Shown: positions 1-64,000 of the stretch, in pieces
How the letters are laid out: every line of letters begins with the position of its first letter
How positions within the stretch are numbered: position 1 is the stretch's first letter
NCBI GenBank assembly: GCA_964642615.1
Contig: CAZXSW010000001.1
Coordinates: forward strand, 42,945-106,944
DNA from: an uncultured Rikenellaceae bacterium
GTDB taxonomy: Bacteria > Bacteroidota > Bacteroidia > Bacteroidales > VadinHA17
Reading direction: 5' to 3'
DNA: 64,000 nt
Position numbers and translations under genes: made by a program
Notes under the pieces: generated by a model
Told to the model about the DNA's origin: nothing
Database searches by the model: none
Seen by the model: the letters and a program-made list of their open reading frames with translations, nothing else

Positions 1-594
1 AAGCTCCCGCTTGTTGAGGAGTTCTATTCCCTGCAGGGAGAGGGATATCATACAGGAAAGGCGGCATATTTCGTACGTCTTGGCGGTTGTGATGTGGGCT
101 GCAGCTGGTGTGATTCCCGCTTTGCATGGGATAAGGATATGCATCCGATGGAAGACACCGACAGCATAATTGCTTCAGTACTGGGTTCAGGAGCTGATTC
201 TGTTGTGGTTACCGGAGGTGAACCCCTGATGTGGAACCTCGATTATCTGTGCTCACAACTGAAACAAAACAAAATTTGTACCTTTATTGAGACCAGCGGA
301 GCATATCCCTTGAGCGGTGAGTGGGACTGGATCTGTCTTTCACCAAAGAAAAATATGCCGCCTGTGGGCGATATATGCAATAAAGCCAATGAATTAAAGG
401 TTATTATAGAAACACCAGCTGATTTTGAATGGGCTGAGAAGTATAGCCGTATTGTCAGGGATGACTGTCATCTCTTCCTTCAGCCTGAATGGAAAAGGTT
501 TGAAGAAGTCATTCCCTTTATTGTTGATTATATCAAAGAAAACACAAAATGGAGAATTTCCCTGCAGGCGCACAAGTACATGCACATTCCGTGA
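1..594 (+). CDS. queE: 7-carboxy-7-deazaguanine synthase QueE (radical SAM), 5-prime end cut by the window edge
   Basis: Frame 1 is open from base 1. The translation KLPLVEEFYSLQGEGYHTGKAAYFVRLGGCDVGCSWCDS carries a CxxxCxxC cluster in a QueE-like context. The stop is at 592-594. The listed ORF 94..594 is the internal Met of the same frame. Confidence 0.8.
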   Translation, partial: KLPLVEEFYSLQGEGYHTGKAAYFVRLGGCDVGCSWCDSRFAWDKDMHPMEDTDSIIASVLGSGADSVVVTGGEPLMWNLDYLCSQLKQNKICTFIETSGAYPLSGEWDWICLSPKKNMPPVGDICNKANELKVIIETPADFEWAEKYSRIVRDDCHLFLQPEWKRFEEVIPFIVDYIKENTKWRISLQAHKYMHIP

Positions 595-598
595 AACT

Positions 599-2527
599 AT
601 GAAACCTCTGACAGTATTGGTCTTCCTTCTTTACGCACTATTGCCTGTTACGGCAGAAGCACAGCAGCTACATACCTCTTCTGCAAGGGCTGCAAGGTTT
701 TACAGAGAAGGCTCACAGAGCTATGATTTTTTTGACTATACCGGTGCCGAGGCTAATCTCAGGCAGGCTGTCCAGGCTGATCCACGTTTCTACGAGGCTC
801 ATATGGTACTTGCAGAGCTGTATTCAAAACAGAAGCGTTATACCGAGTCGGCCAGGCATTACCGTGAGGCCGTAAAAATTGACTCGCTCTATTTCCCTCC
901 TGTATTATTTCAGCTTGCAAATTCGGAGCTTATGTCGGGAGATTATGAAATGGCTTTGATACACTACAGGGCTTATCTTGATCAAAAGGATATCTCGTCA
1001 AAAAACGAGGTGCTGGCACGAAGGAATGTTCTCAACTGTGAGTTCGCCATTGAAGCCCTTAAACATCCTGTCCAGTTCAGTCCGGTTAATATGGGAAAAG
1101 GAATTAATTCGGCTGATGATGAGTACTGGCCATCAATAACGGCTGACGGGCTTACAATGATGTTCACCCGTCAGGGAAGACCAGCTGAAAGGGGAATGAA
1201 CCGGGTGCCTGCACAGGAAGATTTCTATCTTAGTTATTTTGGTGAAGATGGATGGTCAGTGGCAGTAAATGCCGGCCCTCCTCTGAATTCGCCGGCAAAT
1301 GAGGGAGCCCAGACTCTTTCTTCGGACGGAACCTATATGTACTTCACAGCCTGCGACAGGCCCGGCGGTGCCGGAAGTTGTGATATCTACTTCTCTTCCT
1401 TCTCCTCAGGGAAATGGTCGATACCCTTTAATGTTGGTCCGCCTGTCAATACAAGCCATTGGGAATCACAACCTTCTGTCAGTGCCAACGGACGTATGCT
1501 TTTCTTCTCAGGCAATAAGCCGGGAGGATTTGGAGGGAAAGATCTCTGGTACTCTGTAAAGAAGAAAGATAACAGCTGGTCGGAGCCAATCAATATGGGA
1601 GCTATGATAAACACTGATGGCGATGAGATGTCTCCTTTTATCCATTTTGATGGAAGAACCCTTTACTTCTCTTCAGATGGCAGACCAGGAATGGGTGGAT
1701 TTGACATTTATATGACCAGGATGGATGATGATTCCACCTGGACTGAGCCGCGAAATCTGGGTTATCCTGTCAATACATATAACGATGAAACCGGTCTTGT
1801 AATTGAATCAGGAGGGCAGAAAGCATTTTTCTCATCGGTGAGGGATAATGTCAACAGGAAGGATATCTGGTATTTCAATCTTGCAGAATCAATAAGGCCC
1901 GATCCGGTTTCATATCTGAAGGGAAAGGTTGTTGATCGTGAGACAGGGCTTGCTTTACAGGCAGACTATGAACTGATAGGCATATCATCACAGGAGATTC
2001 TTGTTGAGAGCACAACCGATCAGAACGGAAATTTCCTTGTATGTCTGCCGGCAGGTAATAATTATGGCCTAAACGTAAGAAAGACGGGATATCTGTTCTA
2101 CTCAGGCAGTTTTATGCTTGAAGGGGAACACGGTGCTGCAACGCCGTTTATCAAGCAGATACCCCTGAACCCGGTAAGGGCTGGAGAAAAGATGCTATTG
2201 TCGAATGTGTTCTTCGAAGTTGATTCCTGGCTTCTTAAAAATGAATCACGGGCAGAACTTAATAACCTTGTTGATCTTCTAAAGGAGAATATTGAGGTTG
2301 TTGTCGAGATAGGCGGTTATACCGATTCGACCGGGTCTGATGAGCATAACCTGGTATTATCAGAGAGAAGGGCCCGGTCTGTTGTCGATTATCTCGTCTC
2401 AAAAGGAATTGAGGCAGACCGCCTTAAGCCGAAGGGCTATGGGAATGCTTCTCCCGTAGGCGACAATGTTACCACTGAAGGCAGAAGACTCAACAGAAGA
2501 ACGGAAGTCAAGATACTGGAAGATTAA
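599..2527 (+). CDS. OmpA-family outer-membrane/periplasmic protein with TPR and TolB-type (PD40) beta-propeller repeats
   Basis: ATG at 599 is followed by a signal peptide, MKPLTVLVFLLYALLPVTAEAQ. There is a TPR-like N-terminal region and repeated PD40-like motifs (DEYWPSITADG, ESQPSVSANG, EMSPFIHFDG). The C-terminal OmpA-like domain reads GYTDSTGSDEHNLVLSERRARSVVDYL...NRRTEV. The 425..598 extension in the ORF track overlaps queE and was rejected. Confidence 0.85.
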   Translation: MKPLTVLVFLLYALLPVTAEAQQLHTSSARAARFYREGSQSYDFFDYTGAEANLRQAVQADPRFYEAHMVLAELYSKQKRYTESARHYREAVKIDSLYFPPVLFQLANSELMSGDYEMALIHYRAYLDQKDISSKNEVLARRNVLNCEFAIEALKHPVQFSPVNMGKGINSADDEYWPSITADGLTMMFTRQGRPAERGMNRVPAQEDFYLSYFGEDGWSVAVNAGPPLNSPANEGAQTLSSDGTYMYFTACDRPGGAGSCDIYFSSFSSGKWSIPFNVGPPVNTSHWESQPSVSANGRMLFFSGNKPGGFGGKDLWYSVKKKDNSWSEPINMGAMINTDGDEMSPFIHFDGRTLYFSSDGRPGMGGFDIYMTRMDDDSTWTEPRNLGYPVNTYNDETGLVIESGGQKAFFSSVRDNVNRKDIWYFNLAESIRPDPVSYLKGKVVDRETGLALQADYELIGISSQEILVESTTDQNGNFLVCLPAGNNYGLNVRKTGYLFYSGSFMLEGEHGAATPFIKQIPLNPVRAGEKMLLSNVFFEVDSWLLKNESRAELNNLVDLLKENIEVVVEIGGYTDSTGSDEHNLVLSERRARSVVDYLVSKGIEADRLKPKGYGNASPVGDNVTTEGRRLNRRTEVKILED

Positions 2528-2562
2528 AAAAATAGCTGCCCAGACAGTAGCAGCTATTTTTG
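2526..2562. terminator. bidirectional rho-independent terminator candidate between convergent genes
   Basis: Inverted repeat ATAGCTGC (2532-2539) / GCAGCTAT (2550-2557), preceded by an A-run and followed by a T-run. Confidence 0.5.
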
Positions 2563-2612
2563 ATCTCACGATTGGTGAAATTCAGACGAACTTATGCAAA
2601 CAACATCTGGAA

Positions 2613-3449
2613 TCATATATTAATCATGGTTTTTATTGATTTTTTAGCTGAAGCATCACTGTTTTCTGCGACACCTGCGGGAACAGAGAAATAGATCCCT
2701 GTTCCTGTCAGTCCGTTACATTCAAGTCTTATGCTTCCACCGAGCAGGCCTATGATCTTCCTTACAAGCATTATATTTATAGCCGAATACAGATCGTTGA
2801 ATTTTCCCAGTGAAGCGCTCAGATCGCTGGTTTCGAAGAATTCCCTGTTTTTGAAGTAACCCATTCCCGAGTCGAGAATGTAGAAATTAAAAAGGCCATC
2901 CCTGATATTATAGCCTATTTTAATATAGCCAGATCGTGTATTGGAAAGAGATATCTGAAAAAGATTCCGAATTACCCTTTTTACTTTTCCTGTATCAATT
3001 AAAAACTCTTCCCTCTTAATAACCTGGTTTTCTGTTACAAGCAGGATATCCTTGTACTTGTCCTTTCTGAGAGTATCCCTGAAATCATTTAAGATCTCTT
3101 CAAGGAAATTATCAGTTTTGCCTCTTCCCGTTTCTGCCGTTGAATTACCCGTATCAATTATGGCTGAATCGAGGAAGTTGTCGAAAAGCTCAATAAGCTG
3201 TTCACAAGCCTGAAGTATCTGGTTGCCAAAATCTTCCCTTTCTTCTTTGGCATACTCATCCTTCGACAGAAGAAATGAGAATGCTACAACTGCATTCATC
3301 TGTGTTCTCATCTCATGCGACATCCCTGTAAGCACAGCCTGGTTGTCTGCCACGTCCGTGCAGGATGAAACCGCAACAATATCTGAATTCTCATGCCTCA
3401 TATCACGCCTCTCCTGATCTCTATCACCGTATGTATTCAGATTGAACAT
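2613..3449 (-). CDS. histidine kinase (HisKA + HATPase_c) without a recognisable sensor or TM domain
   Basis: H-box SHEMRTQMNAV lies about 45 aa from the N-terminus. N-box-like NLFQISLSNT, G1 DSGMG and G2 GLTGTG are present. No hydrophobic segment is visible. The gene starts 21 bp downstream of the TPR gene on the same strand. Confidence 0.8.
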   Translation of the reverse strand: MFNLNTYGDRDQERRDMRHENSDIVAVSSCTDVADNQAVLTGMSHEMRTQMNAVVAFSFLLSKDEYAKEEREDFGNQILQACEQLIELFDNFLDSAIIDTGNSTAETGRGKTDNFLEEILNDFRDTLRKDKYKDILLVTENQVIKREEFLIDTGKVKRVIRNLFQISLSNTRSGYIKIGYNIRDGLFNFYILDSGMGYFKNREFFETSDLSASLGKFNDLYSAINIMLVRKIIGLLGGSIRLECNGLTGTGIYFSVPAGVAENSDASAKKSIKTMINI

Positions 3450-3470
3450 ATGAATAGCTTTTAGTAACCC

Positions 3471-4220
3471 TTAATCAATCTTTTTAAGAATTTTTGCTGC
3501 CTCTTTTCTGTATATACTTCTTGAATTCCTTATTTCAGTCAGTTGTTTGACGGCCCTGTCATTTTCATCGCTCTTGACGTAACAGAGTGCCAGATACCAT
3601 CTTGCTTCCTCTATAAACAGGTTGTCATTGTCGTCAATGACCTTTACAAAGGATTTTTCTGCTTCAGGATAGTTGCTTATCTCAAAATTGGAAACACCAT
3701 AAAGAAGGGTCGATTCCATATTCTTTGAATCCTGTTCAACAACTTTGCTGAAATATAAAGCTGCACTTTTGTAATCGCGAACCTTGTAATATTCAACACC
3801 TAGCAGGAAATCCTGATTTATTCCTGAAGCAGCCGACCTGGATGGTGCGGTAACCTCATATGACCTGTAGTATTTGTCAAATATTTCGGAGTTGCTCAGA
3901 TTGCCATTACTTAAGAGGGCAATTGCTCCGAACAGCACAAAAGCACCGGCAGCTGCAGCGTATTTAAGGTTCCGGCTTCCGGCAGAAGATCGTCTGACCG
4001 GTGGTTGTTCCATCCGTTTCTTTTCGATGGAATTAAGTTTGTTTCTCAGAGCCATGACGTCACTATCCTTGAGGATCGCTTCGGTCTTTTTCCGTAACTC
4101 AACCTCCCTGCGAAGCTTTTCATTGCCCTCGAGCTCCTTCTCGAACCATTTATTTTCTTCAGTATTCATCTCGCCGGCATTATACCTTTCGATGAAATAC
4201 GAAAAATCAATTGTCTTCAT
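3471..4220 (-). CDS. single-pass membrane TPR protein, putative anti-sigma factor
   Basis: The N-terminus FIERYNAGEMNTEENKWFEKELEGNEKLRREVE resembles the cytoplasmic N-termini of Bacteroidota FecR-type anti-sigma factors. A TM segment YAAAAGAFVLFGAIALLS is present. The C-terminal region of about 140 aa has TPR-like repeats (YKSAALYFSKVVEQD, YPEAEKSFVKVI, RWYLALCYVK). The anti-sigma role is inferred. Confidence 0.7.
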   Translation of the reverse strand: MKTIDFSYFIERYNAGEMNTEENKWFEKELEGNEKLRREVELRKKTEAILKDSDVMALRNKLNSIEKKRMEQPPVRRSSAGSRNLKYAAAAGAFVLFGAIALLSNGNLSNSEIFDKYYRSYEVTAPSRSAASGINQDFLLGVEYYKVRDYKSAALYFSKVVEQDSKNMESTLLYGVSNFEISNYPEAEKSFVKVIDDNDNLFIEEARWYLALCYVKSDENDRAVKQLTEIRNSRSIYRKEAAKILKKID

Positions 4221-4379
4221 TTCTGTCTATTTATGTAATTTATACCTTAAATCACTAAAGGCATTATTCCCAAAGCCTGTTGTCAGAGAATTTGATTTAT
4301 GGCATCAGCTGCCATTATCAGTTTCTCACTTCATCCTGCCAGGCCGGTCACGACCTGTTGCAGAATCAGCAACACAGAA

Positions 4380-4409
4380 CCAAAACCAATACTAAAACCA
4401 AAACCAAAA
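4380..4409. repeat. five tandem hexamers CCAAAA/CCAATA/CTAAAA/CCAAAA/CCAAAA, i.e. (TTTTGG)n on the minus strand
   Basis: Read directly from the sequence: CCAAAACCAATACTAAAACCAAAACCAAAA. It lies immediately downstream of the peptide-gene terminator and about 160-190 nt upstream of the TPR gene start (minus-strand sense). Confidence 0.85.
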
Positions 4410-4425
4410 CAGAGTGCTAAAATAT

Positions 4426-4459
4426 CCTGTCACGCCCAACGCCGGGCAACTTCGACAGG
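4426..4459 (-). terminator. rho-independent terminator candidate after the GG-leader peptide gene
   Basis: On the minus strand, CCTGTC...GACAGG forms the outer stem with a nested GCCC-GGCGTT-GGGC stem, followed by ATATTTT and the T-rich hexamer repeat. It starts 14 nt after the peptide stop codon. Confidence 0.5.
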
Positions 4460-4472
4460 GAGCTTATTTTGT

Positions 4473-4613
4473 TCAGATTTTTACTGTAGGAGGATTCGGC
4501 AATAAAATGGGCACGCCTTCTTCACCACCACCGCGAACGGCAAACATCTCTTCGTTTGAAAGTGCAAATTCGTTGAAATTCTCGTTGGTTTTTTCAAAAT
4601 TCAGGGTTTTCAT
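4473..4613 (-). CDS. 46-aa double-glycine (GG) leader peptide precursor, absent from the supplied ORF track because it is shorter than 60 aa
   Basis: My own translation of the minus strand gives MKTLNFEKTNENFNEFALSNEEMFAVRGGGEEGVPILLPNPPTVKI. ATG is at 4613-4611 and TGA at 4475-4473. The leader LSNEEMFAVRGG fits the LSxxELxxIxGG export-leader pattern. A hairpin terminator follows. A C39-peptidase ABC exporter lies 4 kb away. Confidence 0.6.
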   Translation of the reverse strand: MKTLNFEKTNENFNEFALSNEEMFAVRGGGEEGVPILLPNPPTVKI

Positions 4614-4859
4614 TTCTTTTAATTTTTTAATTGATACTCATTTGGGTAATTCGTGTATTCATTGTTACATGTCGGCAACCCTGGTTTTGTGACACGAAAA
4701 AATCAACTTTTTTTCAAAAAAAAAACAACGATTTCAAATTCAGGAACTTACAAACGGTAAATTTTTTATTTTTTGTTCGGGTTTGGATTTAAAAATAATA
4801 GATTTGTTATTTATACGGTAAAAATCTTATTTTGTTTATCTTCATCCCGGGAAAATCTT

Positions 4860-7800
4860 ATGCATTACTTTTTTTTACATGGAATATTGGCATTTCTCTT
4901 ATTGTTGCCTTCCGGGATCAGAAACTCACAGACTCACCAGGAAGAAGGGACAGGAATCGGAACAGGGGAGATAGTACTCCCTGAAGGGGAAACCAGTCTT
5001 CCTTCTCTTAACACCCTGCTTAGACAAAGCCTTACCACAGGGGATGCCGCTCAAACAAGATCCTATGTTGACAGTATACTTCGGTTAGCCCGACAGGGAG
5101 TAACAGATTCTGCGGCTCTTTCTGAATCATATTATCTTATCGGGGTTTTTGAACTTATCTCAGGCAACCCGGGGAAAGGTATAGAATGGCTGACTCTTGC
5201 AGGTTCTGTACTAGAGAGGAACGGGAGGCAGGAAGAATTATATGCCAGGACTCTGTACAATATTGGTGTGGGATATAATTCTCTTGGTGATTTTGAGCAG
5301 ATGTCAGATTATACCCTGAGGTCTGTTGAGATCGAAAGAAAACTCTTTGGAAACAGCAGCCCATCACTTGTGCAGGGGCTTTTGAGTCTGGTTACTGCCT
5401 GTATTGAGCTACAGGAGTACGACAGGGCAGTGGCCTTTGGCAGTGAGGCCCTGGATATTATTAATAAACAGCCTCCTGGTATGTTCTCTGCCAGCTATGA
5501 ACCCGACCTTTACCTGAATCTTGGTGTATGCTACTACAGACTTTCAGATTTTTCAAAATCAGTTCTTTATCTTGAAAAAGCTGAATCATTCTATTCGGCC
5601 GGTACTATGACAAGAGATGAGAAATATATAAATCTTCTGAACAGCCTTGCTGTCACTTACGGCTATCTCGGTCAGATGGAGAAGTCGCTCCATTTTTACG
5701 GGAGGGGGCTGGAGATTGCTGAAATGATAAACTCATCACTGTCGTATAATTTCATAAACAGCTATGCAATAGCTCTGGGAAATTCGGGCAGGGTTGCTGA
5801 GGGACAGAAGATTCATTCCTCGCTTCTTGAAAGGGTCGGGAAATTGTACGGAAAACAGTCGGGGCCCTATATAGAAGTACTTAAGAATTATGCCGATTAT
5901 CTGAGGATTTATAGTATTGATCCCTTACTGGCTCTATCACACTACGAAGAATGTATTAATTATACAGAATCACATCCCGATGAGCAGGCTTTAAGGGATC
6001 CCGTTATGCTGGGATATGCTCTTACCCTCTCGGCAAATAATAAGAATGAAAAGGCCCTTGAAATAATTACCAGGCTTTCAGATCAGGTGTCAGGCTCAAG
6101 GGATGGTCCGGATGCCAGTTCCCTGAAAGCAGATCAGAAATCACTCCTTTACCTGAGGGCCAGGTACGCAATACTTAAAGGCCTTTACAGAGAATCAGGC
6201 AGGGCCGGATTATTGTTCGAGACGGCTAACACGTCAGAGGAAATAATAAAGCTTCTTGAGAGAATCAGAATCAATATAAGCGAAGAGGAGAGCAGGCTCA
6301 TTCTCGGGGACCGCTACCGCGATTCATATCTTATGGCTATAAATGACTTTTATCTTTGTTTTAACGAGAGCGGTGATCCCGTATACCTTAAAAAGATCTT
6401 TGAATACTCTGAAAAAAGCAAAGTCGCCGGATTACTGACTGCTACAAGAGAACTCAAAGCAGTCCAGTTCCATATACCACCAGCTATAGCAGAACTGGAG
6501 AGAGAGCTGCAGCGTTCTATAAACTACTACAATGCAAAAATCGCCGATGAGAATCTCAGTATCAATCCGGATGCTTTACTTCTTCAGCAATGGAACTCAA
6601 TACTGCTCAGCGTCACAATGAGAAGAGACTCTCTTATAACAGTACTTGAAAAGAAATATCCCGAATACTACTCCTTAAGATATAATACAGAAGTGGCCGG
6701 AATGAACAAGATCCATGAACTTATAGGCAGAAACGCAAACTATCTGAATTATATAGTCTCCGATTCGGTTATATATCTGTTTGTGGCAAACAGAAAGCAT
6801 CAGCAATTCCTGACCATTCCGGTTGATTCAGCCTTCTTTAGTCAGGCTATGGAATTCAGGAGTCTGCTTTCTCATCCTGCCCCTTCAGGCAATGCACGAA
6901 GTGATTTCAGAAAATACTGCAAAACTGCCCATGAGCTGTTTTTACTACTTGTAGAACCTGCAAAGCCCTTCCTTATTTCAGACAAACTGTTCATATCACC
7001 CGATAATATTCTTTCCTACCTTCCCTTTGAGACTTTTCTAACCGGGGAGTCGGATTATGATGACATGCTTTACAGGGAACTTCCCTACGCGATGAGGGAA
7101 TATGAGATCTCGTACATTTATTCAGCTACCATGCTGGCCGAATCACTTAAAAGGAAGATAAGCTTCAGCAACAGCCTGGTGTCTTTTGCTCCTTCATACA
7201 AAGACAGGTTATTTTCAGATTCACTCCTATTGAGCAGGCAGGGCTTCTCAGGGTCTCTTCCCGATCTTCCCTATGCAAGGGACGAGGCTGAATTTGTTGC
7301 GGGGATTGCAAAAGGTGACCTTTATCTCAATAACGAAGCCACCGAAACTGCTTTTAAATCTCTGGCAGGAAATTATGATATAGTCCACCTGGCAATGCAC
7401 ACCCTGCTCAACGACAGAATGCCAATGCATTCAAGGATGATCTTTTCGGCCGGGGAAAGTGACGAAGACGGCTTCCTTAATACTTACGAGATATATGGTA
7501 TGCCTCTGAAAGCAAAGATGGTGGTGCTAAGTTCATGCAACACAGGAGTCGGATTATCCTATTCCGGAGAGGGAATCCTCAGCCTGGCCAGAGGCTTTAT
7601 CTACAGCGGCAGCCAGTCGGTGATAATGTCGTTATGGGAGATAGAAGACAGGTCGGGGACGGAGATAGTAAAGGAATTTTACAGGAATCTGAAAAGAGGC
7701 GATTCCAAAAGCAATGCCCTTAGAAGAGCAAGAGTAAGATATATGAAAGACGCTGATCAGCTAAGATCTCATCCATATTTCTGGTCGTCGCTTGTTGTTT

Positions 7801-7907
7801 ACGGCAACAACTCCCCGGTCTATCATTTGCATCAGATGCTTAGGGTTCTGGCTGTAACAACAATTCTAGCCCTTGGTGTTTTCGTGATCTACCGGAGATC
7901 CAGATAA
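4860..7907 (+). CDS. TPR-repeat CHAT-domain (caspase-like) protease with an N-terminal signal/TM and a C-terminal TM anchor
   Basis: The ATG at 4860 (MHYFFLHGILAFLLLLPSG) is preferred over the TTG at 4773. About 400 aa are TPR-like (YNIGVGYNSLGDFEQ, LNLGVCYYRLSDFSKS, LNSLAVTYGYLGQMEKS). The CHAT dyad context is IVHLAMHT and VVLSSCNTGVG. The C-terminal TM LAVTTILALGVFVIY is followed by RRSR. Confidence 0.85.
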   Translation: MHYFFLHGILAFLLLLPSGIRNSQTHQEEGTGIGTGEIVLPEGETSLPSLNTLLRQSLTTGDAAQTRSYVDSILRLARQGVTDSAALSESYYLIGVFELISGNPGKGIEWLTLAGSVLERNGRQEELYARTLYNIGVGYNSLGDFEQMSDYTLRSVEIERKLFGNSSPSLVQGLLSLVTACIELQEYDRAVAFGSEALDIINKQPPGMFSASYEPDLYLNLGVCYYRLSDFSKSVLYLEKAESFYSAGTMTRDEKYINLLNSLAVTYGYLGQMEKSLHFYGRGLEIAEMINSSLSYNFINSYAIALGNSGRVAEGQKIHSSLLERVGKLYGKQSGPYIEVLKNYADYLRIYSIDPLLALSHYEECINYTESHPDEQALRDPVMLGYALTLSANNKNEKALEIITRLSDQVSGSRDGPDASSLKADQKSLLYLRARYAILKGLYRESGRAGLLFETANTSEEIIKLLERIRINISEEESRLILGDRYRDSYLMAINDFYLCFNESGDPVYLKKIFEYSEKSKVAGLLTATRELKAVQFHIPPAIAELERELQRSINYYNAKIADENLSINPDALLLQQWNSILLSVTMRRDSLITVLEKKYPEYYSLRYNTEVAGMNKIHELIGRNANYLNYIVSDSVIYLFVANRKHQQFLTIPVDSAFFSQAMEFRSLLSHPAPSGNARSDFRKYCKTAHELFLLLVEPAKPFLISDKLFISPDNILSYLPFETFLTGESDYDDMLYRELPYAMREYEISYIYSATMLAESLKRKISFSNSLVSFAPSYKDRLFSDSLLLSRQGFSGSLPDLPYARDEAEFVAGIAKGDLYLNNEATETAFKSLAGNYDIVHLAMHTLLNDRMPMHSRMIFSAGESDEDGFLNTYEIYGMPLKAKMVVLSSCNTGVGLSYSGEGILSLARGFIYSGSQSVIMSLWEIEDRSGTEIVKEFYRNLKRGDSKSNALRRARVRYMKDADQLRSHPYFWSSLVVYGNNSPVYHLHQMLRVLAVTTILALGVFVIYRRSR

Positions 7908-8452
7908 TCCCTGTACTCCTCATCTTCCCTTACCAGTTCCATAAGAGCTTCTTTTGCAAGATACTTCTTGCGCCTGGCATAAGCTTCACTGCCCAGATTC
8001 ATCTGCCCTGCAATCTCTTCATATGACAGACCGTCTGAAAAGAGCCTTAGTATCTGCTGGAAATCATTCTGAAGTTTTGAAAAAGATCTTGACAGGATAC
8101 GCTCGAGAATAAGATCCTTGCTTTCATCCTGACCATCTTCGTCAGCGATATCCTGATCCAGAACTGTGTTCCTGCTGTTCCTCCTTAGCTGGACGCTCCA
8201 TATATTCCGTGCAATTCCGAAAAAATAACCTTTAAGATCAGAGGTAAGAGTGAAATGATCCTCTGAGATCTGCCTGTAGAGTGCTATAATAGTTTCCTGG
8301 AAAACGTCAGATACATCATCTTCATTACCACTGTTTTTAAGGATGTGATGCCTTACAGTCTGCAGGAAATTATTATACAGCCAGTTAAGAACTTTCTCAT
8401 CCTGTTTGCGGATCCCTTCAATAAGGTCACTATCAGAATATTTCCGAAACAA
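7889..8452 (-). CDS. ECF-type (group 4-like) sigma-70 family RNA polymerase sigma factor
   Basis: 187 aa with only sigma-2-like (VSDVFQETIIALYRQI) and sigma-4 HTH-like (LSYEEIAGQMNLGSEAYARRKKYLAKEAL) regions. Its 3-prime end overlaps the CHAT gene 3-prime end by 19 bp (7889-7907) in convergent orientation. Confidence 0.85.
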   Translation of the reverse strand: MFRKYSDSDLIEGIRKQDEKVLNWLYNNFLQTVRHHILKNSGNEDDVSDVFQETIIALYRQISEDHFTLTSDLKGYFFGIARNIWSVQLRRNSRNTVLDQDIADEDGQDESKDLILERILSRSFSKLQNDFQQILRLFSDGLSYEEIAGQMNLGSEAYARRKKYLAKEALMELVREDEEYRDYLDLR

Positions 8453-8607
8453 TCTCGCCGAAGTTTGAAATAAATTAACAAATATACTGGTTCCGGTAGT
8501 AATTGTATATCTCTCAGAACACCATGCTATTTTAAAAATAGTGTAAAGTAAATTTAAAATAAATAATAAATATCTTTACTTGTCAAAATAATCCGGAATA
8601 AGAAAGT

Positions 8608-10794
8608 ATGGCATTCCCGTTTGTGAAACAACCAGATTCCATGGATTGCGGTCCTGCATGCCTGAAGATGGTTGCTGCATTTCATAAAAGAACTATTTCG
8701 CTTGAGACGCTCCGGAAAAAAAGTTATATAGGCAAGGAAGGTGTTTCCTTTATGGGCCTCTCTGAAGCTGCAGATTCAATAGGCTTCAGAACAACAGGAG
8801 TAAGGATTCCTTTCAGGGTCCTTGACGGCAATCTGCCTCTCCCTGCCATTGTCCATTGGAAACAGAAACATTTTGTTGTCGTCTATAAAACAGGGAAGGG
8901 GAAGGTGTGGGTTGCTGATCCGGCTGCCGGACTTATGAAGTATACCAACGAGGATTTTGTTAGGAACTGGGCATCCACCATCTCGGAAGGCGAACCATCC
9001 GGACTTGCCCTCATCCTTGAGCCTACACCTGCTTTCTTTGAGAATGAAGACGAGAAGGAAGCTCACGGAGGATTCAGGTTCCTTTTTGAATATTTTAATC
9101 TTTACAGGAAATATTTGTTTCAACTTATCCTGGGTCTGTTAATAGCCAGTTGTATCCAGCTGGTGATCCCCTTTCTTACCCAGTCGGTTATTGATATAGG
9201 TCTGAATAACAACGATCTTAATTTCATATACCTTGTTCTTTTTGCCCAGCTTGCTCTTGTTATAGGAAGGATGTCGGTCGAATTTATAAGGGGATGGCTG
9301 CTTCTGCATATAGGATCAAGAGTGAATGTGGCAGTGGTATCGGGATTCCTTCAGAAACTGATGTCGCTGCCTGTTTCTTTTTTTGATGCCAGGCTTACAG
9401 GCGACATACTTCAGAGAGTTGATGATAATTACAGGATCGAGGAGTTCCTGACTTCAGCAAGCCTTAATATTATTTTCTCTTTCTTCAACCTTGTCGTATT
9501 CGGAATAGTTCTTGCCGTTTACAGCCTTAAAATTTTTCTGGTCTTTCTTGCCGGGACATTTCTGTATATCCTGTGGGTGACTCTCTTCGTCAAGCCAAGG
9601 GCAAAGCTCGACTATCTGAGGTTCAAGGAGATGTCGGTGGCCACTACAAAACTCATTAACATCATCAACGGGATGCAGGAGATTAAGCTTTCAAGGACCG
9701 AGACATCCATGAGGTGGGAGTGGGAAAAACACCAGGCTTCATTGTTCAGACTTAAGGTAAGAGGACTTGGACTTATTCAGTACCAGTCGGCGGGAGCCAC
9801 CTTTATAAACGAGGTTACCAACATCTTCATTACCATTATGGCTGCCACGGCTGTTCTTAACGGGCAACTGACCCTCGGGATGATGCTGGCCGTACAGTTT
9901 ATTATCGGGCAGCTTAATGTTCCTGTAAGCCAGATAATTGGATTTCTGAGAATCTCCCAGGATGCAAGGATTAGTCTTGACAGACTTGCCGAAGTCCACA
10001 GGATGGAAGAGGAGGAGGAAAATTCGGAACTTAAGGTAAGAAGCCTTCCTGAGAAAAAAGATATTTATATAAACAATCTCTCGTTCCAGTACGAGGGGCC
10101 ACATTCTCCCTATGCCCTTAGAAATATAGACCTGGTAATTGAGGCAAACAAAACAACCGCCATCGTTGGCACCAGCGGAAGCGGAAAGACTACTCTGCTC
10201 AGGATGATACTTGGATTCTACCAGCCTGGTGAAGGTGAAATTATTGTCGGAAACACCCGCCTGTCGAATATAAGTCTTAAAACCTGGCGTGAAAGGGTGG
10301 GGGCCGTAATGCAGAACGGCTTTCTCTTTCCCGATTCTATAGCCAGAAACATAGCTCCGGGTTCAGAGGATATAAATGAGGAAAGAATGATTTATGCAGC
10401 AGGTATTGCAAATATAAGGAGCTACATAGAATCTCTTCCTCTTAACTATAACACCAGGATAAGTGCCAACGGTCATGGACTGAGCGAAGGACAGAAACAA
10501 AGACTGCTGATAGCAAGAGTAATTTATAAAAACCCTGAGATACTGATCTTTGACGAAGCAACTAACTCACTGGATGCCAACAATGAAATGGCCATTGTTG
10601 AAAACCTTTCAGGTTTTTTCGAGGGCAAAACTGTTGTTATTGTTGCTCACAGGCTCAGTACAGTAAGGGATGCAGACAGAATCGTTGTGCTTGATAACGG
10701 AAGAATAGTTGAGTCGGGAGACCATGAGTCTCTTATAAAAAGCAGAGGTGCATATTTCAACCTGATAAAAAACCAGCTTGAACTGGGTAACTGA
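8608..10794 (+). CDS. peptidase-C39-domain ABC transporter (double-glycine peptide cleavage/export ATPase-permease)
   Basis: The N-terminal C39 domain has catalytic Cys in QPDSMDCGPACL, His in KHFVVVY and Asp in VADP. It is followed by 6-TM ABC membrane domain-like segments, Walker A GTSGSGKTT, signature LSEGQKQR and Walker B ILIFDEAT. Confidence 0.9.
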   Translation: MAFPFVKQPDSMDCGPACLKMVAAFHKRTISLETLRKKSYIGKEGVSFMGLSEAADSIGFRTTGVRIPFRVLDGNLPLPAIVHWKQKHFVVVYKTGKGKVWVADPAAGLMKYTNEDFVRNWASTISEGEPSGLALILEPTPAFFENEDEKEAHGGFRFLFEYFNLYRKYLFQLILGLLIASCIQLVIPFLTQSVIDIGLNNNDLNFIYLVLFAQLALVIGRMSVEFIRGWLLLHIGSRVNVAVVSGFLQKLMSLPVSFFDARLTGDILQRVDDNYRIEEFLTSASLNIIFSFFNLVVFGIVLAVYSLKIFLVFLAGTFLYILWVTLFVKPRAKLDYLRFKEMSVATTKLINIINGMQEIKLSRTETSMRWEWEKHQASLFRLKVRGLGLIQYQSAGATFINEVTNIFITIMAATAVLNGQLTLGMMLAVQFIIGQLNVPVSQIIGFLRISQDARISLDRLAEVHRMEEEEENSELKVRSLPEKKDIYINNLSFQYEGPHSPYALRNIDLVIEANKTTAIVGTSGSGKTTLLRMILGFYQPGEGEIIVGNTRLSNISLKTWRERVGAVMQNGFLFPDSIARNIAPGSEDINEERMIYAAGIANIRSYIESLPLNYNTRISANGHGLSEGQKQRLLIARVIYKNPEILIFDEATNSLDANNEMAIVENLSGFFEGKTVVIVAHRLSTVRDADRIVVLDNGRIVESGDHESLIKSRGAYFNLIKNQLELGN

Positions 10795-10802
10795 AACAGT
10801 AA

Positions 10803-12092
10803 ATGAACTACGGGAATAAAAAACTGATCTTCTCCGAACCTGTTAATGAGATAATAGGTGATCCTCCGCGGAAAATTGTAAGATGGGGGACATCTGTTAT
10901 ATTGGTTGTGATAGTACTTTTTATCTTCTTCGCCTGGCTGATCAGATACCCCGATATTGTTCCCTCTCCCGTTGAAATAACTACAGCAAATCCGCCGGTT
11001 ACCCTAGTGGCACGAATATCGGGAAGGATCAAGAATCTTTATGTAAAGGATCAGGACCACGTCAGAAAAGGAGACCTGCTGGCTGTTATGGAGACAGCCG
11101 CTTCAATTGATCAGGTAAGGCATATGAAACTAATTGCCGATTCTATTACAGATCCCGGATCAGTCTCATCTGCCATTCTGCCAGTATTCTCACAGCTTGG
11201 CGAATTACAGTCCTACTGGGGCGGATTCATAAAAAACCTTACTGATTATAATATCTTTGTTGCCAACGACTTCTATGGAAGTAAAATAGAAGCTGTTCTT
11301 AAGGAACTGAAAGGTCTTGATGAATATATAGCCAGGGCAAGAGTGAAGGAAAAACTTCATTCTGAAAATCAGTTGCTTGAAATAAAAAAATTCCGGAGGG
11401 ATTCGTCACTTTTTGCCAATGGGGTGTTTTCTGAAAGCGATTTTGAAAAATCACGTCAATCCCTGCTGAGGATCAATATGGAGCTCCAGGAAGTCAGGCT
11501 CGATCAGTCTGCAAAGGTGATCGAATATGCCGAAAGAAGCCAGCTGCTTCAGGATTACCGGATAAAACGTGAAGAAGAGAGGTCGGGATTGTTAACGCTC
11601 GTCAATGAGTCGTTTCTTAACCTGAAGGCACAGACAAGCATCTGGGAGACAAACTATCTGCTTTATTCTCCTGTCGATGGGACAGTGACCTTTACCAGGT
11701 ACTGGAGCGAAAACCAGTCAGTGCTTCAGGATGAACCGGTACTTAGTGTGGTCCCTGCCGATGCCGGCGAATACATTGGAAGGATTAGTCTGAAGATGCA
11801 AAGATCGGGCAAAGTTGAAGTGGGACAAAAAGTAAATCTCAAGATGAGCGGATATCCCTACCTTGAATATGGAATGGTAAGAGGACTTGTAAGATCAAAA
11901 TCCCTGGTCCCGTCAGCGGATGCCTATATCATAGAAATCAGCCTGCCGGAGGGACTTACAACACTCTACGGCCGGCAAATAGGATTTACACAGAATATGC
12001 AGGGAACAGCTGAAATCATTACCCGCGACCTCCGGCTGATTGAGAAGATATTCAATCCCTTCAGGCACCTGGCATCAAAAAGCAGGCAATAA
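10803..12092 (+). CDS. HlyD-family membrane-fusion/secretion adaptor protein
   Basis: N-terminal TM (WGTSVILVVIVLFIFFAWL), a lipoyl-like motif VRKGDLLAVME, a long coiled-coil centre and a C-terminal beta-barrel-like region. It starts 8 bp after the ABC gene. Confidence 0.85.
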   Translation: MNYGNKKLIFSEPVNEIIGDPPRKIVRWGTSVILVVIVLFIFFAWLIRYPDIVPSPVEITTANPPVTLVARISGRIKNLYVKDQDHVRKGDLLAVMETAASIDQVRHMKLIADSITDPGSVSSAILPVFSQLGELQSYWGGFIKNLTDYNIFVANDFYGSKIEAVLKELKGLDEYIARARVKEKLHSENQLLEIKKFRRDSSLFANGVFSESDFEKSRQSLLRINMELQEVRLDQSAKVIEYAERSQLLQDYRIKREEERSGLLTLVNESFLNLKAQTSIWETNYLLYSPVDGTVTFTRYWSENQSVLQDEPVLSVVPADAGEYIGRISLKMQRSGKVEVGQKVNLKMSGYPYLEYGMVRGLVRSKSLVPSADAYIIEISLPEGLTTLYGRQIGFTQNMQGTAEIITRDLRLIEKIFNPFRHLASKSRQ

Positions 12093-12093
12093 A

Positions 12094-12273
12094 CTAATCC
12101 TTTCCCCCGGAGTATGGTTCATAATCACCACCCTGACTGCTTCGGGAGCTGTGGCTTGCAGAATCCTCCGGACTACTCCTGTCTTCTTCTTTCTTCATTT
12201 TCTTCTGGTACAGACGAATAGCTACAACTATACCTACAACAACCAGAATTATAATGTCTTTCTTATCCATCAT
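12094..12273 (-). CDS. small single-TM protein with an acidic/Ser-rich tail (hypothetical)
   Basis: An internal Met of the 89-aa ORF gives MMDKKDIIILVVVGIVVAIRLYQKKMKKEEDRSSPEDSASHSSRSSQGGDYEPYSGGKD. Its stop codon lies 1 bp from the HlyD stop, convergent. No homology was recognised. Confidence 0.35.
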   Translation of the reverse strand: MMDKKDIIILVVVGIVVAIRLYQKKMKKEEDRSSPEDSASHSSRSSQGGDYEPYSGGKD

Positions 12274-12721
12274 TATATTAATATTAAATTTTAGAGCATG
12301 ATGTAAACCACATGTTAAAATCTTATTAAAAGTGGTTGTGTCAGCATAACATGGGGGTTTCAATTCCTAAATATAATTACGCAACCTGTCTGTTATTTCC
12401 GGATCGCCGTATAAGCTTCAAAGATATAACAATCATTACAATTATATTTTTTGTTACAAGCATTTTCTTTCCTGTTTTTTTAGTTTTCTGCTACCAAATG
12501 CCTTTTAAGGAACATTTTTGCAACATATTGGACCCCAAAGGTTGCAGTGTTTCAGTCCCTGTTTCTCACCTGAAACCACAGCCTTAATAATTGATAATCA
12601 AATTAATTTATGTTAAAACTTTGAGTTTTAATAATTATTTCAATATTTTCGTACTCTGAAAATTCCATGAGATGTCATGGTGATGAATCTACTAAGGATT
12701 TGAAACATAACAGGATTAAAT

Positions 12722-14776
12722 ATGACAACAAACAATCCGGATGACACTGTTCTTGATGAACAGTACGGTGCTGAAAAAAACACCGGTTCTGAGAATAAAG
12801 AAGATACGGCAGAAGCCGGGGCTGATATCACTGGAGCCGGGGAAAATGAATATGCTGAAAAGAAAGCCGGAAGCGACACAGTTGCTGAACCGGAAGCCTC
12901 AGCCGACCAGGAAGCAGATGAACCTGTTGAAGAGAAAGCCGGAAGCGACACAGTTGCTGAACCGGAAGCCTCAGCCGGCACTGAAGAAAACGTGGAGAGT
13001 GAAAGCGGAGAAGCGGAAGTCAGCGATCTTGACAACATTGAACTTCCTCCGGTTGATTATTCAGGTTTCTCAAAACAGGAACTGGCCGAAACCCTGGCTC
13101 TGATAATAGAAAACCGTCCTCCTTCCGAGATCAGGGATGATGTTGAAAGGATCAGAATCTTTTTCTATAAGAAACTTAAGCAGGAAGCCGAAGAGAGAAA
13201 GAAAAAATTTCTTGATGAGGGCGGAAAACCTGAAGAATACAAAGTGTGGGTCGATCCTCTCGACTATCAGGTGAAGGAAATGCTTGAAAAGTACAGGGAG
13301 AAAAAAAACGACTACAATAAGATTCAGGAATCGGAGAAATACGAGAACCTGAAAAAGAAATATGAGATCATTGACAAGATAAAGGACCTTGTAAACAGGG
13401 AGGAATCAATAAACAAGACCTTCCATGATTTCAGGCTTCTGCAGAACGAGTGGCATTCAACAGGTGTGGTCCCCCAGTCATCACTTAAAGATCTGTGGGA
13501 GAACTATCATCATAATGTCGAACTCTTCTATGATTATATAAAGATCAACAAGGAACTCAGGGACCTTGACCTTAAAAAAAACCTTGAAGCAAAGGTCGTA
13601 CTATGTGAAAAGGCAGAGGAACTGCTGCTGGAGCCTAATCCGGTAAATGCCTTCAGAGCCCTGCAGGACTTCCATAACCAATGGCGTGAGATAGGTCCGG
13701 TTCCCATCGAATCAAAAAATGAGATATGGGAACGATTCAGGGAAGCCACATCACAGATAAACAGGCGACATCACGAGTATTTCGAGAACCAGAAAGATGA
13801 ACAGCGGAAAAACCTGGAGGCTAAAATGGCTTTGTGTGAGCAGGTGGAAAGTATCAACCTTCAGGAGATAAAGAGCTTCAGGGAGTTTGATGAGACAGCT
13901 GATAAGATTGTATCCCTTCAGAAGATGTGGAGGACTATTGGCTTTGCTCCCAAGAAACAGAATAACAAAGTTTACCAGAGGTTCAGGGAAGCATGCGATG
14001 CCTTTTTTGAAAAGAAAAGAAGCTTCTACTCCGACAATAAGGAAACCCAGCTCAATAATCTTCAGCTTAAAACAGAACTCTGTATTCAGGCTGAAGCCCT
14101 TCAGGGCAGTACTGACTGGAAAAACACTTCCGACGCACTTATTAAGCTTCAGAAGGAGTGGAAGGAAATAGGTCCTGTCCCCCGGAAGCAGTCTGAAAGG
14201 ACCTGGAAGAGATTCAGAAAAGCCTGTGATCATTTTTTTAATATGAAAGCCGAGCATTTTGCAAGTCTTGACAATTCATATGAAGATAATCTAAAGGCCA
14301 AAGTGGCTATTATCGATGAACTTGAGAAGTTTGAGCCGGGTAATGATGTTCACTCCGCCTTTGAACGACTTAAGGAAATACAGAGGAGATGGACAGAAAT
14401 TGGTTTTGTGCCCTTCAATAAAAAGGATGAAATAACAAACAGATACAGAAATGCTCTTAACCAGGAGTTCGACAAACTCAGAATAGGTGATGATGACAAG
14501 AGCATCCTGAAATACAGGACCAAGCTTGACAGTCTTAAGACAAATCCCAAAGCATCAAGAAAAGTAAGGAACGAAAGAGAGAAGTTTTTTACAAGGATCA
14601 AACAGCTTGAAGGCGATATCGTTTTGTGGGAGAATAATATAGGCTTCTTTGCCAAGTCTGCCAATGCCGACAATATGATAAGGGAGGTTCAGGAGAAAAT
14701 CGAAAATGCGAAGAAGATGATTAAGACCCTTGAGGAAAAGGTTAAAATGATCGATCAATCAGGGCTTGATGAATAA
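12722..14776 (+). CDS. DUF349 repeat protein with an acidic N-terminal tandem duplication
   Basis: Multiple DUF349-type repeats are present (W.EIGPVP....E.W.RFR.A.D.FF, e.g. WKEIGPVPRKQSERTWKRFRKACDHFF). The acidic N-terminus contains a duplicated EKKAGSDTVAEPEASA. Confidence 0.85.
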   Translation: MTTNNPDDTVLDEQYGAEKNTGSENKEDTAEAGADITGAGENEYAEKKAGSDTVAEPEASADQEADEPVEEKAGSDTVAEPEASAGTEENVESESGEAEVSDLDNIELPPVDYSGFSKQELAETLALIIENRPPSEIRDDVERIRIFFYKKLKQEAEERKKKFLDEGGKPEEYKVWVDPLDYQVKEMLEKYREKKNDYNKIQESEKYENLKKKYEIIDKIKDLVNREESINKTFHDFRLLQNEWHSTGVVPQSSLKDLWENYHHNVELFYDYIKINKELRDLDLKKNLEAKVVLCEKAEELLLEPNPVNAFRALQDFHNQWREIGPVPIESKNEIWERFREATSQINRRHHEYFENQKDEQRKNLEAKMALCEQVESINLQEIKSFREFDETADKIVSLQKMWRTIGFAPKKQNNKVYQRFREACDAFFEKKRSFYSDNKETQLNNLQLKTELCIQAEALQGSTDWKNTSDALIKLQKEWKEIGPVPRKQSERTWKRFRKACDHFFNMKAEHFASLDNSYEDNLKAKVAIIDELEKFEPGNDVHSAFERLKEIQRRWTEIGFVPFNKKDEITNRYRNALNQEFDKLRIGDDDKSILKYRTKLDSLKTNPKASRKVRNEREKFFTRIKQLEGDIVLWENNIGFFAKSANADNMIREVQEKIENAKKMIKTLEEKVKMIDQSGLDE
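12861..12977 (+). repeat. perfect 45-bp direct repeat (12861-12905 and 12933-12977), period 72 bp, in frame within the DUF349 gene
   Basis: AGAAAGCCGGAAGCGACACAGTTGCTGAACCGGAAGCCTCAGCCG occurs twice, read directly from the sequence. Confidence 0.9.
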
Positions 14777-14808
14777 TGTTTTTTTATACAGAGGTTTTCT
14801 ATTCTTAA

Positions 14809-16425
<1,617 letters not shown>

Positions 16426-16462
16426 TATATTGCAAAACTTTTAATTAACTGATATAGAAGGA

Positions 16463-18430
16463 ATGGATAAAAATACAATCACCGGCCTTGTTCTTATTTT
16501 TCTGATCTTCATAGGATTCAGCATTTTCAACAGCAGCAGGTTGAACAAAACTTACGAAAAAGTAATCGTAACCGCTGATTCCCTTTATTCAGAGGGAGAT
16601 CTTGAAAATGCCCGTGCCGAATACATTAATGCCCTCAGATACAAACCAAACAGTCCGGATGCTATAGCAAGAGTGAATGAAATAAACCAGACACTGGGTT
16701 TCGTACAGGAATTGCCTTCGGCAGATACAGTTACTTCAGTTGTTAAGAGCCCGGATACTTCATCACTTATACTGCCCGACAGCATCCTTAATGTAAACAG
16801 ATTCGGTACTTTTGCAGCTTCAGCGACCGGCGTTGATGAATACATTACACTGGAAAACAACAGGATTGAGCTTAAGATCTCCCTCAGGGGAGGACGGGTA
16901 TATTCAGCCCGGCTTAAAGATTTTGTAACCCACGACGGCAAACCCCTTATCCTCTTCTCAGGCGATTCCACCGAATTCGGGTTCAACTTTTTCACAGCCG
17001 ATAACAGGGCCATCAGAACAAATGACCTCTGGTTCACCAGGGTCACTGACAGCAAGGTGGTGTCTGCAACAGAAAGTGCCGGATCAGTGGTGCTAAGGTT
17101 GCTGGCCGGAGATGACAGGTATATAGAGTATAATTATACACTGGAACCTGATAAATATACTGTCGACTTCAATGTTACATTCAAGTCAATGGAAGGTGTC
17201 ATAGCCTCAAATGTCAACAGCATCACCCTCGACTGGAAGATGTATATCCCCCAGCAGGAAAAGGGAAGGCAGAATGAAGACCTGTATACAACAATCAAAT
17301 ACAGGTATTATCAGGATGATGTTGACGGACTCAATCCAAGGTCGAAGAAAGAGCTCGACAATGCTGATATCACAACAAAACTAAGCTGGGTAGCCTTTCA
17401 GGATCAGTTCTTTTCGTCCATTGTCATGACGGACGGATTTTTCCTTAACGGTTCTCTCTCTTCCTCCAAGACTGCCGCTTCCGAGAAGTATATACGCTTT
17501 TTTACAGCAGAGCTGGGTGTCCCATTCAGTCAGGACCAGCAGACTGACTTTGCAATGAAGTTTTATTATGGTCCAAACCATATTTCCACACTGAAGAAGT
17601 CGGGAGATGAACTTGATAAGATAGTTTTCCTGGGCAAGAACATAATTGGCTGGATTAACAGGTTTATTATTATTCCGATTTTCAACTGGCTCGAGAAGTA
17701 TATAGCCAGTTACGGACTTATAATTCTTATCCTGACCATTATAATCAAGATAGTACTTCTCCCGCTTACCCTTAAATCTTATCAGTCAACGGCAAAGATG
17801 CAGGTACTTAAACCTCAGGTCGATGAGCTGGGCAAGAAATTTCCGAAAAAGGAAGATGCCATGAAGAAGCAACAGGCTACCATGGAACTTTACAAGAGAG
17901 CCGGAGTGAATCCAATGGGTGGCTGTCTGCCCATGCTGCTTCAGATGCCCATCCTTTTTGCTATGTTCAGGTTCTTCCCTGTTTCGATAGAGTTGCGTCA
18001 GGAAGCCTTCCTATGGGCCACCGACCTTTCAACATACGACTCAATACTCACTTTGCCCTTTACAATACCAATGTACGGGAACCATGTAAGCCTTTTCACC
18101 CTGCTGATGACGGCATCTACCTTGCTTACAATGAAGATGACCGGATCTTCTCCCGGTTCTGACCAGCCCGGAATGAAGGCAATGATGTACATGATGCCTG
18201 TGATGTTCATGGTTATTCTTAATAATTTTTCATCGGGACTGACTTATTATTATTTCCTTGCCAATATTCTGACCTTCATTCAGAACTTTGTGTCAAAGAA
18301 AATGATTAATGCAGATGCTGTTTTAGCTAAACTTGAGGAGAACTCAAAGAAACCTATTAAGAAATCAAAATGGCAGCAGCGGCTGGAAGAAGCTGCTAAA
18401 CAAAGAGGTGTCAGTCCTCCAAAAAGGTAA
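16463..18430 (+). CDS. yidC: membrane protein insertase YidC (long Bacteroidota form)
   Basis: N-terminal TM, a large periplasmic domain, and a C-terminal 60-kDa insertase core (LLPLTLKSYQSTAKMQVLKPQ, YKRAGVNPMGGCLPMLLQMPILFA). Confidence 0.9.
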   Translation: MDKNTITGLVLIFLIFIGFSIFNSSRLNKTYEKVIVTADSLYSEGDLENARAEYINALRYKPNSPDAIARVNEINQTLGFVQELPSADTVTSVVKSPDTSSLILPDSILNVNRFGTFAASATGVDEYITLENNRIELKISLRGGRVYSARLKDFVTHDGKPLILFSGDSTEFGFNFFTADNRAIRTNDLWFTRVTDSKVVSATESAGSVVLRLLAGDDRYIEYNYTLEPDKYTVDFNVTFKSMEGVIASNVNSITLDWKMYIPQQEKGRQNEDLYTTIKYRYYQDDVDGLNPRSKKELDNADITTKLSWVAFQDQFFSSIVMTDGFFLNGSLSSSKTAASEKYIRFFTAELGVPFSQDQQTDFAMKFYYGPNHISTLKKSGDELDKIVFLGKNIIGWINRFIIIPIFNWLEKYIASYGLIILILTIIIKIVLLPLTLKSYQSTAKMQVLKPQVDELGKKFPKKEDAMKKQQATMELYKRAGVNPMGGCLPMLLQMPILFAMFRFFPVSIELRQEAFLWATDLSTYDSILTLPFTIPMYGNHVSLFTLLMTASTLLTMKMTGSSPGSDQPGMKAMMYMMPVMFMVILNNFSSGLTYYYFLANILTFIQNFVSKKMINADAVLAKLEENSKKPIKKSKWQQRLEEAAKQRGVSPPKR

Positions 18431-18542
18431 TTAAGATACCCTGGAGCTGAAAATTTCTTTGTTGAATGTTAATTTTTCATAAAACTGACACTCATGTGAA
18501 AAAATATTTCTAAATTTAGATAATTCTAAAAACAGGGGAAAA

Positions 18543-19577
18543 ATGGGGAAAAAAGTTAAAAACAAAGATTTAGCTGCCAGACTTGGTTTATCGGGGACAC
18601 TGGTTTCGCTGGTGTTAAACAATAAGGCTGATCAGCATGGGATTCGAAAGGATACCCAGGAAAGAGTTCTTGCACTTGCAAGACAGATGGGATATTTTGA
18701 TCAACAGAAAGAGAAAGGGGAGCCAGCCCCGGTCGAAGAAAAACCGGGGGTTCTGGGAATGATAGTTCCTACTATCAACGATCCTTTTATTTATGAGATC
18801 ACACCTTACCTTCAGAAAGCTTTCACAAGCATAGGGGTAGGATTTTCCATAATTACCAAGGATCCGGATGACCAGAGATACAACAGGCTTATCTCAGCTT
18901 TCAAAAAGTTTTACAGCGGTCTTATCCTCGTCGGAGAAGCAGCCGATGATTACACCATCAGAACGCTAAAGGCAGCTGATTACCCATTCGTGCTTCTTGA
19001 GAAATCTGTAAAGAGTGTCAGGCTTAACACTGTCTGTACTGATAACAGTGTTGGCTCACAGCTTGTGGCAGACCATATTTCAAAACTGGGTTATAAGAAT
19101 ATAATTATTGCCACATGGCAGAAAAGTTCTGGCAGGGATACTCCTGTTATTGAAGAAATCAGGCAGGCCCTTGGTAAAAATCCTGAGATCAACAAACCTG
19201 TTGTGGTTGAAATTGAACCTCCTCATACAGGTTCAGATATCGATATAGCACAGTTTGAGAAGTTCATGAGGCCTCCTCACAGTGCAGAAATAATACTTGT
19301 TCTGCATTCCGCCCTTGTATATCCCCTGATGGCTGCCTTAAGAAAACGCAAACTAAGGGTGCCTCAGGATATAGCCCTTATCTCAATGGAAGACGGTATC
19401 GGATTTGATCTTATGTTTTCTCCGGTTACATGCCTCAGAAAACAGTTGCCTGCCATGGCCCTTAAGATTGCAAACATGATCTGGACCGAAGTAAAGAATT
19501 CAGGCAAAAGCAAATACAAAAGACAGGTGAATATATCCCCTGAACTCCTGATCAGGAATTCATGCGGCACCCTCTGA
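18543..19577 (+). CDS. LacI-family transcriptional regulator
   Basis: N-terminal HTH KDLAARLGLSGTLVSLVLNN followed by a periplasmic-binding-protein-like sugar-binding fold of about 280 aa. Confidence 0.85.
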   Translation: MGKKVKNKDLAARLGLSGTLVSLVLNNKADQHGIRKDTQERVLALARQMGYFDQQKEKGEPAPVEEKPGVLGMIVPTINDPFIYEITPYLQKAFTSIGVGFSIITKDPDDQRYNRLISAFKKFYSGLILVGEAADDYTIRTLKAADYPFVLLEKSVKSVRLNTVCTDNSVGSQLVADHISKLGYKNIIIATWQKSSGRDTPVIEEIRQALGKNPEINKPVVVEIEPPHTGSDIDIAQFEKFMRPPHSAEIILVLHSALVYPLMAALRKRKLRVPQDIALISMEDGIGFDLMFSPVTCLRKQLPAMALKIANMIWTEVKNSGKSKYKRQVNISPELLIRNSCGTL

Positions 19578-19654
19578 AATATTTGTTACCATCCTGTTAA
19601 TAAATAGCCCCTGCATTGTATTGATTCATCACTGAAATCAAATACTTTTGTCTT

Positions 19655-19846
19655 GTTACGGTATCACGGTAATTTTATACCGTGATCGTGATTAAGAGGG
19701 AATGCGGTGTGATTCCGCAACAGTACCCGCTGCTGTGATGCCCGATCGTTCAAACGATGATGGCTTATGAAATACCTGCCACTGTTCCTTTGCGGAATGG
19801 GAAGGCTTCATAAACCGGGATAAGTCAGAAGACCTGCCGTAAGTAA
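19655..19846 (+). promoter_or_regulatory. cobalamin (B12) riboswitch
   Basis: Conserved core AAGAGGGAATGCGGTGTGATTCCGCAACAGTACCCGCTGCTGTGA, B12 box GCCACTG (19778-19784), GGGAAGGC, and AGTCAGAAGACCTGCC. It lies directly upstream of a TonB-dependent receptor gene. Confidence 0.85.
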
Positions 19847-19849
19847 AGT

Positions 19850-21859
19850 GTGTTCAAAGCTTTCGGGAAGAAAAGCGTAGAATCATTTTCGATTCCTTTA
19901 ATCTTTCCCGGAAAGCCTGCTTTAAAATTAAAGGAATTGAAATCGCTTCTTGCATATTTCCCGCTCCTGCTCCTGCTTCCCCTGTCACTTTCGGGACAGT
20001 CAGAACCTGTTGATACCATAGTGATAAAGGAGGTTATGATAAGCGCCGGGAGAGATCCTTCAGGAATCTCCAGGTTGTCGCTTAATTTAATTGACTCATC
20101 TCTTAAAAAAGACTTTAGCCTGAATTCAGTGGCTGAACTTCTGTCGGATAACAACCTTATGCACATTCAGTCATATGGTTCAGGAGGAATAGCTTCCCCT
20201 TCCTTCCGTGGAACAGGAGCAAGCCATACAACCGTGACATGGAACGGGATCAGCATAAATAATCCGATGCCGGGCCAGTCAGATCTTTCTCTCTTGCCTT
20301 CAGGTCTGGCCGATGAGATAAATGTATTAAGCGGAGGACCTTCAATGTTATCAAACGGTGGCGCAATAGGAGGGGTCATTACCCTTGAGTCGGGAAACGA
20401 ATGGAATGAGGGTTATTCAATGTCACTGAATACAGGTACAGCAAGCTTCGGACGATATTCTGGTCTGGCTGCCCTGAAAGCCGGGAATTCAGAAATCTCC
20501 TCGGTAACAAAAGCTTATTTCAACTCATCAGAGAATGATTTCCCCTTTGTTAACTATGCTCTGTCAAATGAACCATTCACCGAAAAGAGGAAAAACAGTG
20601 AGACTCAAACCATAGGATTCCTCCAGGAGTTATACCTTAAGGGAGCAAAAAGCATGTCATCTGCCCGGGTTTGGTATAACACAACTGAACGTAATATCCC
20701 TGTCCCGATGATATCACGGCAACCCATACCGGGAGAAAGGCAGGTCGACCGCTCACTCAGAAGCCTTCTCGGATACAGGCTCAGTCTTCCCCGTTCTGAA
20801 ATTAAAGCCGATGCTGGTTTCGTAGCTGACAGACTGCTATATTCAAATCCCGAGACGTCAACAGATTCAAGAAACCTTGTAAGGACAATAACAATTAAGA
20901 CTGAAGCCAGCCCTCAGCTCGGAGAAAAGACAAAACTGTCAATTCTTGCCTCTCATGAACTTAATATTGTCAATTCAAATAATTACGACGCCAGAAAGAC
21001 AAGGAATACCACAGTGCTTGCCGTTTCTGCCTCAAGGTCAATCCTGAAGCCGCTTGCTGCCCAGGCACTGCTTAGAGGAAAACAATCAGACGCTAAGCTT
21101 ATTATTCCTGATATTGCTGCCGGACTGGAATATAAACTGCCTTTGCCTGTTGAACTGCTTATAAAGGCAAACCTGTCAGCCAACTCCAGGCTGCCCACAC
21201 TGAATGATCTTTACTGGATGCCTGGAGGAAATCCTGATCTTAAAAGCGAATATGGAGTGTCGTGGGAACTGGGACTTGACTACAGGAGCAAATCCGACCT
21301 TAACCCTGCCCTGACTGCCGGGATAGATATCTTCCGGAACAGGATAAGCAACATGATTCACTGGTATCCGGGAGAATCATCCTTCTGGAGCGCCGTAAAC
21401 CTCGGACATGTAGAGATTGCCGGAGCTGAGCTAACAGCAGCCGGTGAATACATAAGCGACCGGTTTTTTGTAAGGATCAACGGTGCCTGGTCGTACACAA
21501 GGGCCTCAGAAATCCATAATGACATGAGATTGTGGAACAGTAACCAGATAGTATATGTTCCGGTTCACATGGCAAACACGGGAATAAAAGCAGGATATGG
21601 GATGTTAAGGGCCTCTTTCAACTCCGCCTGGACCGGACGTCGCTATATCTCAACAGATAATTCAGATTATCTGCCCGGATACCTGATATGTGACCTTTTT
21701 GCCGGGGCAGCCAGGGAATGGGTTAAAGTAAAAATAGATATGACTTTCAGAATCTCAAATTTATTCAATATAAACTATCAGGCAGTTGCATGGCATCCTA
21801 TGCCAGGGAGAACATATGCCATCAGCCTGCTGCTCGAATTTAAAAACAAGCCGCTATGA
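19850..21859 (+). CDS. btuB: TonB-dependent receptor, BtuB-like (start uncertain: GTG at 19850 or in-frame TTG at 19937)
   Basis: Signal-like LLAYFPLLLLLPLSLSGQ, plug-domain motifs (IQSYGSGGIASPSFRGTGASHTTVTWNGISIN), and a C-terminal beta-barrel ending in an aromatic-rich segment. It is directly preceded by the B12 riboswitch. Confidence 0.85.
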   Translation: MFKAFGKKSVESFSIPLIFPGKPALKLKELKSLLAYFPLLLLLPLSLSGQSEPVDTIVIKEVMISAGRDPSGISRLSLNLIDSSLKKDFSLNSVAELLSDNNLMHIQSYGSGGIASPSFRGTGASHTTVTWNGISINNPMPGQSDLSLLPSGLADEINVLSGGPSMLSNGGAIGGVITLESGNEWNEGYSMSLNTGTASFGRYSGLAALKAGNSEISSVTKAYFNSSENDFPFVNYALSNEPFTEKRKNSETQTIGFLQELYLKGAKSMSSARVWYNTTERNIPVPMISRQPIPGERQVDRSLRSLLGYRLSLPRSEIKADAGFVADRLLYSNPETSTDSRNLVRTITIKTEASPQLGEKTKLSILASHELNIVNSNNYDARKTRNTTVLAVSASRSILKPLAAQALLRGKQSDAKLIIPDIAAGLEYKLPLPVELLIKANLSANSRLPTLNDLYWMPGGNPDLKSEYGVSWELGLDYRSKSDLNPALTAGIDIFRNRISNMIHWYPGESSFWSAVNLGHVEIAGAELTAAGEYISDRFFVRINGAWSYTRASEIHNDMRLWNSNQIVYVPVHMANTGIKAGYGMLRASFNSAWTGRRYISTDNSDYLPGYLICDLFAGAAREWVKVKIDMTFRISNLFNINYQAVAWHPMPGRTYAISLLLEFKNKPL

Positions 21860-22890
21860 ACAAAATTATTCCATTTTTATTTCTTGTCATCTTTACTGTT
21901 TCATGCTCTGACCCCGAAAACGGGCAGGGTGACTACTATCTGAGAGGTGAGGGCGCATTTATTGTAAATGAAGGTAATTTCAGGTGGGGGAACGGTTCTC
22001 TTTCATTTTATTCATACGATTCAGCCCGGCTTTATAATACGGTGTTCGAATCGGTTAATGGCAGGCCGCTTGGTGATGTTCCTTTCTCACTTACCCAATC
22101 GGAGAGGTCGCTTTTTATTGTAGTTAATAACTCGGGTAAGATTGAGGTGGCTAACCTGAGTACACTCAAGACAAGCGCCACCATCGACAGCCTTATCTCT
22201 CCCCGGTTTATATGTCTTATAAACGCAGGCAAAGCCTATGTTACAAGCCTTTACTCAGATTCTGTTGCCATCTTTAATCCTGCTACTGCCAAACTTACTG
22301 GTTTCATTAACCTTGCCTGCACTTCTGAGTCTATAATAAAAACAGACGACAAGGTTTATGTTGCCAACTGGTCGGGAGGGAACGAAGTGGTTGTCATTGA
22401 TCCTTCTGACGACAGCATAAGCGGAAGGATTGAGGTGGGTGCCGAGCCCGAAAGCATGGTTATTGACAGGGATAACGGTCTGTGGGTGCTTTGCAGCGGA
22501 GGATGGAGCGGTGATTCTATGGCAGAACTGATACGGATTGATACCGAAACCGGTCAGGTTGAATCCCGGCTTGTATTTCCCGACAGGAGCCATTACCCTT
22601 CTTCATTGAATATAAATAAATCAGGTGATACTCTTTATTTTATTGACAACGGGGTGAGACGAATGAGCATAGATGATGCTGAGCTTCCTTCCGTCCCATT
22701 TATTACCGGTGATAACCATTATTTTTATCGTCTGGGCATAAATCACGCCAACGGAGAAATTTTTGTTACCGATGCAGTCGATTTTTCAAGCAGGGGCTTT
22801 GTTCTCCGATACAACCGGCAGGGAGAACTGATTGAGGAACTGGAAGCCGACATTATTCCGGGGGCAATTACTTTCAGGTACAACAATTGA
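21856..22890 (+). CDS. YncE-like beta-propeller surface lipoprotein (possible BtuG-like B12-capture protein)
   Basis: Lipoprotein signal MNKIIPFLFLVIFTVSCSD. Repeated blade-like segments (LFIVVNNSGKIEV, KAYVTSLYSDSVAIFNP, KVYVANWSGGNEVVVIDP). ATGA overlap with btuB. The BtuG assignment rests on locus position only. Confidence 0.65.
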   Translation: MNKIIPFLFLVIFTVSCSDPENGQGDYYLRGEGAFIVNEGNFRWGNGSLSFYSYDSARLYNTVFESVNGRPLGDVPFSLTQSERSLFIVVNNSGKIEVANLSTLKTSATIDSLISPRFICLINAGKAYVTSLYSDSVAIFNPATAKLTGFINLACTSESIIKTDDKVYVANWSGGNEVVVIDPSDDSISGRIEVGAEPESMVIDRDNGLWVLCSGGWSGDSMAELIRIDTETGQVESRLVFPDRSHYPSSLNINKSGDTLYFIDNGVRRMSIDDAELPSVPFITGDNHYFYRLGINHANGEIFVTDAVDFSSRGFVLRYNRQGELIEELEADIIPGAITFRYNN

Positions 22891-24086
22891 TGGAAACAGC
22901 AAATACTCTGCAGATTGTCCGGAAAAAGGCTTCCCTGTTTCTTACAGCCGGAGCCGTTCTCCTGTCTTCCCTTGTAATTTCATGTTCAGGCAATAGAACC
23001 TCATCAGGGAATACAGACCACACAACATCAGTTTCCCTAACCGGATATGCAGGTAAGCTTCTGATAGAAAAGAAGGACTCCTTCACTGTTGTGACAATAA
23101 GGGATCCCTGGCAGGGGGCAAGTGATGTGCTTCATGAATGGTATCTCGTTCCCCAGGGAATCAGTGCCACTTCTGCAGATCCTTCACGGATTATAAGGGT
23201 CCCTGTAAGAAAAATAGTATGCATGTCGACTACCCACCTTGCCATGATAAGGGCCCTGAATGAAGAAAGGAGCCTGGCCGGGGCTTCAGGGACAGATTTT
23301 ATATATGACTCAACTCTTCTGGCACTTGCAGGAAAAGGACAGATCAGGGAAGTCGGATATGACGATAACCTCAATAAAGAACTGATTGCTTCAATTGACC
23401 CCGACCTGGTAATGGTTTATGGTGTCGGAGGGGAATCGGCGGCATACACCGGCAAGCTTGCCGAAATGGGAATAAAAGTACTCTTCAATGCTGATTACCT
23501 TGAGGAAGATCCGCTGGGTAAAGCCGAATGGATAAAACTCTTCGGGGCATTGTATTGCAGGGAAGAGATGGCCGACTCCATCTTTCTTCATACTGAAAGA
23601 GAATATAAGAGGATGAGGGAAGAGATTGCAGCTAAGTTGTTCCGCAGACCTTCTGTCATGCTTGGTCTTCCTTTCAGGGATACATGGTTCGTCTCTCCGG
23701 GCAACTCCTACATAAGCCGGCTTATTTCAGATGCAGGCGGGGATTATCTGTGGAAAGACACAAATTCTGATCATTCGATGCCCTATGGTATTGAAAATGT
23801 TTATACCAGGGCACTGGAAGCCGACTTCTGGATAAATCCCGGAAGTGCTGCGGGTATCGATGAGATTGTTAGTCTCGATAAACGTCTGGCCGGCCTGAAG
23901 TGCGTAAAGGAAGGGAATGTCTTTAACAACAACAAAAGGAGCAACAGTAATGGAGGAAATGACTATTGGGAGACAGGAGCCATAAATCCGCATATCATTC
24001 TGAAGGATATTGCAGCTATTCTTAATCCCTATCCGGATTATGAAAAGGAACTTGTATATTACAGAAAGCTTTTTTCAGACAGGTAA
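22890..24086 (+). CDS. ABC-transporter periplasmic substrate-binding protein, BtuF/FhuD-like (cobalamin/siderophore class)
   Basis: The ATG at 22890 overlaps the upstream stop (TGATG). Motifs include RKIVCMSTTHLAMIRALN and DPDLVMVYG, typical of the class III binding-protein fold. It lies in the riboswitch-controlled operon. Confidence 0.8.
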   Translation: METANTLQIVRKKASLFLTAGAVLLSSLVISCSGNRTSSGNTDHTTSVSLTGYAGKLLIEKKDSFTVVTIRDPWQGASDVLHEWYLVPQGISATSADPSRIIRVPVRKIVCMSTTHLAMIRALNEERSLAGASGTDFIYDSTLLALAGKGQIREVGYDDNLNKELIASIDPDLVMVYGVGGESAAYTGKLAEMGIKVLFNADYLEEDPLGKAEWIKLFGALYCREEMADSIFLHTEREYKRMREEIAAKLFRRPSVMLGLPFRDTWFVSPGNSYISRLISDAGGDYLWKDTNSDHSMPYGIENVYTRALEADFWINPGSAAGIDEIVSLDKRLAGLKCVKEGNVFNNNKRSNSNGGNDYWETGAINPHIILKDIAAILNPYPDYEKELVYYRKLFSDR

Positions 24087-24110
24087 GCGATTGCCTGTTA
24101 TACTGAGGAT

Positions 24111-25181
24111 ATGAGTAACAGCGTCACAGATGGCTTGTTTTACAGCCGGGGATGGTCAGCTGGCCGGACGGGTCTGTTGTTCCCCGTGTTGTCAGTTTTG
24201 CTTTTGTTGTTGTTTGTAGCAGATATCCTTTTAGGTTCGGTATATATCCATCCTTCTGAACTCATTAGGTCGCTTACCGACCCAAACGGAAGTACTGCCG
24301 GTATAATTGTTATGAAATTCAGACTGCCCAAAGCTGTTACTGCCCTTCTTGCGGGCATGGCTTTGTCACTAAGCGGGCTGCAGATGCAGACCGTTTTCAG
24401 GAACCCGATGGCAGGGCCATATGTACTTGGACTGAGTTCGGGCGCAAGTCTCGGAGTCGCTTTTGTTATAATGGGATTGTCGGCGCAGTATTCGCCCGCG
24501 GTATTCAGAGATCTGGGAAACTGGGCCGTCGTTGTTGCCGCTTGTGCCGGTGCTGGTGCAATTATGCTGCTGATAATGTTTATCTCGGCCAGAATAAAGG
24601 ATATACTTACGGTCCTGATCATTGGCATGATGCTCTCAGGCGGCATATCAGCAATTGTAAGCATCATGCAGTACTTCAGCAACGAATCACTGCTTAAGTC
24701 GTATGTCATATGGACCATGGGCAGCCTGGGCAACCTTACAGGATCTCAGATAAAGGTGCTTCTGATAACTTGCATTGCGGGTTTTGCCATCTGCATCGGC
24801 TCGGTCAAAATGCTTAACGTCATGCTGCTGGGCGAAAACTATGCTTCAAGCCTGGGTCTTAATATAAAACTCTCAAGGCTTGTGATTTTTGCCGGGACAA
24901 GTATCCTGGCAGGAAGTGTGACAGCGTTCTGCGGTCCGATAGGATTCATAGGGATAGCTGTGCCTCATATTGCACGGATTGTCTTCAGAACATCCGATCA
25001 CAGAATACTCATACCGGCAACAATGCTGACCGGCGGTTCGGTTATGATACTGAGTGATATAATTTCACAGCTTCCGGGCTCCGACACAGTAATCCCCGTC
25101 AACTCAGTCACGGCACTTATCGGCATCCCTGTTGTGCTTTGGGTCATTCTCAGGAACCGTAAATTTTCAGATATCTGCTGA
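24111..25181 (+). CDS. FecCD-family ABC permease (BtuC-like)
   Basis: About 10 TM segments and FecCD-type motifs (RNPMAGPYVLGLSSGASLG, FCGPIGFIGIAVPHIAR). Confidence 0.9.
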   Translation: MSNSVTDGLFYSRGWSAGRTGLLFPVLSVLLLLLFVADILLGSVYIHPSELIRSLTDPNGSTAGIIVMKFRLPKAVTALLAGMALSLSGLQMQTVFRNPMAGPYVLGLSSGASLGVAFVIMGLSAQYSPAVFRDLGNWAVVVAACAGAGAIMLLIMFISARIKDILTVLIIGMMLSGGISAIVSIMQYFSNESLLKSYVIWTMGSLGNLTGSQIKVLLITCIAGFAICIGSVKMLNVMLLGENYASSLGLNIKLSRLVIFAGTSILAGSVTAFCGPIGFIGIAVPHIARIVFRTSDHRILIPATMLTGGSVMILSDIISQLPGSDTVIPVNSVTALIGIPVVLWVILRNRKFSDIC

Positions 25182-26191
25182 TGGAAGATTCTGACAGGGA
25201 AATACTGAAGATGGAATCTCTCTCCGTGGGATTTATGAACGGGAGAGAACCCTGCCGGCTGTTGCCTCCCTTCTCAGCAAGAGCGGCTTACGGAGAACTG
25301 GTGGCCCTTATCGGGATCAACGGGATCGGCAAAAGCACTCTCCTCAGGACACTTGCACGACTTCAGCCTGCACTGGGAGGAACAGTTAAAATTGACGGGA
25401 CCCTGATCACGACGATGTCGGGAAATGAATTTGCCAGGAATGTGGGATATGTATCAACCGAAGTGGTAAGTGCATCCAATATGACTGTCACTGACCTGGT
25501 GGCTCTGGGAAGATTTCCTCACACTAACTGGTATGGACGGACAGGTCCGGAAGACCAGAAGATGATAAGGGATGCTATTGAAAAAGCACGACTATCAGGA
25601 TTCAGGGACAGATACGTTTCAAGCCTTTCTGACGGAGAAAGGCAAAGGGCAATGATAGCCAGGGTACTGGCCCAGGATACCAGGATTCTGGTTATGGATG
25701 AACCCACCGCCTTCCTTGATGTCAACAGCAAATATGAGATAATTCATCTGCTCAGGGAGCTGACACGGCAAAGGAACAAGACTATCATATTTTCGACTCA
25801 CGATCTTCAGGCGGCTCTAAGCCAGGCAGACAGGATCTGGCTTATGCTTAAAGACGGCCTCAGGGAAGGAGCACCCGAGGACCTGATGCTTGATGATGCC
25901 TTCGACATGCTGTTCGAAAAGTCAATTGTTAAATTCGACTCCCGTCACGGCAGCTTTGTTATGAATACAACAGGAAGAGGATCTATATCCCTGGAGGGAA
26001 AGGGGAAGGAAAAATACTGGACCTCAAGGGCACTTCTGAGGGCTGGCTTTACAATAGACGATGGATGCAGGGAAACGGTAGTGAGGGTCATTCCGGGCAG
26101 GAGATGGATAGTGGATTCCGGTGGTAAACACTTTGAATGCAGCTCGATACACCAGCTTACTGGCTGGCTTACAGGAAGCACAAGAGATTAG
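25181..26191 (+). CDS. ABC transporter ATP-binding protein (BtuD/FepC-like) with a C-terminal extension of about 90 aa
   Basis: Walker A GINGIGKST, signature LSDGERQR, Walker B ILVMDEPTAFLD. TGATG overlap with the permease gene. Confidence 0.9.
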   Translation: MEDSDREILKMESLSVGFMNGREPCRLLPPFSARAAYGELVALIGINGIGKSTLLRTLARLQPALGGTVKIDGTLITTMSGNEFARNVGYVSTEVVSASNMTVTDLVALGRFPHTNWYGRTGPEDQKMIRDAIEKARLSGFRDRYVSSLSDGERQRAMIARVLAQDTRILVMDEPTAFLDVNSKYEIIHLLRELTRQRNKTIIFSTHDLQAALSQADRIWLMLKDGLREGAPEDLMLDDAFDMLFEKSIVKFDSRHGSFVMNTTGRGSISLEGKGKEKYWTSRALLRAGFTIDDGCRETVVRVIPGRRWIVDSGGKHFECSSIHQLTGWLTGSTRD

Positions 26192-27633
26192 TTGTAATTC
26201 TTTCTGTGGTTTTCAATAAACGGGATAATATCTTCCACACCTATCTTCTTGGCAATAATCTTCTTGTCCCTGTCAAGAACATATATAAGCGGAGTAGCCT
26301 GTACATTGTAAAAAAAGGCATAATTCGTCCGTCTTTCCGGATCCCAGCCATTTATCCACGAGCCAAGATTATTCGTCCTTATATATTCTTCCCATTCTTC
26401 CCTGTCAAAAGTAGTGCATACTGTGAATACTTCAATGTTGTCTTCCCTAAGTTTTCCGTACATATCGCGGAGCAGGGGAGTGGTTTCCTTACAGAACCCA
26501 CAGTCGGGTTCCCAGAAGTAAAGTATGGTATAGTCTTTTTCAATATCGTGCAATGAAACAAATACTCCGTTAAAGGAATCCATTACAAGGTTCTGCGCCG
26601 GCATTCCGATAAGATTCGGCCTGAGAAGGTTAATCTGCTTTTCCAGGTCCTTGAGAAACTCCTCAGTAACCCAGTCAGCTTTACCCGACAGATATATATC
26701 ATCAGCAATCTTCACCATCACGGCATCGTGGCCCATAATACTGCTTTCACGGAAATGATTGAACAACCAGACAGCAACATACTGGAAGATTTTGTAGTTT
26801 CCACTTGTCATGGCAATTAATCTGTCGATTTCAGAGATAACCGAATCGGGAGCCTGAATCACAACATTAGTAAAAAAGGCAGTTAGCCTTGAACTGAGCA
26901 GGGGAGTCCTTAATAATCTTTCATCGTTAAGATCGAGGTTGTCGAAATAATGATTCTTGTTATAATTATACTCCATAACCCATCTCAGTGAATCAGCTGA
27001 GGGAGCGGCCGGATCGATTTTAAAATCAGGGGGGTCAACTGGCAGCATGGCTCTTACAAGAACCGAAAGCAGGTTCCCACTGTTATTGTCCTTAACCTGC
27101 TTTAGATAGCCTATCATTTTCTGCTCCTGCTGCTTCTGAAGATCTGAAAGCAGATTCAGAGAATCTCTGTTTTGACTGTTTGTCAGTATCCTTTTTCCTA
27201 TAGCGGATGCTTTCTGCTGCATCGCCACCCAGTTCTTCTGATAATCCATAAAGCGTGTGTTAATATCAGATCCTGAAAACTCAAGAGTATTGAAAGCGTC
27301 ATTGTGCGAGCATGTAAGCGAGAAATCCTGGTCGTCCGATATCAGAAGCTCAAAATATTTATTTCCGGGAAGGACTATCATATAAATACCTTCAGGAAGT
27401 GTTTCATCTCCTGAGAAGATCCCGGTTCCATTGCTGTCAACAATAACAGTGTCTCTTATATATTGCTTGTCTCCAAGATGATAAGCCAGAAATACTGATG
27501 CGTCAGCAAGTCCTTTTATAGTAAAGGAGATTTCATGACCTGGCTTCCCCTTACACTCCGGCATAAGGATTATAAAGAGAACAAGTGTAAACAGAATTGG
27601 CATTGTCTTCATTTCCCTGTGATTTTTATTCAA
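26188..27633 (-). CDS. TlpA/thioredoxin-fold thiol-disulfide oxidoreductase family lipoprotein-like protein
   Basis: N-terminal signal peptide. The C-terminal thioredoxin-like domain has a CxxC motif in YFWEPDCGFCKE. Its stop region overlaps the ABC ATPase stop by 4 bp (convergent). Confidence 0.75.
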   Translation of the reverse strand: MNKNHREMKTMPILFTLVLFIILMPECKGKPGHEISFTIKGLADASVFLAYHLGDKQYIRDTVIVDSNGTGIFSGDETLPEGIYMIVLPGNKYFELLISDDQDFSLTCSHNDAFNTLEFSGSDINTRFMDYQKNWVAMQQKASAIGKRILTNSQNRDSLNLLSDLQKQQEQKMIGYLKQVKDNNSGNLLSVLVRAMLPVDPPDFKIDPAAPSADSLRWVMEYNYNKNHYFDNLDLNDERLLRTPLLSSRLTAFFTNVVIQAPDSVISEIDRLIAMTSGNYKIFQYVAVWLFNHFRESSIMGHDAVMVKIADDIYLSGKADWVTEEFLKDLEKQINLLRPNLIGMPAQNLVMDSFNGVFVSLHDIEKDYTILYFWEPDCGFCKETTPLLRDMYGKLREDNIEVFTVCTTFDREEWEEYIRTNNLGSWINGWDPERRTNYAFFYNVQATPLIYVLDRDKKIIAKKIGVEDIIPFIENHRKNYN

Positions 27634-27732
27634 ATGTAAAATTAATCATCACAATTTCTTTGCCAAAACGGAATCTCTCATTATTTGAGAAATAAATTGC
27701 TATTTTTGACTTCAGAACCTATTCTGTGATTA

Positions 27733-28659
27733 ATGATATCCATTCTGATCCCGGTCAAAGATTTTGACATTGTTGCGCTTGTTGAGAGTATGAAAAGGGG
27801 GCTTGAGAATACTCCTCAATATGGCGAGATCCTGATTGGTGACGATGGGTCGTCTGATGAATTCAGGGCCAGATATCTGGCACTGAGTGGAGAAAAGGTA
27901 AGGGTTGTCGTTTCGGAAACCAACATTGGTCGTGCAGCCATAAGGAACAGGCTTATTTCTGAAGCAAAGGGAGATCAGATGCTCATAATCGACGCTGATG
28001 CAATGGTTCCCGCAACACCGGAAGCATATCTCCAGGCATGGCTTCCTTTTATTAGCAAAGCCAGTGTAATTTCCGGAGGGATAATTTACAGAGAAGCCCC
28101 TCCGGGAGATCCGGATCTGCTTCTCAGATGGTTTTACGGTAGAAAAAAGGAGCAGAAAAAGGCAGCCGACAGAAATAAGGACCCCTACGGTACATTCACT
28201 ACCTTCAATGTTCTAATCGACAAACAGGTGTTTTCCAGGCTGCGTTTCAATGAAGAACTTAAACAATACGGTCATGAAGACACCCTGTTCGGGTATCAGC
28301 TAAAAAAGGCAGGGATAAAAATTCTTCATATTGATAATGGCCTGCTTCATGAGGGGCTCGAGACCAATATGGATTATCTGAGCAAGACGCGATTCAGTAT
28401 TGAGAACCTGAGCAAGCTTTATGATATTGTGACCGATAAAAAGACGTTTTCCGATTCTGTCAGGATGCTGCGTCAGTATCGGGTTCTGAAATCCTTCGGG
28501 ATAACTGGCTTTCTTGCTAAATTCTACATAAGGTATAAAGACAGGATAGAACGCAGGCTCGATTCCTCACCAGTTTCTCTCAGGTTGTATAATTTGTACA
28601 GGATCGGTATGTTTTGTGCGTTTCGGGGTATGCACGCAAAGAAAACCAGGGTGATTTAG
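27733..28659 (+). CDS. family 2 glycosyltransferase
   Basis: The N-terminus ISILIPVKD...GDDGSSD...IIDADA is typical of the GT2 (GT-A fold, DxD) family. Confidence 0.8.
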   Translation: MISILIPVKDFDIVALVESMKRGLENTPQYGEILIGDDGSSDEFRARYLALSGEKVRVVVSETNIGRAAIRNRLISEAKGDQMLIIDADAMVPATPEAYLQAWLPFISKASVISGGIIYREAPPGDPDLLLRWFYGRKKEQKKAADRNKDPYGTFTTFNVLIDKQVFSRLRFNEELKQYGHEDTLFGYQLKKAGIKILHIDNGLLHEGLETNMDYLSKTRFSIENLSKLYDIVTDKKTFSDSVRMLRQYRVLKSFGITGFLAKFYIRYKDRIERRLDSSPVSLRLYNLYRIGMFCAFRGMHAKKTRVI

Positions 28660-28764
28660 GGTAGTGTTTTCTTTAGTCAGCTAAAGCATTTATTAATAGC
28701 AAATAAGCCGATACGAAGGGATGTATTGCATTAGCAGCACACCTCTGTTCGCATAACTGCCGTA

Positions 28765-29469
28765 TCATACTTCAGAAATATAAGTCCTGAAAAGTTCCAT
28801 ATTGCCGTCCCCATCCTGCTCAGCCCTTAAAATAAAGCCGAAACGGTTTGCCATAGTACAGAGAAAAAAGTCAGAGGGTGGTGAGAAATTAATATTCTCA
28901 GGATAAAAGAATCTTCTTCCCGAAGAGAATCTCAGGTTTCTTAATTCTTCCTCGCTGTGAGTTATTTCACCCAAAATGCCCTTCTTTATCATACCGGCAC
29001 ACAGAAGATCCTCCTCAGCGCTATGGGTGCCGCGGTATCCCATGGCAACAAGGGATACATGATCCGGATCAAGCGAACGTATATAGGCGGCTACGGCTGA
29101 TGCATTCACTATGCTGCCTGTGAGAAGAATATCTGCATTGACTGCATTAACAAGCCCGGCGGTTCCGGCAGTGGTAGTATGTATAAGCGTTTTTCCCTTG
29201 ATGTTGTTCTGAAGTATTTCGGTAGGGGAGTTACCTATATCAAAACCAGGAATCTTCTTTTCATTCCTTTCTCCGGCAAGAAAAGAATTCCTTAACAAAT
29301 TCTTCATCTTCAGAGCCTTTTCAGGATCATCTGTGGCAATTATCCTCCCTGCACCTGCATCTGATGCATAACAGGCTACTGAGAAGGCCCTGAACACGTC
29401 AATTATTACAGTCACACCTCTGGCTTTTGCAGCGCCTTCAATAAACTCAAGGATCTCGATAACCATCAC
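28765..29469 (-). CDS. 2-phosphosulfolactate phosphatase (ComB) family protein
   Basis: The N-terminus VTVIIDVFRAFSVACYA and the overall length of about 234 aa resemble the ComB family. The physiological substrate in bacteria is unknown. Confidence 0.65.
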   Translation of the reverse strand: MMVIEILEFIEGAAKARGVTVIIDVFRAFSVACYASDAGAGRIIATDDPEKALKMKNLLRNSFLAGERNEKKIPGFDIGNSPTEILQNNIKGKTLIHTTTAGTAGLVNAVNADILLTGSIVNASAVAAYIRSLDPDHVSLVAMGYRGTHSAEEDLLCAGMIKKGILGEITHSEEELRNLRFSSGRRFFYPENINFSPPSDFFLCTMANRFGFILRAEQDGDGNMELFRTYISEV

Positions 29470-29508
29470 ATTGTTTTTAATCTATACGAAATTAGTAATT
29501 AATTTTGT

Positions 29509-30891
29509 ATGAGCTATTTTGTATCTTTGTGGCTAGTTATCTTACATTTTATTATGAATAAACCAGTTCCATGGGCACTGGCCCGGCTAAGGAAGATCAA
29601 TGAAACTATATGGCATACTTCGTTGTCTGATATTTCACGAAGCAGGTCATTCCTACTGAGGCAAATCAGAATAGTTATAATAGCTGCCAGGGGATTCATC
29701 AATGATAAAGTTGAGATAAGGGCATCTGCCCTGACTTTCTACTCGCTTATTTCTGTAGTTCCGATAGCTGCAATCGCTTTTGCCATTGCCAAAGGTTTCG
29801 GACTCGACCAGAACCTGGAGCAACTTATTATCAGAGAGCTGCAATCGCAACAGGAGGTTGTTATCTGGCTTTTACAGAATGCACGCAATGCAATTCAGGA
29901 AACACGCGGGGGATATATGGCAGGGGTTGGAGTAATAATACTCTTCTGGTCGGTGATGTCGCTTCTGGGTCAGATCGAAAACTCTTTCAATCATATATGG
30001 CAGATACCCTCATCAAGAACATGGTACAGGAAATTTACAGATTATATAAGTATAATGCTTATTGCACCAGTACTACTCATTCTTTCCGGAAGTATAACCG
30101 TATTTATAAATACCCAGCTGTCAGAGTTCATCTCAAGTGCTCCCATACTTAATTTCTTCAAGCCCGTGGTTGGTTTCCTTGTCAGGTTTGCACCCTATTT
30201 CATTACATGGATAGCTCTTACCGGCCTGTTTATCATAATGCCCAACACAAGGGTGAAGTTTGGCCCGGCCCTCGTTTCAGGTATCATCGCGGGGACACTT
30301 CTGCAGGTTCTGCAGTGGCTGTATATAGACCTTCAGTTCGGAATAACAAAGCTGAGCGCCATATACGGAAGTTTTGCCGCTATACCACTATTCATTTTAT
30401 GGATGGAAGCAAGCTGGATAATTGTACTCCTGGGAGCAGAACTATCGTTTGCTAACCAGAATATAGCCCGTTATGAGGTCGAGTCAGAGGCTCTTCTAAT
30501 AAGCCATTATCAGAAGAAAGCTCTCGTGCTGATGATTATGCATATGATAATCAGGAATTTCTCTTCTGGAGGAAAGCCCATATCAGCCGAGAATATAGCT
30601 TCAAAATTAAATATTCCTGTAAGGCTGGCCAGAGATATTCTAAATGACCTTAAAAACAGCGATCTTGTTTCGGTAATCCACGAGAGTGAAAAGGATGAGA
30701 GGCTTTATCAGCCGGCACTGGATGTAAATCTCCTTACTGTAAGTTATGTCCTTAACCGCCTTGATAAAAAAGGCACCTCTGAGCAGATAATAGTAAAAAG
30801 CAAGGAATATGAAAAGGTGTTTTCAATGCTCGATAAGTTTGACAAGGCAATAGCCAAATCAGAATCCAACATTCTTATCAGGGATATTTAA
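29509..30891 (+). CDS. YihY/BrkB-family inner-membrane protein with a C-terminal wHTH-like extension (start may be the ATG at 29554)
   Basis: Six TM segments and YihY-type motifs (ASALTFYSLISVVPIAA, YGSFAAIPLFILWMEASWIIVLLGAE). The soluble tail of about 130 aa includes ISAENIASKLNIPVRLARDILNDL. Confidence 0.8.
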   Translation: MSYFVSLWLVILHFIMNKPVPWALARLRKINETIWHTSLSDISRSRSFLLRQIRIVIIAARGFINDKVEIRASALTFYSLISVVPIAAIAFAIAKGFGLDQNLEQLIIRELQSQQEVVIWLLQNARNAIQETRGGYMAGVGVIILFWSVMSLLGQIENSFNHIWQIPSSRTWYRKFTDYISIMLIAPVLLILSGSITVFINTQLSEFISSAPILNFFKPVVGFLVRFAPYFITWIALTGLFIIMPNTRVKFGPALVSGIIAGTLLQVLQWLYIDLQFGITKLSAIYGSFAAIPLFILWMEASWIIVLLGAELSFANQNIARYEVESEALLISHYQKKALVLMIMHMIIRNFSSGGKPISAENIASKLNIPVRLARDILNDLKNSDLVSVIHESEKDERLYQPALDVNLLTVSYVLNRLDKKGTSEQIIVKSKEYEKVFSMLDKFDKAIAKSESNILIRDI

Positions 30892-30900
30892 TCTGAAATC

Positions 30901-31620
30901 TCAGGAAGTACCTTTTTTTCTTATAGGTCTTTTCTTCTTTTCACTGTAGTTCTCAACGAAATCTATAAACTGCGGAAATGAATCCCATTCGTGAAAGAAA
31001 TAGTGTGGCAACCTGAGAACTATATGTCTTGTGGAACTCTCCCTGCTCCAGTAGCTTTTAAGATTCTGAGCCGGAAAGACCCTGTCATTCTCACTGGTGA
31101 CGGCAAAATCCCACCTGAATCCGGGTTCTTTTTGTTCCATTATTCTGTTATAAAGCCATCTCAACTCGTCGTGCAACGATTTTACAGAACGATGCGGAAT
31201 CCTGTCCTGATTTCTCAGGTAGTTTCTTTTGTCGCCAAACATCCTGAGGTAAAACTTCTCCATGTTCTCCTCCGAAAGGTTGTTAAGGGTCCCTTCAAAT
31301 GTCTTTAAAGGAATGCCAAACCTGTCATCGGCAGGCACCGGAGTGCCGTTCACTGCAATGGTAAGGTCGGGTTTTATCCCTGTCCTGGGAGCCAGGTATT
31401 CAGCTGCCCATACTCCAAGTGACCATCCTATGACGGTTATCGACTTGTACGACTTCATCTCGGGAAGGACCAGCGCATCGTCGGCTGAATAATTGTAAAA
31501 CAGTATAAAATCAAATTCATCATTGCAAAGCGGAGTAAACATATTCTCATCATTTCCCCACCCTCCATACAACACTACAAGACGGTCATTCTTGTCTCTT
31601 CTTCTGATATATGTCTTCAT
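30901..31620 (-). CDS. DUF452 / BioG-like alpha/beta-hydrolase (pimeloyl-ACP methyl ester esterase family)
   Basis: The pattern LVVLYGGWGNDENMF...DFILFYNY...VIGWSLGVW (nucleophile elbow GWSLG) recalls BioG/DUF452. No other biotin genes are in the window. Confidence 0.6.
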   Translation of the reverse strand: MKTYIRRRDKNDRLVVLYGGWGNDENMFTPLCNDEFDFILFYNYSADDALVLPEMKSYKSITVIGWSLGVWAAEYLAPRTGIKPDLTIAVNGTPVPADDRFGIPLKTFEGTLNNLSEENMEKFYLRMFGDKRNYLRNQDRIPHRSVKSLHDELRWLYNRIMEQKEPGFRWDFAVTSENDRVFPAQNLKSYWSRESSTRHIVLRLPHYFFHEWDSFPQFIDFVENYSEKKKRPIRKKGTS

Positions 31621-31741
31621 TGTTTGCCCAAAGATTACAGGACTAATGATTAAAACCCGTATTCCTTAACGGGATACCAAAGATACTTTTTTTTTCGGTT
31701 GTTTCTGCTGCCGGATGAAGTTTCAGGAACTGACAGCCTTG

Positions 31742-31954
31742 AAAAATAATAAGAGGAGGAGGGTTGTAAGGAAAATCAGGGAGCGGGCTTTACTCGTGAA
31801 AAGTCCCGTGTCTACTGTCTGATAAAAGGACGGAACCATGGTAAGCTGGCGCTATTCCTTCGGTTCCAGATGTGAAAGTCAATGTCTGCAATACAATCCT
31901 GATGATTTTCACTTCCAACCCTTTCTTCCTCCTCTTATACCAATAGCATGAGCT
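31742..31954 (-). ncRNA. candidate structured small RNA of about 210 nt (6S-like rod with internal hairpins); a cis-acting leader of the BioG-like gene is the alternative
   Basis: A long-range helix pairs 31749-31779 with 31897-31938 (ATAAGAGGAGGAGGGTTG... with ...CAACCCTTTCTTCCTCCTCTTAT). Internal hairpins include CGGGCTTT/AAAGTCCCG and GGAACC/GGTTCC. On the minus strand the helix is followed by UUAUUAUUUUUC and preceded by a consensus promoter. No convincing ORF is present. Confidence 0.4.
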
Positions 31955-31960
31955 TCGTAA

Positions 31961-31992
31961 CAAATATATAAAATATTAATTCAAAAACCAAA
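31961..31992 (-). promoter_or_regulatory. Bacteroidota sigma-A type promoter (TTTG-N20-TATATTTG) for the candidate sRNA
   Basis: On the minus strand, TTTG lies at 31992-31989 and TATATTTG at 31968-31961. This matches the -33 TTTG / -7 TAnnTTTG consensus with typical spacing. Confidence 0.4.
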
Positions 31993-32191
31993 CAAATAAT
32001 CTATTAATTTAAATATGAAGTTTTAATGATGCTTACGATTAAATTATTGCGTAAATTTGATATAATCAGCAAGTTCAGAAAAACTCCAGAGTATTGTCAG
32101 TACGATGCTGTGCACTTTAAGTCCGGGATTTTTTCAGAAAGAACGAATTAAACGGCATTTCAGCAGCAAATCATATTAAATATAACTCCAT

Positions 32192-34015
32192 ATGTCAATG
32201 AACATGCTCGAAAAAATACTTTCCCGTCATTCAGACGGTAAAGTTAAAAAGCCCGGGGAAACAGCTGATATCAGAATTGACATTCGTGCAGCACGTGACT
32301 TCGGAGGGGCAGGGGTGATCAGGAATCTCAACAGTAATTCGCTGGAAATCCATGACCCCGAAAGCACTTTCTTCACTTTCGACTGCAACCCCTCGGGATC
32401 GGATCAGAAATATGCTGCAAACCAGCACCTCTGCAGGTTGTTTGCCCGTGAGAACAGGATAAGGGTATTTGATATTGATGCCGGTATCGGGACTCACATA
32501 CTGATGGATGAAGGTATTGTCCTTCCTGGGTCCACTGCAGTATCGACCGATTCACATGCCAATATCTTTGGCGCCATAGGGGCCTTCGGGCAGGGTATGG
32601 GCGATATGGACATTGCAGCAGCATGGGCATCCGGAAAGGTATGGTTCAAGGTACCGCCCTCTGTCAAAGTGATCCTCAATGGTTACCTGGCTGATAACAT
32701 AAGTGCCAAAGACATAGCCCTTAATCTCCTTGCCATCTTTGGCACCACAACTCTTTCAGGAATGTCTGCCGAAATTTATGGAGAAGCATCCCAGGCTCTC
32801 ACTATCGACCAGCGGATAACCATTTCATCTATGGCGACCGAGATGGGAGCCATTACAATACTTTTCCCTCCAGGTGATGACACCATAAGCTTCTGCCGCA
32901 GCAGGGCCCTGAACGATTTCGAACCTGTATATGCCGACAGTAATGCCGAATATTCAGCAGTTCATGAGCTGGATGTCTCCCGCTTCGTCCCCCTTGTTTC
33001 CCGTCCCGGAGAACCCCATAACACAGTTCCTTTGAAAGATTCCGGTTTTGTCAAAATCGACTCGGCTTTTATAGGCAGCTGTACCAATGGCCGGTTGGAG
33101 GATATGGAACGGAGTGCATCAATCCTGAGAAACAGACATATTGCCCCGGGGGTTGTGCTGAAGATCGTTCCATCCACCGACCTTATCTGGAATGAATGCC
33201 TCCGGAAAGGACTGATCAGTGTCTTCAAGGATGCCGGGGCCCTGGTATCAAATGCCGGCTGTGCCGGTTGTGCGGCCGGACAGGTAGGACAGAATGGTCC
33301 GGGTGAAATTACTGTTTCAACAGGTAACCGGAACTTTACAGGTAAACAGGGGAAGGGCGATGTATGGCTTGCATCTCCTGAAGTTGTTGCAGCTTCTGCC
33401 ATAGCCGGATATATAACTGGTCCCGATAAGATACCACCTGTTCCTTCAGTATTTACTGTTTCGGCAAAAAGCAGCAGCAATAAGTCATCTTCGGCTTCAG
33501 CCGGTGAAGTGACACAACGCCCCTTGTTCGCTGAGGGTAGGGTGTGGGTCCTTGCAGCTGATAATATTGATACAGATATGATTTACCATAACAGCTATCT
33601 CACTGTAACCGATTTTAATGAAATGGGAAAGTACGCACTTGGCAATATGGCTGGATATGAGCGCTTTGCATCAGAAGCATCTGCCGGGGATATACTCATT
33701 GCCGGAAGGAACTTCGGATGCGGAAGCTCAAGGCAGCAGGCGGTTGACTGTTTTATCTCACTCGGCATTGCTACAGTAGTAGCCCGGTCGTTCGGAGCCA
33801 TCTGGGAGAGAAACGCAATCAATGCCGGACTGCCTGCCATTGTCTGTGAAGATTATGACACACTCTCACCCGCTGACGGGGATATTGTACGGGTGGACTT
33901 TGTGACGGGTGAAATAAGGAATATAAGCAAAAACAAAGCTGTAAAAGCACAACCCTTCTCTGATATCCAGATGAAGATCTTCATGAGAGGGGGACTTCTC
34001 CGAAATAATCTATAA
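32192..34015 (+). CDS. aconitase-superfamily hydro-lyase with fused LeuC-like and LeuD-like domains (paralog 1)
   Basis: The N-terminal catalytic domain has STDSHANIFGAIGAFG, GSCTNGR and GCAGCAAG (three Cys for the Fe-S cluster). A Ser-rich linker follows. The C-terminal swivel domain has GRNFGCGSSRQQA. Confidence 0.8.
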   Translation: MSMNMLEKILSRHSDGKVKKPGETADIRIDIRAARDFGGAGVIRNLNSNSLEIHDPESTFFTFDCNPSGSDQKYAANQHLCRLFARENRIRVFDIDAGIGTHILMDEGIVLPGSTAVSTDSHANIFGAIGAFGQGMGDMDIAAAWASGKVWFKVPPSVKVILNGYLADNISAKDIALNLLAIFGTTTLSGMSAEIYGEASQALTIDQRITISSMATEMGAITILFPPGDDTISFCRSRALNDFEPVYADSNAEYSAVHELDVSRFVPLVSRPGEPHNTVPLKDSGFVKIDSAFIGSCTNGRLEDMERSASILRNRHIAPGVVLKIVPSTDLIWNECLRKGLISVFKDAGALVSNAGCAGCAAGQVGQNGPGEITVSTGNRNFTGKQGKGDVWLASPEVVAASAIAGYITGPDKIPPVPSVFTVSAKSSSNKSSSASAGEVTQRPLFAEGRVWVLAADNIDTDMIYHNSYLTVTDFNEMGKYALGNMAGYERFASEASAGDILIAGRNFGCGSSRQQAVDCFISLGIATVVARSFGAIWERNAINAGLPAIVCEDYDTLSPADGDIVRVDFVTGEIRNISKNKAVKAQPFSDIQMKIFMRGGLLRNNL

Positions 34016-34026
34016 AACACTTAAGC

Positions 34027-35802
34027 ATGAAAGCTTTTACTTTTGCTGAAAAAATTCTTGGGGCACCAGCCGGGTCAATAGTGTTCAAAAAACCTGATAT
34101 TCTGCTTACCCACGACAATACTTCAAGCATAAATCAGACATTCAAAAAAATGGGAGGGCAAAGGATACTATATCCTGAGCAGATGCTCGTTGTACTCGAT
34201 CATAATGCTCCTCCGGCCGATTCAGTGCTGGCAACCCGATATCAGGAAATCAGGAACCTTGTAAAGGAGTACGGCATAAAGATGTTCTACGATGCAGGAA
34301 TGGGAATATGCCATCAGCTAATGTCGTATCATGCCCGGCCGGGAATGATAATAACAGGCAGCGACAGTCATACCTCAACCGCAGGGGCTTTTAATGCCTT
34401 TGCAGCCGGTATTGACCGGACCGAATCGGCAGCTATCTGGAAGACCGGCGAGACCTGGTTCAGAGTTCCCGAATCAATGAAGATATCCCTTAAAGGAAAA
34501 CTAAAAAAGGGAGTAGAGGCCAAAGATCTGGCTTTGTGGATAACAGGAATGCTGGGTGCGGATGGGGCAAATTATTTGTCGGTTGAGTTTCATGGAGAAG
34601 GCTTGCAGAACCTGGCAATATCAGACAGAATGGTGCTGTCGAATATGGCTTCCGAAATGGGAGCAAAAAACGCGGTTTTTCCTGCCGACGATGTGCTCGA
34701 AAAGTATTCCGGCACCTTAGAAGGGGCCCTGTGGGCAGATGAACAAGCTCATTATATTAAATCTTTTGAAATAGACATGGGAAATGTGTTCCCCGTACTT
34801 GCTGCTCCGCATAACGTTGATAACATAGTCTCAGTGGCCGAAGCTGCAGGCACCACTGTACATGAAGGTCTGATCGGGACCTGTACCAACGGAAGGATAG
34901 AAGATCTGAGGACGGCTGCTTCAATACTCAAGGGGAAAAAGATAAGCGAAGGTTTTCAGCTTAATGTTGTGCCTGCTTCACGCGATATATTCCTTAAAGC
35001 CATAGAAGAAGGCTTAATAAGCACGCTAATAAGGGCCGGGGCAAACATACTCTCACCTTCCTGCGGACCCTGCCTGGGCACGGGACAGGGGATTCCGGCC
35101 GACGGTCACACCGTAATATCCACGGCAAACAGGAATTTCCCGGGAAGGATGGGAAACAGGAATGCTTCAATATTCCTTGCATCACCTGCAACAGTGGCCT
35201 GTTCGGCACTCACAGGGAAGATAAGTGACCCGCGCAAAAAGCCGGGTAATGAGAAATATCCATTCAGTGTAAAAAAACCGGCCTCATCCATGCCCGAAAA
35301 AGGAGAACTGAGAAAAAAGGGGAGGGTATGGGATTATTCAGTCTTCGATAACCTTAATACAGACCTTATGTTTCCCGGAAGGCATACATATTCTGTACAG
35401 AGCTCGGATCCGGCATCTATTCTTCCCTTTCTGTTTGAAGATTTTGACCCTCTTTTTCACACTATGGTGGAACCCGGAGATATTTTAATCGCAGGTGAGA
35501 ACTTCGGTTGCGGAAGCTCGAGGGAACATCCGGCAGCAGGACTTGCCTACGCAGGTGTTAAGGCAATTATAGTCAAATCGGTAAACAGGATTTTCTTCCG
35601 TTCATCGATAAACCAGGGATTACTTCTTATTGTATGCAGGGAGGCAGTTGAAGCCTACAAACCAGGTGATGTGGTGGAAGTTGATACTGACAGGGGGATC
35701 ATAATCAGCGGAGGCGCAAGTTTTAGCTTCGAAGCACCGGCCGGCAAGCTGGGCAGGATAATTGAAATGAAGGGTCTTGTAAATTTCATGAAAACACTCT
35801 GA
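34027..35802 (+). CDS. aconitase-superfamily hydro-lyase with fused LeuC-like and LeuD-like domains (paralog 2)
   Basis: Motifs LDHNAPP, GSDSHTSTAGAFNAFA, GTCTNGR and SPSCGPCLG, with a C-terminal swivel GENFGCGSSREHP. It starts 11 bp after paralog 1. Confidence 0.8.
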   Translation: MKAFTFAEKILGAPAGSIVFKKPDILLTHDNTSSINQTFKKMGGQRILYPEQMLVVLDHNAPPADSVLATRYQEIRNLVKEYGIKMFYDAGMGICHQLMSYHARPGMIITGSDSHTSTAGAFNAFAAGIDRTESAAIWKTGETWFRVPESMKISLKGKLKKGVEAKDLALWITGMLGADGANYLSVEFHGEGLQNLAISDRMVLSNMASEMGAKNAVFPADDVLEKYSGTLEGALWADEQAHYIKSFEIDMGNVFPVLAAPHNVDNIVSVAEAAGTTVHEGLIGTCTNGRIEDLRTAASILKGKKISEGFQLNVVPASRDIFLKAIEEGLISTLIRAGANILSPSCGPCLGTGQGIPADGHTVISTANRNFPGRMGNRNASIFLASPATVACSALTGKISDPRKKPGNEKYPFSVKKPASSMPEKGELRKKGRVWDYSVFDNLNTDLMFPGRHTYSVQSSDPASILPFLFEDFDPLFHTMVEPGDILIAGENFGCGSSREHPAAGLAYAGVKAIIVKSVNRIFFRSSINQGLLLIVCREAVEAYKPGDVVEVDTDRGIIISGGASFSFEAPAGKLGRIIEMKGLVNFMKTL

Positions 35803-35839
35803 AGAATCGAAAAAAAATGTATTTTTGCACGCTGAAAAC

Positions 35840-35913
35840 GGTTCCGTAGCTCAGTTGGATAGAGCAACAGCCTTCTAAGCTGTGGGTCGAGCGTTCGAGT
35901 CGCTCCGGAATCA
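35840..35913 (+). tRNA. tRNA-Arg (anticodon UCU)
   Basis: Cloverleaf read by hand. The acceptor stem is GGTTCCG/CGGAATC with one G-U pair. The D-arm is AGCTCAGTTGGATAGAGC. The anticodon loop is CTTCTAA. The T-arm is GTTCGAGTC. No encoded CCA. Confidence 0.93.
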
Positions 35914-35916
35914 CTT

Positions 35917-35946
35917 AAAAAGGTTGCCCTTACGGCAACCTTTTTA
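35917..35946 (+). terminator. rho-independent terminator after tRNA-Arg
   Basis: AAAAAGGTTGCC-CTTAC-GGCAACCTTTTT: a perfect GC-rich stem with a T-run. Confidence 0.7.
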
Positions 35947-36085
35947 AATTCCATAGTCTGATAACTTATCTTCCAAAGGTTACGCTTCGGCAACACACTT
36001 TCTGGTTTGAATACCCAATACCCTGACCTTGAGATATTTACTATCATCCCGGTACATTCTCCCAGAGAGGCTCATGCCTAATGCC

Positions 36086-36259
36086 TCACGCCTCTTTAAG
36101 TATCTCCTGTATATCATCCTGGCACTGGCCGCAAACAGTCCCTGCATCGGTTGCCTCACCAACCTCCTCAACAGTCTTTAGACCTTTTTCCTTAATAGCT
36201 TTAACAATGGTGCTTTTATAAACCTCCATACAATTGCATATCAACTTATCTTCTTCCAT
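36086..36259 (-). CDS. 57-aa BFD-like [2Fe-2S]-binding domain protein (not in the ORF track)
   Basis: My own translation gives MEEDKLICNCMEVYKSTIVKAIKEKGLKTVEEVGEATDAGTVCGQCQDDIQEILKEA. The CxC-x32-CxxC spacing is typical of the bacterioferritin-associated-ferredoxin-like domain. Confidence 0.6.
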   Translation of the reverse strand: MEEDKLICNCMEVYKSTIVKAIKEKGLKTVEEVGEATDAGTVCGQCQDDIQEILKEA

Positions 36260-36350
36260 TTTATCCTGATTTTATTAAACTTAAATTTGCTGATCAATCC
36301 CCAAATATATCTTTTTGTCATCAGATTCATAGAAGTTGTCAGGGAATTCC

Positions 36351-36836
36351 TCATTTAAGCTTTCTGATCATGGTTACCGATCCGTCTGTTTCAGAGATGT
36401 CTTCAAAACCCCATCTTCTGTAAAGCCTGTATGCATAGTTTATTTTGTCCACACTCAGTGAAACCTGACTGTAGCCTTCTTCAGTCAGCAGGTTTATCAT
36501 AGCCTCAAGCAGTAAGGTTCCTATACCCCGGTTCCTGAATTGTTCATAAACGGCCATGCTTAGTTCAGGCGTCAGCTCATCAACAAAGCCATAGCCCCTG
36601 CCTGCTTCAGAAAAAAGCCTTGTCCAAACGGCTCCTGCGATTCCGCTTCCGGTCTCAGCAACCAGACACAGATCTCCGGGTCTGTTGAAATCCCTGAAAT
36701 AGACTGAAAGCTCAGGAAAATATACTATTTCATAAGGGGGCCTTTCATCCCCCGGTGGAACAAAGACTGCATTATATAACATCTCCTCAAGAATCCCGGT
36801 CTCGGTATCTTTTAGTTTTCTTATTATGAATTTCAT
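36351..36836 (-). CDS. GNAT-family N-acetyltransferase
   Basis: Acetyl-CoA binding motif-A-like QFRNRGIGTLLL within a fold of about 160 aa. Confidence 0.8.
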   Translation of the reverse strand: MKFIIRKLKDTETGILEEMLYNAVFVPPGDERPPYEIVYFPELSVYFRDFNRPGDLCLVAETGSGIAGAVWTRLFSEAGRGYGFVDELTPELSMAVYEQFRNRGIGTLLLEAMINLLTEEGYSQVSLSVDKINYAYRLYRRWGFEDISETDGSVTMIRKLK

Positions 36837-36870
36837 GGATTTTAAAAGCTTTTTTAAGCTTCTTAATTGA

Positions 36871-37263
36871 TTATTTCATTGGTTTTCTGTAGCCCAGTCC
36901 GCTAAAGCATGCAATAAGGGTATCGTCTTCGTCGAATATATCAACCTTGTAACCGCCAATGCGGTTCTGAACACTTATCTCACTGGCTACTGCCCTGATC
37001 TTTTTCCCCGACGGCGATTTGAAATATGTGATGTTGATGTTTATGCCAAGGGTTGGTATTCCGTCTGAATTTGAGGCAGCTGCAAAAGCATAGTCGGCAA
37101 GGGTGAATATAGCTCCCCCTTGTACCCTGTCTACTCCGTTAAGATGATTATCTGTAATTTCCATCTCAGTAACAGCATAACCGGGCCTTACATCCAGCAG
37201 CCTGACTCCGACAAGCCTTGCGAATCTGTCATTACTTACCCTTCTAATAAGATCTTCGTCCAT
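36871..37263 (-). CDS. PaaI-family hotdog-fold thioesterase
   Basis: 130 aa. Motifs LNGVDRVQGGAIFTLADYAF are typical of PaaI/YigI-type thioesterases. Confidence 0.75.
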   Translation of the reverse strand: MDEDLIRRVSNDRFARLVGVRLLDVRPGYAVTEMEITDNHLNGVDRVQGGAIFTLADYAFAAASNSDGIPTLGININITYFKSPSGKKIRAVASEISVQNRIGGYKVDIFDEDDTLIACFSGLGYRKPMK

Positions 37264-37273
37264 GTGTAAAAAG

Positions 37274-38173
37274 TTAATAACTTTGATTTACAAATTTTTC
37301 TGACAGTTTCCAAAAAATGTCTCCATCACGGTAAACAAAGAGATATTTTCCGTCCGGGCTAAGATCAATATCAATATTATCTCCTTCATCGTTAAAGGCA
37401 TTACCCATATTAACAGGTTCATCCCATCCTCCAGAGCTGTTTGCGAATGAGATATACTGATCATAGTTTCCCTGTCCTCCCGGACGGTTTGATGTAAAAA
37501 TAACAAACCTGCCGTCAGTATCAATAAAGGGATCGACATCGCTGTATTCAGAATTTAGGTGCTCCTCAGCCTTAACAGGCCATGGGTACTTCCCTTCAGA
37601 CAATTCAGAATAATATATATCACCCGAACTTCTGGCTTTGCTCCATCTGCAGAAATAAAGGCGGTTACCGGCCGTCACTGAAGGATGGAACTCCCAGATT
37701 GTGTCACCTCCCAGGTCAAAGAGTTGTTCGGGATCCGACCAGCCGTCTCCCTCCCTTCCAACCCTGCAGATGCTGTATGAGCTACTGTCTGATTTTCCAA
37801 GACTGGAGGAAAAATAGACATGGAGTCCATCGGGTGAGAAAGCAGGTTCTGAGGCCAGGTATCTCCTGGAGAAGTCAGCTGTATCGGGGCCCTGCCAGGC
37901 TGTCCCGTCCCATTTCAGTGTAAAAATCCTTGTGTCGGGCCATATACCCCTTGCAAAGAAGATCTCGTCACCCTCCGGAGAAATGGTTATTGCAGCATCA
38001 TGTGTGCCGGTGCAGGATATGACTCCCGGCATGAAAATCTCAAGGCTGTCACCTGGTTCAGAAAGTCCGGGTAAAACAAAGTCATTAATCATTTTTGCTT
38101 CCCTGCGGTTATTTATTCCGGAACAGGAAACCATAAACAAGCAAGCCATAATGGCAAAAACTCTTGTAGTCAT
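37274..38173 (-). CDS. TolB-like (PD40 repeat) beta-propeller lipoprotein
   Basis: Lipoprotein signal AIMACLFMVSCSG. Repeated motifs (ITISPEGDEIFFAR, SEPAFSPDGLHVYFSS, DPFIDTDGRFVIFTSNRPGG, IDLSPDGKYLFV). Confidence 0.7.
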   Translation of the reverse strand: MTTRVFAIMACLFMVSCSGINNRREAKMINDFVLPGLSEPGDSLEIFMPGVISCTGTHDAAITISPEGDEIFFARGIWPDTRIFTLKWDGTAWQGPDTADFSRRYLASEPAFSPDGLHVYFSSSLGKSDSSSYSICRVGREGDGWSDPEQLFDLGGDTIWEFHPSVTAGNRLYFCRWSKARSSGDIYYSELSEGKYPWPVKAEEHLNSEYSDVDPFIDTDGRFVIFTSNRPGGQGNYDQYISFANSSGGWDEPVNMGNAFNDEGDNIDIDLSPDGKYLFVYRDGDIFWKLSEKFVNQSY

Positions 38174-38288
38174 TTTTCCTGAATATTACTAACTAATTAT
38201 AGATGAATAGTTTGACATGTATTGCATCAGTCAGCCTTTTGTCTGTTTGATTAAATAAAGGTAAACAATCTCAGTTTATAATCCATTT

Positions 38289-38999
38289 TCAGGGAGCCTG
38301 TTTTCCTGAAGGAAGTCTTCTGAAGGGGACAAACCTCACAAATGAGATACGGCTTTGAACTATAACACCATTTGTTTTTTCGACAAGGATGAGTTCCTGA
38401 ACGGCTGCCGGCGGACCTACCGGAATAACCATCCTTCCGTTATCTGAAAGCTGGTCGATAAGGGGACGCGGGATTTCGCGCGGTGCTGCTGTAACAACGA
38501 TTATATCAAAGGGAGCATATTGGGACCATCCCTGGTATCCGTCGCCGTATTTTGAAATTATATTTGTGTAGCCAGTTTCCCTGAATAGTGCTGCCGACTG
38601 TTTAGCCAGTTCAGGCACTATCTCAATAGTATAAACCGTATCTCCTATTTCAGCAAGTATAGCTGCCTGATAACCCGATCCTGTACCTATCTCAAGAATT
38701 CTCTTCCCTTTCCCTGCTTTTACAGCTTCGGTCATCAGGGCAACAATATAGGGCTGGGAGATAGTCTGGCCATAGCCTATGGGAAGCGGACTGTCTTCAT
38801 AAGCATCTGACATGTATTCAGCGGGTACGAACAGATGCCTGGGAACCTTCCTCATTGCCGCGATTACAGCCTTGTCACTTATGCCGCGGGCAAGGATCTG
38901 CTCTTTCACCATCTTCTCCCTGGCTTTATCATGCGAGGTCGTCTGGTAATCAGAAAAGCCTTCCATTACTGACAATAAAAACAGAATTATTAAAGCCAC
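38289..38999 (-). CDS. pcm: protein-L-isoaspartate O-methyltransferase
   Basis: Motifs GQTISQPYIVALM and the SAM motif VLEIGTGSGYQAA. There is an N-terminal hydrophobic extension, so the start is uncertain. Confidence 0.85.
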   Translation of the reverse strand: MALIILFLLSVMEGFSDYQTTSHDKAREKMVKEQILARGISDKAVIAAMRKVPRHLFVPAEYMSDAYEDSPLPIGYGQTISQPYIVALMTEAVKAGKGKRILEIGTGSGYQAAILAEIGDTVYTIEIVPELAKQSAALFRETGYTNIISKYGDGYQGWSQYAPFDIIVVTAAPREIPRPLIDQLSDNGRMVIPVGPPAAVQELILVEKTNGVIVQSRISFVRFVPFRRLPSGKQAP

Positions 39000-39100
39000 T
39001 GCCTGTTATGCTGATTATAACTGTCAATATACCCCGGATTTTTTAAAAAGTCAACCTTTTTTTATATGAAGTTACAGAAAAGATTTCTGATGTGATAAAA

Positions 39101-39745
39101 CTACCTGTAGCCTACAAAAGAAAGGAAGCCGTCGCCAATAAAACTGACCAGAGGCCAAATGGGAAGAAGGTTTACACTGGTAAGCATTGTTATCAGTATC
39201 ATTCCCAGGAATATCCATGAGCCGTACCTGTAAAGTCCGTTATAAAGGGCAGGTTTATTTTTGAAATAGTGAAGAAGCAGATGAGATCCGTCAAGGGGAG
39301 GGAGTGGAATAAGATTAAAGATGAACAGGCCCCAGTTGATATAGATACCGTACAGGAGCGCCTCGCCAAGGAACTGGCCTCCGGTGCCGCTGAATGTGGT
39401 GACAAAATTTCTGAGAAGAGAGAAGATCACTGAAAGGATCATGGCCAGAAGGGCATTTGACAGTGGACCTGCAACAGCTATCTTCATCACGTCCTTTTCA
39501 GGATTCTTAAGATTACCTTCGTTAAACTGTACCGGCTTGGCCCATCCAAAGCCTGCCACAAGAAGCATGATGAATCCAAGCAGATCAATATGTTTAAGAG
39601 GATTAAGTGAAACACGCCCCTGGTCTCTGGATGTTGAATCACCACATTTATGTGCTACAAGTGCATGACTGAACTCATGGACTGTAAGGCCAATGATTAT
39701 TCCCGGAAGAAATTTAAGGATTCTTGCCAATGCCAGCTGTTCCAT
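39101..39745 (-). CDS. site-2 protease (M50)-family membrane metalloprotease
   Basis: HEFSHALVA (HExxH) within a TM segment. The protein is multi-pass, with LIPLPPLDGSHL (the NPDG-like second metal motif). Confidence 0.75.
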   Translation of the reverse strand: MEQLALARILKFLPGIIIGLTVHEFSHALVAHKCGDSTSRDQGRVSLNPLKHIDLLGFIMLLVAGFGWAKPVQFNEGNLKNPEKDVMKIAVAGPLSNALLAMILSVIFSLLRNFVTTFSGTGGQFLGEALLYGIYINWGLFIFNLIPLPPLDGSHLLLHYFKNKPALYNGLYRYGSWIFLGMILITMLTSVNLLPIWPLVSFIGDGFLSFVGYR

Positions 39746-39923
39746 TTTTATATTGCTGCTTTACAGTAATTTAAGTGATTACTTCCTGAGGACAACGGGT
39801 CAGTCCTTAACATTCATGGACTTTCAGGCAGGGCGCAAGGTAGATAAAAAAGAGTGATGATAAGTCTTTTTTTGTAAAGGTTATTTCCAAAAAAACTCTT
39901 AGGTTTACGGAAACAGTGGAAAA

Positions 39924-41111
39924 ATGAAAAGACTAGCCGTTTTAACAGTTTTTTTGGGACTGATGTTCATTCGGAATATATCAGCCCAGGCCCCTTCGGA
40001 TACTGTTGTTTATCTTCTGACATGCGGGCCTGGAACAGCCACTTATTCGATCTACGGACACAGCGCTCTGAGAATTGTCATTAACGGAGGAGAAAGCGAC
40101 CAGGTATGTAACTGGGGTGTGTTTGACTTCAGTACAAAACATTTCGCGTGGAAGTTTGCAAAGGGGAAACTCGACTATATGCTGGGCATTTCTTCCTTCA
40201 ACAGATTCATGGAGGAGTATTCATCTGAAGGGCGCTGGGTCCAGTCGCAAAGGGTCAACCTTTCAGGACCACAGAAAGCTGTTCTTATAGAACTGATTAA
40301 CGAAAACCTTAAGCCTGAAAACAGAAAATACAGGTACGATTTCTTTTATGATAACTGTGCAACACGTATCAGGGACCTTCTTGAAAAGGCAGGTGGTGAG
40401 AAGCTTATTTATCCGCCCCTGCCTGCGGAAAAACGGGTTCCTTCATTCAGGCAGAAGATAGGGGAATACCAGCTCCGGTTTCCATGGCTCGATTTCGGTA
40501 TTGACCTGCTTATCGGGACTCCGGGAGATAAAAAGGCAGGTTTCCGCGACAGGATGTTTCTTCCCCTAGACCTCCGGAATGGTTTGAATGAGTTGCTTCT
40601 TATAAGCGGTAACAAAAGGATACCTCTACTCAGTAATCCTGAAACCATACTCGAAGCCACTGTGCCGCAACCCGATCCATCACCGCTTTCTTCACCGCTG
40701 GTTGTATTTTCACTTGTTCTTATAATTGTAATAATCCTTTCATCAGTCATAAGGGAACGGATACCAAACAACATCATGGACCGGATTATCTTCTTCATCT
40801 ATTCCCTTCTTGCTGTCATTCTGATCTTTACAGGTTTCTTCTCGGAGCATAAGCAGCTGCATATGAACATTAACATCATTTGGCTTAGTCCCTTCGTTAT
40901 CATTTGTTTGTTTTCGCTCTTCATGGAAAAGCCCCCTGTTATCTGGTTCAGGTTAGTCTTCTTCCTCTCTCTTGTCTTCCTCATTATTTCATTCTTTGTA
41001 CCTCGTGCCACCAATAACGCCTTTGTTCCCTTAGTCATACTTCTTATGGTAAGAAGTTCGGTCAGGGCGGGATTCTCGTGGAATCCCCTGTCAATGTCTC
41101 ATTTAACATAA
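39924..41111 (+). CDS. DUF4105 (Lnb N-terminal domain) membrane protein
   Basis: Signal peptide, then the motif YLLTCGPGTATYSIYGHSALRI typical of DUF4105. The C-terminal half has several TM segments. Confidence 0.7.
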   Translation: MKRLAVLTVFLGLMFIRNISAQAPSDTVVYLLTCGPGTATYSIYGHSALRIVINGGESDQVCNWGVFDFSTKHFAWKFAKGKLDYMLGISSFNRFMEEYSSEGRWVQSQRVNLSGPQKAVLIELINENLKPENRKYRYDFFYDNCATRIRDLLEKAGGEKLIYPPLPAEKRVPSFRQKIGEYQLRFPWLDFGIDLLIGTPGDKKAGFRDRMFLPLDLRNGLNELLLISGNKRIPLLSNPETILEATVPQPDPSPLSSPLVVFSLVLIIVIILSSVIRERIPNNIMDRIIFFIYSLLAVILIFTGFFSEHKQLHMNINIIWLSPFVIICLFSLFMEKPPVIWFRLVFFLSLVFLIISFFVPRATNNAFVPLVILLMVRSSVRAGFSWNPLSMSHLT

Positions 41112-41230
41112 CTTTAACACTTATTAAAACCATTTTTGGGATTTAGTAATTTCTTTTGCGTATTGTTTTACCGGGCTGGATCTATTGATGCAGCCGGCCT
41201 TGCATATATAACTTATTTAACTTTCAGGAC

Positions 41231-42226
41231 ATGGAGCAGACTGCAGATATCAGGACCCTTAATGAAAAAATTGAAAAGGAAAGTGCCTTTGTTGATATAA
41301 TAAGGATGGAGATGAACAAGGTGATTGTAGGTCAGAAGCATCTGACAGATTCACTGCTTATCGGACTTCTGGCTAATGGTCATATCCTTCTTGAAGGAGT
41401 GCCCGGCCTGGCCAAGACCCTTGCCATAAAATCTCTTGCCTCGGTTATTGATGCCAGGTTCAGCAGGATTCAGTTCACTCCCGACCTTTTACCGGCCGAC
41501 CTGATAGGTACTCTTATCTACAGCCAGAAAAAAGAGGAGTTCATAGTAAAGAAAGGGCCGGTATTTGCCAACTTCATTCTTGCAGATGAGATCAACCGTT
41601 CCCCGGCCAAGGTACAGAGCGCCCTTCTTGAGGCTATGCAGGAAAGACAGGTGACTATAGGGGAGTCGACCTATAAACTTGACGAACCATTTCTTGTGCT
41701 TGCCACCCAGAACCCTATCGAACAGGAGGGAACCTATCCTTTGCCTGAAGCCCAGATAGACAGGTTTATGATGAAGGTAGTTATAGGTTATCCTTCCTTC
41801 GAAGAAGAAAAACTCATAGTAAGGGAAAACCTCGCAAGGGAATTCCCTACAGTCAGTATGGTTATCAGGACCGACGATATAATAAGGGCCAGGAATGTGG
41901 TAAGGGAAGTCTATATGGATGAGAAAATTGAGAACTATATTCTCAGCATAGTGTTTGCCACCCGGAATCCTGCAGGATCGGGACTTTCTGCCTTCGACGG
42001 GATGATTTCATACGGGGCCTCCCCAAGGGCATCAATAAACCTTGCCCTTGCCGCCAAGGCCTTTGCCTTTATCCGCAGACGGGGTTATGTGATCCCCGAA
42101 GATGTGAGATCGGTTTGTGCCGACGTACTGAGGCACAGGATAGGACTTACCTACGAGGCTGAAGCCGAAAATGTGACCCAGGATAAGATTATTACTGAAA
42201 TCCTGAATATTGTTGAAGTTCCATAG
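41231..42226 (+). CDS. MoxR-family AAA+ ATPase (first gene of the Bat-type operon)
   Basis: Walker A LEGVPGLAKT, Walker B ILADEINR, and the MoxR signature FLVLATQNPIEQEGTYPLPEAQIDRF. Confidence 0.9.
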   Translation: MEQTADIRTLNEKIEKESAFVDIIRMEMNKVIVGQKHLTDSLLIGLLANGHILLEGVPGLAKTLAIKSLASVIDARFSRIQFTPDLLPADLIGTLIYSQKKEEFIVKKGPVFANFILADEINRSPAKVQSALLEAMQERQVTIGESTYKLDEPFLVLATQNPIEQEGTYPLPEAQIDRFMMKVVIGYPSFEEEKLIVRENLAREFPTVSMVIRTDDIIRARNVVREVYMDEKIENYILSIVFATRNPAGSGLSAFDGMISYGASPRASINLALAAKAFAFIRRRGYVIPEDVRSVCADVLRHRIGLTYEAEAENVTQDKIITEILNIVEVP

Positions 42227-42364
42227 CAATGAAAAATTCAAAATGTTAATGTTCTTTATATAAGTGATTTAAGTAATTATAAGTATAATATTACTTTAGG
42301 TGTGTGACGGAAAGCCGGATACTTCAGGTCCGGGGTTGTTAATTAAGGTAGAAAACTTATTTAA

Positions 42365-43228
42365 GTGGAAGCTGCTGAGTTATTAAAAAGGGTCAGAAGA
42401 ATAGAGATAAAGACAAAGGGACTGACAAGGCATATCTTCGCCGGAGAATACCACAGTGCCTTTAAGGGGAGGGGTATAGCTTTCAGCGAGGTAAGGGAGT
42501 ATCAGTACGGCGACGACATAAGAAGCATTGACTGGAATGTGACAGCCAGGTTCAACCATCCCTATATAAAAGTCTTTGAAGAGGAAAGGGAACTGACAGT
42601 CATGTTGCTGATTGATGTAAGCGGGTCAGGCGAATTTGGCACCGTTGGAAGCTTTAAAAGGGAATTGATGACCGAGGTTGCCGCACTTCTTTCATTTTCT
42701 GCTATATACAATAACGACAAAATAGGTGTTGTCTTTTTCTCCGACAGGGTTGAAAAGTTTATTTCACCCCAGAAAGGAAGAAAGCATATCCTCAGGATAA
42801 TAAGGGAGCTTCTCAGCTTTACTCCCTCGAGCAGAAAGACTAACCTGAATGAGCCCCTGCGCTTCCTTACCAATGCCATCCGTAAAAGATGTACGGCCTT
42901 CCTTATGTCCGATTTCATTGCACCGGGCTTTGAAGAATCCCTTAAAATAGCTTCAGGGAAACACGACATTGTTGCCCTTAAATTTACCGACCGGCACGAG
43001 AAATCGATCCCTGATATAGGACTTGTAAGAATTGCTGATCCCGAAACAGGGGAGGAAAGATGGATTGATACATCTTCATCAGTCATAAGACGAAGATACG
43101 AAGACTCGTGGATACTTCACAGGTCAGAAATTGCAGGTGTCTTCAGAAGATCGGGCATTGACAATGCAGAACTTGTTACAGGAGAGGATTATGTAAAACC
43201 CCTTCTAAGGTTGTTTGAAAAGAGGTGA
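42365..43228 (+). CDS. DUF58 domain protein (MoxR partner); GTG start assumed
   Basis: REYQYGDDIRSIDWNVTAR is the hallmark DUF58 motif, followed by a VWA-like fold. Confidence 0.8.
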   Translation: MEAAELLKRVRRIEIKTKGLTRHIFAGEYHSAFKGRGIAFSEVREYQYGDDIRSIDWNVTARFNHPYIKVFEEERELTVMLLIDVSGSGEFGTVGSFKRELMTEVAALLSFSAIYNNDKIGVVFFSDRVEKFISPQKGRKHILRIIRELLSFTPSSRKTNLNEPLRFLTNAIRKRCTAFLMSDFIAPGFEESLKIASGKHDIVALKFTDRHEKSIPDIGLVRIADPETGEERWIDTSSSVIRRRYEDSWILHRSEIAGVFRRSGIDNAELVTGEDYVKPLLRLFEKR

Positions 43229-44220
43229 CGAAGTCAAAACTACATATCGCAGCAACAGTTTTAATATCAGTCCTGTTCACCAGTATGACTGCCCAGGAGA
43301 TATCTGTTACAGCCGCCTTTGACACTACTTATATATTTATAGGCGATCAGACCGGATTCACATTTACAGTCGACCAGCCCGGAGACATAACCCTCAATCT
43401 TCCTGAATTCAGGGACACTCTTATAAAAAACATTGAAGTACTTGCCGGCCCAGTTACCGATACAACCATCAGAGATGACGGAAACATAAGAATCACAGAG
43501 AGATACCTTATTACATCCTTTGATTCAGGGTCCTACGTTATTGATCCTGTATTTGCAGAGCTTTCGGGGGAAGATGGCTTAAGGAGGTTCTATTCTGACT
43601 ATTCCTACCTTAGGGTCATGAGAGTAAACCTCACTCCGCCTGATACAACCACCGGCATATTTGATATAGTGGCACCCTACAAGGCCCCCGTCACTGCGGC
43701 AGAAGTGCTGCCATGGGTACTCATTGCGGCAGTAGCAGCCGTGATACTCTGGTTTATATTCAAAATCGTAAAGAGACTCAGGAAAAAAGAGACTGCTCAG
43801 GCTGAGCCTGTAATAAAAGATCCTCCTCATATTATTGCTTTCAGGGAACTTGAAAAGCTGCGTTATGGGCAGCTCTGGCAGAAGGGGGAGATAAAGCCTT
43901 ATTACTCAAGGCTTACTGAGATTCTGAGACAGTATATAGAAGACCGGTATGGGGTATTTTCGCTGGAGCTTACTACTGATGAGACACTGCGTGCCCTGCT
44001 CAGAACCGGTTTTAAGAAGGATGCAGTTTATGATCTTCTCAGATCGGTTCTTACAGATGCCGACCTGGTTAAGTTTGCCAAACATAAGCCTTCGCCGGCC
44101 GAGCACGATATATGTTTTAATAATGCCTGGCAGTTTGTTTCAGATACTGTAGAAAAGGCTGTGAATGAGGCAGCTTCCGGTAAGATGGAGGATGAAAAAA
44201 GGATGGAGGCTACAAGATGA
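43225..44220 (+). CDS. Bat-operon membrane protein (hypothetical, DUF4381-like position)
   Basis: Signal peptide plus one central TM (VLPWVLIAAVAAVILWFIF). It has 4-bp overlaps with both neighbours. Function unknown. Confidence 0.6.
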   Translation: MTKSKLHIAATVLISVLFTSMTAQEISVTAAFDTTYIFIGDQTGFTFTVDQPGDITLNLPEFRDTLIKNIEVLAGPVTDTTIRDDGNIRITERYLITSFDSGSYVIDPVFAELSGEDGLRRFYSDYSYLRVMRVNLTPPDTTTGIFDIVAPYKAPVTAAEVLPWVLIAAVAAVILWFIFKIVKRLRKKETAQAEPVIKDPPHIIAFRELEKLRYGQLWQKGEIKPYYSRLTEILRQYIEDRYGVFSLELTTDETLRALLRTGFKKDAVYDLLRSVLTDADLVKFAKHKPSPAEHDICFNNAWQFVSDTVEKAVNEAASGKMEDEKRMEATR

Positions 44221-45209
44221 ACGGGATTACTTTTGAACAACCGGCTTATCTGTACCTGCTGATTCTGGTACCAGCAATGGTAGCCTGGTATATAATTAAG
44301 CAGCACAAAACAAATGCAGCTCTGACTATTCCGGGCACTGATCGTTTCGGTGAAAAAGCAGTCACTTTCAGAAACTATCTGCGTCATATCCTCTTTAGCT
44401 TCAGGGCCCTGGCCTTAACCCTTCTTGTTTTTGTGTCTGCAAGGCCCCAGTCGACTGATACATTTCAGAATGTTTCAACTGAAGGAATCGACATCATGCT
44501 TGCTCTCGACATATCGGGAAGCATGCTGGCACGCGATTTTAAACCCGACAGGCTTGAAGCCTCAAAAACTGTCGCCACAGAATTCATCTCGGGAAGGCCC
44601 TTCGACCGAATCGGACTTGTTGTTTTCAGCGGCGAAAGCTTTACCCAGTGTCCGCTGACAACCGACCATGCAGTGCTAATCAACCTTCTGAGAGAAATAA
44701 AAAGCGGTATGATCGAAGATGGCACAGCCATAGGCATGGGGCTGGCAACAGCCGTTAACAGGATCAAGGACTCCGAAGCCGTGAGCAAGGTGATTATCCT
44801 TCTTACAGACGGGGTAAACAACCGGGGCAACATTGCCCCTGCAACTGCAGCCGGGATAGCCGGAACTTTTGGAATAAGGGTTTATACTATTGGTGTGGGA
44901 ACTATGGGAGTGGCACCCTATCCGGTTCAGACTCCCTACGGAATTCAGTACCAGAATATGGAGGTTGAGATCGATGAAGCCATCCTTAAAGAGATTGCAG
45001 AGGAAACCGGAGGGAGGTATTTCAGGGCTACTGATAATGACAAACTTGTGGAAGTGTATTCGGAGATAGATAAACTTGAAAAGTCAAAAATTGACGTCAG
45101 GGATTTTGCAAGGAAAGAAGAGAAATATCTCATACCAGCCATTGCAGCCTTTGTTCTGCTGGCTCTCGAGATGATTCTGAGATATACTGTGTTACGAAAC
45201 CTGACTTAA
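44217..45209 (+). CDS. batA: VWA-domain aerotolerance protein BatA
   Basis: Two N-terminal TMs. The VWA MIDAS motif is in LALDISGSM with ILLTDGVNN. There is a C-terminal TM. Confidence 0.85.
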   Translation: MNGITFEQPAYLYLLILVPAMVAWYIIKQHKTNAALTIPGTDRFGEKAVTFRNYLRHILFSFRALALTLLVFVSARPQSTDTFQNVSTEGIDIMLALDISGSMLARDFKPDRLEASKTVATEFISGRPFDRIGLVVFSGESFTQCPLTTDHAVLINLLREIKSGMIEDGTAIGMGLATAVNRIKDSEAVSKVIILLTDGVNNRGNIAPATAAGIAGTFGIRVYTIGVGTMGVAPYPVQTPYGIQYQNMEVEIDEAILKEIAEETGGRYFRATDNDKLVEVYSEIDKLEKSKIDVRDFARKEEKYLIPAIAAFVLLALEMILRYTVLRNLT

Positions 45210-45219
45210 GAGATCAGAT

Positions 45220-46260
45220 ATGCAGCTGTTCAGATTCGCCAATCCGGAATTCCTTTACCTGCTATTACTTATACCAGTGATAGCAGCCTTGTTTATCATA
45301 AATAACATAAGAAGGAAGAAGGCTCTCAGGAAATTCGGGGATAGCGCACTTGTTAAAAGACTTGTTCCATGGGTGTCAGGCAGCCGGCCTGTGGTTAAGG
45401 TCATTCTCCAGCTTCTGGCACTTGCAGCCCTCATCATCGCCCTTGCCCGGCCCCAGTACGGATCCAGACTGCAGGAAATAAAGAAACAGGGAGTTGAAGT
45501 TGTAATAGCCCTCGATGTAAGCAATTCAATGTTGTCTGAAGACATCCGGCCCGACAGGCTTACAAGGGCAAAGCAGGCCATTGAAAGACTGGTCGACAGA
45601 CTCGAGGATGACAAAATAGGACTTATTGTTTTTGCAGGAGATGCTTACACCCAGATCCCTGTCACCACTGACTATGTTTCAGCCAAAATGTTCCTCTCTA
45701 CCATAGGGCCTGAGATGGTCCCCAGGCAGGGAACAGCAATAGGAGCAGCAATAAACCTGGGGATTGGTTCTTTTACTCCCGGCGAGGGAAGAAGCAGGGC
45801 ACTTATAATAATCACCGACGGTGAAAACCATGAAGACGACCCGGTTTCTGCAGCCGGAAGTGCTGCCGGATCCGGAATAGTAATCCATACAATAGGTATA
45901 GGATCCTCTGAAGGGGTACCGGTTCCGGTCATGAACAACGGGAAAAGGGACTACCTTAAGGACAATGAGGGCAATACGGTTATAAGCCGTCTCGACGAGA
46001 AAGTGCTTCAGAACATTGCTGCAGCAACCGGAGGCAGCTATGTCAGGGCAAGTAATACAAGCATTGGTCTCGAGGAGATCTTCGCAGGCATCAAAAGGAT
46101 GGATAAGGACGAGCTTGAAAGTACCATGTATACTGAGTACAATGATCAGTTCAGGATTTTTATCGTGCTTTCACTAGTCCTTCTTATTGCCGACTTCATG
46201 GTTATGGACAGGAAGAACAGGAAACTTGCTGATATAAGATTGTTCAGGTTTAAAATTTAA
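45220..46260 (+). CDS. batB: VWA-domain aerotolerance protein BatB
   Basis: N-terminal TMs, MIDAS motif ALDVSNSM, IIITDGENH, and a C-terminal TM. Confidence 0.85.
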   Translation: MQLFRFANPEFLYLLLLIPVIAALFIINNIRRKKALRKFGDSALVKRLVPWVSGSRPVVKVILQLLALAALIIALARPQYGSRLQEIKKQGVEVVIALDVSNSMLSEDIRPDRLTRAKQAIERLVDRLEDDKIGLIVFAGDAYTQIPVTTDYVSAKMFLSTIGPEMVPRQGTAIGAAINLGIGSFTPGEGRSRALIIITDGENHEDDPVSAAGSAAGSGIVIHTIGIGSSEGVPVPVMNNGKRDYLKDNEGNTVISRLDEKVLQNIAAATGGSYVRASNTSIGLEEIFAGIKRMDKDELESTMYTEYNDQFRIFIVLSLVLLIADFMVMDRKNRKLADIRLFRFKI

Positions 46261-46268
46261 GTCACACA

Positions 46269-47024
46269 ATGACCAGAAATGAAATAACATCGGGGATGCA
46301 CGGTTATAACATGAAGAGATTTTTTACATCTGCCGTGATACTCTTTGTCCTCTACGGTTCATTATCAGCCCAGGCCGACAGGAAATTCATAAGGCAGGGC
46401 AACAGAAATTACGGGAAAGGCAAGTATTCCGAATCGGAGATTCTGTACAGAAGAGCAGCTGATAAGAACAAGACCTCTGCTGACGCTGTTTTCAACACGG
46501 GTGATGCCCTATACAAACAAAAGAAATATGGTGAAGCAGGAGAGAAGTTTACTGAGAATATTTCACTTAATGAAGATGCCGTAAAGAAATCTTCAGCCTG
46601 GTACAACCTTGGTAATTCTTTGCTTCTCGAAAATAAGATAGAGGAGAGTATTGGAGCTTATAAAAATGCCCTTCGGCTTAACCCGGGATCCATGGAGGCA
46701 AAACATAATCTGGCCCATGCCCAGGATCTTCTCAGAGAACAACAGGAACAGCAGGATAAGCAGGACGGACAGCAGAACAATGAAGGAGATAACAAGGATC
46801 AGCAACAACAGCAACAACAACAGGATAATCAGGATAATCAGGAGGATAATGAACAGGATAAGAAGGAGGGGGAACAACAGCAACAACCCCGGCCACAGGA
46901 GATCTCTCCCGAGGATGCCCGCCGTCTGCTCGATGCCATAGCAAATGATGAAAAGAAAGTTCAGGAAAAGGTACAACAGGAGAAGGCAGCCCGCGAAAGA
47001 GTGAGGACCGAAAAGAACTGGTAA
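46269..47024 (+). CDS. batC: TPR protein BatC with a Gln/Asp/Asn-rich low-complexity tail (start possibly the ATG at 46312)
   Basis: Signal-like MKRFFTSAVILFVLYGSLSAQ. TPR repeats are present (YNLGNSLLLENKIEESIGAYKNALRLNP). The tail reads QQEQQDKQDGQQNNEGDNKDQQQQQQQQDNQDNQEDNEQDKKEGEQQQQ. Confidence 0.7.
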   Translation: MTRNEITSGMHGYNMKRFFTSAVILFVLYGSLSAQADRKFIRQGNRNYGKGKYSESEILYRRAADKNKTSADAVFNTGDALYKQKKYGEAGEKFTENISLNEDAVKKSSAWYNLGNSLLLENKIEESIGAYKNALRLNPGSMEAKHNLAHAQDLLREQQEQQDKQDGQQNNEGDNKDQQQQQQQQDNQDNQEDNEQDKKEGEQQQQPRPQEISPEDARRLLDAIANDEKKVQEKVQQEKAARERVRTEKNW

Positions 47025-47034
47025 CTAAAATGAG

Positions 47035-48870
47035 ATGACAATTAGCAGATTTATATTGTTGATTCTTTGCTTACTGATGCCCTTTACTGCATCAGGTCAG
47101 GATATTGTTGTAAAGGCAGAATATCCCGAAGTAGTAAGGACAGGCCAGCAGTTTACAATTACATGGATTATAAATTCGGGAGGCGGCGATTTCTCTCCTC
47201 CCTCATTCGGGGAGTTCTACAAACTGGTTGGTCCCCAGACCTCATACAGCTCAAGCACACAGATAATTAACGGGAAGGTCACCAGGGAAACTTCATACAC
47301 CTATACCTATTACCTTCAGGCAATGAAGGAGGGGCGCTTTACTCTGGGACCAGCAAGCTTCACAATAAAAAACAGAACATACAGGTCCGATTCGATAAGG
47401 ATAGAAGTGTTGCCCGGAAGCCAGGTCCCCGCAGGTTCATCAAACCAGGCTGCACGGTCTGAAGAAAGTACAGTAAGCGAGGATATCTCCGGAGAAGATG
47501 TGTTCGTAAACGTTCTTGTCAACCGGAATGAAGTATACCAGGGAGAACCTTTTACAGCCACGGTTAAGCTTTATACAAAAGTTGAGATTTCGGGAATCAA
47601 TGAGATAAAATACCCTTCTTTCAGGGACTTCCTCAGGGTTGACCTTGACACGCCTCCGCTTACTTCACTGCAAAGGGAGAGTATTGATGGTGAGATTTTC
47701 GGAACAGGAGTGCTTCAGCAGTTCCTGCTTTATCCCCAGGTGTCGGGCGACATTGTTATAGATCCCGTTCAGATAACTACCCTGATCCGCCAGAGAAGTG
47801 GCCAGGCCGATCCTTTCTTCGGTGATTTCTTTGCCACATATACAAACGTTCCAAGGGCAGTAGCAAGCAAGCCGGTGAGAATCAAGGTAAAACCCCTCCC
47901 TGGCGACAGGCCTGCTGATTTCTCGGGTGTGGTCGGAAATCTGGCCATCTCCGCCTCCCTCGAAGGGGATACTGTCACTGTAAATGATGCCCTTAACTTT
48001 AAAATAACTATTTCAGGATCAGGCAACCTTAAACTTGCAGGAACCCCGGTTCCTTCCCTTCCCCCCGATATAGAGGTGTATGATCCGAAAATTACAGATG
48101 ATCTCAGAAGCGGAGCAAGCGGTACGTCCGGACAAAGAACCTTTGAATACCTGCTTATACCAAGGCATCACGGAGACTTTACAATACCTCCCGTTACCTA
48201 TTCATTTTTTAATGTTTCTTCAGGACGGTATGAGAAAATAGCAACCCCGGAACTGGATTTTCATGTTCTCAGGGGAAATGACACTCAGGGAGGTATTGCA
48301 GTATTCGGGGGAATCACAAAGGAAGATGTAAGATATCTCGGACAGGATATCCGCTTTATACGTACAGGAGATGGCAGACTGAAGAAAAGCCGGGGTCTTA
48401 TTGTATCTGTAACTTCATTCTTCTTCTACTATGCTGCTGCCCTTCTTGTCTTCCTTATTGTTCTGCTGGTAAGGAAAGAGCACATAAGGAGAAATGCTGA
48501 CCTCTCACTGGTAAGGAACAGAAAAGCAGCAGGGATAGCTGCCAAAAGACTGAGGGAGGCCTCTCAGTGCCTTAAAAACAAACAGGCCGACCGTTTCCAT
48601 GAGGAGATTCTGAAGGCCCTGTGGGGTTACCTGAGCGATAAACTGGGCATACCATTATCGGCACTTGGCAGGGAGACAGCCATGAATACACTCAGGGAGA
48701 GAGGTGTAAATGAAGAGATGCTGGGCAATCTGGTCAGGCTTCTTGATACCTGCGAATTTGCCAGGTTTGCTCCTTCATCGTCAGACGAGGCAGCAACAGG
48801 CGTTTACGAAGATGCCGCTTCCTTTATCAGTTATGTCGAAAACCTAAAAGTGAAAAAATGGAAAAACTGA
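47035..48870 (+). CDS. batD: BatD (oxygen-tolerance) protein
   Basis: 611 aa with a signal peptide, repeated Ig-like beta domains, one C-terminal-proximal TM (FFFYYAAALLVFLIVLLV) and a cytoplasmic tail. Its position after batC supports the call. Confidence 0.8.
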   Translation: MTISRFILLILCLLMPFTASGQDIVVKAEYPEVVRTGQQFTITWIINSGGGDFSPPSFGEFYKLVGPQTSYSSSTQIINGKVTRETSYTYTYYLQAMKEGRFTLGPASFTIKNRTYRSDSIRIEVLPGSQVPAGSSNQAARSEESTVSEDISGEDVFVNVLVNRNEVYQGEPFTATVKLYTKVEISGINEIKYPSFRDFLRVDLDTPPLTSLQRESIDGEIFGTGVLQQFLLYPQVSGDIVIDPVQITTLIRQRSGQADPFFGDFFATYTNVPRAVASKPVRIKVKPLPGDRPADFSGVVGNLAISASLEGDTVTVNDALNFKITISGSGNLKLAGTPVPSLPPDIEVYDPKITDDLRSGASGTSGQRTFEYLLIPRHHGDFTIPPVTYSFFNVSSGRYEKIATPELDFHVLRGNDTQGGIAVFGGITKEDVRYLGQDIRFIRTGDGRLKKSRGLIVSVTSFFFYYAAALLVFLIVLLVRKEHIRRNADLSLVRNRKAAGIAAKRLREASQCLKNKQADRFHEEILKALWGYLSDKLGIPLSALGRETAMNTLRERGVNEEMLGNLVRLLDTCEFARFAPSSSDEAATGVYEDAASFISYVENLKVKKWKN

Positions 48871-49628
48871 TAAGACTCCTGTTATTATGTGCTTTTCTGT
48901 TAAGTTCTGCAGGCAAGCTGGCCGGACAGGCGTCGAATGAAGAAAGATTCAGCGAAGGAGTTGCCCTCTATACTTCATCCTCGTACCATGAAGCGCTTGA
49001 TGTATGGACCGGCATCTATAATACCGGATACAGGTCGGCTGATCTTGCCTTTAATATAGGCAACGCTTACTTTAAACTAAACAACATCCCGGGTGCCATA
49101 CTGTTTTATGAAAGAGCGCTGCTTCTCAGGCCGGGCGACGAAGATGCAAGGTATAACCTTGCTATTGCCAGGTCGATGGCAAAGGATAAATTCGAAGAGA
49201 TCCCTGAACTCTTTTTAGTCAGAGCCTATGATTTCCTCTCTCTTGTTATGCCTTCAAATACATGGGCCATACTGAGCCTGACCACCTTCATACTTTGTCT
49301 GATACTCCTGTCAGTATATATTTACAGTTCAAGTTACAGGATTAAGGTTACCGGATTCTGGCTGGCCCTGTTCTGCCTTGTTTTCTCACTGTCATCGCTG
49401 GCTTTCTCTGTAAGGAACAAATCGCTGGTCCACGACAGTAGCAAGGCAATAATATTTTCTCCCCAGGTAAGCGGGAAAAGCTCGCCCGACAACAGCGGTA
49501 CCGATCTTTTCGTCATACACGAGGGTACAAAAGTGACTGTCACAGGCGAACTGGGCGACTGGTATGAGATACGCCTTTCGGACGGCAACAAGGGATGGGT
49601 GCCTTCAAGCTCACTCGATATAATCTGA
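48858..49628 (+). CDS. batE: BatE-like TPR + SH3 domain membrane protein
   Basis: N-terminal TPRs (FNIGNAYFKLNNIPGAILFYERALLLRP), three TMs, and a C-terminal SH3b-like domain (GDWYEIRLSDGNKGWVPSSSL). Confidence 0.7.
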   Translation: MEKLIRLLLLCAFLLSSAGKLAGQASNEERFSEGVALYTSSSYHEALDVWTGIYNTGYRSADLAFNIGNAYFKLNNIPGAILFYERALLLRPGDEDARYNLAIARSMAKDKFEEIPELFLVRAYDFLSLVMPSNTWAILSLTTFILCLILLSVYIYSSSYRIKVTGFWLALFCLVFSLSSLAFSVRNKSLVHDSSKAIIFSPQVSGKSSPDNSGTDLFVIHEGTKVTVTGELGDWYEIRLSDGNKGWVPSSSLDII

Positions 49629-49646
49629 ACGGCTGATAATAGAACC

Positions 49647-50825
49647 ATGAAAATAAAAAGAAAAGAAATAAACAGCTCAAGAATGCCTGTTTACAGGGAT
49701 GCTGGTTTTGAACTATATGATGCTTCAACTGCTGCTGAAGCATTCCGTGATGAGTCAAAAAACGAAAGGGACCCCGGTTTTTATATCTACTCGAGATACA
49801 GGAATCCGACAGTGGTGGCAGCCGAAGATTCTATTATGGAGCTTGAGGAAGCTTCATGGGCCCTTCTTACCCAGTCGGGTATGGCAGCCGTTGATGTAGC
49901 CGTATCTGTTTTCCAGAATGGATTGTCTGGTCGTCCATGGCTGTTTTTCAACGAGATATATGGAGGAACCATCTCTTTTATTGATAATGTTCTTAAGAAA
50001 AGGAGAGGAGTAGATGTCAGAAATTTCTTTCCTGACAATGAGAAATTCAACCTTTCACATTTTGAGAAACTTATAGATGAGCTAAGACCTGAATTTGTCT
50101 ACCTTGAGCTTATCTCCAATCCCATGCTTATTGTTACCGATGCTCAAAGAGTGATTGAGACGGCCCGTAAATATGGCTCAAGGGTTATTATAGACAACAC
50201 CTTTGCCACTCCCTTGTTATGGAAGCCTCTTGAATACGGTGCCGACCTTGTCATTCACAGTGTTACCAAATACCTGTCGGGGCACGGAAATATAACAGGA
50301 GGGGTAATTTGCGGGAATGACCCGGAATTACTTAAGGCCGCCCTTGAATACAGAAAGTACACCGGTCATATGATGTCGCCCGATGACGCCTACAGGCTAT
50401 CAACCCAGGTAAAGACCTTTGGGCTCAGGTTCAGACAGCAGTGTGAAAATGCTTCCAGGCTTGCACTACTCCTTGAGAAAAATGACCTGACAGAAAGAGT
50501 ATGGTATCCGGGTCTTGCCTCCCATGTTACCCACAGCGAGGCTGTTTCTCTCTTTGGCGACAAGGGATTCGGCGGAATGATAACCTTCGGGTTAAATGGA
50601 TCTGACAGACAGGAGAAACAGAGAAGGCGCGATGACTTCATAATGGGTGTGTCGGAAAGGATTAAGCTCATCCCCTCGCTGGGTGACCCGTCTACTATAC
50701 TGCTTCCTGTCGAACCCGTTTGGGGAGAAAAATATCCCGAACCCGGGATGATAAGATTATCAGTTGGTTTTGAGGACTATGGGAAACTGGAGAGAACAGT
50801 ACTTAAAGGACTTGATATCTCCTGA
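49647..50825 (+). CDS. Cys/Met-metabolism PLP-dependent enzyme (cystathionine gamma-synthase / O-acylhomoserine sulfhydrylase family)
   Basis: YSRYRNPT, DNTFATP, and the PLP-lysine motif HSVTKYLSGHG. Confidence 0.8.
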   Translation: MKIKRKEINSSRMPVYRDAGFELYDASTAAEAFRDESKNERDPGFYIYSRYRNPTVVAAEDSIMELEEASWALLTQSGMAAVDVAVSVFQNGLSGRPWLFFNEIYGGTISFIDNVLKKRRGVDVRNFFPDNEKFNLSHFEKLIDELRPEFVYLELISNPMLIVTDAQRVIETARKYGSRVIIDNTFATPLLWKPLEYGADLVIHSVTKYLSGHGNITGGVICGNDPELLKAALEYRKYTGHMMSPDDAYRLSTQVKTFGLRFRQQCENASRLALLLEKNDLTERVWYPGLASHVTHSEAVSLFGDKGFGGMITFGLNGSDRQEKQRRRDDFIMGVSERIKLIPSLGDPSTILLPVEPVWGEKYPEPGMIRLSVGFEDYGKLERTVLKGLDIS

Positions 50826-51488
50826 TCACCACTCTACGGGTACAGCACCGTTTTCAGCCAGATATTGGTTACACCTGCTGAAATGCCTGTTACCGAAAAA
50901 TCCCCGCGATGCTGAAAGTGGCGAGGGGTGTACCGATTCAAGCACCAGATGCCTCGTCCTGTCAATTGACCCGCCTTTTTTCTGTGCATAGGCTCCCCAC
51001 AGGAAAAATACAAGCTTTTCCTTTTCAGAGTTAAGTAAGCGTATCACACTGTCAGTAAATTCTTCCCATCCTTTTCTCTGATGTGACCCTGCACTGTGTT
51101 CCCTTACTGTGAGGGTAGCATTGATTAAAAGAACACCCTGCCTGGCCCAGCGTTCAAGGTTACCTGTCGGTGGAGCTGGAATCCTGACATCAGATTCTAT
51201 CTCCTTGAAAATATTTACAAGACTGGGAGGGAAGCTTACACCGTCCCGGACTGAGAAGCACAGTCCATGGGCCTGGCCCGGACCGTGATAGGGATCCTGT
51301 CCGATGATAACTACTTTTACACTATCATAGGGACAAAGATTAAAGGCATTGAAAATAAGTGATGCCGGAGGATAAACCTTTCCGGTCCTGTACTCCTGCC
51401 TGACAAATTCAGCCAGTTTCTCAAAGTATGGCTTTGCAAATTCATGTTCCAGCTTCTGCCTCCATCCTTCTTCTATCCTCACTTCCAT
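50826..51488 (-). CDS. ung: uracil-DNA glycosylase (family 1)
   Basis: VVIIGQDPYHGPGQAHGLCFSV, LLLN-type VLLINATLTV, and HPSPLSA motifs. Confidence 0.9.
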   Translation of the reverse strand: MEVRIEEGWRQKLEHEFAKPYFEKLAEFVRQEYRTGKVYPPASLIFNAFNLCPYDSVKVVIIGQDPYHGPGQAHGLCFSVRDGVSFPPSLVNIFKEIESDVRIPAPPTGNLERWARQGVLLINATLTVREHSAGSHQRKGWEEFTDSVIRLLNSEKEKLVFFLWGAYAQKKGGSIDRTRHLVLESVHPSPLSASRGFFGNRHFSRCNQYLAENGAVPVEW

Positions 51489-51542
51489 TAATCCTGTGCT
51501 TTATCTCATTAAAAAGCTAAAGTTAAGAAAAGTCACCTCATA

Positions 51543-51576
51543 TAAAAAAAGATGGGCTGCCTGTAAGGCAGCCCAT
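51543..51576 (-). terminator. orphan minus-strand rho-independent terminator in the ung upstream region
   Basis: On the minus strand, ATGGGCTGCC-TTACA-GGCAGCCCAT forms a 10-bp perfect stem followed by CTTTTTTTA. No annotated minus-strand gene ends here. Confidence 0.55.
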
Positions 51577-51928
51577 ACCACAATATCACCCTCACAACCT
51601 AAATCTAAAAGAAACCTCCTGCATTAAGTTAGTTCAGTAAAATTTCTCCCGGAGACTCTGCATGTCTTTCAAAACCATGAAAAACTGCATCATTTACCTG
51701 ATTTCAAATTTATAAAATAATAGTTGATGCAGCCTAATGATTTTCATATTAATTCATCATATATTTATAAACATTAATCTGATTGCCGTGTTGAAAAAAT
51801 GACACACATTGAACTACGGCCAGGCTGATTAAATAACGGAACCTGTAATACTTGTCGTCACAAAGCACAGGAAGCAAGTAATAAAGGCCAGGTTTTCATA
51901 ACTTGTATCAGAATAAAATTTAGAAAAT

Positions 51929-52378
51929 ATGCCAGTTGAGATCGAAAGGAAATTTCTTGTTAAAGGTGAATTCAGACACCATGCTGTCGGGTCGACAGGG
52001 ATATTTCAGGCCTATCTCTCGGTTGATCCCGGACGAACAGTAAGGCTCAGGATTACGGGTGGCAAAGCCTTTATAACTATCAAAGGCAAGGCAGGTGAAG
52101 GAGGAATCTCACGAAAGGAATGGGAGTTGCCGCTTCCTGTTGATGAGGCTGAAATTATGAAGGAAATTTGTCTGCCCGGGACTGTTGAAAAGACGCGCTA
52201 CCTGGTTCCGTCGGGTAAGCATTGTTTTGAAGTTGATGTCTTCCACGGTAGAAATGAAGGCCTTATAATAGCTGAACTTGAACTTGAAGCCGAAGATGAG
52301 TACTTTGAAAAGCCAGGCTGGCTTGGTGAAGAAGTGACAGGGAGGCCTGAGTATTACAATTCGAACCTCGTGAAATAG
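51929..52378 (+). CDS. CYTH-domain protein (class IV adenylate cyclase / triphosphatase fold)
   Basis: The N-terminal EIERKFLV (ExExK signature) and a length of about 150 aa. Confidence 0.75.
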   Translation: MPVEIERKFLVKGEFRHHAVGSTGIFQAYLSVDPGRTVRLRITGGKAFITIKGKAGEGGISRKEWELPLPVDEAEIMKEICLPGTVEKTRYLVPSGKHCFEVDVFHGRNEGLIIAELELEAEDEYFEKPGWLGEEVTGRPEYYNSNLVK

Positions 52379-52380
52379 CA

Positions 52381-52749
52381 TCACTTCCTGAAAATGAAGT
52401 ATACGGCCAGGATAAGAAAGGCAAACCCTATAAGATGATTAAGCCTGAACTGTTCGTTGCGGAAGACAAGGACAGTAAAAACTGCAAATACTGATATTGA
52501 GATAACCTCCTGGATTACCTTAAGTTCGATAAGGGAGAATGGGCCACCCGTTTCCCTGAAACCCAGGCGGTTTGCAGGAACCTGAAGGGTGTATTCAAAA
52601 AAGGCTAATCCCCAGCTGAGAAGTATGACGCTTAAGAGGCCTATATTCTCAAACCTGCTCATAGTCTTTAGCTTAAGATGTCCGTACCAGGCAAAGGTCA
52701 TGAAAACGTTCGACATGATAAGCATCACAATGGTAAGAATACCTTTCAT
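52381..52749 (-). CDS. DMT-superfamily small membrane protein (DUF486)
   Basis: 122 aa with four TM segments. The N-terminus ILTIVMLIMSNVFMTFAWYGHLK is typical of DUF486. Confidence 0.7.
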   Translation of the reverse strand: MKGILTIVMLIMSNVFMTFAWYGHLKLKTMSRFENIGLLSVILLSWGLAFFEYTLQVPANRLGFRETGGPFSLIELKVIQEVISISVFAVFTVLVFRNEQFRLNHLIGFAFLILAVYFIFRK

Positions 52750-52802
52750 ATTAAGGATTTTAATCAGTCGGCTTCAATAATTTTTAAGGTTTATGGCGGG
52801 GC

Positions 52803-53282
52803 TCAGAGTTCCTTTGAATATATCTGCTTGGGATCGCCGGGTCCATAGAAATTCTTCAGGCTTGCCTGCAGGCAGTAACCGTTTCTTCTGTAGAAAGCCT
52901 CGGTAGGAGCATAGAGAGGCCTGCCTGAAGTCTCGATCCAGAGTATCCTGCCGCCCATATCCCTGACATCGTCTTCTATGGCTTTCAGAAGGAGTGATCC
53001 CAGTTTTTTATTTCTGAAATCATTATGTACAGCTATCCAGTAAAGGTCCCAGGAATGAGTTGAAAAAGCATTTTTGCCATAATTGGCAAAGGCTTGTGTC
53101 ACTCTGTCTTCGCTTACCTTCATCCAGTAGTATCCGCTCTTCTCACTACCCTTTTCAAGTGTCTCATCGGCCAGTTCAAGGGCTGTTTCAATCTCGAACT
53201 CATAGAAGAATCCGGCTGACTTGAGTATTTCCCTTATTCTTTCCCTGTCCTCAGGGAGGATCCCTTTGATGATTTCAGTCAT
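52803..53282 (-). CDS. GNAT-family N-acetyltransferase, last gene of the KamA/ATP-grasp cluster
   Basis: 159 aa. The acetyl-CoA motif is FRNKKLGSLLL. It starts 3 bp downstream of ATP-grasp gene 2 on the same strand. Confidence 0.75.
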   Translation of the reverse strand: MTEIIKGILPEDRERIREILKSAGFFYEFEIETALELADETLEKGSEKSGYYWMKVSEDRVTQAFANYGKNAFSTHSWDLYWIAVHNDFRNKKLGSLLLKAIEDDVRDMGGRILWIETSGRPLYAPTEAFYRRNGYCLQASLKNFYGPGDPKQIYSKEL

Positions 53283-53285
53283 GAC

Positions 53286-54257
53286 TCAGTAATTAAGATC
53301 ATTAATGATTCTCTCAAGTACATCCTTAAAAGCCAGTCCAGCCTCTGCTATAGCAGCCACGAGTCCGCTGTCGGGAGACAGGCAGGGATTGGCATTTACT
53401 TCAATTACACAGGGTCTGTTAAGCTTATCTATTCTCATGTCAACCCTGGCATAACCCCTGAGTCCGAACAGATGCCAGCATTTTAGAACGGTCTCATTTA
53501 TTTCCCTTGCAAGAGTGTTGTCAAGTCTGTCGCCCGGGAATTCCCTTACAGTATTTTCGTATTCAAAGCTCGAATCGTCCCATTTGGCTTTGAAATCTAC
53601 AATCCGGGGCCTGTCGCCCCAGTTGTTGTGAAAAACCATCTCAGCGGGAGGCATAACCTGCGGACCATCAGGTCCGGCAATAATACTAATATTAAACTCC
53701 CTGCCATCTATATATTCCTGGATTATCCAGTGCGAATCATCATAGGCACTGATCATGTCGGCTGTCTCAGGACCCATGGTAAACACTGACTCACCTGTAA
53801 TGCCCAGGGAACCGTCTTCCCACACAGGCTTAATGATGTAGGAAGTTCCCTCTTTAAGCATTTTATGTTGTGACGGGGAGAAAGAAAGGGGTGTTCTGAT
53901 CCCTTCCTTCTGCAGAATGTTTCCCATCAATGTCTTGCTGGTTGTCAGGAACATAGCCTCGAGGGGATTCCCTGAGTATGGTATGGAATGCATATTAAGC
54001 ATGGCAGGAATGAAATAATTCAGTTCCCCCTTGTTGTTAATGGATTCAACCAGGTTAAATACAAAACCGGGTTTCTCTGCTGCAATAACTGCTATCTCAT
54101 CCATGAAGGCGGTGCTTATGCCCCTGGAATAACTTTCTATGCCCAGCAGCTTGAGGTTTTCAGCAACGTATTCAACCTGTTCGAGAACATCCAGCTCATC
54201 GGCCAGGGCAGCCTCTCCCGGTTTATTATAGATAATGCAGCATTTAATATTTCTCAT
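53286..54257 (-). CDS. ATP-grasp ligase, D-Ala-D-Ala-ligase-like (paralog 2)
   Basis: Ddl-like three-domain layout. Motifs IIKPVWEDGSLGI, EYIDGREFNISII and ARVDMRIDKLNRPCVIEVNANP (Mg/ATP site E-x-N). It has a 4-bp overlap with paralog 1. Confidence 0.8.
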   Translation of the reverse strand: MRNIKCCIIYNKPGEAALADELDVLEQVEYVAENLKLLGIESYSRGISTAFMDEIAVIAAEKPGFVFNLVESINNKGELNYFIPAMLNMHSIPYSGNPLEAMFLTTSKTLMGNILQKEGIRTPLSFSPSQHKMLKEGTSYIIKPVWEDGSLGITGESVFTMGPETADMISAYDDSHWIIQEYIDGREFNISIIAGPDGPQVMPPAEMVFHNNWGDRPRIVDFKAKWDDSSFEYENTVREFPGDRLDNTLAREINETVLKCWHLFGLRGYARVDMRIDKLNRPCVIEVNANPCLSPDSGLVAAIAEAGLAFKDVLERIINDLNY

Positions 54258-55228
54258 GGCAGCAGATGATGGCGTTTCAAGGCAGCTTGGACTATCATCT
54301 CAAGCAGGGTCTGGTAATCTGTTCCTGCCAGGCGTGCCAGTATGGGCAGGTCGGAATGTACAGGATTCAATCCGGCCAGGGGATTGACCTCTAGGAAACA
54401 GATCCTGCCGTTACGGTCAGCTTTCAGATCAACGCGTCCAGCATCCGTAGCATCAAGCGCCTTCCAGGCTTTCAAAGCCACTGAATAACATTCTTCGGCA
54501 AGGTCTCCCTCAATGGGAAGATAGCTGCAGTAATCCTGGTAGTTTTCCTTAACTTCCACGGAATAGGGCAGGTTGTCCCTGCAGATTATTTCCATTCCTC
54601 CGATGACTGAGGCACTGGCACCTGTACCTGTAATGCCGACAGTGAACTCCCGTCCCGGCAGATATTCTTCAACCAGGGCGGGCTGTTCAAACCTTTCAAG
54701 AAGGTATCCTGCCATAGTGCGAAGTTCTTCTTCAGAGGTTACTAGGCTTCTGGGTGTGATCCCCTTTCCTGTTCCCTCAGAAACCGGTTTTATGAACAAA
54801 GGGAATTCAAGATCACACTCACTGATGTCGTCGGGAGCATTTATAATCATGCCCGGACTAACGGGTACTCCTGCAGAAGCCACAATAAGTCTTGAAAGGT
54901 ATTTATTAAGCGACACTCCCATGATGACAGGTCCGCTGAAGACATAAGGGATTCTGTACTGGTCAAGAATTGCCGGGACCACAGATTCTCTTCCGTCGCC
55001 GTACAGGCCCTCCGCAATATTGAACACCAGATCCCATCTTTTGCCTGAAGCAAGGGCTTCAATAAGCTGGAAACAGTTGCCAACGGGTTCGGTCTCAAGT
55101 CCCATCTTTTTAAGGGCGCCTTCTATTGCATCAATAGTATCCTGCTTGTCAAATTCAGCGGTGTCCTCCATGGAATAACCACGGTCGAGGTACCAGGACC
55201 GGAGATCAAAGGTCAAACCTATTTTCAT
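54254..55228 (-). CDS. ATP-grasp ligase, D-Ala-D-Ala-ligase-like (paralog 1)
   Basis: Motifs FIKPVSEGTGKGI, EEYLPGREFTVGI and GRVDLKADRNGRICFLEVNPLAG. Confidence 0.8.
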   Translation of the reverse strand: MKIGLTFDLRSWYLDRGYSMEDTAEFDKQDTIDAIEGALKKMGLETEPVGNCFQLIEALASGKRWDLVFNIAEGLYGDGRESVVPAILDQYRIPYVFSGPVIMGVSLNKYLSRLIVASAGVPVSPGMIINAPDDISECDLEFPLFIKPVSEGTGKGITPRSLVTSEEELRTMAGYLLERFEQPALVEEYLPGREFTVGITGTGASASVIGGMEIICRDNLPYSVEVKENYQDYCSYLPIEGDLAEECYSVALKAWKALDATDAGRVDLKADRNGRICFLEVNPLAGLNPVHSDLPILARLAGTDYQTLLEMIVQAALKRHHLLP

Positions 55229-55237
55229 CAGTACTGC

Positions 55238-56479
55238 CTATTTTTCAGGATACTCACAAATGACACCCTTATAATTCCTGAGTACAATATGCTCCTCGTT
55301 ATGTTCAATCACATAATCGGGAAGGATGGGAATTTTCCCACCTCCGCCGGGGGCGTCGATAACAAAAGTCGGAACCGCATAGCCGCTTGTGAAACCGCGA
55401 AGACCTTTTATAATCTCCAGACCCTTTTTTACCGTGGTCCGGAAATGGCCGGAACCAGGTATCAGGTCACACTGGTATAGATAATAGGGCCTTACCCTGA
55501 TCTTAAGGAGTTTGTGCATGAGCTCCTTCATAACGGGAACATTATCATTTATTCCCTTAAGGAGGACAGTCTGACTGCCAAGAGGGAAGCCTCCATCGGC
55601 GAGCTTATTGCAGGCTGCGGCACACTCATCTGTTATTTCAGACGGGTGCGAGAAATGAAGACTTATAAAAAGCGGATGATATTTTTTAAGAACAGATACC
55701 AGCTTGTCAGTGATTCGCTGTGGAAGGACAACCGGCACCCTGGTCCCTATACGAATTATCTCAACATGTTCTATCTTCCTTATGTTGGAAAGAATATAAT
55801 CAAGAGTCTCATCGGAAAGGGTAAGTGGGTCTCCTCCGCTTATAAGTACATCTCTTACCTCCTTATGTTCTGAGATATAGGCAAATGCTCTTTCAAAGTC
55901 ATTTCTTCCGAGCTTGTCGAGCCTGCCGACTGAATGTGAGCGGGTACAATATCTGCAGTAGTTTGAACAGACCTGTGTAACAGTGAAAAGCACCCTGTCG
56001 GGATAACGGTGAACGATACCCCTGACCGGAGAAAAGGATTTCTCGTGCAGAGGGTCGGACTGCTCACTGGTTGATTCAATAAGCTCCTCAACCACAGGTA
56101 CAACATTCCTGCGCAAAGGATCTGAAGGTTTTGACCTGTAGATCAACGATGCAAAATACGGAGTGATCCTCAGGGGAAGGCGGCCTTTAAGATTATTAAT
56201 GGCCATAACTTCCTTGTCGGTCAGTTTCATGATCTTACGCAGATCATCAATACTGTTGAAAGTATTGCGTAACTGCCATTTCCAATCATTCCAGGATTCT
56301 GAAGTTGTTAGGGGGAAGTAACGGTGCATGAACTCCGCACTCCGGTTGCTAACTAACTGTTTTGGGATTACATTTTGCGAAAAAATCATGGTTTTCGCAC
56401 CAGGCTCTTCATCAGAAGAACAACCCACGAGGCGACCCTCTCCGCGGAGGGCAACAACCTCTCTATTGTTAGCATTCAT
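55238..56479 (-). CDS. kamA: lysine 2,3-aminomutase (KamA-family radical SAM/PLP enzyme); start uncertain (56479, 56389 or 56329)
   Basis: WNDWKWQLRN, the radical-SAM CSNYCRYC motif, and the PLP Lys in DAPGGGGK. Both Asp positions equivalent to the lysine epsilon-amine binders of clostridial LAM are retained (YQCD, VIDAP). Confidence 0.85.
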   Translation of the reverse strand: MNANNREVVALRGEGRLVGCSSDEEPGAKTMIFSQNVIPKQLVSNRSAEFMHRYFPLTTSESWNDWKWQLRNTFNSIDDLRKIMKLTDKEVMAINNLKGRLPLRITPYFASLIYRSKPSDPLRRNVVPVVEELIESTSEQSDPLHEKSFSPVRGIVHRYPDRVLFTVTQVCSNYCRYCTRSHSVGRLDKLGRNDFERAFAYISEHKEVRDVLISGGDPLTLSDETLDYILSNIRKIEHVEIIRIGTRVPVVLPQRITDKLVSVLKKYHPLFISLHFSHPSEITDECAAACNKLADGGFPLGSQTVLLKGINDNVPVMKELMHKLLKIRVRPYYLYQCDLIPGSGHFRTTVKKGLEIIKGLRGFTSGYAVPTFVIDAPGGGGKIPILPDYVIEHNEEHIVLRNYKGVICEYPEK

Positions 56480-56966
56480 AACGGTCGATGAAATACTTCA
56501 TCTTTGTTGTTAGTGTTTTGTGTGTTTAAATGGTTTTAGTTAAAAATAAATTGGGACGAAAATATATATTATGAAGATACATTGTACCACCCTTGTTCCT
56601 GAAATATTAACATCAGATTCATTTTATCAACAGGTAATTTGTATTTGTTTGATATTCAACTTTATAAAATTTAGATTTTAATAAGCTACAAGCCCTTTTT
56701 TTGCTGTTTTCAGGCATGAAAACATAGTTTGGGCAGCAGTTTTTTCCGTGTCGCGACATTAACTTATAACTATTAAAGTCAATTTCTATTTTCTTTCACA
56801 AGTATTTTATTTTTACTTCAGCATGATATCAATTTATGTGCCGGAATCTTCATCAGTGGCAAATGGTTAACCATTTTTAGGAAATTTTGATAACTTTGGA
56901 CTTCTTTTTTTGAAACAACAAGTATAGTCATTCTCTCATTACTCTAATAAACAGAACATTATCTGC

Positions 56967-58385
56967 ATGAACACTCGAGGTTCCGGATCAAGGGACGGCC
57001 TGAAAATGTTTTTCAGAGATGTTGCCGAGGCGGTTTCAGGTACCGAACAGGATTTCACCGAAGGCCGCCTGGGCAGGGCCATCCTTCTTCTGTCAATTCC
57101 TGCTGTACTGGAGATGATCATGGAGTCGGTTTTTGTTGTTGCTGATATCTTCTTTGTTTCCAGGCTGGGTTCCGATGCAGTTGCAACGGTAGGTCTTACT
57201 GAATCGCTTATTACGGTTGTATATGCAATTTCGCTCGGACTGGCAACAGCTACCACCTCAATGGTGTCAAGAAGGATAGGGGAGAAGCATCCTGACAAAG
57301 CATCAAATACTGCAGTGCAGGCTATTTTGGCAGGGTTACTTGTTTCTGTTGTCATTGCGGTTCCCGGTTTCCTGTTTGCTGAAGAGCTGCTTGATCTTAT
57401 GGGTGCCTCAAAAGAGATCTCAGCAGGCATGTCAGCCTATACCAGGATAATGCTGGGAAGCAATACTGTCATAATGCTTCTTTTCATCATAAATGCTGTT
57501 TTCAGAAGTGCAGGAGATGCTGCTGTTGCCATGAGAGTGCTGTTTTTGGGCAACCTGTTAAACATAGTACTGGATCCCTGCCTTATCTTCGGTCTGGGTC
57601 CCTTCCCTGAAATGGGAATTACAGGGGCGGCCGTGGCAACAGTCATCGGCAGGGGCATTGCCGTAATCTACCAGCTCTGGCTCCTTTTCTTTGGAAAAAT
57701 GAGGGTGTCGCTGAAATTGAGACATTTAAGAATTGACTTCCTCATAATAGCCCGGCTGTTCCGCCTTTCAATCGGATCGATAGGGCAGAACCTCATCGGT
57801 ACATCAAGCTGGATAGCTCTTGTAAGGATAATATCTGTTTTCGGAAGTGAAATAGTGGCAGGATATACCATTGCAATAAGAGTAATCACTTTTGTACTTC
57901 TTCCTTCGTGGGGAATCGCAAATTCAGCATCAACCCTTGTGGGCCAGAACCTGGGTGCCGGAAAGCCTCAGAGAGCTGAAAGATCAGTAATGGTAACCGG
58001 AGTTGTAAACATGATACTGCTCGGCCTTATAGGAATCTTCCTCATATTGTTTCCCGGTCCGGTAATAAGGCTGTTTATAGACGAGCCCGGAGTTGTTAGT
58101 TCAGGCATAGAATGTCTGAGGATCATAAGTATCGGGTTTGTTGCCTACGGCTTCGGCATGGTGTTGGTTAATTCGTTCAACGGTGCCGGTGACACAACGA
58201 CCCCTCTGAAAATCAATATTTTTGCTTTCTGGTGCGTAGAGATTCCCCTTGCCTGGTTTCTGGCTTTGAAATCGGGGATGAACGAGAGAGGTGTTTTTAT
58301 CGCCATTGTAGTTGCCGAGACACTCATGACACTCACGGCATGGCTGATATTCAGAAGGGGTAAATGGAAGTTGAAGAAAGTATGA
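56967..58385 (+). CDS. MATE-family efflux transporter
   Basis: 12 TM segments. The N-terminal MATE motif is LSIPAVLEMIMESVFVVADIFFVSRLG, with a duplicated 6-TM architecture. Confidence 0.9.
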   Translation: MNTRGSGSRDGLKMFFRDVAEAVSGTEQDFTEGRLGRAILLLSIPAVLEMIMESVFVVADIFFVSRLGSDAVATVGLTESLITVVYAISLGLATATTSMVSRRIGEKHPDKASNTAVQAILAGLLVSVVIAVPGFLFAEELLDLMGASKEISAGMSAYTRIMLGSNTVIMLLFIINAVFRSAGDAAVAMRVLFLGNLLNIVLDPCLIFGLGPFPEMGITGAAVATVIGRGIAVIYQLWLLFFGKMRVSLKLRHLRIDFLIIARLFRLSIGSIGQNLIGTSSWIALVRIISVFGSEIVAGYTIAIRVITFVLLPSWGIANSASTLVGQNLGAGKPQRAERSVMVTGVVNMILLGLIGIFLILFPGPVIRLFIDEPGVVSSGIECLRIISIGFVAYGFGMVLVNSFNGAGDTTTPLKINIFAFWCVEIPLAWFLALKSGMNERGVFIAIVVAETLMTLTAWLIFRRGKWKLKKV

Positions 58386-58409
58386 GGGATGGTAGGCACT
58401 GAGATCCCG

Positions 58410-58835
58410 TCATTCACTGATTTCACCCTGATCCCTTCGTAATTTCTTAATCTGACTGTGCCTTTTCTTGACTTCCAGTCTCTCTTCCCTCGATGCGGCA
58501 GTCGGTTTTGTTGTTTTCCTTTTTGGACGAATTGTCAATGCATCTGCAAGCAATCTGTATAATCTTTCTGTTACCACTTCCCTGTTCTTAAGCTGGGTGC
58601 GTTCCGACTGCGAGGTTATAAAAAGCTCTCCTTCAGAATTAATCCTCCTTTTCAACCTGGTAATAATGAGTGTTTTCTCTTCTTCAGAGAAGAGAGGCGA
58701 GTTGGCAATATCAAGCCTTAGTTCGATTCTGGTATTGACTTTATTGACGTTCTGTCCTCCAGGTCCGCTGCTTCTTGAACCGGAGAAGACAATACTCTTC
58801 TCCAGATTCCTTTCTTTAAGTTCTTCAATAGTCAT
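58410..58835 (-). CDS. arfB: alternative ribosome-rescue factor ArfB (peptidyl-tRNA hydrolase, GGQ domain)
   Basis: 141 aa with SGPGGQNVNKVNT (GGQ motif) and a basic C-terminal tail (KKRHSQIKKLRR). Confidence 0.85.
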   Translation of the reverse strand: MTIEELKERNLEKSIVFSGSRSSGPGGQNVNKVNTRIELRLDIANSPLFSEEEKTLIITRLKRRINSEGELFITSQSERTQLKNREVVTERLYRLLADALTIRPKRKTTKPTAASREERLEVKKRHSQIKKLRRDQGEISE

Positions 58836-58850
58836 ATCACTAAAATAACT

Positions 58851-59753
58851 CTACATGAAGAGAAGGGCCACGCCTCCGACGCTGAGCACGGCTCCGGCCA
58901 TTTCTGCAATTGTAACTCTCTGTTTATAAAGTAAAACAGCAGGTATAATAATAAAAACCGGAACAAGCGCCATTATTGTTGATGCAATACCGGCTTCAGT
59001 GTATCTGACAGCAACCAGCGAAAAGGAGACACCCAGAAAGGGTCCGAAAAAAGCTCCGGCCGTTGTCGCCCTGATACCTTCCCTGTCAGAAAGAGCCCTT
59101 ATGACAGAACCCCATCGCGACCATGCACTAATCAGCAGGACATATCCTGCCATGCCTGCTATTATCCTTATCTGTGTGGCTGCAAAAGCATCATAGTCCC
59201 CCATCCCGAGTTTGCTCAGAACCAGGCCCAGCGCCTGACCGACAGCCCCTCCGAAAGCATACAGTATACCCCTTCCTGAAAGCTTAAGCCTGAATTTTTC
59301 ACCTTTTTCCTTCCGGTTGAAGATAGCAAGAGCTATGCCGCTGAATGTAAGCATCATTCCGAAAAGATGCAGCATCCTGAGTTTCTCGCCCAGAACAAAA
59401 AAACCAATGAGTGCTGTGATAGGGGGGACCAGTGTCATTATAAGCATCGAGAATCTTGACCCGATTATCATATACGACTTAAAAAGAAATAAATCCCCGA
59501 AAGTAAAACCTATCAGTCCTGACACACTAAGCCACAGCCAGTTATGTGATGAAGCATCAAAAGGCATCAGCATGCCTCTTCGTATGAGGGTGAAGACACT
59601 CAGAAAAGCAAGGCCGATGACCAGCCTTATTATGTTTACAGGTATTGATCCTATTCTCTTTGTAGCCGTTTCAAATGAAAGGGCAGTGAGGGTCCAGAAT
59701 ATTGCAGTGAGAAGGGCAGCAAATTCCCCGGTGTGACCAGAAAAAAAATCCAT
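58851..59753 (-). CDS. EamA/DMT-family transporter
   Basis: 300 aa with 10 TM segments arranged as two EamA-like halves. Confidence 0.8.
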   Translation of the reverse strand: MDFFSGHTGEFAALLTAIFWTLTALSFETATKRIGSIPVNIIRLVIGLAFLSVFTLIRRGMLMPFDASSHNWLWLSVSGLIGFTFGDLFLFKSYMIIGSRFSMLIMTLVPPITALIGFFVLGEKLRMLHLFGMMLTFSGIALAIFNRKEKGEKFRLKLSGRGILYAFGGAVGQALGLVLSKLGMGDYDAFAATQIRIIAGMAGYVLLISAWSRWGSVIRALSDREGIRATTAGAFFGPFLGVSFSLVAVRYTEAGIASTIMALVPVFIIIPAVLLYKQRVTIAEMAGAVLSVGGVALLFM

Positions 59754-59764
59754 CCGAAACTAGG

Positions 59765-62500
59765 TTACTGCTCCTGAAACACAAATTTATAACTTCCCGA
59801 ACCTGCTTCCATTGTCAGGCCGTCTTCCTCCTGTCTGACCTCCGAAATATTCCTGTTAACCGAAAGAGAATTTCCACCCTCGCTAATCAGGGAGGCATCT
59901 TTTACAGGCAGTACAATTCTTGCTTTTGTGTTTGCAGGAACGGAGACACTTACAACAACTTTTCCGTCGTTTCTTTCCCAGCCAGAGGCTATCTTTCCAT
60001 AGGGACTTTCAAATTCTGCTTTTGAATAACCGAGCCTTTCCGAAATCGCTGGTCTTATAAGGATGTATCTGTACCCTGGTTCCAGAATTTCAATACCTGC
60101 TGAAACCCTGTACATCCAGTCGCCGATGGCTCCGTAAGCATAATGGTTGAATGAGTTCATTCCGGCATCCTGAAAGGTGCTGTCGGGTTTCTGACCATCC
60201 CATCTTTCCCATATGGTGGTGGCTCCCATCTTCACCGGATACAGCCATGAAGGGTAGGTCTCCTGCAGTAAAAGGTCATATGCTACATCTGTATATCCGT
60301 GTTGGGAGAGCACATGACACAGATAGGGAGTTCCAAGGAAGCCTGTTGACAGGTGGTTCTGGCGGCTTCTTATGTCGGCAACAAGAAAATCTGCAGCCTG
60401 AGCCCTCAGTTCTTCCGGGAGAAGATCAAACATAAGGGCAAGTACATATGACGTCTGGGAATTGGTACCGACCCTTCCGGCAGGGGTTACATATTCGTGG
60501 TTAAAGACACCTCTTATTTTATCATAGATATCCCTGTACATTTTTTCATCATCTGTTTTACCCAGGACACCTGCAGCTTCAGAGAGCAGTTTTGCTGAGT
60601 ATGCATAAAAAGCAGTAGCTATGAAATCGGGATCTGTGTAGCCATCGGCAGCTGAATGGCTGTTTACAGGAGGATGGTAAAACAGCCAGTCACCGTATTT
60701 ACTTCCGCCGTTCCATATAAAGTCATCGCCGGCTTTCTGTCTTATATAATCGACCCAAGCTTTCATGCCGGAATACTGATTCTCAAGAAACCTAAGATCG
60801 CCGTATACCTGGTACATAGTCCATGGAGCAATGACAGCCACATCACCCCAGCCTGCTGAAGGGGCTGCAGAAAGGGCATTCTGTGGATTCAGAACATCGG
60901 GGATGACATCCGGAATCTCACCACCTTTTTTCTGGTCGGCTGATACATCTTTAAGCCATTTGGTGAAAAAGGCCGAGACATCATAATTGAAAGCAGCTGT
61001 ACGGCAGAATGCCTGAGCATCGCCTGTCCATCCCAGTCTTTCGTCTCTCTGCGGACAATCGGTAGGCACATCGACAAAGTTGCCTTTCTGGCCCCACTGA
61101 ATGTTGTGCTGAAGCTGGTTAAGCAACTCATTGGATGATTCATAGGTTCCGGTGGGTTCCATGTCTGAATGAACCACCACACCGGTAAGGTTTTCAGGTT
61201 TAAGTTCTCCGGGGAATCCTGTGACTTCGACATACCTGAAGCCCATAAAGGTGAACCTGGGTTCGTAGGTCTCTTCACCGCCACCGGCAAGAGTATAGGT
61301 GATCATACATTTTGCCGCTCTCAGGTTTTCAGTATAGAACTCACCGTATTTATCCATAATCTCTGCATGTCTGAGGGTTATTATGGTACCGGCGGGACCG
61401 TTGACCTTCAGCCTGATCCAGCCCACCATGTTCTGTCCCATGTCGGCGACAAGCTTTCCTGAGGGGGTACGGAAGATCTTTACAGCCTTTATCTCTTCTA
61501 TCTTTCTTATGGCAGCCCCTTCAGAGGCAATGAGGTTGGAAAAGCTGTAATTGCCTGTACTGACACTCTGCCATCGTGAGTCGTCATATCCCGGAAGGTT
61601 CCAGCCAGTAAGCTTCCTGGTGGCATCATAGGTCTCGCCGTTATATATATCGTTCATCCTGATAGCCCCGTCAATGATACCTTTCCATGTTCCATCAGTG
61701 AGGATAAGTTCTTCACTTCCGTCAGTATAAACAATTCTCATCTGCATAAGCAGGCCAAGTCTTTTTCCGTAAATGGCCCAGTTATTCTCCCAGGCAAGTG
61801 AACCCCTGTACCAGCCATCACCAAGAACTGCCCCCATGGCATTTCTTCCTCCTGTGAGCATTCCTGTAACGTCATATACCTGATACTGAAGTCTTTTGCC
61901 GTACGATGTCCAGCCGGGTGTCAGCACCTGGTCCCCGACTTTTTTTCCATTAAGGTGAAGTTCGTAGAACCCATGTGACGTTACATACACCCGCGCACTG
62001 GCAACCCGCTTTGAAATGACGAATTCCTTCCTGAGATGAGGAGAGGGCGAATATCTTCCTGTATCTGCTTCAAGCTCTATCCATGAGGCTTTCCATTCAG
62101 CGGGAGAGAGCAGGCCTGTTTCCCAGAAACCTGTCTCGCTCCATTTTGAAACGTTGCCCTTGTTATCCCAGATCCTGACCTGCCAGTAGTATCTTTTACC
62201 GGCTATGAGTGCAGGCCCTCCATACTCCCTTAATATCGATTCATCTGAATTCACCTTCCCGCTTTCCCAAATAATGGTTCTTCCTGAAAAACGCGGATCG
62301 GTGGCAACCCTGATGGCATAGGCCGTCTGCATCAGAGAGCCTTCAGATCCGCCAATTTTCCACGATAAACCGGGTTTCGGGTTGTCAGTTCCAACCGGAT
62401 TCCTTTTACTGTCACAGCTGAGATCGCTGACTAAAAGATTCTGGGCGCACAGACCTCCCGACAACGACAGCAATACAAGAAATAAGCTTATGGATTTCAT
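59765..62500 (-). CDS. alpha-L-rhamnosidase (GH78)
   Basis: Signal peptide, then the hallmark DCPQRDERLGWTGDAQ, followed by the six-hairpin catalytic region. The length of 911 aa is typical of GH78. Confidence 0.85.
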   Translation of the reverse strand: MKSISLFLVLLSLSGGLCAQNLLVSDLSCDSKRNPVGTDNPKPGLSWKIGGSEGSLMQTAYAIRVATDPRFSGRTIIWESGKVNSDESILREYGGPALIAGKRYYWQVRIWDNKGNVSKWSETGFWETGLLSPAEWKASWIELEADTGRYSPSPHLRKEFVISKRVASARVYVTSHGFYELHLNGKKVGDQVLTPGWTSYGKRLQYQVYDVTGMLTGGRNAMGAVLGDGWYRGSLAWENNWAIYGKRLGLLMQMRIVYTDGSEELILTDGTWKGIIDGAIRMNDIYNGETYDATRKLTGWNLPGYDDSRWQSVSTGNYSFSNLIASEGAAIRKIEEIKAVKIFRTPSGKLVADMGQNMVGWIRLKVNGPAGTIITLRHAEIMDKYGEFYTENLRAAKCMITYTLAGGGEETYEPRFTFMGFRYVEVTGFPGELKPENLTGVVVHSDMEPTGTYESSNELLNQLQHNIQWGQKGNFVDVPTDCPQRDERLGWTGDAQAFCRTAAFNYDVSAFFTKWLKDVSADQKKGGEIPDVIPDVLNPQNALSAAPSAGWGDVAVIAPWTMYQVYGDLRFLENQYSGMKAWVDYIRQKAGDDFIWNGGSKYGDWLFYHPPVNSHSAADGYTDPDFIATAFYAYSAKLLSEAAGVLGKTDDEKMYRDIYDKIRGVFNHEYVTPAGRVGTNSQTSYVLALMFDLLPEELRAQAADFLVADIRSRQNHLSTGFLGTPYLCHVLSQHGYTDVAYDLLLQETYPSWLYPVKMGATTIWERWDGQKPDSTFQDAGMNSFNHYAYGAIGDWMYRVSAGIEILEPGYRYILIRPAISERLGYSKAEFESPYGKIASGWERNDGKVVVSVSVPANTKARIVLPVKDASLISEGGNSLSVNRNISEVRQEEDGLTMEAGSGSYKFVFQEQ

Positions 62501-62628
62501 GGGATTGTTTTTTGAATTAGGGAATCAATTTTGGTAAAAATATGAAATAAAAAATTATCCCATACTTCACTTACAACTGTTAAAGTTTATAAATTGCGAT
62601 TTATGTTATATCTAACTACTGACTACCT

Positions 62629-63657
62629 ATGAATCCTCTTGCCGGAATATTACTTATTGCACTTGGCAGTATCGGTGCAGCCAGCTTTTATGTACCCTTT
62701 AAAAAAGTCCGTTCATGGGCCTGGGAATCATACTGGCTGAGCCAGGGTGTTGCAGCATGGCTTATCGCTCCCTGGCTTTTTGCACTCATCTTTGTTCCCT
62801 CTGGAGAACTTATCCCAATTTTAAGGGAAGCACCCTTATCTGCTAAGTTGTGGGCCACTTTCTTTGGGTTTCTCTGGGGATTCGGAGGCCTTACCTTCGG
62901 GTTAAGCCTGAGATATCTGGGTGTGGCACTTGGTCAGAGTATAGCCCTGGGTCTCTGTGCTGCCTTTGGAACACTTATACCTCCAATCATTGCAGGCGAC
63001 AGTCTGTTATCAACCAGAGCAGGCATACTTACAATAATAGGTGTTGCAATTACTGTTGCCGGTATAATAATTATAGGTTATGCAGGCTCCCTGAAAGGCA
63101 AGGATATGAGCGAGGAAGAGAAGAGAGCTGCCGTGAAGGAGTTTGCCCTGAAAAAGGGGATTCTTATTGCTATCTTTTCAGGTATAATGAGCGCCTGCTT
63201 CAATTTCGGATATGAATTTGGAAAACCTATTGAAGATGTGGCCCTTGCACATGGGACAAATCCCCTGTACCAGAAAAATCCTACCCTGATATTCATTCTT
63301 CTGGGCGGATTCGTGACAAACTTTATATATTGTATTTTCCTTAATTTTAAAAACAAAACATACAAAGACTACTTCTCGGTTCCGGGAAATATTTTCATCA
63401 ACAACCTTATTTTTACCTTTATAGCAGGATTCCTCTGGTTCCTTCAGTTTCATTTCTTCGGAATGGGTTCCAGCAAGCTTCCTGAAGGTATGGCAGTATT
63501 CGGATGGAGTATCCTGATGGCCCTTAACATAGCAATAGCAAACATCTGGGGCATCGTTCTGAAAGAATGGAAAGGAGCCAGTTCCAAAACTATTGTCATA
63601 CTAATTGCAGGTATTATAGTTCTTATTCTTTCAACTTTTGTGGTAAAACTGGGATGA
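62629..63657 (+). CDS. rhaT: L-rhamnose/proton symporter
   Basis: 342 aa with 10 TMs. The N-terminus GSIGAASFYVPFKKVRSWAWESYW is collinear with E. coli RhaT ([24 protein letters not shown]). Confidence 0.85.
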   Translation: MNPLAGILLIALGSIGAASFYVPFKKVRSWAWESYWLSQGVAAWLIAPWLFALIFVPSGELIPILREAPLSAKLWATFFGFLWGFGGLTFGLSLRYLGVALGQSIALGLCAAFGTLIPPIIAGDSLLSTRAGILTIIGVAITVAGIIIIGYAGSLKGKDMSEEEKRAAVKEFALKKGILIAIFSGIMSACFNFGYEFGKPIEDVALAHGTNPLYQKNPTLIFILLGGFVTNFIYCIFLNFKNKTYKDYFSVPGNIFINNLIFTFIAGFLWFLQFHFFGMGSSKLPEGMAVFGWSILMALNIAIANIWGIVLKEWKGASSKTIVILIAGIIVLILSTFVVKLG

Positions 63658-63767
63658 ACCATCATGAGAAGATTTGGCTTCAGGATGTAAGACTCCGCTG
63701 AAGCTGCATCTGGCTATAAACATTCAGACATGATGACTACCAACGGAAAAACTAAAAAACCTATAAA

Positions 63768-64000
63768 ATGAAAAAAGATCTTTTGAAAAAACAATATCAG
63801 CTTGCCAGGGAGCAATATGCTGAAATCGGCGTTGATACTGACAAAGCCATTGAACAACTGGATAAGATACAGATCAGTCTGCATTGCTGGCAGACAGATG
63901 ATGTGGGCGGATTTGAAAAGCCCGGGGCAGAACTGGGAGGTGGAGGAATCCAGGTTACAGGTAATTTCCCGGGGAAAGCCACAACAATAACACAGATGCG
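63768..64000 (+). CDS. rhaA: L-rhamnose isomerase, 3-prime end cut by the window edge (not in the ORF track)
   Basis: My own translation from the ATG at 63768 gives MKKDLLKKQYQLAREQYAEIGVDTDKAIEQLDKIQISLHCWQTDDVGGFE... It is collinear with the E. coli RhaA N-terminus (SMHCWQGDDVSGFE). The frame is open to the end of the window. Confidence 0.85.
   Translation, partial: MKKDLLKKQYQLAREQYAEIGVDTDKAIEQLDKIQISLHCWQTDDVGGFEKPGAELGGGGIQVTGNFPGKATTITQM

Follow-up and report, generated by a model that had tools for sequence, protein, structure and literature searches.

What function might unite a gene for a small double-glycine (GG) peptide precursor with genes for a peptide exporter, an ECF-type sigma factor, a putative anti-sigma protein, a predicted protease, and a histidine kinase? 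This question is raised by a locus in a 64,000-nucleotide stretch of DNA, called the window hereafter, from an uncultured Rikenellaceae bacterium. Its neighbors in the window are housekeeping genes, coding for PorE-like and DUF349 proteins, CTP synthase (PyrG), and YidC. All seven genes listed in the initial annotation are present with the domains it claimed (Table 1), and the gaps among them hold no further open reading frame of plausible size. No description of this module was found in the searchable literature, and the module is real, widespread, and undescribed. The reading we favor, to which we tentatively give slightly less than an even chance, is that the locus is an ECF sigma/anti-sigma signaling module built around a self-produced, exported peptide.

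Table 1. Genes and candidate regulatory elements of the module, in window coordinates.
Feature	Position	Strand	Details
Terminator-like hairpin	2528-2561	-	13-bp stem then T run, after kinase stop codon
Histidine kinase	2613-3449	-	278 aa; HisKA detected
Anti-sigma-like protein (ASL)	3471-4220	-	249 aa; TPR matches at 135-232
Hairpin (fold)	4426-4459	-	14 nt after peptide stop codon
GG peptide precursor	4473-4613	-	46 aa: MKTLNFEKTNENFNEFALSNEEMFAVRGGGEEGVPILLPNPPTVKI
Candidate sigma-dependent promoter	4663-4695	-	GTGTCACAAAA-N9-CCGACATGTAACA, T-rich tract before
TPR-CHAT protein	4860-7907	+	1015 aa; CHAT match E 3.3e-58
ECF-type sigma factor	7889-8452	-	187 aa; TIGR02937 53.5 bits, cut-off 42.9
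Conserved block upstream of sigma gene	8478-8495	-	GGAAATAnTATATTTGTC read toward sigma; 78-locus alignment
Conserved block upstream of exporter	8563-8582	+	AATA(A/T)AAATATCTTTACTT, 90-99% conserved
C39 ABC exporter	8608-10794	+	728 aa; Peptidase_C39 + ABC_membrane + ABC_tran
HlyD-family periplasmic adaptor	10803-12092	+	429 aa

The initial annotation treated these genes as one composite locus, and their co-occurrence indeed extends beyond the source genome. We retrieved 80 related species-level Bacteroidales genomes. The block is syntenic in all 80 genomes, with some loci lacking the kinase gene (five loci) or the peptide gene. Median gaps are 22 bp between the kinase and ASL genes and 12 bp between the exporter and adaptor genes, and insertions of about 2-3 kb are confined to the edges of the core block. 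The CHAT and sigma genes converge in the window with a 19-bp overlap of their 3' ends, and overlap is kept in 80 of 80 loci.

Distant clades, with sigma and CHAT proteins about 30% identical, retain the parts in changed gene order and with changed flanking genes. For example, in locus L085 the kinase and ASL genes are joined by a tandem array of three or more peptide genes and by CHAT and sigma, all between unrelated flanks, with the exporter 9 kb away, and L084 has peptide, CHAT, and sigma genes adjoining unrelated genes. A co-directional sigma-ASL pair faces a CHAT gene in 11 metagenome loci. In L089 (three copies), L094, L118, L124, L132, and L139, GG-peptide genes are transcribed divergently from CHAT, and in L118 the exporter and adaptor genes directly follow the peptide gene, all three after the protease gene. 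The kinase adjoins the module in the distant clades L085, L089, L104, and L144. Among 34 sigma-anchored loci with flanks other than those of the window, about 12 end before a CHAT gene could appear. A facing CHAT gene is present in 19 of the 34 (11 after sigma-ASL, 8 directly after sigma), and two have only a weak same-strand CHAT match 2-3 kb away. None was found within 10 kb in L121, or within the mere 2 kb of sequence available for L102.

Co-occurrence in all 80 relatives and in distant clades with altered context supports the conclusion that the module genes form one functional unit. That they are adjacent through inherited synteny only, with no joint function, is highly improbable. The PorE-like, DUF349, and PyrG flanks are equally syntenic in the window clade, as such a model would have it, but the parts re-assort together where flanks and order differ, promoter motifs are common to sigma and peptide genes, and double-glycine leaders are established to require a C39 exporter. 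We judge this reading already refuted by the distant-clade loci.

An independent gene caller, run on a public contig whose locus is identical, likewise predicts the 46-amino-acid precursor. The precursor comprises a leader, MKTLNFEKTNENFNEFALSNEEMFAVRGG, and a core, GEEGVPILLPNPPTVKI, of 16 or 17 residues depending on the choice of Gly-Gly cut. Orthologues occur in 74 of 81 loci, and the core consensus in the window clade is G-[ED]-P-I-[IVL]-[KL]-P-x-x-P-P-[VI]-[KIR]-I-COOH. Cores are 12-18 residues long, proline-rich, and not amphipathic, have a net charge of -2 to +1, and contain Cys in only 2 of 75 cases. They are conserved inside a clade and divergent among clades. Tandem gene copies occur in L030 (five), L085 (at least three), and L089 (three). 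Most of 73 loci have a hairpin at the corresponding place 3' of the peptide gene (median z -1.84), with stems that differ in sequence and keep their complementarity. A T run follows in only 13 of the 73, and the element is likely an attenuator or a transcript-stabilizing structure.

The C39 domain of the exporter carries Q8, C14 (DCGPAC), H88 (KHFVVV), and D104 (VADP), including the Cys/His/Asp triad reported earlier, and is followed by six-TM and nucleotide-binding domains. Given the known dependence of GG leaders on such exporters, the C39 domain would cut the precursor after Gly-Gly, and the ABC transporter and HlyD adaptor would move the product. As the initial annotation listed, maturases, an immunity protein, and a dedicated outer-membrane channel are absent inside the locus. 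The nearest radical-SAM gene (window 94-594, with no other nearby) is QueE-like and therefore a housekeeping gene rather than a maturase of the module. No outer-membrane channel or peptide re-uptake route is evident.

The TPR-CHAT protein combines a signal-like N-terminal segment with a TPR and helical scaffold of about 560 residues, a CHAT domain (689-983) containing H847 (LAMHT) and C893 (SSCNTG), and, at its C-terminus, a TM helix and a basic tail ending in RRSR. The His/Cys dyad, signal peptide, C-terminal TM helix, and basic tail are kept in 19 proteins from all clades examined, in keeping with the earlier proposal of a periplasmic body, and from these features we predict a periplasmic location and catalytic competence. 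The signal peptide proposed for it stands in part: the hydrophobic segment is present and the basic n-region is missing here, whereas homologues are canonical. AF2 models the CHAT domain poorly, and for this reason we draw no structural conclusion about its active site.

The peptide and CHAT genes are divergent neighbors in all clades, an arrangement that would also suit a protease acting on the peptide rather than on ASL, either in a second maturation step after the Gly-Gly cut or as a degrading quencher. In such a maturation step CHAT would remove the acidic or glycine-rich N-terminal stretch of the peptide, and the core does start with a stretch of this kind, variable in length, joined through a conserved [DE]-P junction to an invariant hydrophobic, proline-rich part. 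Several class II lanthipeptides are known to lose their leaders in two steps. Still, we consider this role improbable. Most proteases disfavor a cut right before proline, an inner-membrane TPR-CHAT protein of about 1000 residues is an odd tool for trimming a 17-mer, the strict linkage of sigma and ASL is left unexplained, and the CHAT gene is kept in L073 and L104, which lack the peptide.

The sigma factor has E. coli sigma-E (1or7) as its best solved-structure match, and family alignment reveals a specific C-terminal tail, YARRKKYLAKEAL...EDEEY. Its proposed partner, ASL, was described initially as a single-pass protein with an anti-sigma-like cytoplasmic N-terminus and periplasmic TPRs. The AF2 model (pLDDT 80.7) agrees with this topology, placing a four-helix cytoplasmic domain at residues 7-71, a TM helix at 88-104, and a periplasmic TPR domain at 136-248. 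A conserved juxtamembrane linker motif, YYx(S/P)YE-x6-RS, spans residues 116-129. The anti-sigma identity is indirect, with a weak NCBIfam 'anti-sigma factor' match that misses the curated cut-off (residues 13-104, E 2.9e-4) and no significant structural match between the N-domain and solved anti-sigma domains. In other clades the ASL gene directly follows sigma on the same strand, 10-70 bp away (overlapping in L083), and conservation along ASL is highest in its first 50 residues. This adjacency, the conservation, and the modeled architecture lend indirect support to ASL as the anti-sigma partner.

The kinase lacks a sensor domain, as first noted, and is soluble, with no TM segment. One correction applies: the G2 box of its ATP lid is degenerate in the clade. 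Across 68 orthologues, the H-box (SHEMRT), N box, and G1 box (DSGMG) are present, and a conserved non-glycine stretch occupies the place of G2. Pfam makes no HATPase_c call in this protein, and no response regulator is linked to it.

The candidate promoter of the peptide gene occurs once in the window. Its strongly conserved motif has 75 matches over 81 loci, 71 of them located 39-83 nt before the first ATG of the peptide gene. The remaining four are contig-edge cases or L073, where the motif lies directly before the ASL gene and the peptide gene is missing. In the window clade the motif is confined to the region before the peptide operon (71 of 75 matches), and an alignment of 78 loci shows no peptide-type motif at the sigma gene. 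The conserved block found there is unlike the peptide promoter and contains TAnnTTTG, which we take to be the Bacteroidetes housekeeping -7-like box. A second clade type carries a different motif, GGGTTACCTTTT-N10-12-G(G)AATA, or at least its GGTTACCTTT core, 20-50 bp upstream of sigma in 14 loci, and in 8 loci this motif precedes the peptide gene. L089, L094, and L097 have it at both genes, and no recognizable motif precedes the L118 peptide gene. Because the same motif stands before sigma and peptide genes in these other clades, the peptide looks sigma-dependent. At L104 a sigma-type motif precedes a gene for a 407-residue protein with a T9SS-type C-terminal tail, with no peptide, and therefore the peptide is not obligatory for the family. 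Judged from sequence, these patterns support transcription of the peptide-ASL-kinase operon by the sigma factor. The terminator-like hairpin likely ends this operon; it also faces the end of the PorE-like gene.

This promoter evidence fits an autoinduction loop and a sigma-regulated secreted effector equally well. Under the latter, sigma, ASL, and CHAT would respond to something else, for instance damage to the envelope, a competitor, or a protein of host or phage origin. The GG peptide would then be output only; it could be antimicrobial, function in adhesion or in a matrix, or signal to other species, in every case without acting back on the producer's own sensor. We regard this as somewhat unlikely, yet a serious contender. 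A sigma-type promoter on the peptide gene and tandem copies suggesting high output are as it would predict, and the L104 promoter serves a T9SS-tail protein, again placing a secreted product at this position. The cue of the Myxococcus DdvA/DdvS system is likewise thought to be external (PMC11506125). However, the core is short, anionic to neutral, and mostly Cys-free, unlike class II bacteriocins and bacteroidetocins, and the module has no conserved immunity gene. Moreover, the peptide gene lies in the anti-sigma operon or beside the protease gene in every clade, and a mere output needs no such linkage.

Signaling by the peptide itself, as the initial annotation proposed, offers a plausible mechanism in which the peptide activates the protease and the protease cuts ASL. 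At rest, the sigma factor, TPR-CHAT protease, exporter, and adaptor would be made from their own promoters, that of sigma apparently housekeeping-type. Gene linkage and architecture lead us to infer that the four-helix domain of ASL holds sigma at the inner membrane. The mature peptide, with its conserved ...PP[VI]x[IL]-COOH end, would reach the periplasm and be bound by the TPR array of the protease or of ASL, which might activate the membrane-tethered, caspase-like protease. Acting as a site-1 protease, it would cut ASL in the juxtamembrane linker, and intramembrane proteolysis would then free sigma. Freed sigma would drive the peptide-ASL-kinase operon, giving positive feedback through the peptide and reset through newly made anti-sigma protein. 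The kinase might be an output branch to an unlinked response regulator.

The closest precedent, not named in the initial annotation, is DdvA/DdvS, in which DdvA is a fused TPR-CHAT anti-sigma of an ECF sigma factor whose periplasmic TPR-CHAT part is proposed as the site-1 protease; DdvA-like proteins are reported only from Myxococcota and one Comamonas species (PMC11506125). Like the module, DdvA combines inner-membrane ECF control with a periplasmic TPR-CHAT part carrying a conserved His-Cys dyad, and a juxtamembrane-linker cut by CHAT followed by intramembrane proteolysis is proposed for both. However, DdvA joins the anti-sigma domain, TM helix, and TPR-CHAT in one polypeptide, whereas the module uses two proteins, its CHAT protein being anchored by a C-terminal helix. 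The DdvA N-domain binds zinc (CHCC), whereas ASL lacks a zinc motif and has its own small TPR domain. In addition, no exported peptide, exporter, or kinase accompanies DdvA, which controls a defense island.

This resemblance raises the alternative of a phage or invader switch, in which TPR-CHAT detects a foreign protein, sigma turns on distant defense genes, and the peptide is accessory. CHAT proteases are common in conflict systems. The sole characterized TPR-CHAT-linked ECF system controls a CBASS/CRISPR island (PMC11506125). We nevertheless consider such a switch quite improbable, since PADLOC reports no defense-family match for sigma, ASL, CHAT, kinase, or peptide (its exporter matches cover the ATPase region only), the locus sits amid housekeeping genes and is inherited stably clade-wide rather than patchily, and the motif-bearing genes are the module's own plus one adjacent secreted-protein gene (L104).

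A more remote relative, cited in the initial annotation, is the type III-E CRISPR Craspase, comprising Cas7-11 with the TPR-CHAT protein Csx29, Csx30, and RpoE (PMC10028731). There, too, a TPR-CHAT protease is tied to the freeing of an ECF-type sigma factor held by an inhibitory partner, but Craspase is cytoplasmic, RNA-guided, and CRISPR-associated, whereas the module protease is predicted to be periplasmic and PADLOC finds no CRISPR or defense genes at the module.

Three other systems resemble the favored peptide-signaling circuit in part. In the E. coli DegS-RseA-sigmaE pathway, a tethered periplasmic protease activated by outer-membrane protein C-termini (YxF-COOH) cuts a single-pass anti-sigma factor. 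Activation by a free peptide C-terminus (...PPVKI-COOH here), the single-pass substrate, and the sigma-E-like sigma factor would be shared, whereas DegS is a PDZ serine protease activated by misfolded porins and the module would pair a TPR, caspase-fold protease with a dedicated product of a C39 exporter. ComC/ComAB-type and other double-glycine pheromones of Gram-positive bacteria are sensed by a membrane histidine kinase (ComD) with a response regulator. Shared with them are a GG-leader precursor encoded beside a C39 ABC exporter and an accessory protein, a short mature peptide that carries no modifications, and predicted control of the precursor gene by the very pathway that its product may switch on. 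In contrast, the module kinase has no membrane or sensor domain and no linked response regulator, the output is an ECF sigma factor, and the host is diderm. Finally, in the MibX/MibW and PspX/PspW systems of actinomycetes, an exported lantibiotic is proposed to switch off an anti-sigma factor in the membrane, releasing the ECF sigma factor that drives the peptide's own cluster. The proposed module shares this feed-forward design of exported ribosomal peptide, membrane anti-sigma, and ECF sigma. However, those peptides are heavily modified and come with immunity genes, whereas the module has neither maturase nor immunity gene, and those circuits lack a dedicated protease. The module may represent a signaling circuit that responds to a self-made peptide, of a kind so far undescribed in the phylum.

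The initial annotation described a gap-free composite locus at positions 2613-12092, and this stretch is indeed occupied by seven genes with no unrelated ORF among them (see table). The identical locus is present on a public contig, whose gene calls agree with these down to the 46-aa ORF for a double-glycine-leader (GG) peptide. Pfam and NCBIfam searches confirm all domains that had been assigned, and the residues named as the C39 triad of the exporter (Cys14, His88, and Asp104) and as the dyad of the TPR-CHAT caspase-like protease (His847 and Cys893; hereafter CHAT) are found in the respective protein sequences. The reported absences also hold in these searches, which detect no maturase, immunity gene, or outer-membrane channel in the locus and no RiPP modifying enzymes such as radical SAM, LanM, or YcaO proteins. 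The radical-SAM gene nearby is QueE-like. PADLOC gives no defense-family match in the locus except generic ATPase similarity of the exporter, and an Rfam scan has no match inside it. Elsewhere in the window, Rfam identifies a cobalamin riboswitch (RF00174, 104.7 bits) and a tRNA gene (RF00005). The locus is flanked by genes for a PorE-like protein and a DUF349 protein, which are probably unrelated to the module because they are syntenic within the window clade (Bacteroidales relatives with the same gene order) yet missing beside the module in distant clades.

Features of the locus and other elements of the window
Feature	Position	Strand	Length	Match or content
PorE-like TPR/PD40/OmpA protein	596-2527			
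Soluble histidine kinase	2613-3449	-	278 aa	HisKA
ASL, anti-sigma-like TPR protein	3471-4220	-	249 aa	TPR matches; weak anti-sigma match
ASL linker motif	3833-3874			YYxSYE-x6-RS, residues 116-129
Low-complexity run	4375-4415	+		AACCAAAACC-like units
GG-leader peptide	4473-4613	-	46 aa	Double-glycine leader
5' leader of the peptide gene	4614-4662			ACGAATTACCC, AGTATCAA
TPR-CHAT protein	4860-7907	+	1015 aa	CHAT, E 3.3e-58 (PF12770)
ECF-type sigma factor	7889-8452	-	187 aa	TIGR02937, above curated cut-off
C39 ABC exporter	8608-10794	+	728 aa	Peptidase_C39, ABC_membrane, ABC_tran
HlyD adaptor	10803-12092	+	429 aa	HlyD family
DUF349 protein	12722-14776			
Cobalamin riboswitch	19642-19855	+		RF00174
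tRNA gene	35840-35913	+		RF00005

Full-length homologues of CHAT, at 45-85% identity, number in the hundreds and come exclusively from Bacteroidales MAGs. A scan with one genome per species yielded 370 relatives, and the best 80 loci of these 370 were inspected. Order and orientation are identical in all 80, running PorE-like gene, kinase, ASL, peptide, CHAT, sigma, exporter, adaptor, DUF349 gene, and PyrG gene. CHAT and sigma are convergent, with overlapping 3' ends in 80/80 loci, and gaps are operon-like between ASL and kinase (22 bp) and between exporter and adaptor (12 bp). This synteny alone is no proof of a functional unit because the housekeeping flanks are equally syntenic. The kinase is genuinely missing from five loci and the peptide gene from one, L073, which is also without a kinase. 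This locus (L073:9510-10001) retains the sigma, CHAT, exporter, and adaptor genes, and could represent a non-producer that still listens.

Stronger evidence comes from distant clades. A search with the sigma factor recovered 1676 family representatives (clusters at E ≤ 1e-10), and the contigs of distant members were inspected. At about 30% identity, locus L085 carries a kinase, ASL, three or more peptide genes in tandem, CHAT, and sigma in the window order, with unrelated flanks and a C39 exporter 9 kb off. In locus L084, where sigma and CHAT are 33% and 29% identical to their window counterparts, a GG peptide gene is divergent from CHAT, CHAT is convergent with sigma, and genes for a peptidase M64 and an MscS channel lie alongside. 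A metagenome scan with a 5-sequence sigma alignment as the query gave 80 loci, 46 of them window-like and 34 with other flanking genes. Among these 34, a co-directional sigma-ASL pair faces CHAT in 11 and sigma faces CHAT directly in eight, while the sequence ends before CHAT could be visible in about 12, and in two the sole CHAT match is weak, on the same strand, and 2-3 kb away. Locus L121 has no CHAT gene within 10 kb, and L102 offers just 2 kb of sequence on which its presence can be judged. In 17 metagenome loci, the gene directly after sigma encodes an ASL homologue, as it does in L083, where the two genes overlap; in the window, the ASL gene is 3.7 kb from the sigma gene with CHAT between them. 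GG-leader peptide genes divergent from CHAT are present in L089 (three copies, with a kinase downstream), L094, L118, L124, L132, and L139, and in L118 the peptide is followed directly by a C39 exporter and HlyD adaptor.

The initial annotation had made its hypothesis depend on co-occurrence beyond this genome, and the module parts are found together in related and in distant clades. The best case for a single functional system is that they travel together despite changed order and context. A CHAT homologue in Aureispira (L086) was considered as a further member and rejected, as it has no sigma, ASL, or peptide neighbor; thus remote CHAT relatives do not belong to the module.

The sigma factor scores 53.5 bits against TIGR02937 (cut-off 42.9), matches Sigma70_r2 and Sigma70_ECF, and classifies as ECF (group 4). 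Its best solved relative is E. coli sigma-E (1or7), with which it aligns over its full length. A distinctive tail after region 4.2, YARRKKY-x-CKE-x-L...DPEY, is kept down to 30% identity.

The ASL family comprises 851 clusters that databases label just as TPR or hypothetical proteins, and its N-terminal 50 residues are the best-conserved part. In an AF2 model (pLDDT 80.7), four helices at residues 7-71 precede a TM helix at 88-104, and a linker connects this to the TPR domain at 136-248. Class I anti-sigma domain proteins, for comparison, have a helical bundle at the N-terminus, which contacts sigma-2 and sigma-4, and then one TM helix. The protein matches NF052375 at E 2.9e-4, with 20.9 bits against a cut-off of 100. 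A profile of the N-terminal domain finds no anti-sigma structure among solved structures, and its top match, a Nif11 leader domain (E 0.0026), was rejected as chance. Sequence searches of solved structures match ASL to designed TPR proteins alone and CHAT via its TPR part alone. ASL residues 1-80 carry no Cys/His zinc motif (HxxxCxxC or CHCC) in the window protein or in 14 diverse homologues. The juxtamembrane linker motif [FY]YxP[YD]E-x5-6-RS is kept in all clades, and with its invariant Arg-Ser it is a candidate site for protease cleavage or docking.

All 20 close and 19 diverse CHAT homologues compared keep H847 and C893, and the surrounding motifs HLAMHT and LS[AS]CxTG are invariant in all clades examined. 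By this conserved His-Cys dyad, the protein qualifies as a putative CHAT protease (caspase-fold, clan CD). The periplasmic body that the initial annotation had predicted accords with the homologues, which have canonical Sec signal peptides and, in all cases, a hydrophobic helix at the C-terminus with basic residues after it. Thus, by the positive-inside rule, the CHAT body is predicted to be periplasmic and tethered to the inner membrane. In an AF2 model built from a 20-sequence alignment, the TPR part is confident and the protease domain has pLDDT < 50, which explains why Foldseek against the PDB returned just TPR proteins (LGN, KLC, and Ctr9).

The kinase keeps its H, N, and G1 boxes. Its G2 (GxGxG) ATP-lid is degenerate across the clade, with a TAINITL-like sequence, and canonical in L085; the degenerate form may be a phosphatase or pseudokinase. 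No response-regulator receiver gene lies within the module. A stand-alone 128-aa receiver-domain protein is encoded about 7 kb beyond the kinase, left of the window and beside a Cpn10 gene (L167:16088-16474); it is a possible but unsupported partner of the orphan kinase.

The GG peptide has no match among curated peptide families in Pfam and NCBIfam. Its leader ends in ALSNEEMFAVRGG, in line with the hydrophobic-x-x-x-x-GG, LSxxELxxIxGG-like pattern, and is nearly invariant across 75 orthologues, in which L(-12), E(-8), M(-7), and the GG are invariant or almost so. The mature window peptide is predicted to be GEEGVPILLPNPPTVKI or EEGVPILLPNPPTVKI. The orthologous cores follow the consensus G-[ED]-P-I-[IVL]-[KL]-P-x-x-P-P-[VI]-[KIR]-I-COOH, with 12-18 aa and a net charge of -2 to +1; the median number of Pro residues is 4, and Pro occupies core position -5 in 75/75. 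Cores from other clades include KSEDVYLPLK, MSDKSVLDDCLV, TDVRPRTRDKDIYNLDEE, TSGGGSTGIDEDILIPDPEPAN, and a proline-rich 32-mer. The exporter has the features of a PCAT, namely the C39 catalytic residues (Peptidase_C39, E 1.4e-34), a six-TM domain, and an NBD. The peptide gene is 4 kb from it in the window, and the two are adjacent in L118.

Some loci carry several peptide genes, which is a gene-dosage amplification of the precursor. L030 has five identical tandem copies with a 196-bp period (L030:8677-9589), L049 has two diverged copies, L089 has three, and in L085, with at least three, the sequence preceding the third copy suggests a fourth.

Class II bacteriocins and bacteroidetocins typically have a core of about 25-60 aa that is cationic and amphipathic and in many cases disulfide-bonded, and an immunity gene is linked to them. 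They appear a poor description of this peptide: the core is shorter and non-cationic, only 2/75 cores contain Cys, and no conserved gene for a small membrane protein was found in the module. Because the core has these properties and is clade-specific, and because an immunity gene is absent and linkage to the sensor genes is tight, we favor the view that the peptide would serve as a signaling ligand rather than a bacteriocin.

The promoter regions tie the peptide to the sigma factor. Window-clade loci share a block, GTGTCACAAA-N12-GACATGTA preceded by a T tract, that is 90-99% conserved and unique within the 64-kb window, where it marks a candidate promoter at 4663-4695. The 81 loci contain 75 copies of it, of which 71 precede the first peptide ATG by 39-83 nt; the remaining four are in contig-edge loci or in L073, where the block lies about 100 nt before the ASL gene. 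The window-clade sigma and exporter genes have their own conserved upstream blocks, unlike the peptide promoter, and the pre-sigma block holds what we take to be a Bacteroidetes housekeeping -7-like box. In other clades, GGGTTACCTTTT-N10-12-G(G)AATA, or at least its core GGTTACCTTT, is located 20-50 bp upstream of sigma in 14 loci. This same motif is also upstream of the peptide gene in eight loci, and both genes bear it in L089, L094, and L097. When an ECF sigma gene has a motif in common with a neighboring gene, this is classically the mark of ECF autoregulation and of membership in the regulon. Since the sigma and neighboring peptide genes have the motif in common, we infer that the peptide operon, which in the window clade also includes the ASL and kinase genes, would be sigma-dependent. 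Locus L117 has a second, leftward-facing motif copy upstream of sigma with no convincing ORF behind it. A promoter scan of the locus used the E. coli consensus, which is uninformative for Bacteroidetes.

The main rival reading is that the peptide is a mere secreted output of the sigma factor. It draws on locus L104 from a distant clade, where the same promoter type precedes, at the position of the GG peptide in other clades, the gene for a secreted protein of 407 aa whose C-terminal tail is of the T9SS type (L104:15049-16344). We give this reading a modest but appreciable probability. That the genes form one sigma-centered signaling unit with a sigma-dependent peptide is, in our judgment, quite probable.

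In most loci a hairpin is located 3' of the peptide stop codon, with stems that differ yet remain complementary. A canonical intrinsic terminator was rejected as its identity, since a T run follows in merely 13/73 loci; the rarity of this run suggests an attenuation or transcript-stabilizing element. The 5' leader between promoter motif and peptide ATG contains conserved blocks without an Rfam match. Between the hairpin and the ASL gene is a short low-complexity run, which among the inspected loci the window shares with L001 and L002, the two that are closest to it.

Among known systems, Myxococcus DdvA/DdvS comes closest; in it, a fused periplasmic TPR-CHAT anti-sigma protein is proposed to self-cleave as a site-1 protease (PMC11506125). 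DdvA has been reported from Myxococcota and one Comamonas species (PMC11506125). In DdvA a single polypeptide comprises the anti-sigma domain, the TM helix, and the periplasmic TPR-CHAT, whereas the window module divides them between two genes, and CHAT has its own signal peptide and C-terminal anchor. DdvA also has a zinc motif in its N-terminal domain that ASL lacks. Beyond what DdvA/DdvS contains, the module has a kinase and an exporter together with its own dedicated peptide for export, and its hosts are Bacteroidales. Craspase (type III-E CRISPR, PMC10028731) is cytoplasmic and involves Cas7-11/gRAMP and a CRISPR array, whereas CHAT has a predicted signal peptide and TM anchor, and no cas genes are present in the 20-kb loci. 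Craspase, ComABCDE, DegS/RseA, and MibX/MibW have one step each in common with the module, which belongs to none of these systems. DegS is activated by OMP C-terminal peptides to cut RseA, and the conserved free C-terminus of the module peptide may be likened to these activating termini.

The best-supported interpretation is an ECF sigma/anti-sigma module in which ASL is the membrane partner, the stand-alone TPR-CHAT is the periplasmic protease, and a sigma-dependent operon encodes the C39-exported peptide. It joins ECF regulated proteolysis to GG-peptide export, both of known kinds. We give somewhat short of an even chance to the full autoinduction model, in which the peptide would bind and activate the protease, ASL would be cleaved, and sigma would be released from its partnership with ASL. 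A bolder proposal, which we hold tentatively, is that this is the first peptide autoinduction (quorum-sensing-like) circuit in Bacteroidota, with a self-made peptide activating a stand-alone TPR-CHAT as an ECF anti-sigma site-1 protease and with core and receptor co-diverging in a pherotype-like manner. The module is undescribed in the searchable literature, including the ECF reclassification paper, although coverage is incomplete and absence is unproven. We know of no peptide pheromone system in Bacteroidota, nor was one found in that literature, and there is a substantial chance that the module is the first peptide autoinduction circuit in the phylum.

With 1676 representatives at E ≤ 1e-10, the sigma factors make up a large ECF subfamily whose examined members from several clades are CHAT-linked, and the ASL clusters so far bear no label but "TPR protein" or "hypothetical". 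Two explicit promoter motifs are now usable for regulon prediction. The module would be a split, genetically tractable form of the DdvA idea, in which a periplasmic caspase-fold protease does the site-1 cleavage. Work on DdvA has been blocked by the lack of its signal, whereas here the likely ligand is encoded next to the sensor genes. The result is one conserved candidate circuit, whose uncultured Bacteroidales carriers number hundreds of species and live in digesters, fens, lakes, and sediments.

What the first reader, a model, noticed from the sequence alone, without database searches (positions are those of the whole stretch)
52803..56479. Lysine 2,3-aminomutase + two Ddl-like ATP-grasp ligases + small GNAT: a candidate pathway to an undescribed beta-lysine-containing product
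Four minus-strand genes are tightly packed, with gaps or overlaps of 9 bp, a 4-bp overlap, and 3 bp.

The KamA homologue keeps four features:
- The CxxxCxxC cluster.
- The PLP lysine (GGGGK).
- The Asp in YQCD.
- The Asp in IDAPGGGGK.

The two Asp positions correspond to the residues that bind the lysine epsilon-ammonium group in clostridial lysine 2,3-aminomutase. Glutamate 2,3-aminomutases replace them. The product is therefore probably beta-lysine.

Known fates of beta-lysine do not explain the gene set:
- N-epsilon-acetyl-beta-lysine osmolyte synthesis needs only an aminomutase plus an acetyltransferase (AblA/AblB).
- EF-P beta-lysylation uses a LysRS paralogue.
- Fermentation needs further aminomutases and dehydrogenases.

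None of these needs two ATP-grasp ligases. GNAT plus ATP-grasp is the logic of the dipeptide osmolyte NAGGN (made by Ngg). A plausible product here is an N-acetylated beta-lysyl di- or tripeptide, or an oligo-beta-lysine.

A DUF486/DMT membrane protein and a divergent MATE exporter flank the cluster.
Basis: partly seen in the sequence, partly recalled or inferred. Interest (0 to 1): 0.65.

Follow-up and report, generated by a model that had tools for sequence, protein, structure and literature searches.

The report
Conserved beta-lysine amide-ligase gene cassette
Four tightly packed genes (a lysine 2,3-aminomutase, two ligases derived from the cell-wall enzyme Ddl, and a small acetyltransferase) form a cassette conserved, and in places fused, across several bacterial phyla; it most likely makes a beta-lysine-containing compound that I could not find described in the searchable literature.

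Summary
Four minus-strand genes sit at 52803-56479, separated by 9 bp, a 4-bp ATGA overlap and 3 bp.

The aminomutase keeps every lysine 2,3-aminomutase catalytic and substrate residue: C125/C129/C132, R134, D293, D330 and K337.

The two ligases are not cell-wall Ddl. They score far below the NCBIfam Ddl cut-offs and have changed the D-Ala-specific residues. Both keep all ATP, Mg and catalytic residues.

The order KamA-AG1-AG2-GNAT recurs well beyond Bacteroidales. It appears in Desulfovibrio/Oleidesulfovibrio, Syntrophobacteraceae, a Spirochaetes MAG, Woeseia and 80 diverse metagenome loci. KamA lies upstream of AG1 in 45/50 loci, and AG2 downstream in 51/55. Natural AG1-AG2 and KamA-AG1 fusion proteins exist.

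Accessory genes recur:
- a GNAT-acetylpolyamine-amidohydrolase-like deacetylase;
- DMT_6/DUF486, sometimes placed inside the cassette;
- non-orthologous efflux-type transporters;
- a sigma-54 activator in Desulfobacterota.

The acetyltransferase already has a crystal structure, PDB 2R7H, from O. alaskensis G20.

The cassette aminomutases share an unreported N-terminal acidic E-P-P-G/S motif and lack the C-terminal tail of the clostridial enzyme.

Ten full-text searches found no paper on this cassette. The product remains unknown. The best reading is a beta-lysine amide or oligopeptide made by two ATP-dependent ligations plus N-acetylation.

The parts
55238..56479 (-). KamA-family radical-SAM/PLP lysine 2,3-aminomutase (413 aa), cassette subfamily. 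It should supply beta-lysine.
   Evidence: - Pfam finds Radical_SAM + LAM_C.
- NCBIfam AblA scores 505.7 bits, just under the 525.4 cut-off, and is the best of all models.
- E = 3e-136 to 2A5H, with C125/C129/C132, R134, D293, D330 and K337 all conserved.
- The same seven residues are invariant in 136 cassette homologues.
- The protein ends 31 aa after GGGGK, so it lacks the C-terminal tail of the clostridial enzyme.
56393..56419 (-). Conserved acidic motif S-S-D-E-E-P-G-A-K (residues 21-29) in the N-terminal extension of KamA. It is the Bacteroidales variant of the cross-phylum x-E-E-x-E-P-P-G/S motif. Its function is unknown.
   Evidence: - The motif varies only at its acidic positions (e.g. 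SSEEEPGAK, SSDDEPGAK, SSDEEPGAE) across the 60 distinct N-terminal tails printed for the 74 Bacteroidales loci.
- E/D/K/Q-P-P occurs in the tail of 45 of 53 diverse loci. In 500 shuffles of the tails the mean was 7.9 and the maximum 17.
- Clostridial LAM 2A5H lacks the extension.
- AlphaFold2 predicts the equivalent tail of a natural KamA-AG1 fusion to be disordered, with pLDDT about 30.
54254..55228 (-). AG1: a Ddl-derived ATP-grasp amide ligase (324 aa). It is catalytically complete but carries non-Ddl specificity residues.
   Evidence: - Pfam finds Dala_Dala_lig_C.
- The best NCBIfam Ddl score is 134 bits against a cut-off of 243.
- The AG1 half of a modelled natural KamA-AG1 fusion (P0367, about 47% identical to the window AG1) matches Ddl structures: TM-score normalised to the target 0.82, 3.0 A rmsd.
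- K97, K144, E180, E187, K215, R255, D257, E270, N272, E15 and S281 are kept in 88-89 of 89 family members. S150 becomes T, Y216 becomes mostly E, and L282 becomes D (invariant).
- It is fused to AG2 in dozens of protein clusters and to KamA in about a dozen.
53286..54257 (-). AG2: a second, divergent Ddl-derived ATP-grasp amide ligase (323 aa), overlapping AG1 by the 4-bp ATGA.
   Evidence: - Pfam finds Dala_Dala_lig_C and ATP-grasp_3.
- NCBIfam Ddl scores 93.5 bits against a cut-off of 243.
- It is 25% identical to AG1.
- K97, K144, E187, K215, R255, D257, E270 and N272 are kept across the AG2 family. Y216 becomes W, G276 becomes C and L282 becomes G, all invariant in 52 of 52. S150 becomes A or G.
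- AG2 lies downstream of AG1 in 51 of 55 diverse loci.
52803..53282 (-). Small GNAT N-acetyltransferase (159 aa), orthologue of the protein crystallised as PDB 2R7H.
   Evidence: - Pfam finds Acetyltransf_1.
- E = 2.9e-30 to 2R7H, named 'putative D-alanine N-acetyltransferase of GNAT family'.
- The 2R7H sequence cluster holds ABB39838.1 of Oleidesulfovibrio alaskensis G20. That protein is encoded directly after KamA-AG1-AG2.
- It is not an AblB: TIGR03827 scores 16 bits against a cut-off of 205.
- A GNAT follows AG2 in 72 of 76 Bacteroidales loci and in 27 of 37 diverse loci.
52381..52749 (-). DMT_6/DUF486 four-helix membrane protein (122 aa), 53 nt downstream of the GNAT. It is an accessory and is probably the transporter for the product.
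   Evidence: - Pfam DMT_6, E = 7e-42.
- It lies directly after the GNAT in 21 of 72 Bacteroidales loci.
- It lies after the GNAT in a Spirochaetes cassette, at 47% identity.
- It lies between AG2 and the GNAT in L096, L100 and L130.
56547..56632 (-). Conserved non-coding block 76-153 nt upstream of the kamA ATG (TGTTGATAAAATG ... TGTTAATATTT ... TACAATGTAT ... ATATATATTTT). It is probably the promoter and an operator of the cassette.
   Evidence: - An alignment of 300 nt upstream of kamA from 67 Bacteroidales loci shows at least 80% column identity only in this block.
- No Rfam family matches it.
- The function is inferred, not tested.
56967..58385 (+). Divergent MATE efflux transporter (472 aa). 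It is a lineage-specific neighbour, not a core part.
   Evidence: - Pfam MatE and NCBIfam matE.
- It is adjacent in only 17 of 59 Bacteroidales loci and was not detected in any of the 80 metagenome loci.

Best explanation
This is one copy of a widespread, vertically and horizontally distributed biosynthetic cassette.

**Proposed steps**
1. The KamA-type enzyme converts L-lysine to beta-lysine. This is inferred from complete conservation of the catalytic and substrate-binding residues.
2. Two Ddl-derived ATP-grasp ligases, AG1 and AG2, each make an ATP-dependent amide bond through an acyl-phosphate. Both are predicted to be catalytically competent, and they work as a pair, because they are translationally coupled here and fused elsewhere.
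3. AG1 keeps the Ddl glutamate that holds the donor's ammonium group. It gains two acidic residues in the acceptor pocket, which fits a basic acceptor such as lysine, beta-lysine or a polyamine-like amine. AG2 has a more hydrophobic pocket (W, C, G, A).
4. The small GNAT N-acetylates one amine. This is most plausibly the terminal epsilon-amine, because many cassettes add an acetylpolyamine-amidohydrolase-type deacetylase that could later remove such an acetyl group.

**Product.** It would be a small N-acetylated (or, in other lineages, transiently acetylated) beta-lysine amide, di- or tripeptide or short oligomer. Here it would be moved across the membrane by the DMT_6 protein.

**Status of the evidence.**
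- Shown: gene identities, residue conservation, co-conservation and fusions.
- Inferred: every chemical step and the nature of the product.
For: **Anatomy**
- Gene positions and junctions.

**Aminomutase**
- Lysine 2,3-aminomutase residues are conserved in the window protein and in 136 cassette homologues.
- AblA is the best NCBIfam model for the window protein and for five distant cassette KamAs, at 447-506 bits.

**Ligases**
- All ATP, Mg and catalytic residues are retained, with family-specific specificity residues.
- The fold matches Ddl with TM-score 0.82.

**Co-conservation**
- All 80 Bacteroidales loci keep the order KamA-AG1-AG2, followed by the GNAT in 72 of 76.
- In 80 diverse metagenome loci (GC 29-75%), KamA lies upstream of AG1 in 45 of 50, AG2 downstream in 51 of 55, and a GNAT downstream in 27 of 37.

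**Fusion proteins linking the parts**
- AG1-AG2, about 650-730 aa, in many clusters.
- KamA-AG1, about 750-826 aa.
- Hist_deacetyl-GNAT, 757 aa.
- Sources.

**Accessory deacetylase**
- Its best solved relatives are acetylpolyamine amidohydrolases, E = 6e-71.
- It carries an N-terminal GNAT-like domain.

**Transporters**
- DMT_6 is embedded in the cassette in three loci.
- Non-orthologous transporters lie next to it: MATE here, MFS in L083 and L172, DUF3667 in L083 and L171.
Against: - No enzyme activity, metabolite or phenotype is known for any member.
- No second precursor-supplying gene is present, so the co-substrates are unknown.
- AlphaFold2 gave no confident AG1-AG2 or KamA-AG1 interface (pTM 0.56 and 0.51), so a fixed complex is not supported computationally.
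- The window's lineage lacks the deacetylase, and the GNAT was not detected in 4 of 76 Bacteroidales loci and 10 of 37 diverse loci. The acetylation step may therefore be dispensable or variable.
- The Asp pair shows a cationic side chain but does not by itself exclude ornithine or arginine.
- The conserved N-terminal motif of KamA is not explained by this model.
Confidence: 0.6

Rival explanations
1. Protein modification rather than a free metabolite. One or both ATP-grasp ligases attach beta-lysine to a protein carboxylate or lysine. The target could be EF-P, or the aminomutase's own acidic N-terminal E-P-P-G/S tail, which would then act as a built-in carrier in the manner of LysW/LysX, RimK/S6 or TTL/tubulin. 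The GNAT and the amidohydrolase would process or release the tethered group.
For: - A short acidic motif is conserved across phyla in an otherwise variable, disordered KamA tail: 45 of 53 diverse loci and all 74 Bacteroidales loci.
- From general knowledge, ATP-grasp enzymes commonly modify acidic tails, and beta-lysine is used for EF-P modification in E. coli.
- AG2 gives faint hits to the TTL and RimK-related models.
Against: - AG1 and AG2 are Ddl-type, not RimK-, LysX- or TTL-type.
- AG1 keeps the Glu15 equivalent, which binds a free donor ammonium group.
- Transporters recur next to or inside the cassette, which fits a small molecule.
- No efp or epmA gene lies nearby, and the EpmB model scores only 256 bits against a cut-off of 369.
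- AlphaFold2 does not dock the tail.
Confidence: 0.12
2. The aminomutase acts on a different basic amino acid (arginine, ornithine or another), so the product is not beta-lysine-based.
For: - The protein falls just below the AblA equivalog cut-off, as do all cassette KamAs.
- The subfamily differs from LAM at both termini.
Against: - AblA is always the best model, about 50 bits above the glutamate model and about 100 bits above the arginine model.
- The score shortfall is explained by the missing C-terminal roughly 57 model positions (match to positions 3-360 of 417).
- D293, D330 and R134 are invariant.
Confidence: 0.1
3. An AblA/AblB-type N-epsilon-acetyl-beta-lysine osmolyte operon into which two ordinary cell-wall Ddl genes happen to be inserted.
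For: - A KamA plus a GNAT is the gene content of the methanogen abl operon (general knowledge; also cited for Pelobacter in PMC3543383).
- The best database hits of AG1 and AG2 are Ddl.
Against: - The GNAT scores 16 bits against AblB's cut-off of 205.
- AG1 and AG2 score 134 and 93 bits against a Ddl cut-off of 243, and their D-Ala-specific residues are replaced.
- The ligases are the most constant partners of KamA and are fused to it.
- No mur genes are nearby.
Confidence: 0.03
4. Lysine fermentation or catabolism, with KamA as the first step of the 3,5-diaminohexanoate pathway.
For: KamA is the first enzyme of clostridial lysine fermentation (general knowledge).
Against: - No 5,6-aminomutase, 3,5-diaminohexanoate dehydrogenase, cleavage-enzyme or CoA-transferase genes appear in the window neighbourhood or in any related locus examined.
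Confidence: 0.02

Closest known systems
AblA/AblB N-epsilon-acetyl-beta-lysine pathway of methanogens (also predicted in Pelobacter; PMC3543383)
   Same: A lysine 2,3-aminomutase of the same branch (AblA is the best NCBIfam model) is encoded together with a GNAT acetyltransferase. Beta-lysine is the presumed intermediate.
   Different: - Two ATP-grasp ligases sit between the two genes and are fused to KamA or to each other in other lineages.
- The GNAT is a 159-aa single-domain protein unrelated to AblB at family level (16 bits against 205).
- The aminomutase lacks the C-terminal tail and has an N-terminal acidic motif.
- Many cassettes add a deacetylase.
D-alanine--D-alanine ligase (Ddl/VanA family)
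   Same: - Same fold: TM-score 0.82 to DdlB.
- Same ATP, Mg and catalytic residues: K97, K144, E180 (Q in the window's AG2), E187, K215, R255, D257, E270, N272.
- By inference, the same acyl-phosphate mechanism.
   Different: - 22-29% identity, and far below the family cut-offs.
- Position 150 is T in AG1 and A or G in AG2. Position 216 is E in AG1 and W in AG2. Position 282 is D in AG1 and G in AG2. AG2 also has G276C.
- The N-terminal GGxSxExEVS motif is replaced: AG1 has TYDLR...AEFD.
- The two occur as a heterologous pair next to KamA, not in a mur/ddl context.
NAGGN synthesis (Ngg, a GNAT plus ATP-grasp bifunctional enzyme, with AsnO)
   Same: The logic is shared: N-acetylation plus ATP-grasp peptide-bond formation gives a small N-acetylated peptide.
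   Different: - No amidotransferase gene is present.
- The ligases here are Ddl-type and there are two of them.
- The dedicated precursor enzyme is an aminomutase.
- Homology to Ngg was not seen among the NCBIfam hits, but it was not tested specifically.
EpmB/EpmA EF-P beta-lysylation
   Same: A KamA-family enzyme without the long C-terminal tail supplies beta-lysine for an ATP-dependent ligation.
   Different: - The ligase in that system is a LysRS paralogue, not an ATP-grasp enzyme.
- The EpmB model scores 256 bits against a cut-off of 369.
- No efp or epmA gene is nearby.
- GNAT, deacetylase and transporter partners have no place in the EF-P pathway.
PDB 2R7H, 'putative D-alanine N-acetyltransferase of GNAT family' (O. 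alaskensis G20, ABB39838.1)
   Same: It is an orthologue of the window's GNAT (E = 2.9e-30, aligned end to end) and is encoded in the same KamA-AG1-AG2-GNAT cassette.
   Different: It is a structure only, with no assigned function. My reading is that its name reflects the neighbouring 'Ddl' annotations rather than an assay.

Membership tests
Lysine 2,3-aminomutase (KamA/AblA; radical SAM + PLP) | CxxxCxxC [4Fe-4S]/SAM cluster motif | tested here: met
   C171/C175/C178 align with C125/C129/C132 of 2A5H. They are invariant in 136 cassette homologues.
Lysine 2,3-aminomutase (KamA/AblA; radical SAM + PLP) | PLP-binding lysine (K337) in the GGGGK motif | tested here: met
   K382 aligns with K337 and is invariant.
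Lysine 2,3-aminomutase (KamA/AblA; radical SAM + PLP) | Substrate contacts: Asp293 and Asp330 for the epsilon-ammonium group and Arg134 for the carboxylate. The roles are from the literature as I recall it. Glutamate 2,3-aminomutase replaces the two Asp. | tested here: met
   D338, D375 and R180 align with D293, D330 and R134. They are invariant in 136 homologues.
Lysine 2,3-aminomutase (KamA/AblA; radical SAM + PLP) | Score at or above the curated AblA equivalog cut-off (TIGR03820, 525.4 bits) | tested here: not met
   The window protein scores 505.7 bits and matches model positions 3-360 of 417. Five distant cassette KamAs score 447-504 bits. The shortfall coincides with the missing C-terminal region.
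Lysine 2,3-aminomutase (KamA/AblA; radical SAM + PLP) | C-terminal tail with the Cys-rich (CxCxxC) zinc site of clostridial LAM. The role is recalled from the 2A5H description and was not re-read. | tested here: not met
   The window protein ends 31 aa after GGGGK, where LAM continues for 79 aa. Of 148 cassette KamAs, 145 end 31-58 aa after GGGGK and the other three continue into a fused AG1. None of the 69 diverse ones has CxCxxC within 90 aa of GGGGK.
Lysine 2,3-aminomutase (KamA/AblA; radical SAM + PLP) | Conversion of L-lysine to beta-lysine | not testable with these tools
   This needs an anaerobic enzyme assay.
D-alanine--D-alanine ligase (Ddl) | ATP-grasp fold with the ATP, Mg and catalytic residues | tested here: met
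   See for the residues in both AG1 and AG2, and for the fold of the AG1 domain.
D-alanine--D-alanine ligase (Ddl) | Score at or above the curated Ddl cut-offs (NF002378, 243 bits; TIGR01205, 245.65 bits) | tested here: not met
   AG1 scores 134.4 and 112.1 bits. AG2 scores 93.5 and 77.7 bits.
D-alanine--D-alanine ligase (Ddl) | The D-Ala-binding triad and pocket residues S150, Y216 and L282, together with E15 and S281 | tested here: not met
   AG1 has T150, E216 and D282. AG2 has G/A150, W216, G282 and C276, and A at position 281 in most family members.
D-alanine--D-alanine ligase (Ddl) | Peptidoglycan (mur/ftsQ) genomic context | tested here: not met
   The neighbours are KamA, GNAT, DMT_6, MATE, CYTH and UDG. 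The same KamA and GNAT partners occur in other phyla.
AblA/AblB N-epsilon-acetyl-beta-lysine system | AblB-type beta-lysine acetyltransferase (TIGR03827, cut-off 205.1 bits) | tested here: not met
   16.1 bits, E = 0.006.
EF-P beta-lysylation (EpmA/EpmB) | EpmB equivalog score (TIGR03821, cut-off 369.3 bits) and a linked LysRS-paralogue ligase | tested here: not met
   256.3 bits. No aaRS-like gene is among the cassette neighbours in the window or in the related loci examined.
Amino-group carrier protein systems (LysW/LysX) | RimK/LysX-type ATP-grasp ligase plus a small carrier protein with an acidic C-terminus | tested here: not met
   The ligases are Ddl-type. No small carrier gene is conserved. 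The only candidate acidic peptide is the KamA N-terminal motif, and its role is untested.
Acetylpolyamine amidohydrolase / HDAC-type deacetylase (accessory part, absent from the window) | A Hist_deacetyl domain closest to the acetylpolyamine amidohydrolases | tested here: met
   The L084 protein matches 9GKZ, 6PHR and 3Q9B with E = 6e-71 to 2.5e-64. Pfam finds Hist_deacetyl plus an N-terminal GNAT-like domain. A tblastn search found no homologue in the 64-kb window.

The most novel reading that the evidence does not exclude
The conserved acidic E-E-x-E-P-P-G/S peptide at the disordered N-terminus of the cassette aminomutase (S-S-D-E-E-P-G-A-K in this window) is the working end of the system. 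The ATP-grasp ligases would use a glutamate of this tail as a covalent anchor. Beta-lysine would then be built up, acetylated and finally released by the amidohydrolase while tethered to the enzyme that made it. That would make the aminomutase a self-contained amino-group-carrier enzyme, analogous to LysW/LysX, and would extend such chemistry to Ddl-type ligases across at least five phyla.
Probability: 0.07. Interest if true: 0.85.

Novelty: new variant of a known kind. Interest (0 to 1): 0.68.

Why it matters
- **Possible new metabolite class.** If the inference holds, bacteria from several phyla share an unrecognised beta-lysine-derived metabolite made without NRPS machinery. The groups seen are Bacteroidales, Desulfobacterota, Spirochaetota, Planctomycetota and Gammaproteobacteria, mostly anaerobes from sediments, digesters and fens. 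Such a compound could be a new compatible solute, a polyamine-like cation or a signalling or antibiotic molecule.
- **Annotation.** The cassette would give function to hundreds of genes now annotated 'D-alanine--D-alanine ligase', to an orphan crystal structure (2R7H), and possibly to the DUF486/DMT_6 and DUF3667 membrane families.
- **Enzymology.** It would show how the Ddl scaffold was recruited twice for non-cell-wall chemistry.
- **Testability.** The cassette occurs in O. alaskensis G20, for which an archived transposon library exists (PMC4045070), so the question can be tested directly.

Tried and rejected
1. **Riboswitch or leader RNA upstream of kamA.** Rfam at the gathering threshold on the whole window, and a permissive scan of 56300-57100, found nothing relevant.
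2. **Promoter and terminator scan of 52000-57100.** Counts were close to the shuffle expectation and there was no convincing internal terminator.
3. **AlphaFold2 of a natural KamA-AG1 fusion (P0367).** Both domains fold, but pTM is 0.51 and the N-terminal tail has pLDDT about 30. There is no predicted docking of the motif and no fixed interface.
4. **AlphaFold2 of a natural AG1-AG2 fusion (P0335).** Mean pLDDT is 92 but pTM is 0.56, so it gives no support for or against a Ddl-like heterodimer.
5. **Unsupervised clustering of neighbour ORFs with a naive ORF caller.** It was confounded by long antisense ORFs in high-GC loci. It recovered only the ATP-grasp, GNAT, deacetylase, DMT_6 and CxxCxxC groups, so I relied on tblastn counts instead.
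6. **Literature.** Terms covered aminomutase with ATP-grasp, beta-lysine with ATP-grasp, KamA with Ddl and GNAT, 2R7H, Dde_3040-3044, and acetyl-beta-lysine with sulfate reducers. No paper describes the cassette. Aravind's 2009 amidoligase paper is not held. Subscription journals are not covered.
7. **Plasmid search with AG1.** No match.
8. **EF-P polyproline-stalling reading of the E-P-P-G motif.** I considered this less likely because the Bacteroidales variant, E-E-P-G-A, has a single proline yet is just as strictly conserved.
9. **The first genome scan.** It returned only close, fully syntenic Bacteroidales relatives, which is not independent evidence of co-conservation. I resolved this with the representative search, a search seeded with a fusion protein, and a metagenome scan led by a consensus sequence.

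Full report
**1. Observation**

The ORF list and the junction sequences confirm the finding exactly. On the minus strand lie:
- a KamA homologue, 55238-56479 (413 aa);
- a first Ddl-like ATP-grasp gene, here AG1, 54254-55228 (324 aa);
- a second, here AG2, 53286-54257 (323 aa);
- a GNAT, 52803-53282 (159 aa).

They are separated by 9 nt, a 4-nt ATGA overlap and 3 nt. A DMT_6/DUF486 gene (52381-52749) follows after 53 nt. A MATE gene (56967-58385) is divergent, across a 487-bp spacer. The wider neighbours are unrelated housekeeping genes: CYTH, UDG, a Cys/Met PLP enzyme, an RF-1-domain protein, EamA and a rhamnosidase.

**2. The aminomutase**

It aligns with clostridial lysine 2,3-aminomutase 2A5H at E = 3e-136. 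C125/C129/C132, R134, D293, D330 and K337 are all conserved. The same seven positions are invariant in 77 Bacteroidales and 59 diverse cassette homologues.

AblA (lysine) is the best NCBIfam model at 505.7 bits. The glutamate model scores 453, the arginine model 404 and EpmB 256. The AblA score is just under the 525.4 cut-off, and five distant cassette KamAs behave the same way at 447-504 bits.

The shortfall has a structural cause. Apart from three that continue into a fused AG1, all cassette KamAs stop 31-58 residues after GGGGK, where the clostridial enzyme continues for 79. None carries a CxCxxC motif. From memory, that C-terminal tail holds the zinc site of LAM.

Conversely, the cassette KamAs have an N-terminal extension that LAM lacks.
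- It is variable and is predicted to be disordered (pLDDT about 30 in a natural fusion).
- It carries a short acidic motif, x-E-E-x-E-P-P-G/S, in 45 of 53 diverse loci. Shuffled tails gave a mean of 7.9 and a maximum of 17.
- In the Bacteroidales loci the motif is the near-constant variant S-S-D-E-E-P-G-A-K, varying only at its acidic positions. In the window this is residues 21-29, at 56393-56419.

These are therefore lysine-type aminomutases of a distinct subfamily.

**3. The two ligases**

Their only significant relatives among solved structures are Ddl and VanA enzymes, with E values near 1e-22 for AG1 and 1e-12 for AG2. The AG1 domain of a modelled fusion superposes on DdlB with TM-score 0.82.

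They nonetheless fail the Ddl family tests:
- They score 134 and 93 bits against a cut-off of 243.
- They are 29% and 22% identical to E. coli DdlB, and 25% identical to each other.

A family-wide alignment of 89 AG1 and 52 AG2 sequences with DdlB gives the following.

| DdlB residue | AG1 family | AG2 family |
|---|---|---|
| K97, K144, E187, K215, R255, D257, E270, N272 | kept | kept |
| E180 | kept | E in 51 of 52; Q in the window's AG2 |
| E15 (binds the donor ammonium group) | kept | variable (E/D/S/Q) |
| S150 | T | A or G |
| Y216 | mostly E | W (invariant) |
| G276 | kept | C (invariant) |
| S281 | kept | mostly A |
| L282 | D (invariant) | G (invariant) |

Both are thus predicted to be active acyl-phosphate-forming amide ligases with two different, non-D-Ala specificities. 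AG1's acceptor pocket has become acidic, which I read as fitting a cationic acceptor. This is an inference.

**4. Co-conservation**

The first genome scan returned 80 Bacteroidales MAGs in which KamA, AG1 and AG2 always keep this order, followed by the GNAT in 72 of 76. The surrounding synteny is conserved too, so this is weak evidence on its own.

Independent evidence came from three sources.

(a) Representative search and fusion proteins.
- Many proteins of 650-730 aa are AG1-AG2 fusions in that order.
- P0154 is a KamA-AG1 fusion.
- A search seeded with one fusion found AG1-AG2 fusions in Planctomycetales, Spirochaetes, Gamma- and Deltaproteobacteria MAGs.
- It also found KamA-AG1 fusions in Syntrophobacteraceae and Desulfoferrobacter.

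(b) Genomic contexts of these and other members.

| Source | Gene order |
|---|---|
| Syntrophobacteraceae | [KamA-AG1]-AG2-GNAT |
| A 5.7-Mb genome | KamA-[AG1-AG2]-GNAT |
| Spirochaetes | KamA-[AG1-AG2]-deacetylase-GNAT-DMT_6 |
| L087 | KamA-AG1-AG2-[deacetylase-GNAT] |
| D. mangrovi | sigma-54 activator, then KamA-AG1-AG2-GNAT-[GNAT-deacetylase] |
| O. alaskensis G20 | sigma-54 activator, then KamA-AG1-AG2-GNAT |
| Woeseia | KamA-AG1-(AG2 not called)-deacetylase-GNAT-DUF3667 |

(c) A metagenome scan led by a family consensus sequence. It gave 80 loci with GC content from 29% to 75%. KamA lies directly upstream of AG1 in 45 of 50 testable loci. AG2 lies downstream in 51 of 55, a GNAT in 27 of 37, and the deacetylase in 8 of 37.

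**5. Accessory parts**

- **Deacetylase.** Its catalytic domain is closest to the acetylpolyamine amidohydrolases, E = 6e-71. It carries an N-terminal GNAT-like domain. No homologue is present in the window.
- **DMT_6.** It follows the GNAT in 21 of 72 Bacteroidales loci and in a Spirochaetes locus. In L096, L100 and L130 it lies between AG2 and the GNAT. It therefore belongs functionally to the system.
- **MATE.** The MATE gene is adjacent in only 17 of 59 Bacteroidales loci. Other lineages have a divergent MFS transporter or a DUF3667 membrane protein instead. This looks like non-orthologous replacement of a transporter and favours a small, transported product.
- **CxxCxxCC (YkgJ-like) domain.** It is fused to AG1 or encoded alone in some loci.

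**6. The acetyltransferase**

It is an orthologue of PDB 2R7H (E = 2.9e-30). The sequence cluster of 2R7H contains ABB39838.1 of O. alaskensis G20, and that protein is encoded in the cassette. The G20 transposon-library paper names the adjacent PFL-like gene Dde_3039. The cassette is therefore probably Dde_3041-3044, an inference from position. The GNAT is not an AblB (16 bits against 205).

**7. Mechanism**

Shown:
- a lysine-type aminomutase, two catalytically complete Ddl-derived ligases and a GNAT form a conserved functional unit;
- the unit has optional deacetylase and transporter modules.

Inferred:
- KamA makes beta-lysine.
- AG1 and AG2 each form one amide bond involving it, with an amino-acid-like donor and a cationic acceptor for AG1.
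- The GNAT acetylates an amine. This is probably the epsilon-amine, given the acetylpolyamine-type deacetylase and the AblB precedent.
- In lineages with the deacetylase, the acetyl group may be a transient protecting group. One role could be to prevent lactam formation from an activated beta-lysine, which is my speculation. In this Bacteroidales lineage the product may stay acetylated.
- DMT_6 moves the product.

The exact product (di- or tripeptide, oligo-beta-lysine or polyamine conjugate) cannot be decided from sequence.

**8. Rivals**

- **Protein modification**, including a self-tethering role for the KamA tail, is not excluded. About 0.12.
- **A different basic substrate.** About 0.1.
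- **Ordinary Ddl with an AblAB-type pathway, or lysine fermentation.** Both are effectively refuted by the family tests and the gene context.

**9. Novelty**

Ten full-text searches and the locus tags returned nothing on this cassette. NCBIfam has no dedicated model for AG1, AG2 or the GNAT. The public names are 'D-alanine--D-alanine ligase', 'hypothetical protein' or 'RimI-like'.

The parts are known enzyme kinds. The combination, the KamA subfamily signature and the product are undescribed, as far as the held literature shows. Subscription journals were not searchable.

**10. Limits**

- No activity data exist for any member.
- The AlphaFold2 models gave no interface information.
- The roles of Asp293 and Asp330, of the LAM zinc tail and of the DdlB residues are taken from my knowledge of the literature, not re-read here.

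Noticed in passing
window 56393-56419 (minus strand); L081-L173 KamA N-termini: Cassette aminomutases carry a short acidic motif in an otherwise variable, disordered N-terminal extension. The motif is x-E-E-x-E-P-P-G/S, or S-S-D-E-E-P-G-A-K in Bacteroidales. In one large subgroup the protein begins ME(N/S)ETLFxEExEPPG. Clostridial LAM has no such tail. The function is unknown; it could be a docking peptide, a ligase substrate or a translational feature.
   Followed up: partly
window 55238-55330 (3' end of kamA); all related loci: Cassette KamAs lack the C-terminal roughly 50 residues of clostridial LAM and AblA and have no CxCxxC motif. This explains why they fall just under the NCBIfam AblA cut-off, and it suggests a different oligomeric organisation.
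   Followed up: yes
window 56547-56632 (minus strand): This block is the only well-conserved part of the 300 nt upstream of kamA in an alignment of 67 Bacteroidales loci. It reads TGTTGATAAAATG..TGTTAATATTT..TACAATGTAT..ATATATATTTT. It is probably a promoter plus an operator. No Rfam family matches it.
   Followed up: partly
L168, L169, L173, L081 (Desulfobacterota loci): A sigma-54 enhancer-binding protein with a weakly scoring, receiver-like N-terminal domain is encoded immediately upstream of the cassette in D. mangrovi, O. alaskensis and Syntrophobacteraceae. This suggests RpoN-dependent control there. No equivalent gene is present in the window.
   Followed up: partly
L083:10500-11348 and L171:8767-9630: A DUF3667 protein follows the GNAT in two distant loci: the Woeseia MAG (L171) and an unnamed 5.7-Mb genome (L083). 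A divergent MFS transporter precedes kamA in L083 and L172. Together with DMT_6 and MATE, this suggests that different membrane proteins have been recruited to the same cassette.
   Followed up: no
L087:8001-9545; L163:7410-7934; P0132, P0347: A CxxCxxCC (PF03692, YkgJ-like) metal-binding domain is fused to the N-terminus of AG1, or encoded as a separate small gene just upstream of it, in Planctomycetota-like loci.
   Followed up: no
P0128, P0149, P0150, P0158 and others; P0256: A second class of double ATP-grasp proteins has two AG1-like halves rather than AG1-AG2. There is also a 980-aa protein with leucine-rich repeats fused to an AG1-like domain. Their contexts were not examined.
   Followed up: no
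L171:5180-6505: In the Woeseia locus the region where AG2 should lie is called as two short overlapping ORFs with no Pfam hit. This could be a frameshifted or decayed AG2, or an assembly error.
   Followed up: no
PDB 2R7H / ABB39838.1: The deposited name 'putative D-alanine N-acetyltransferase' appears to derive from the neighbouring genes annotated as Ddl. In context the protein is the GNAT of the KamA cassette.
   Followed up: yes
window 19642-19855 (+) and 35840-35913 (+): A cobalamin riboswitch (104.7 bits) and a tRNA gene are the only Rfam gathering-threshold matches in the window. They are unrelated to the finding.
   Followed up: no
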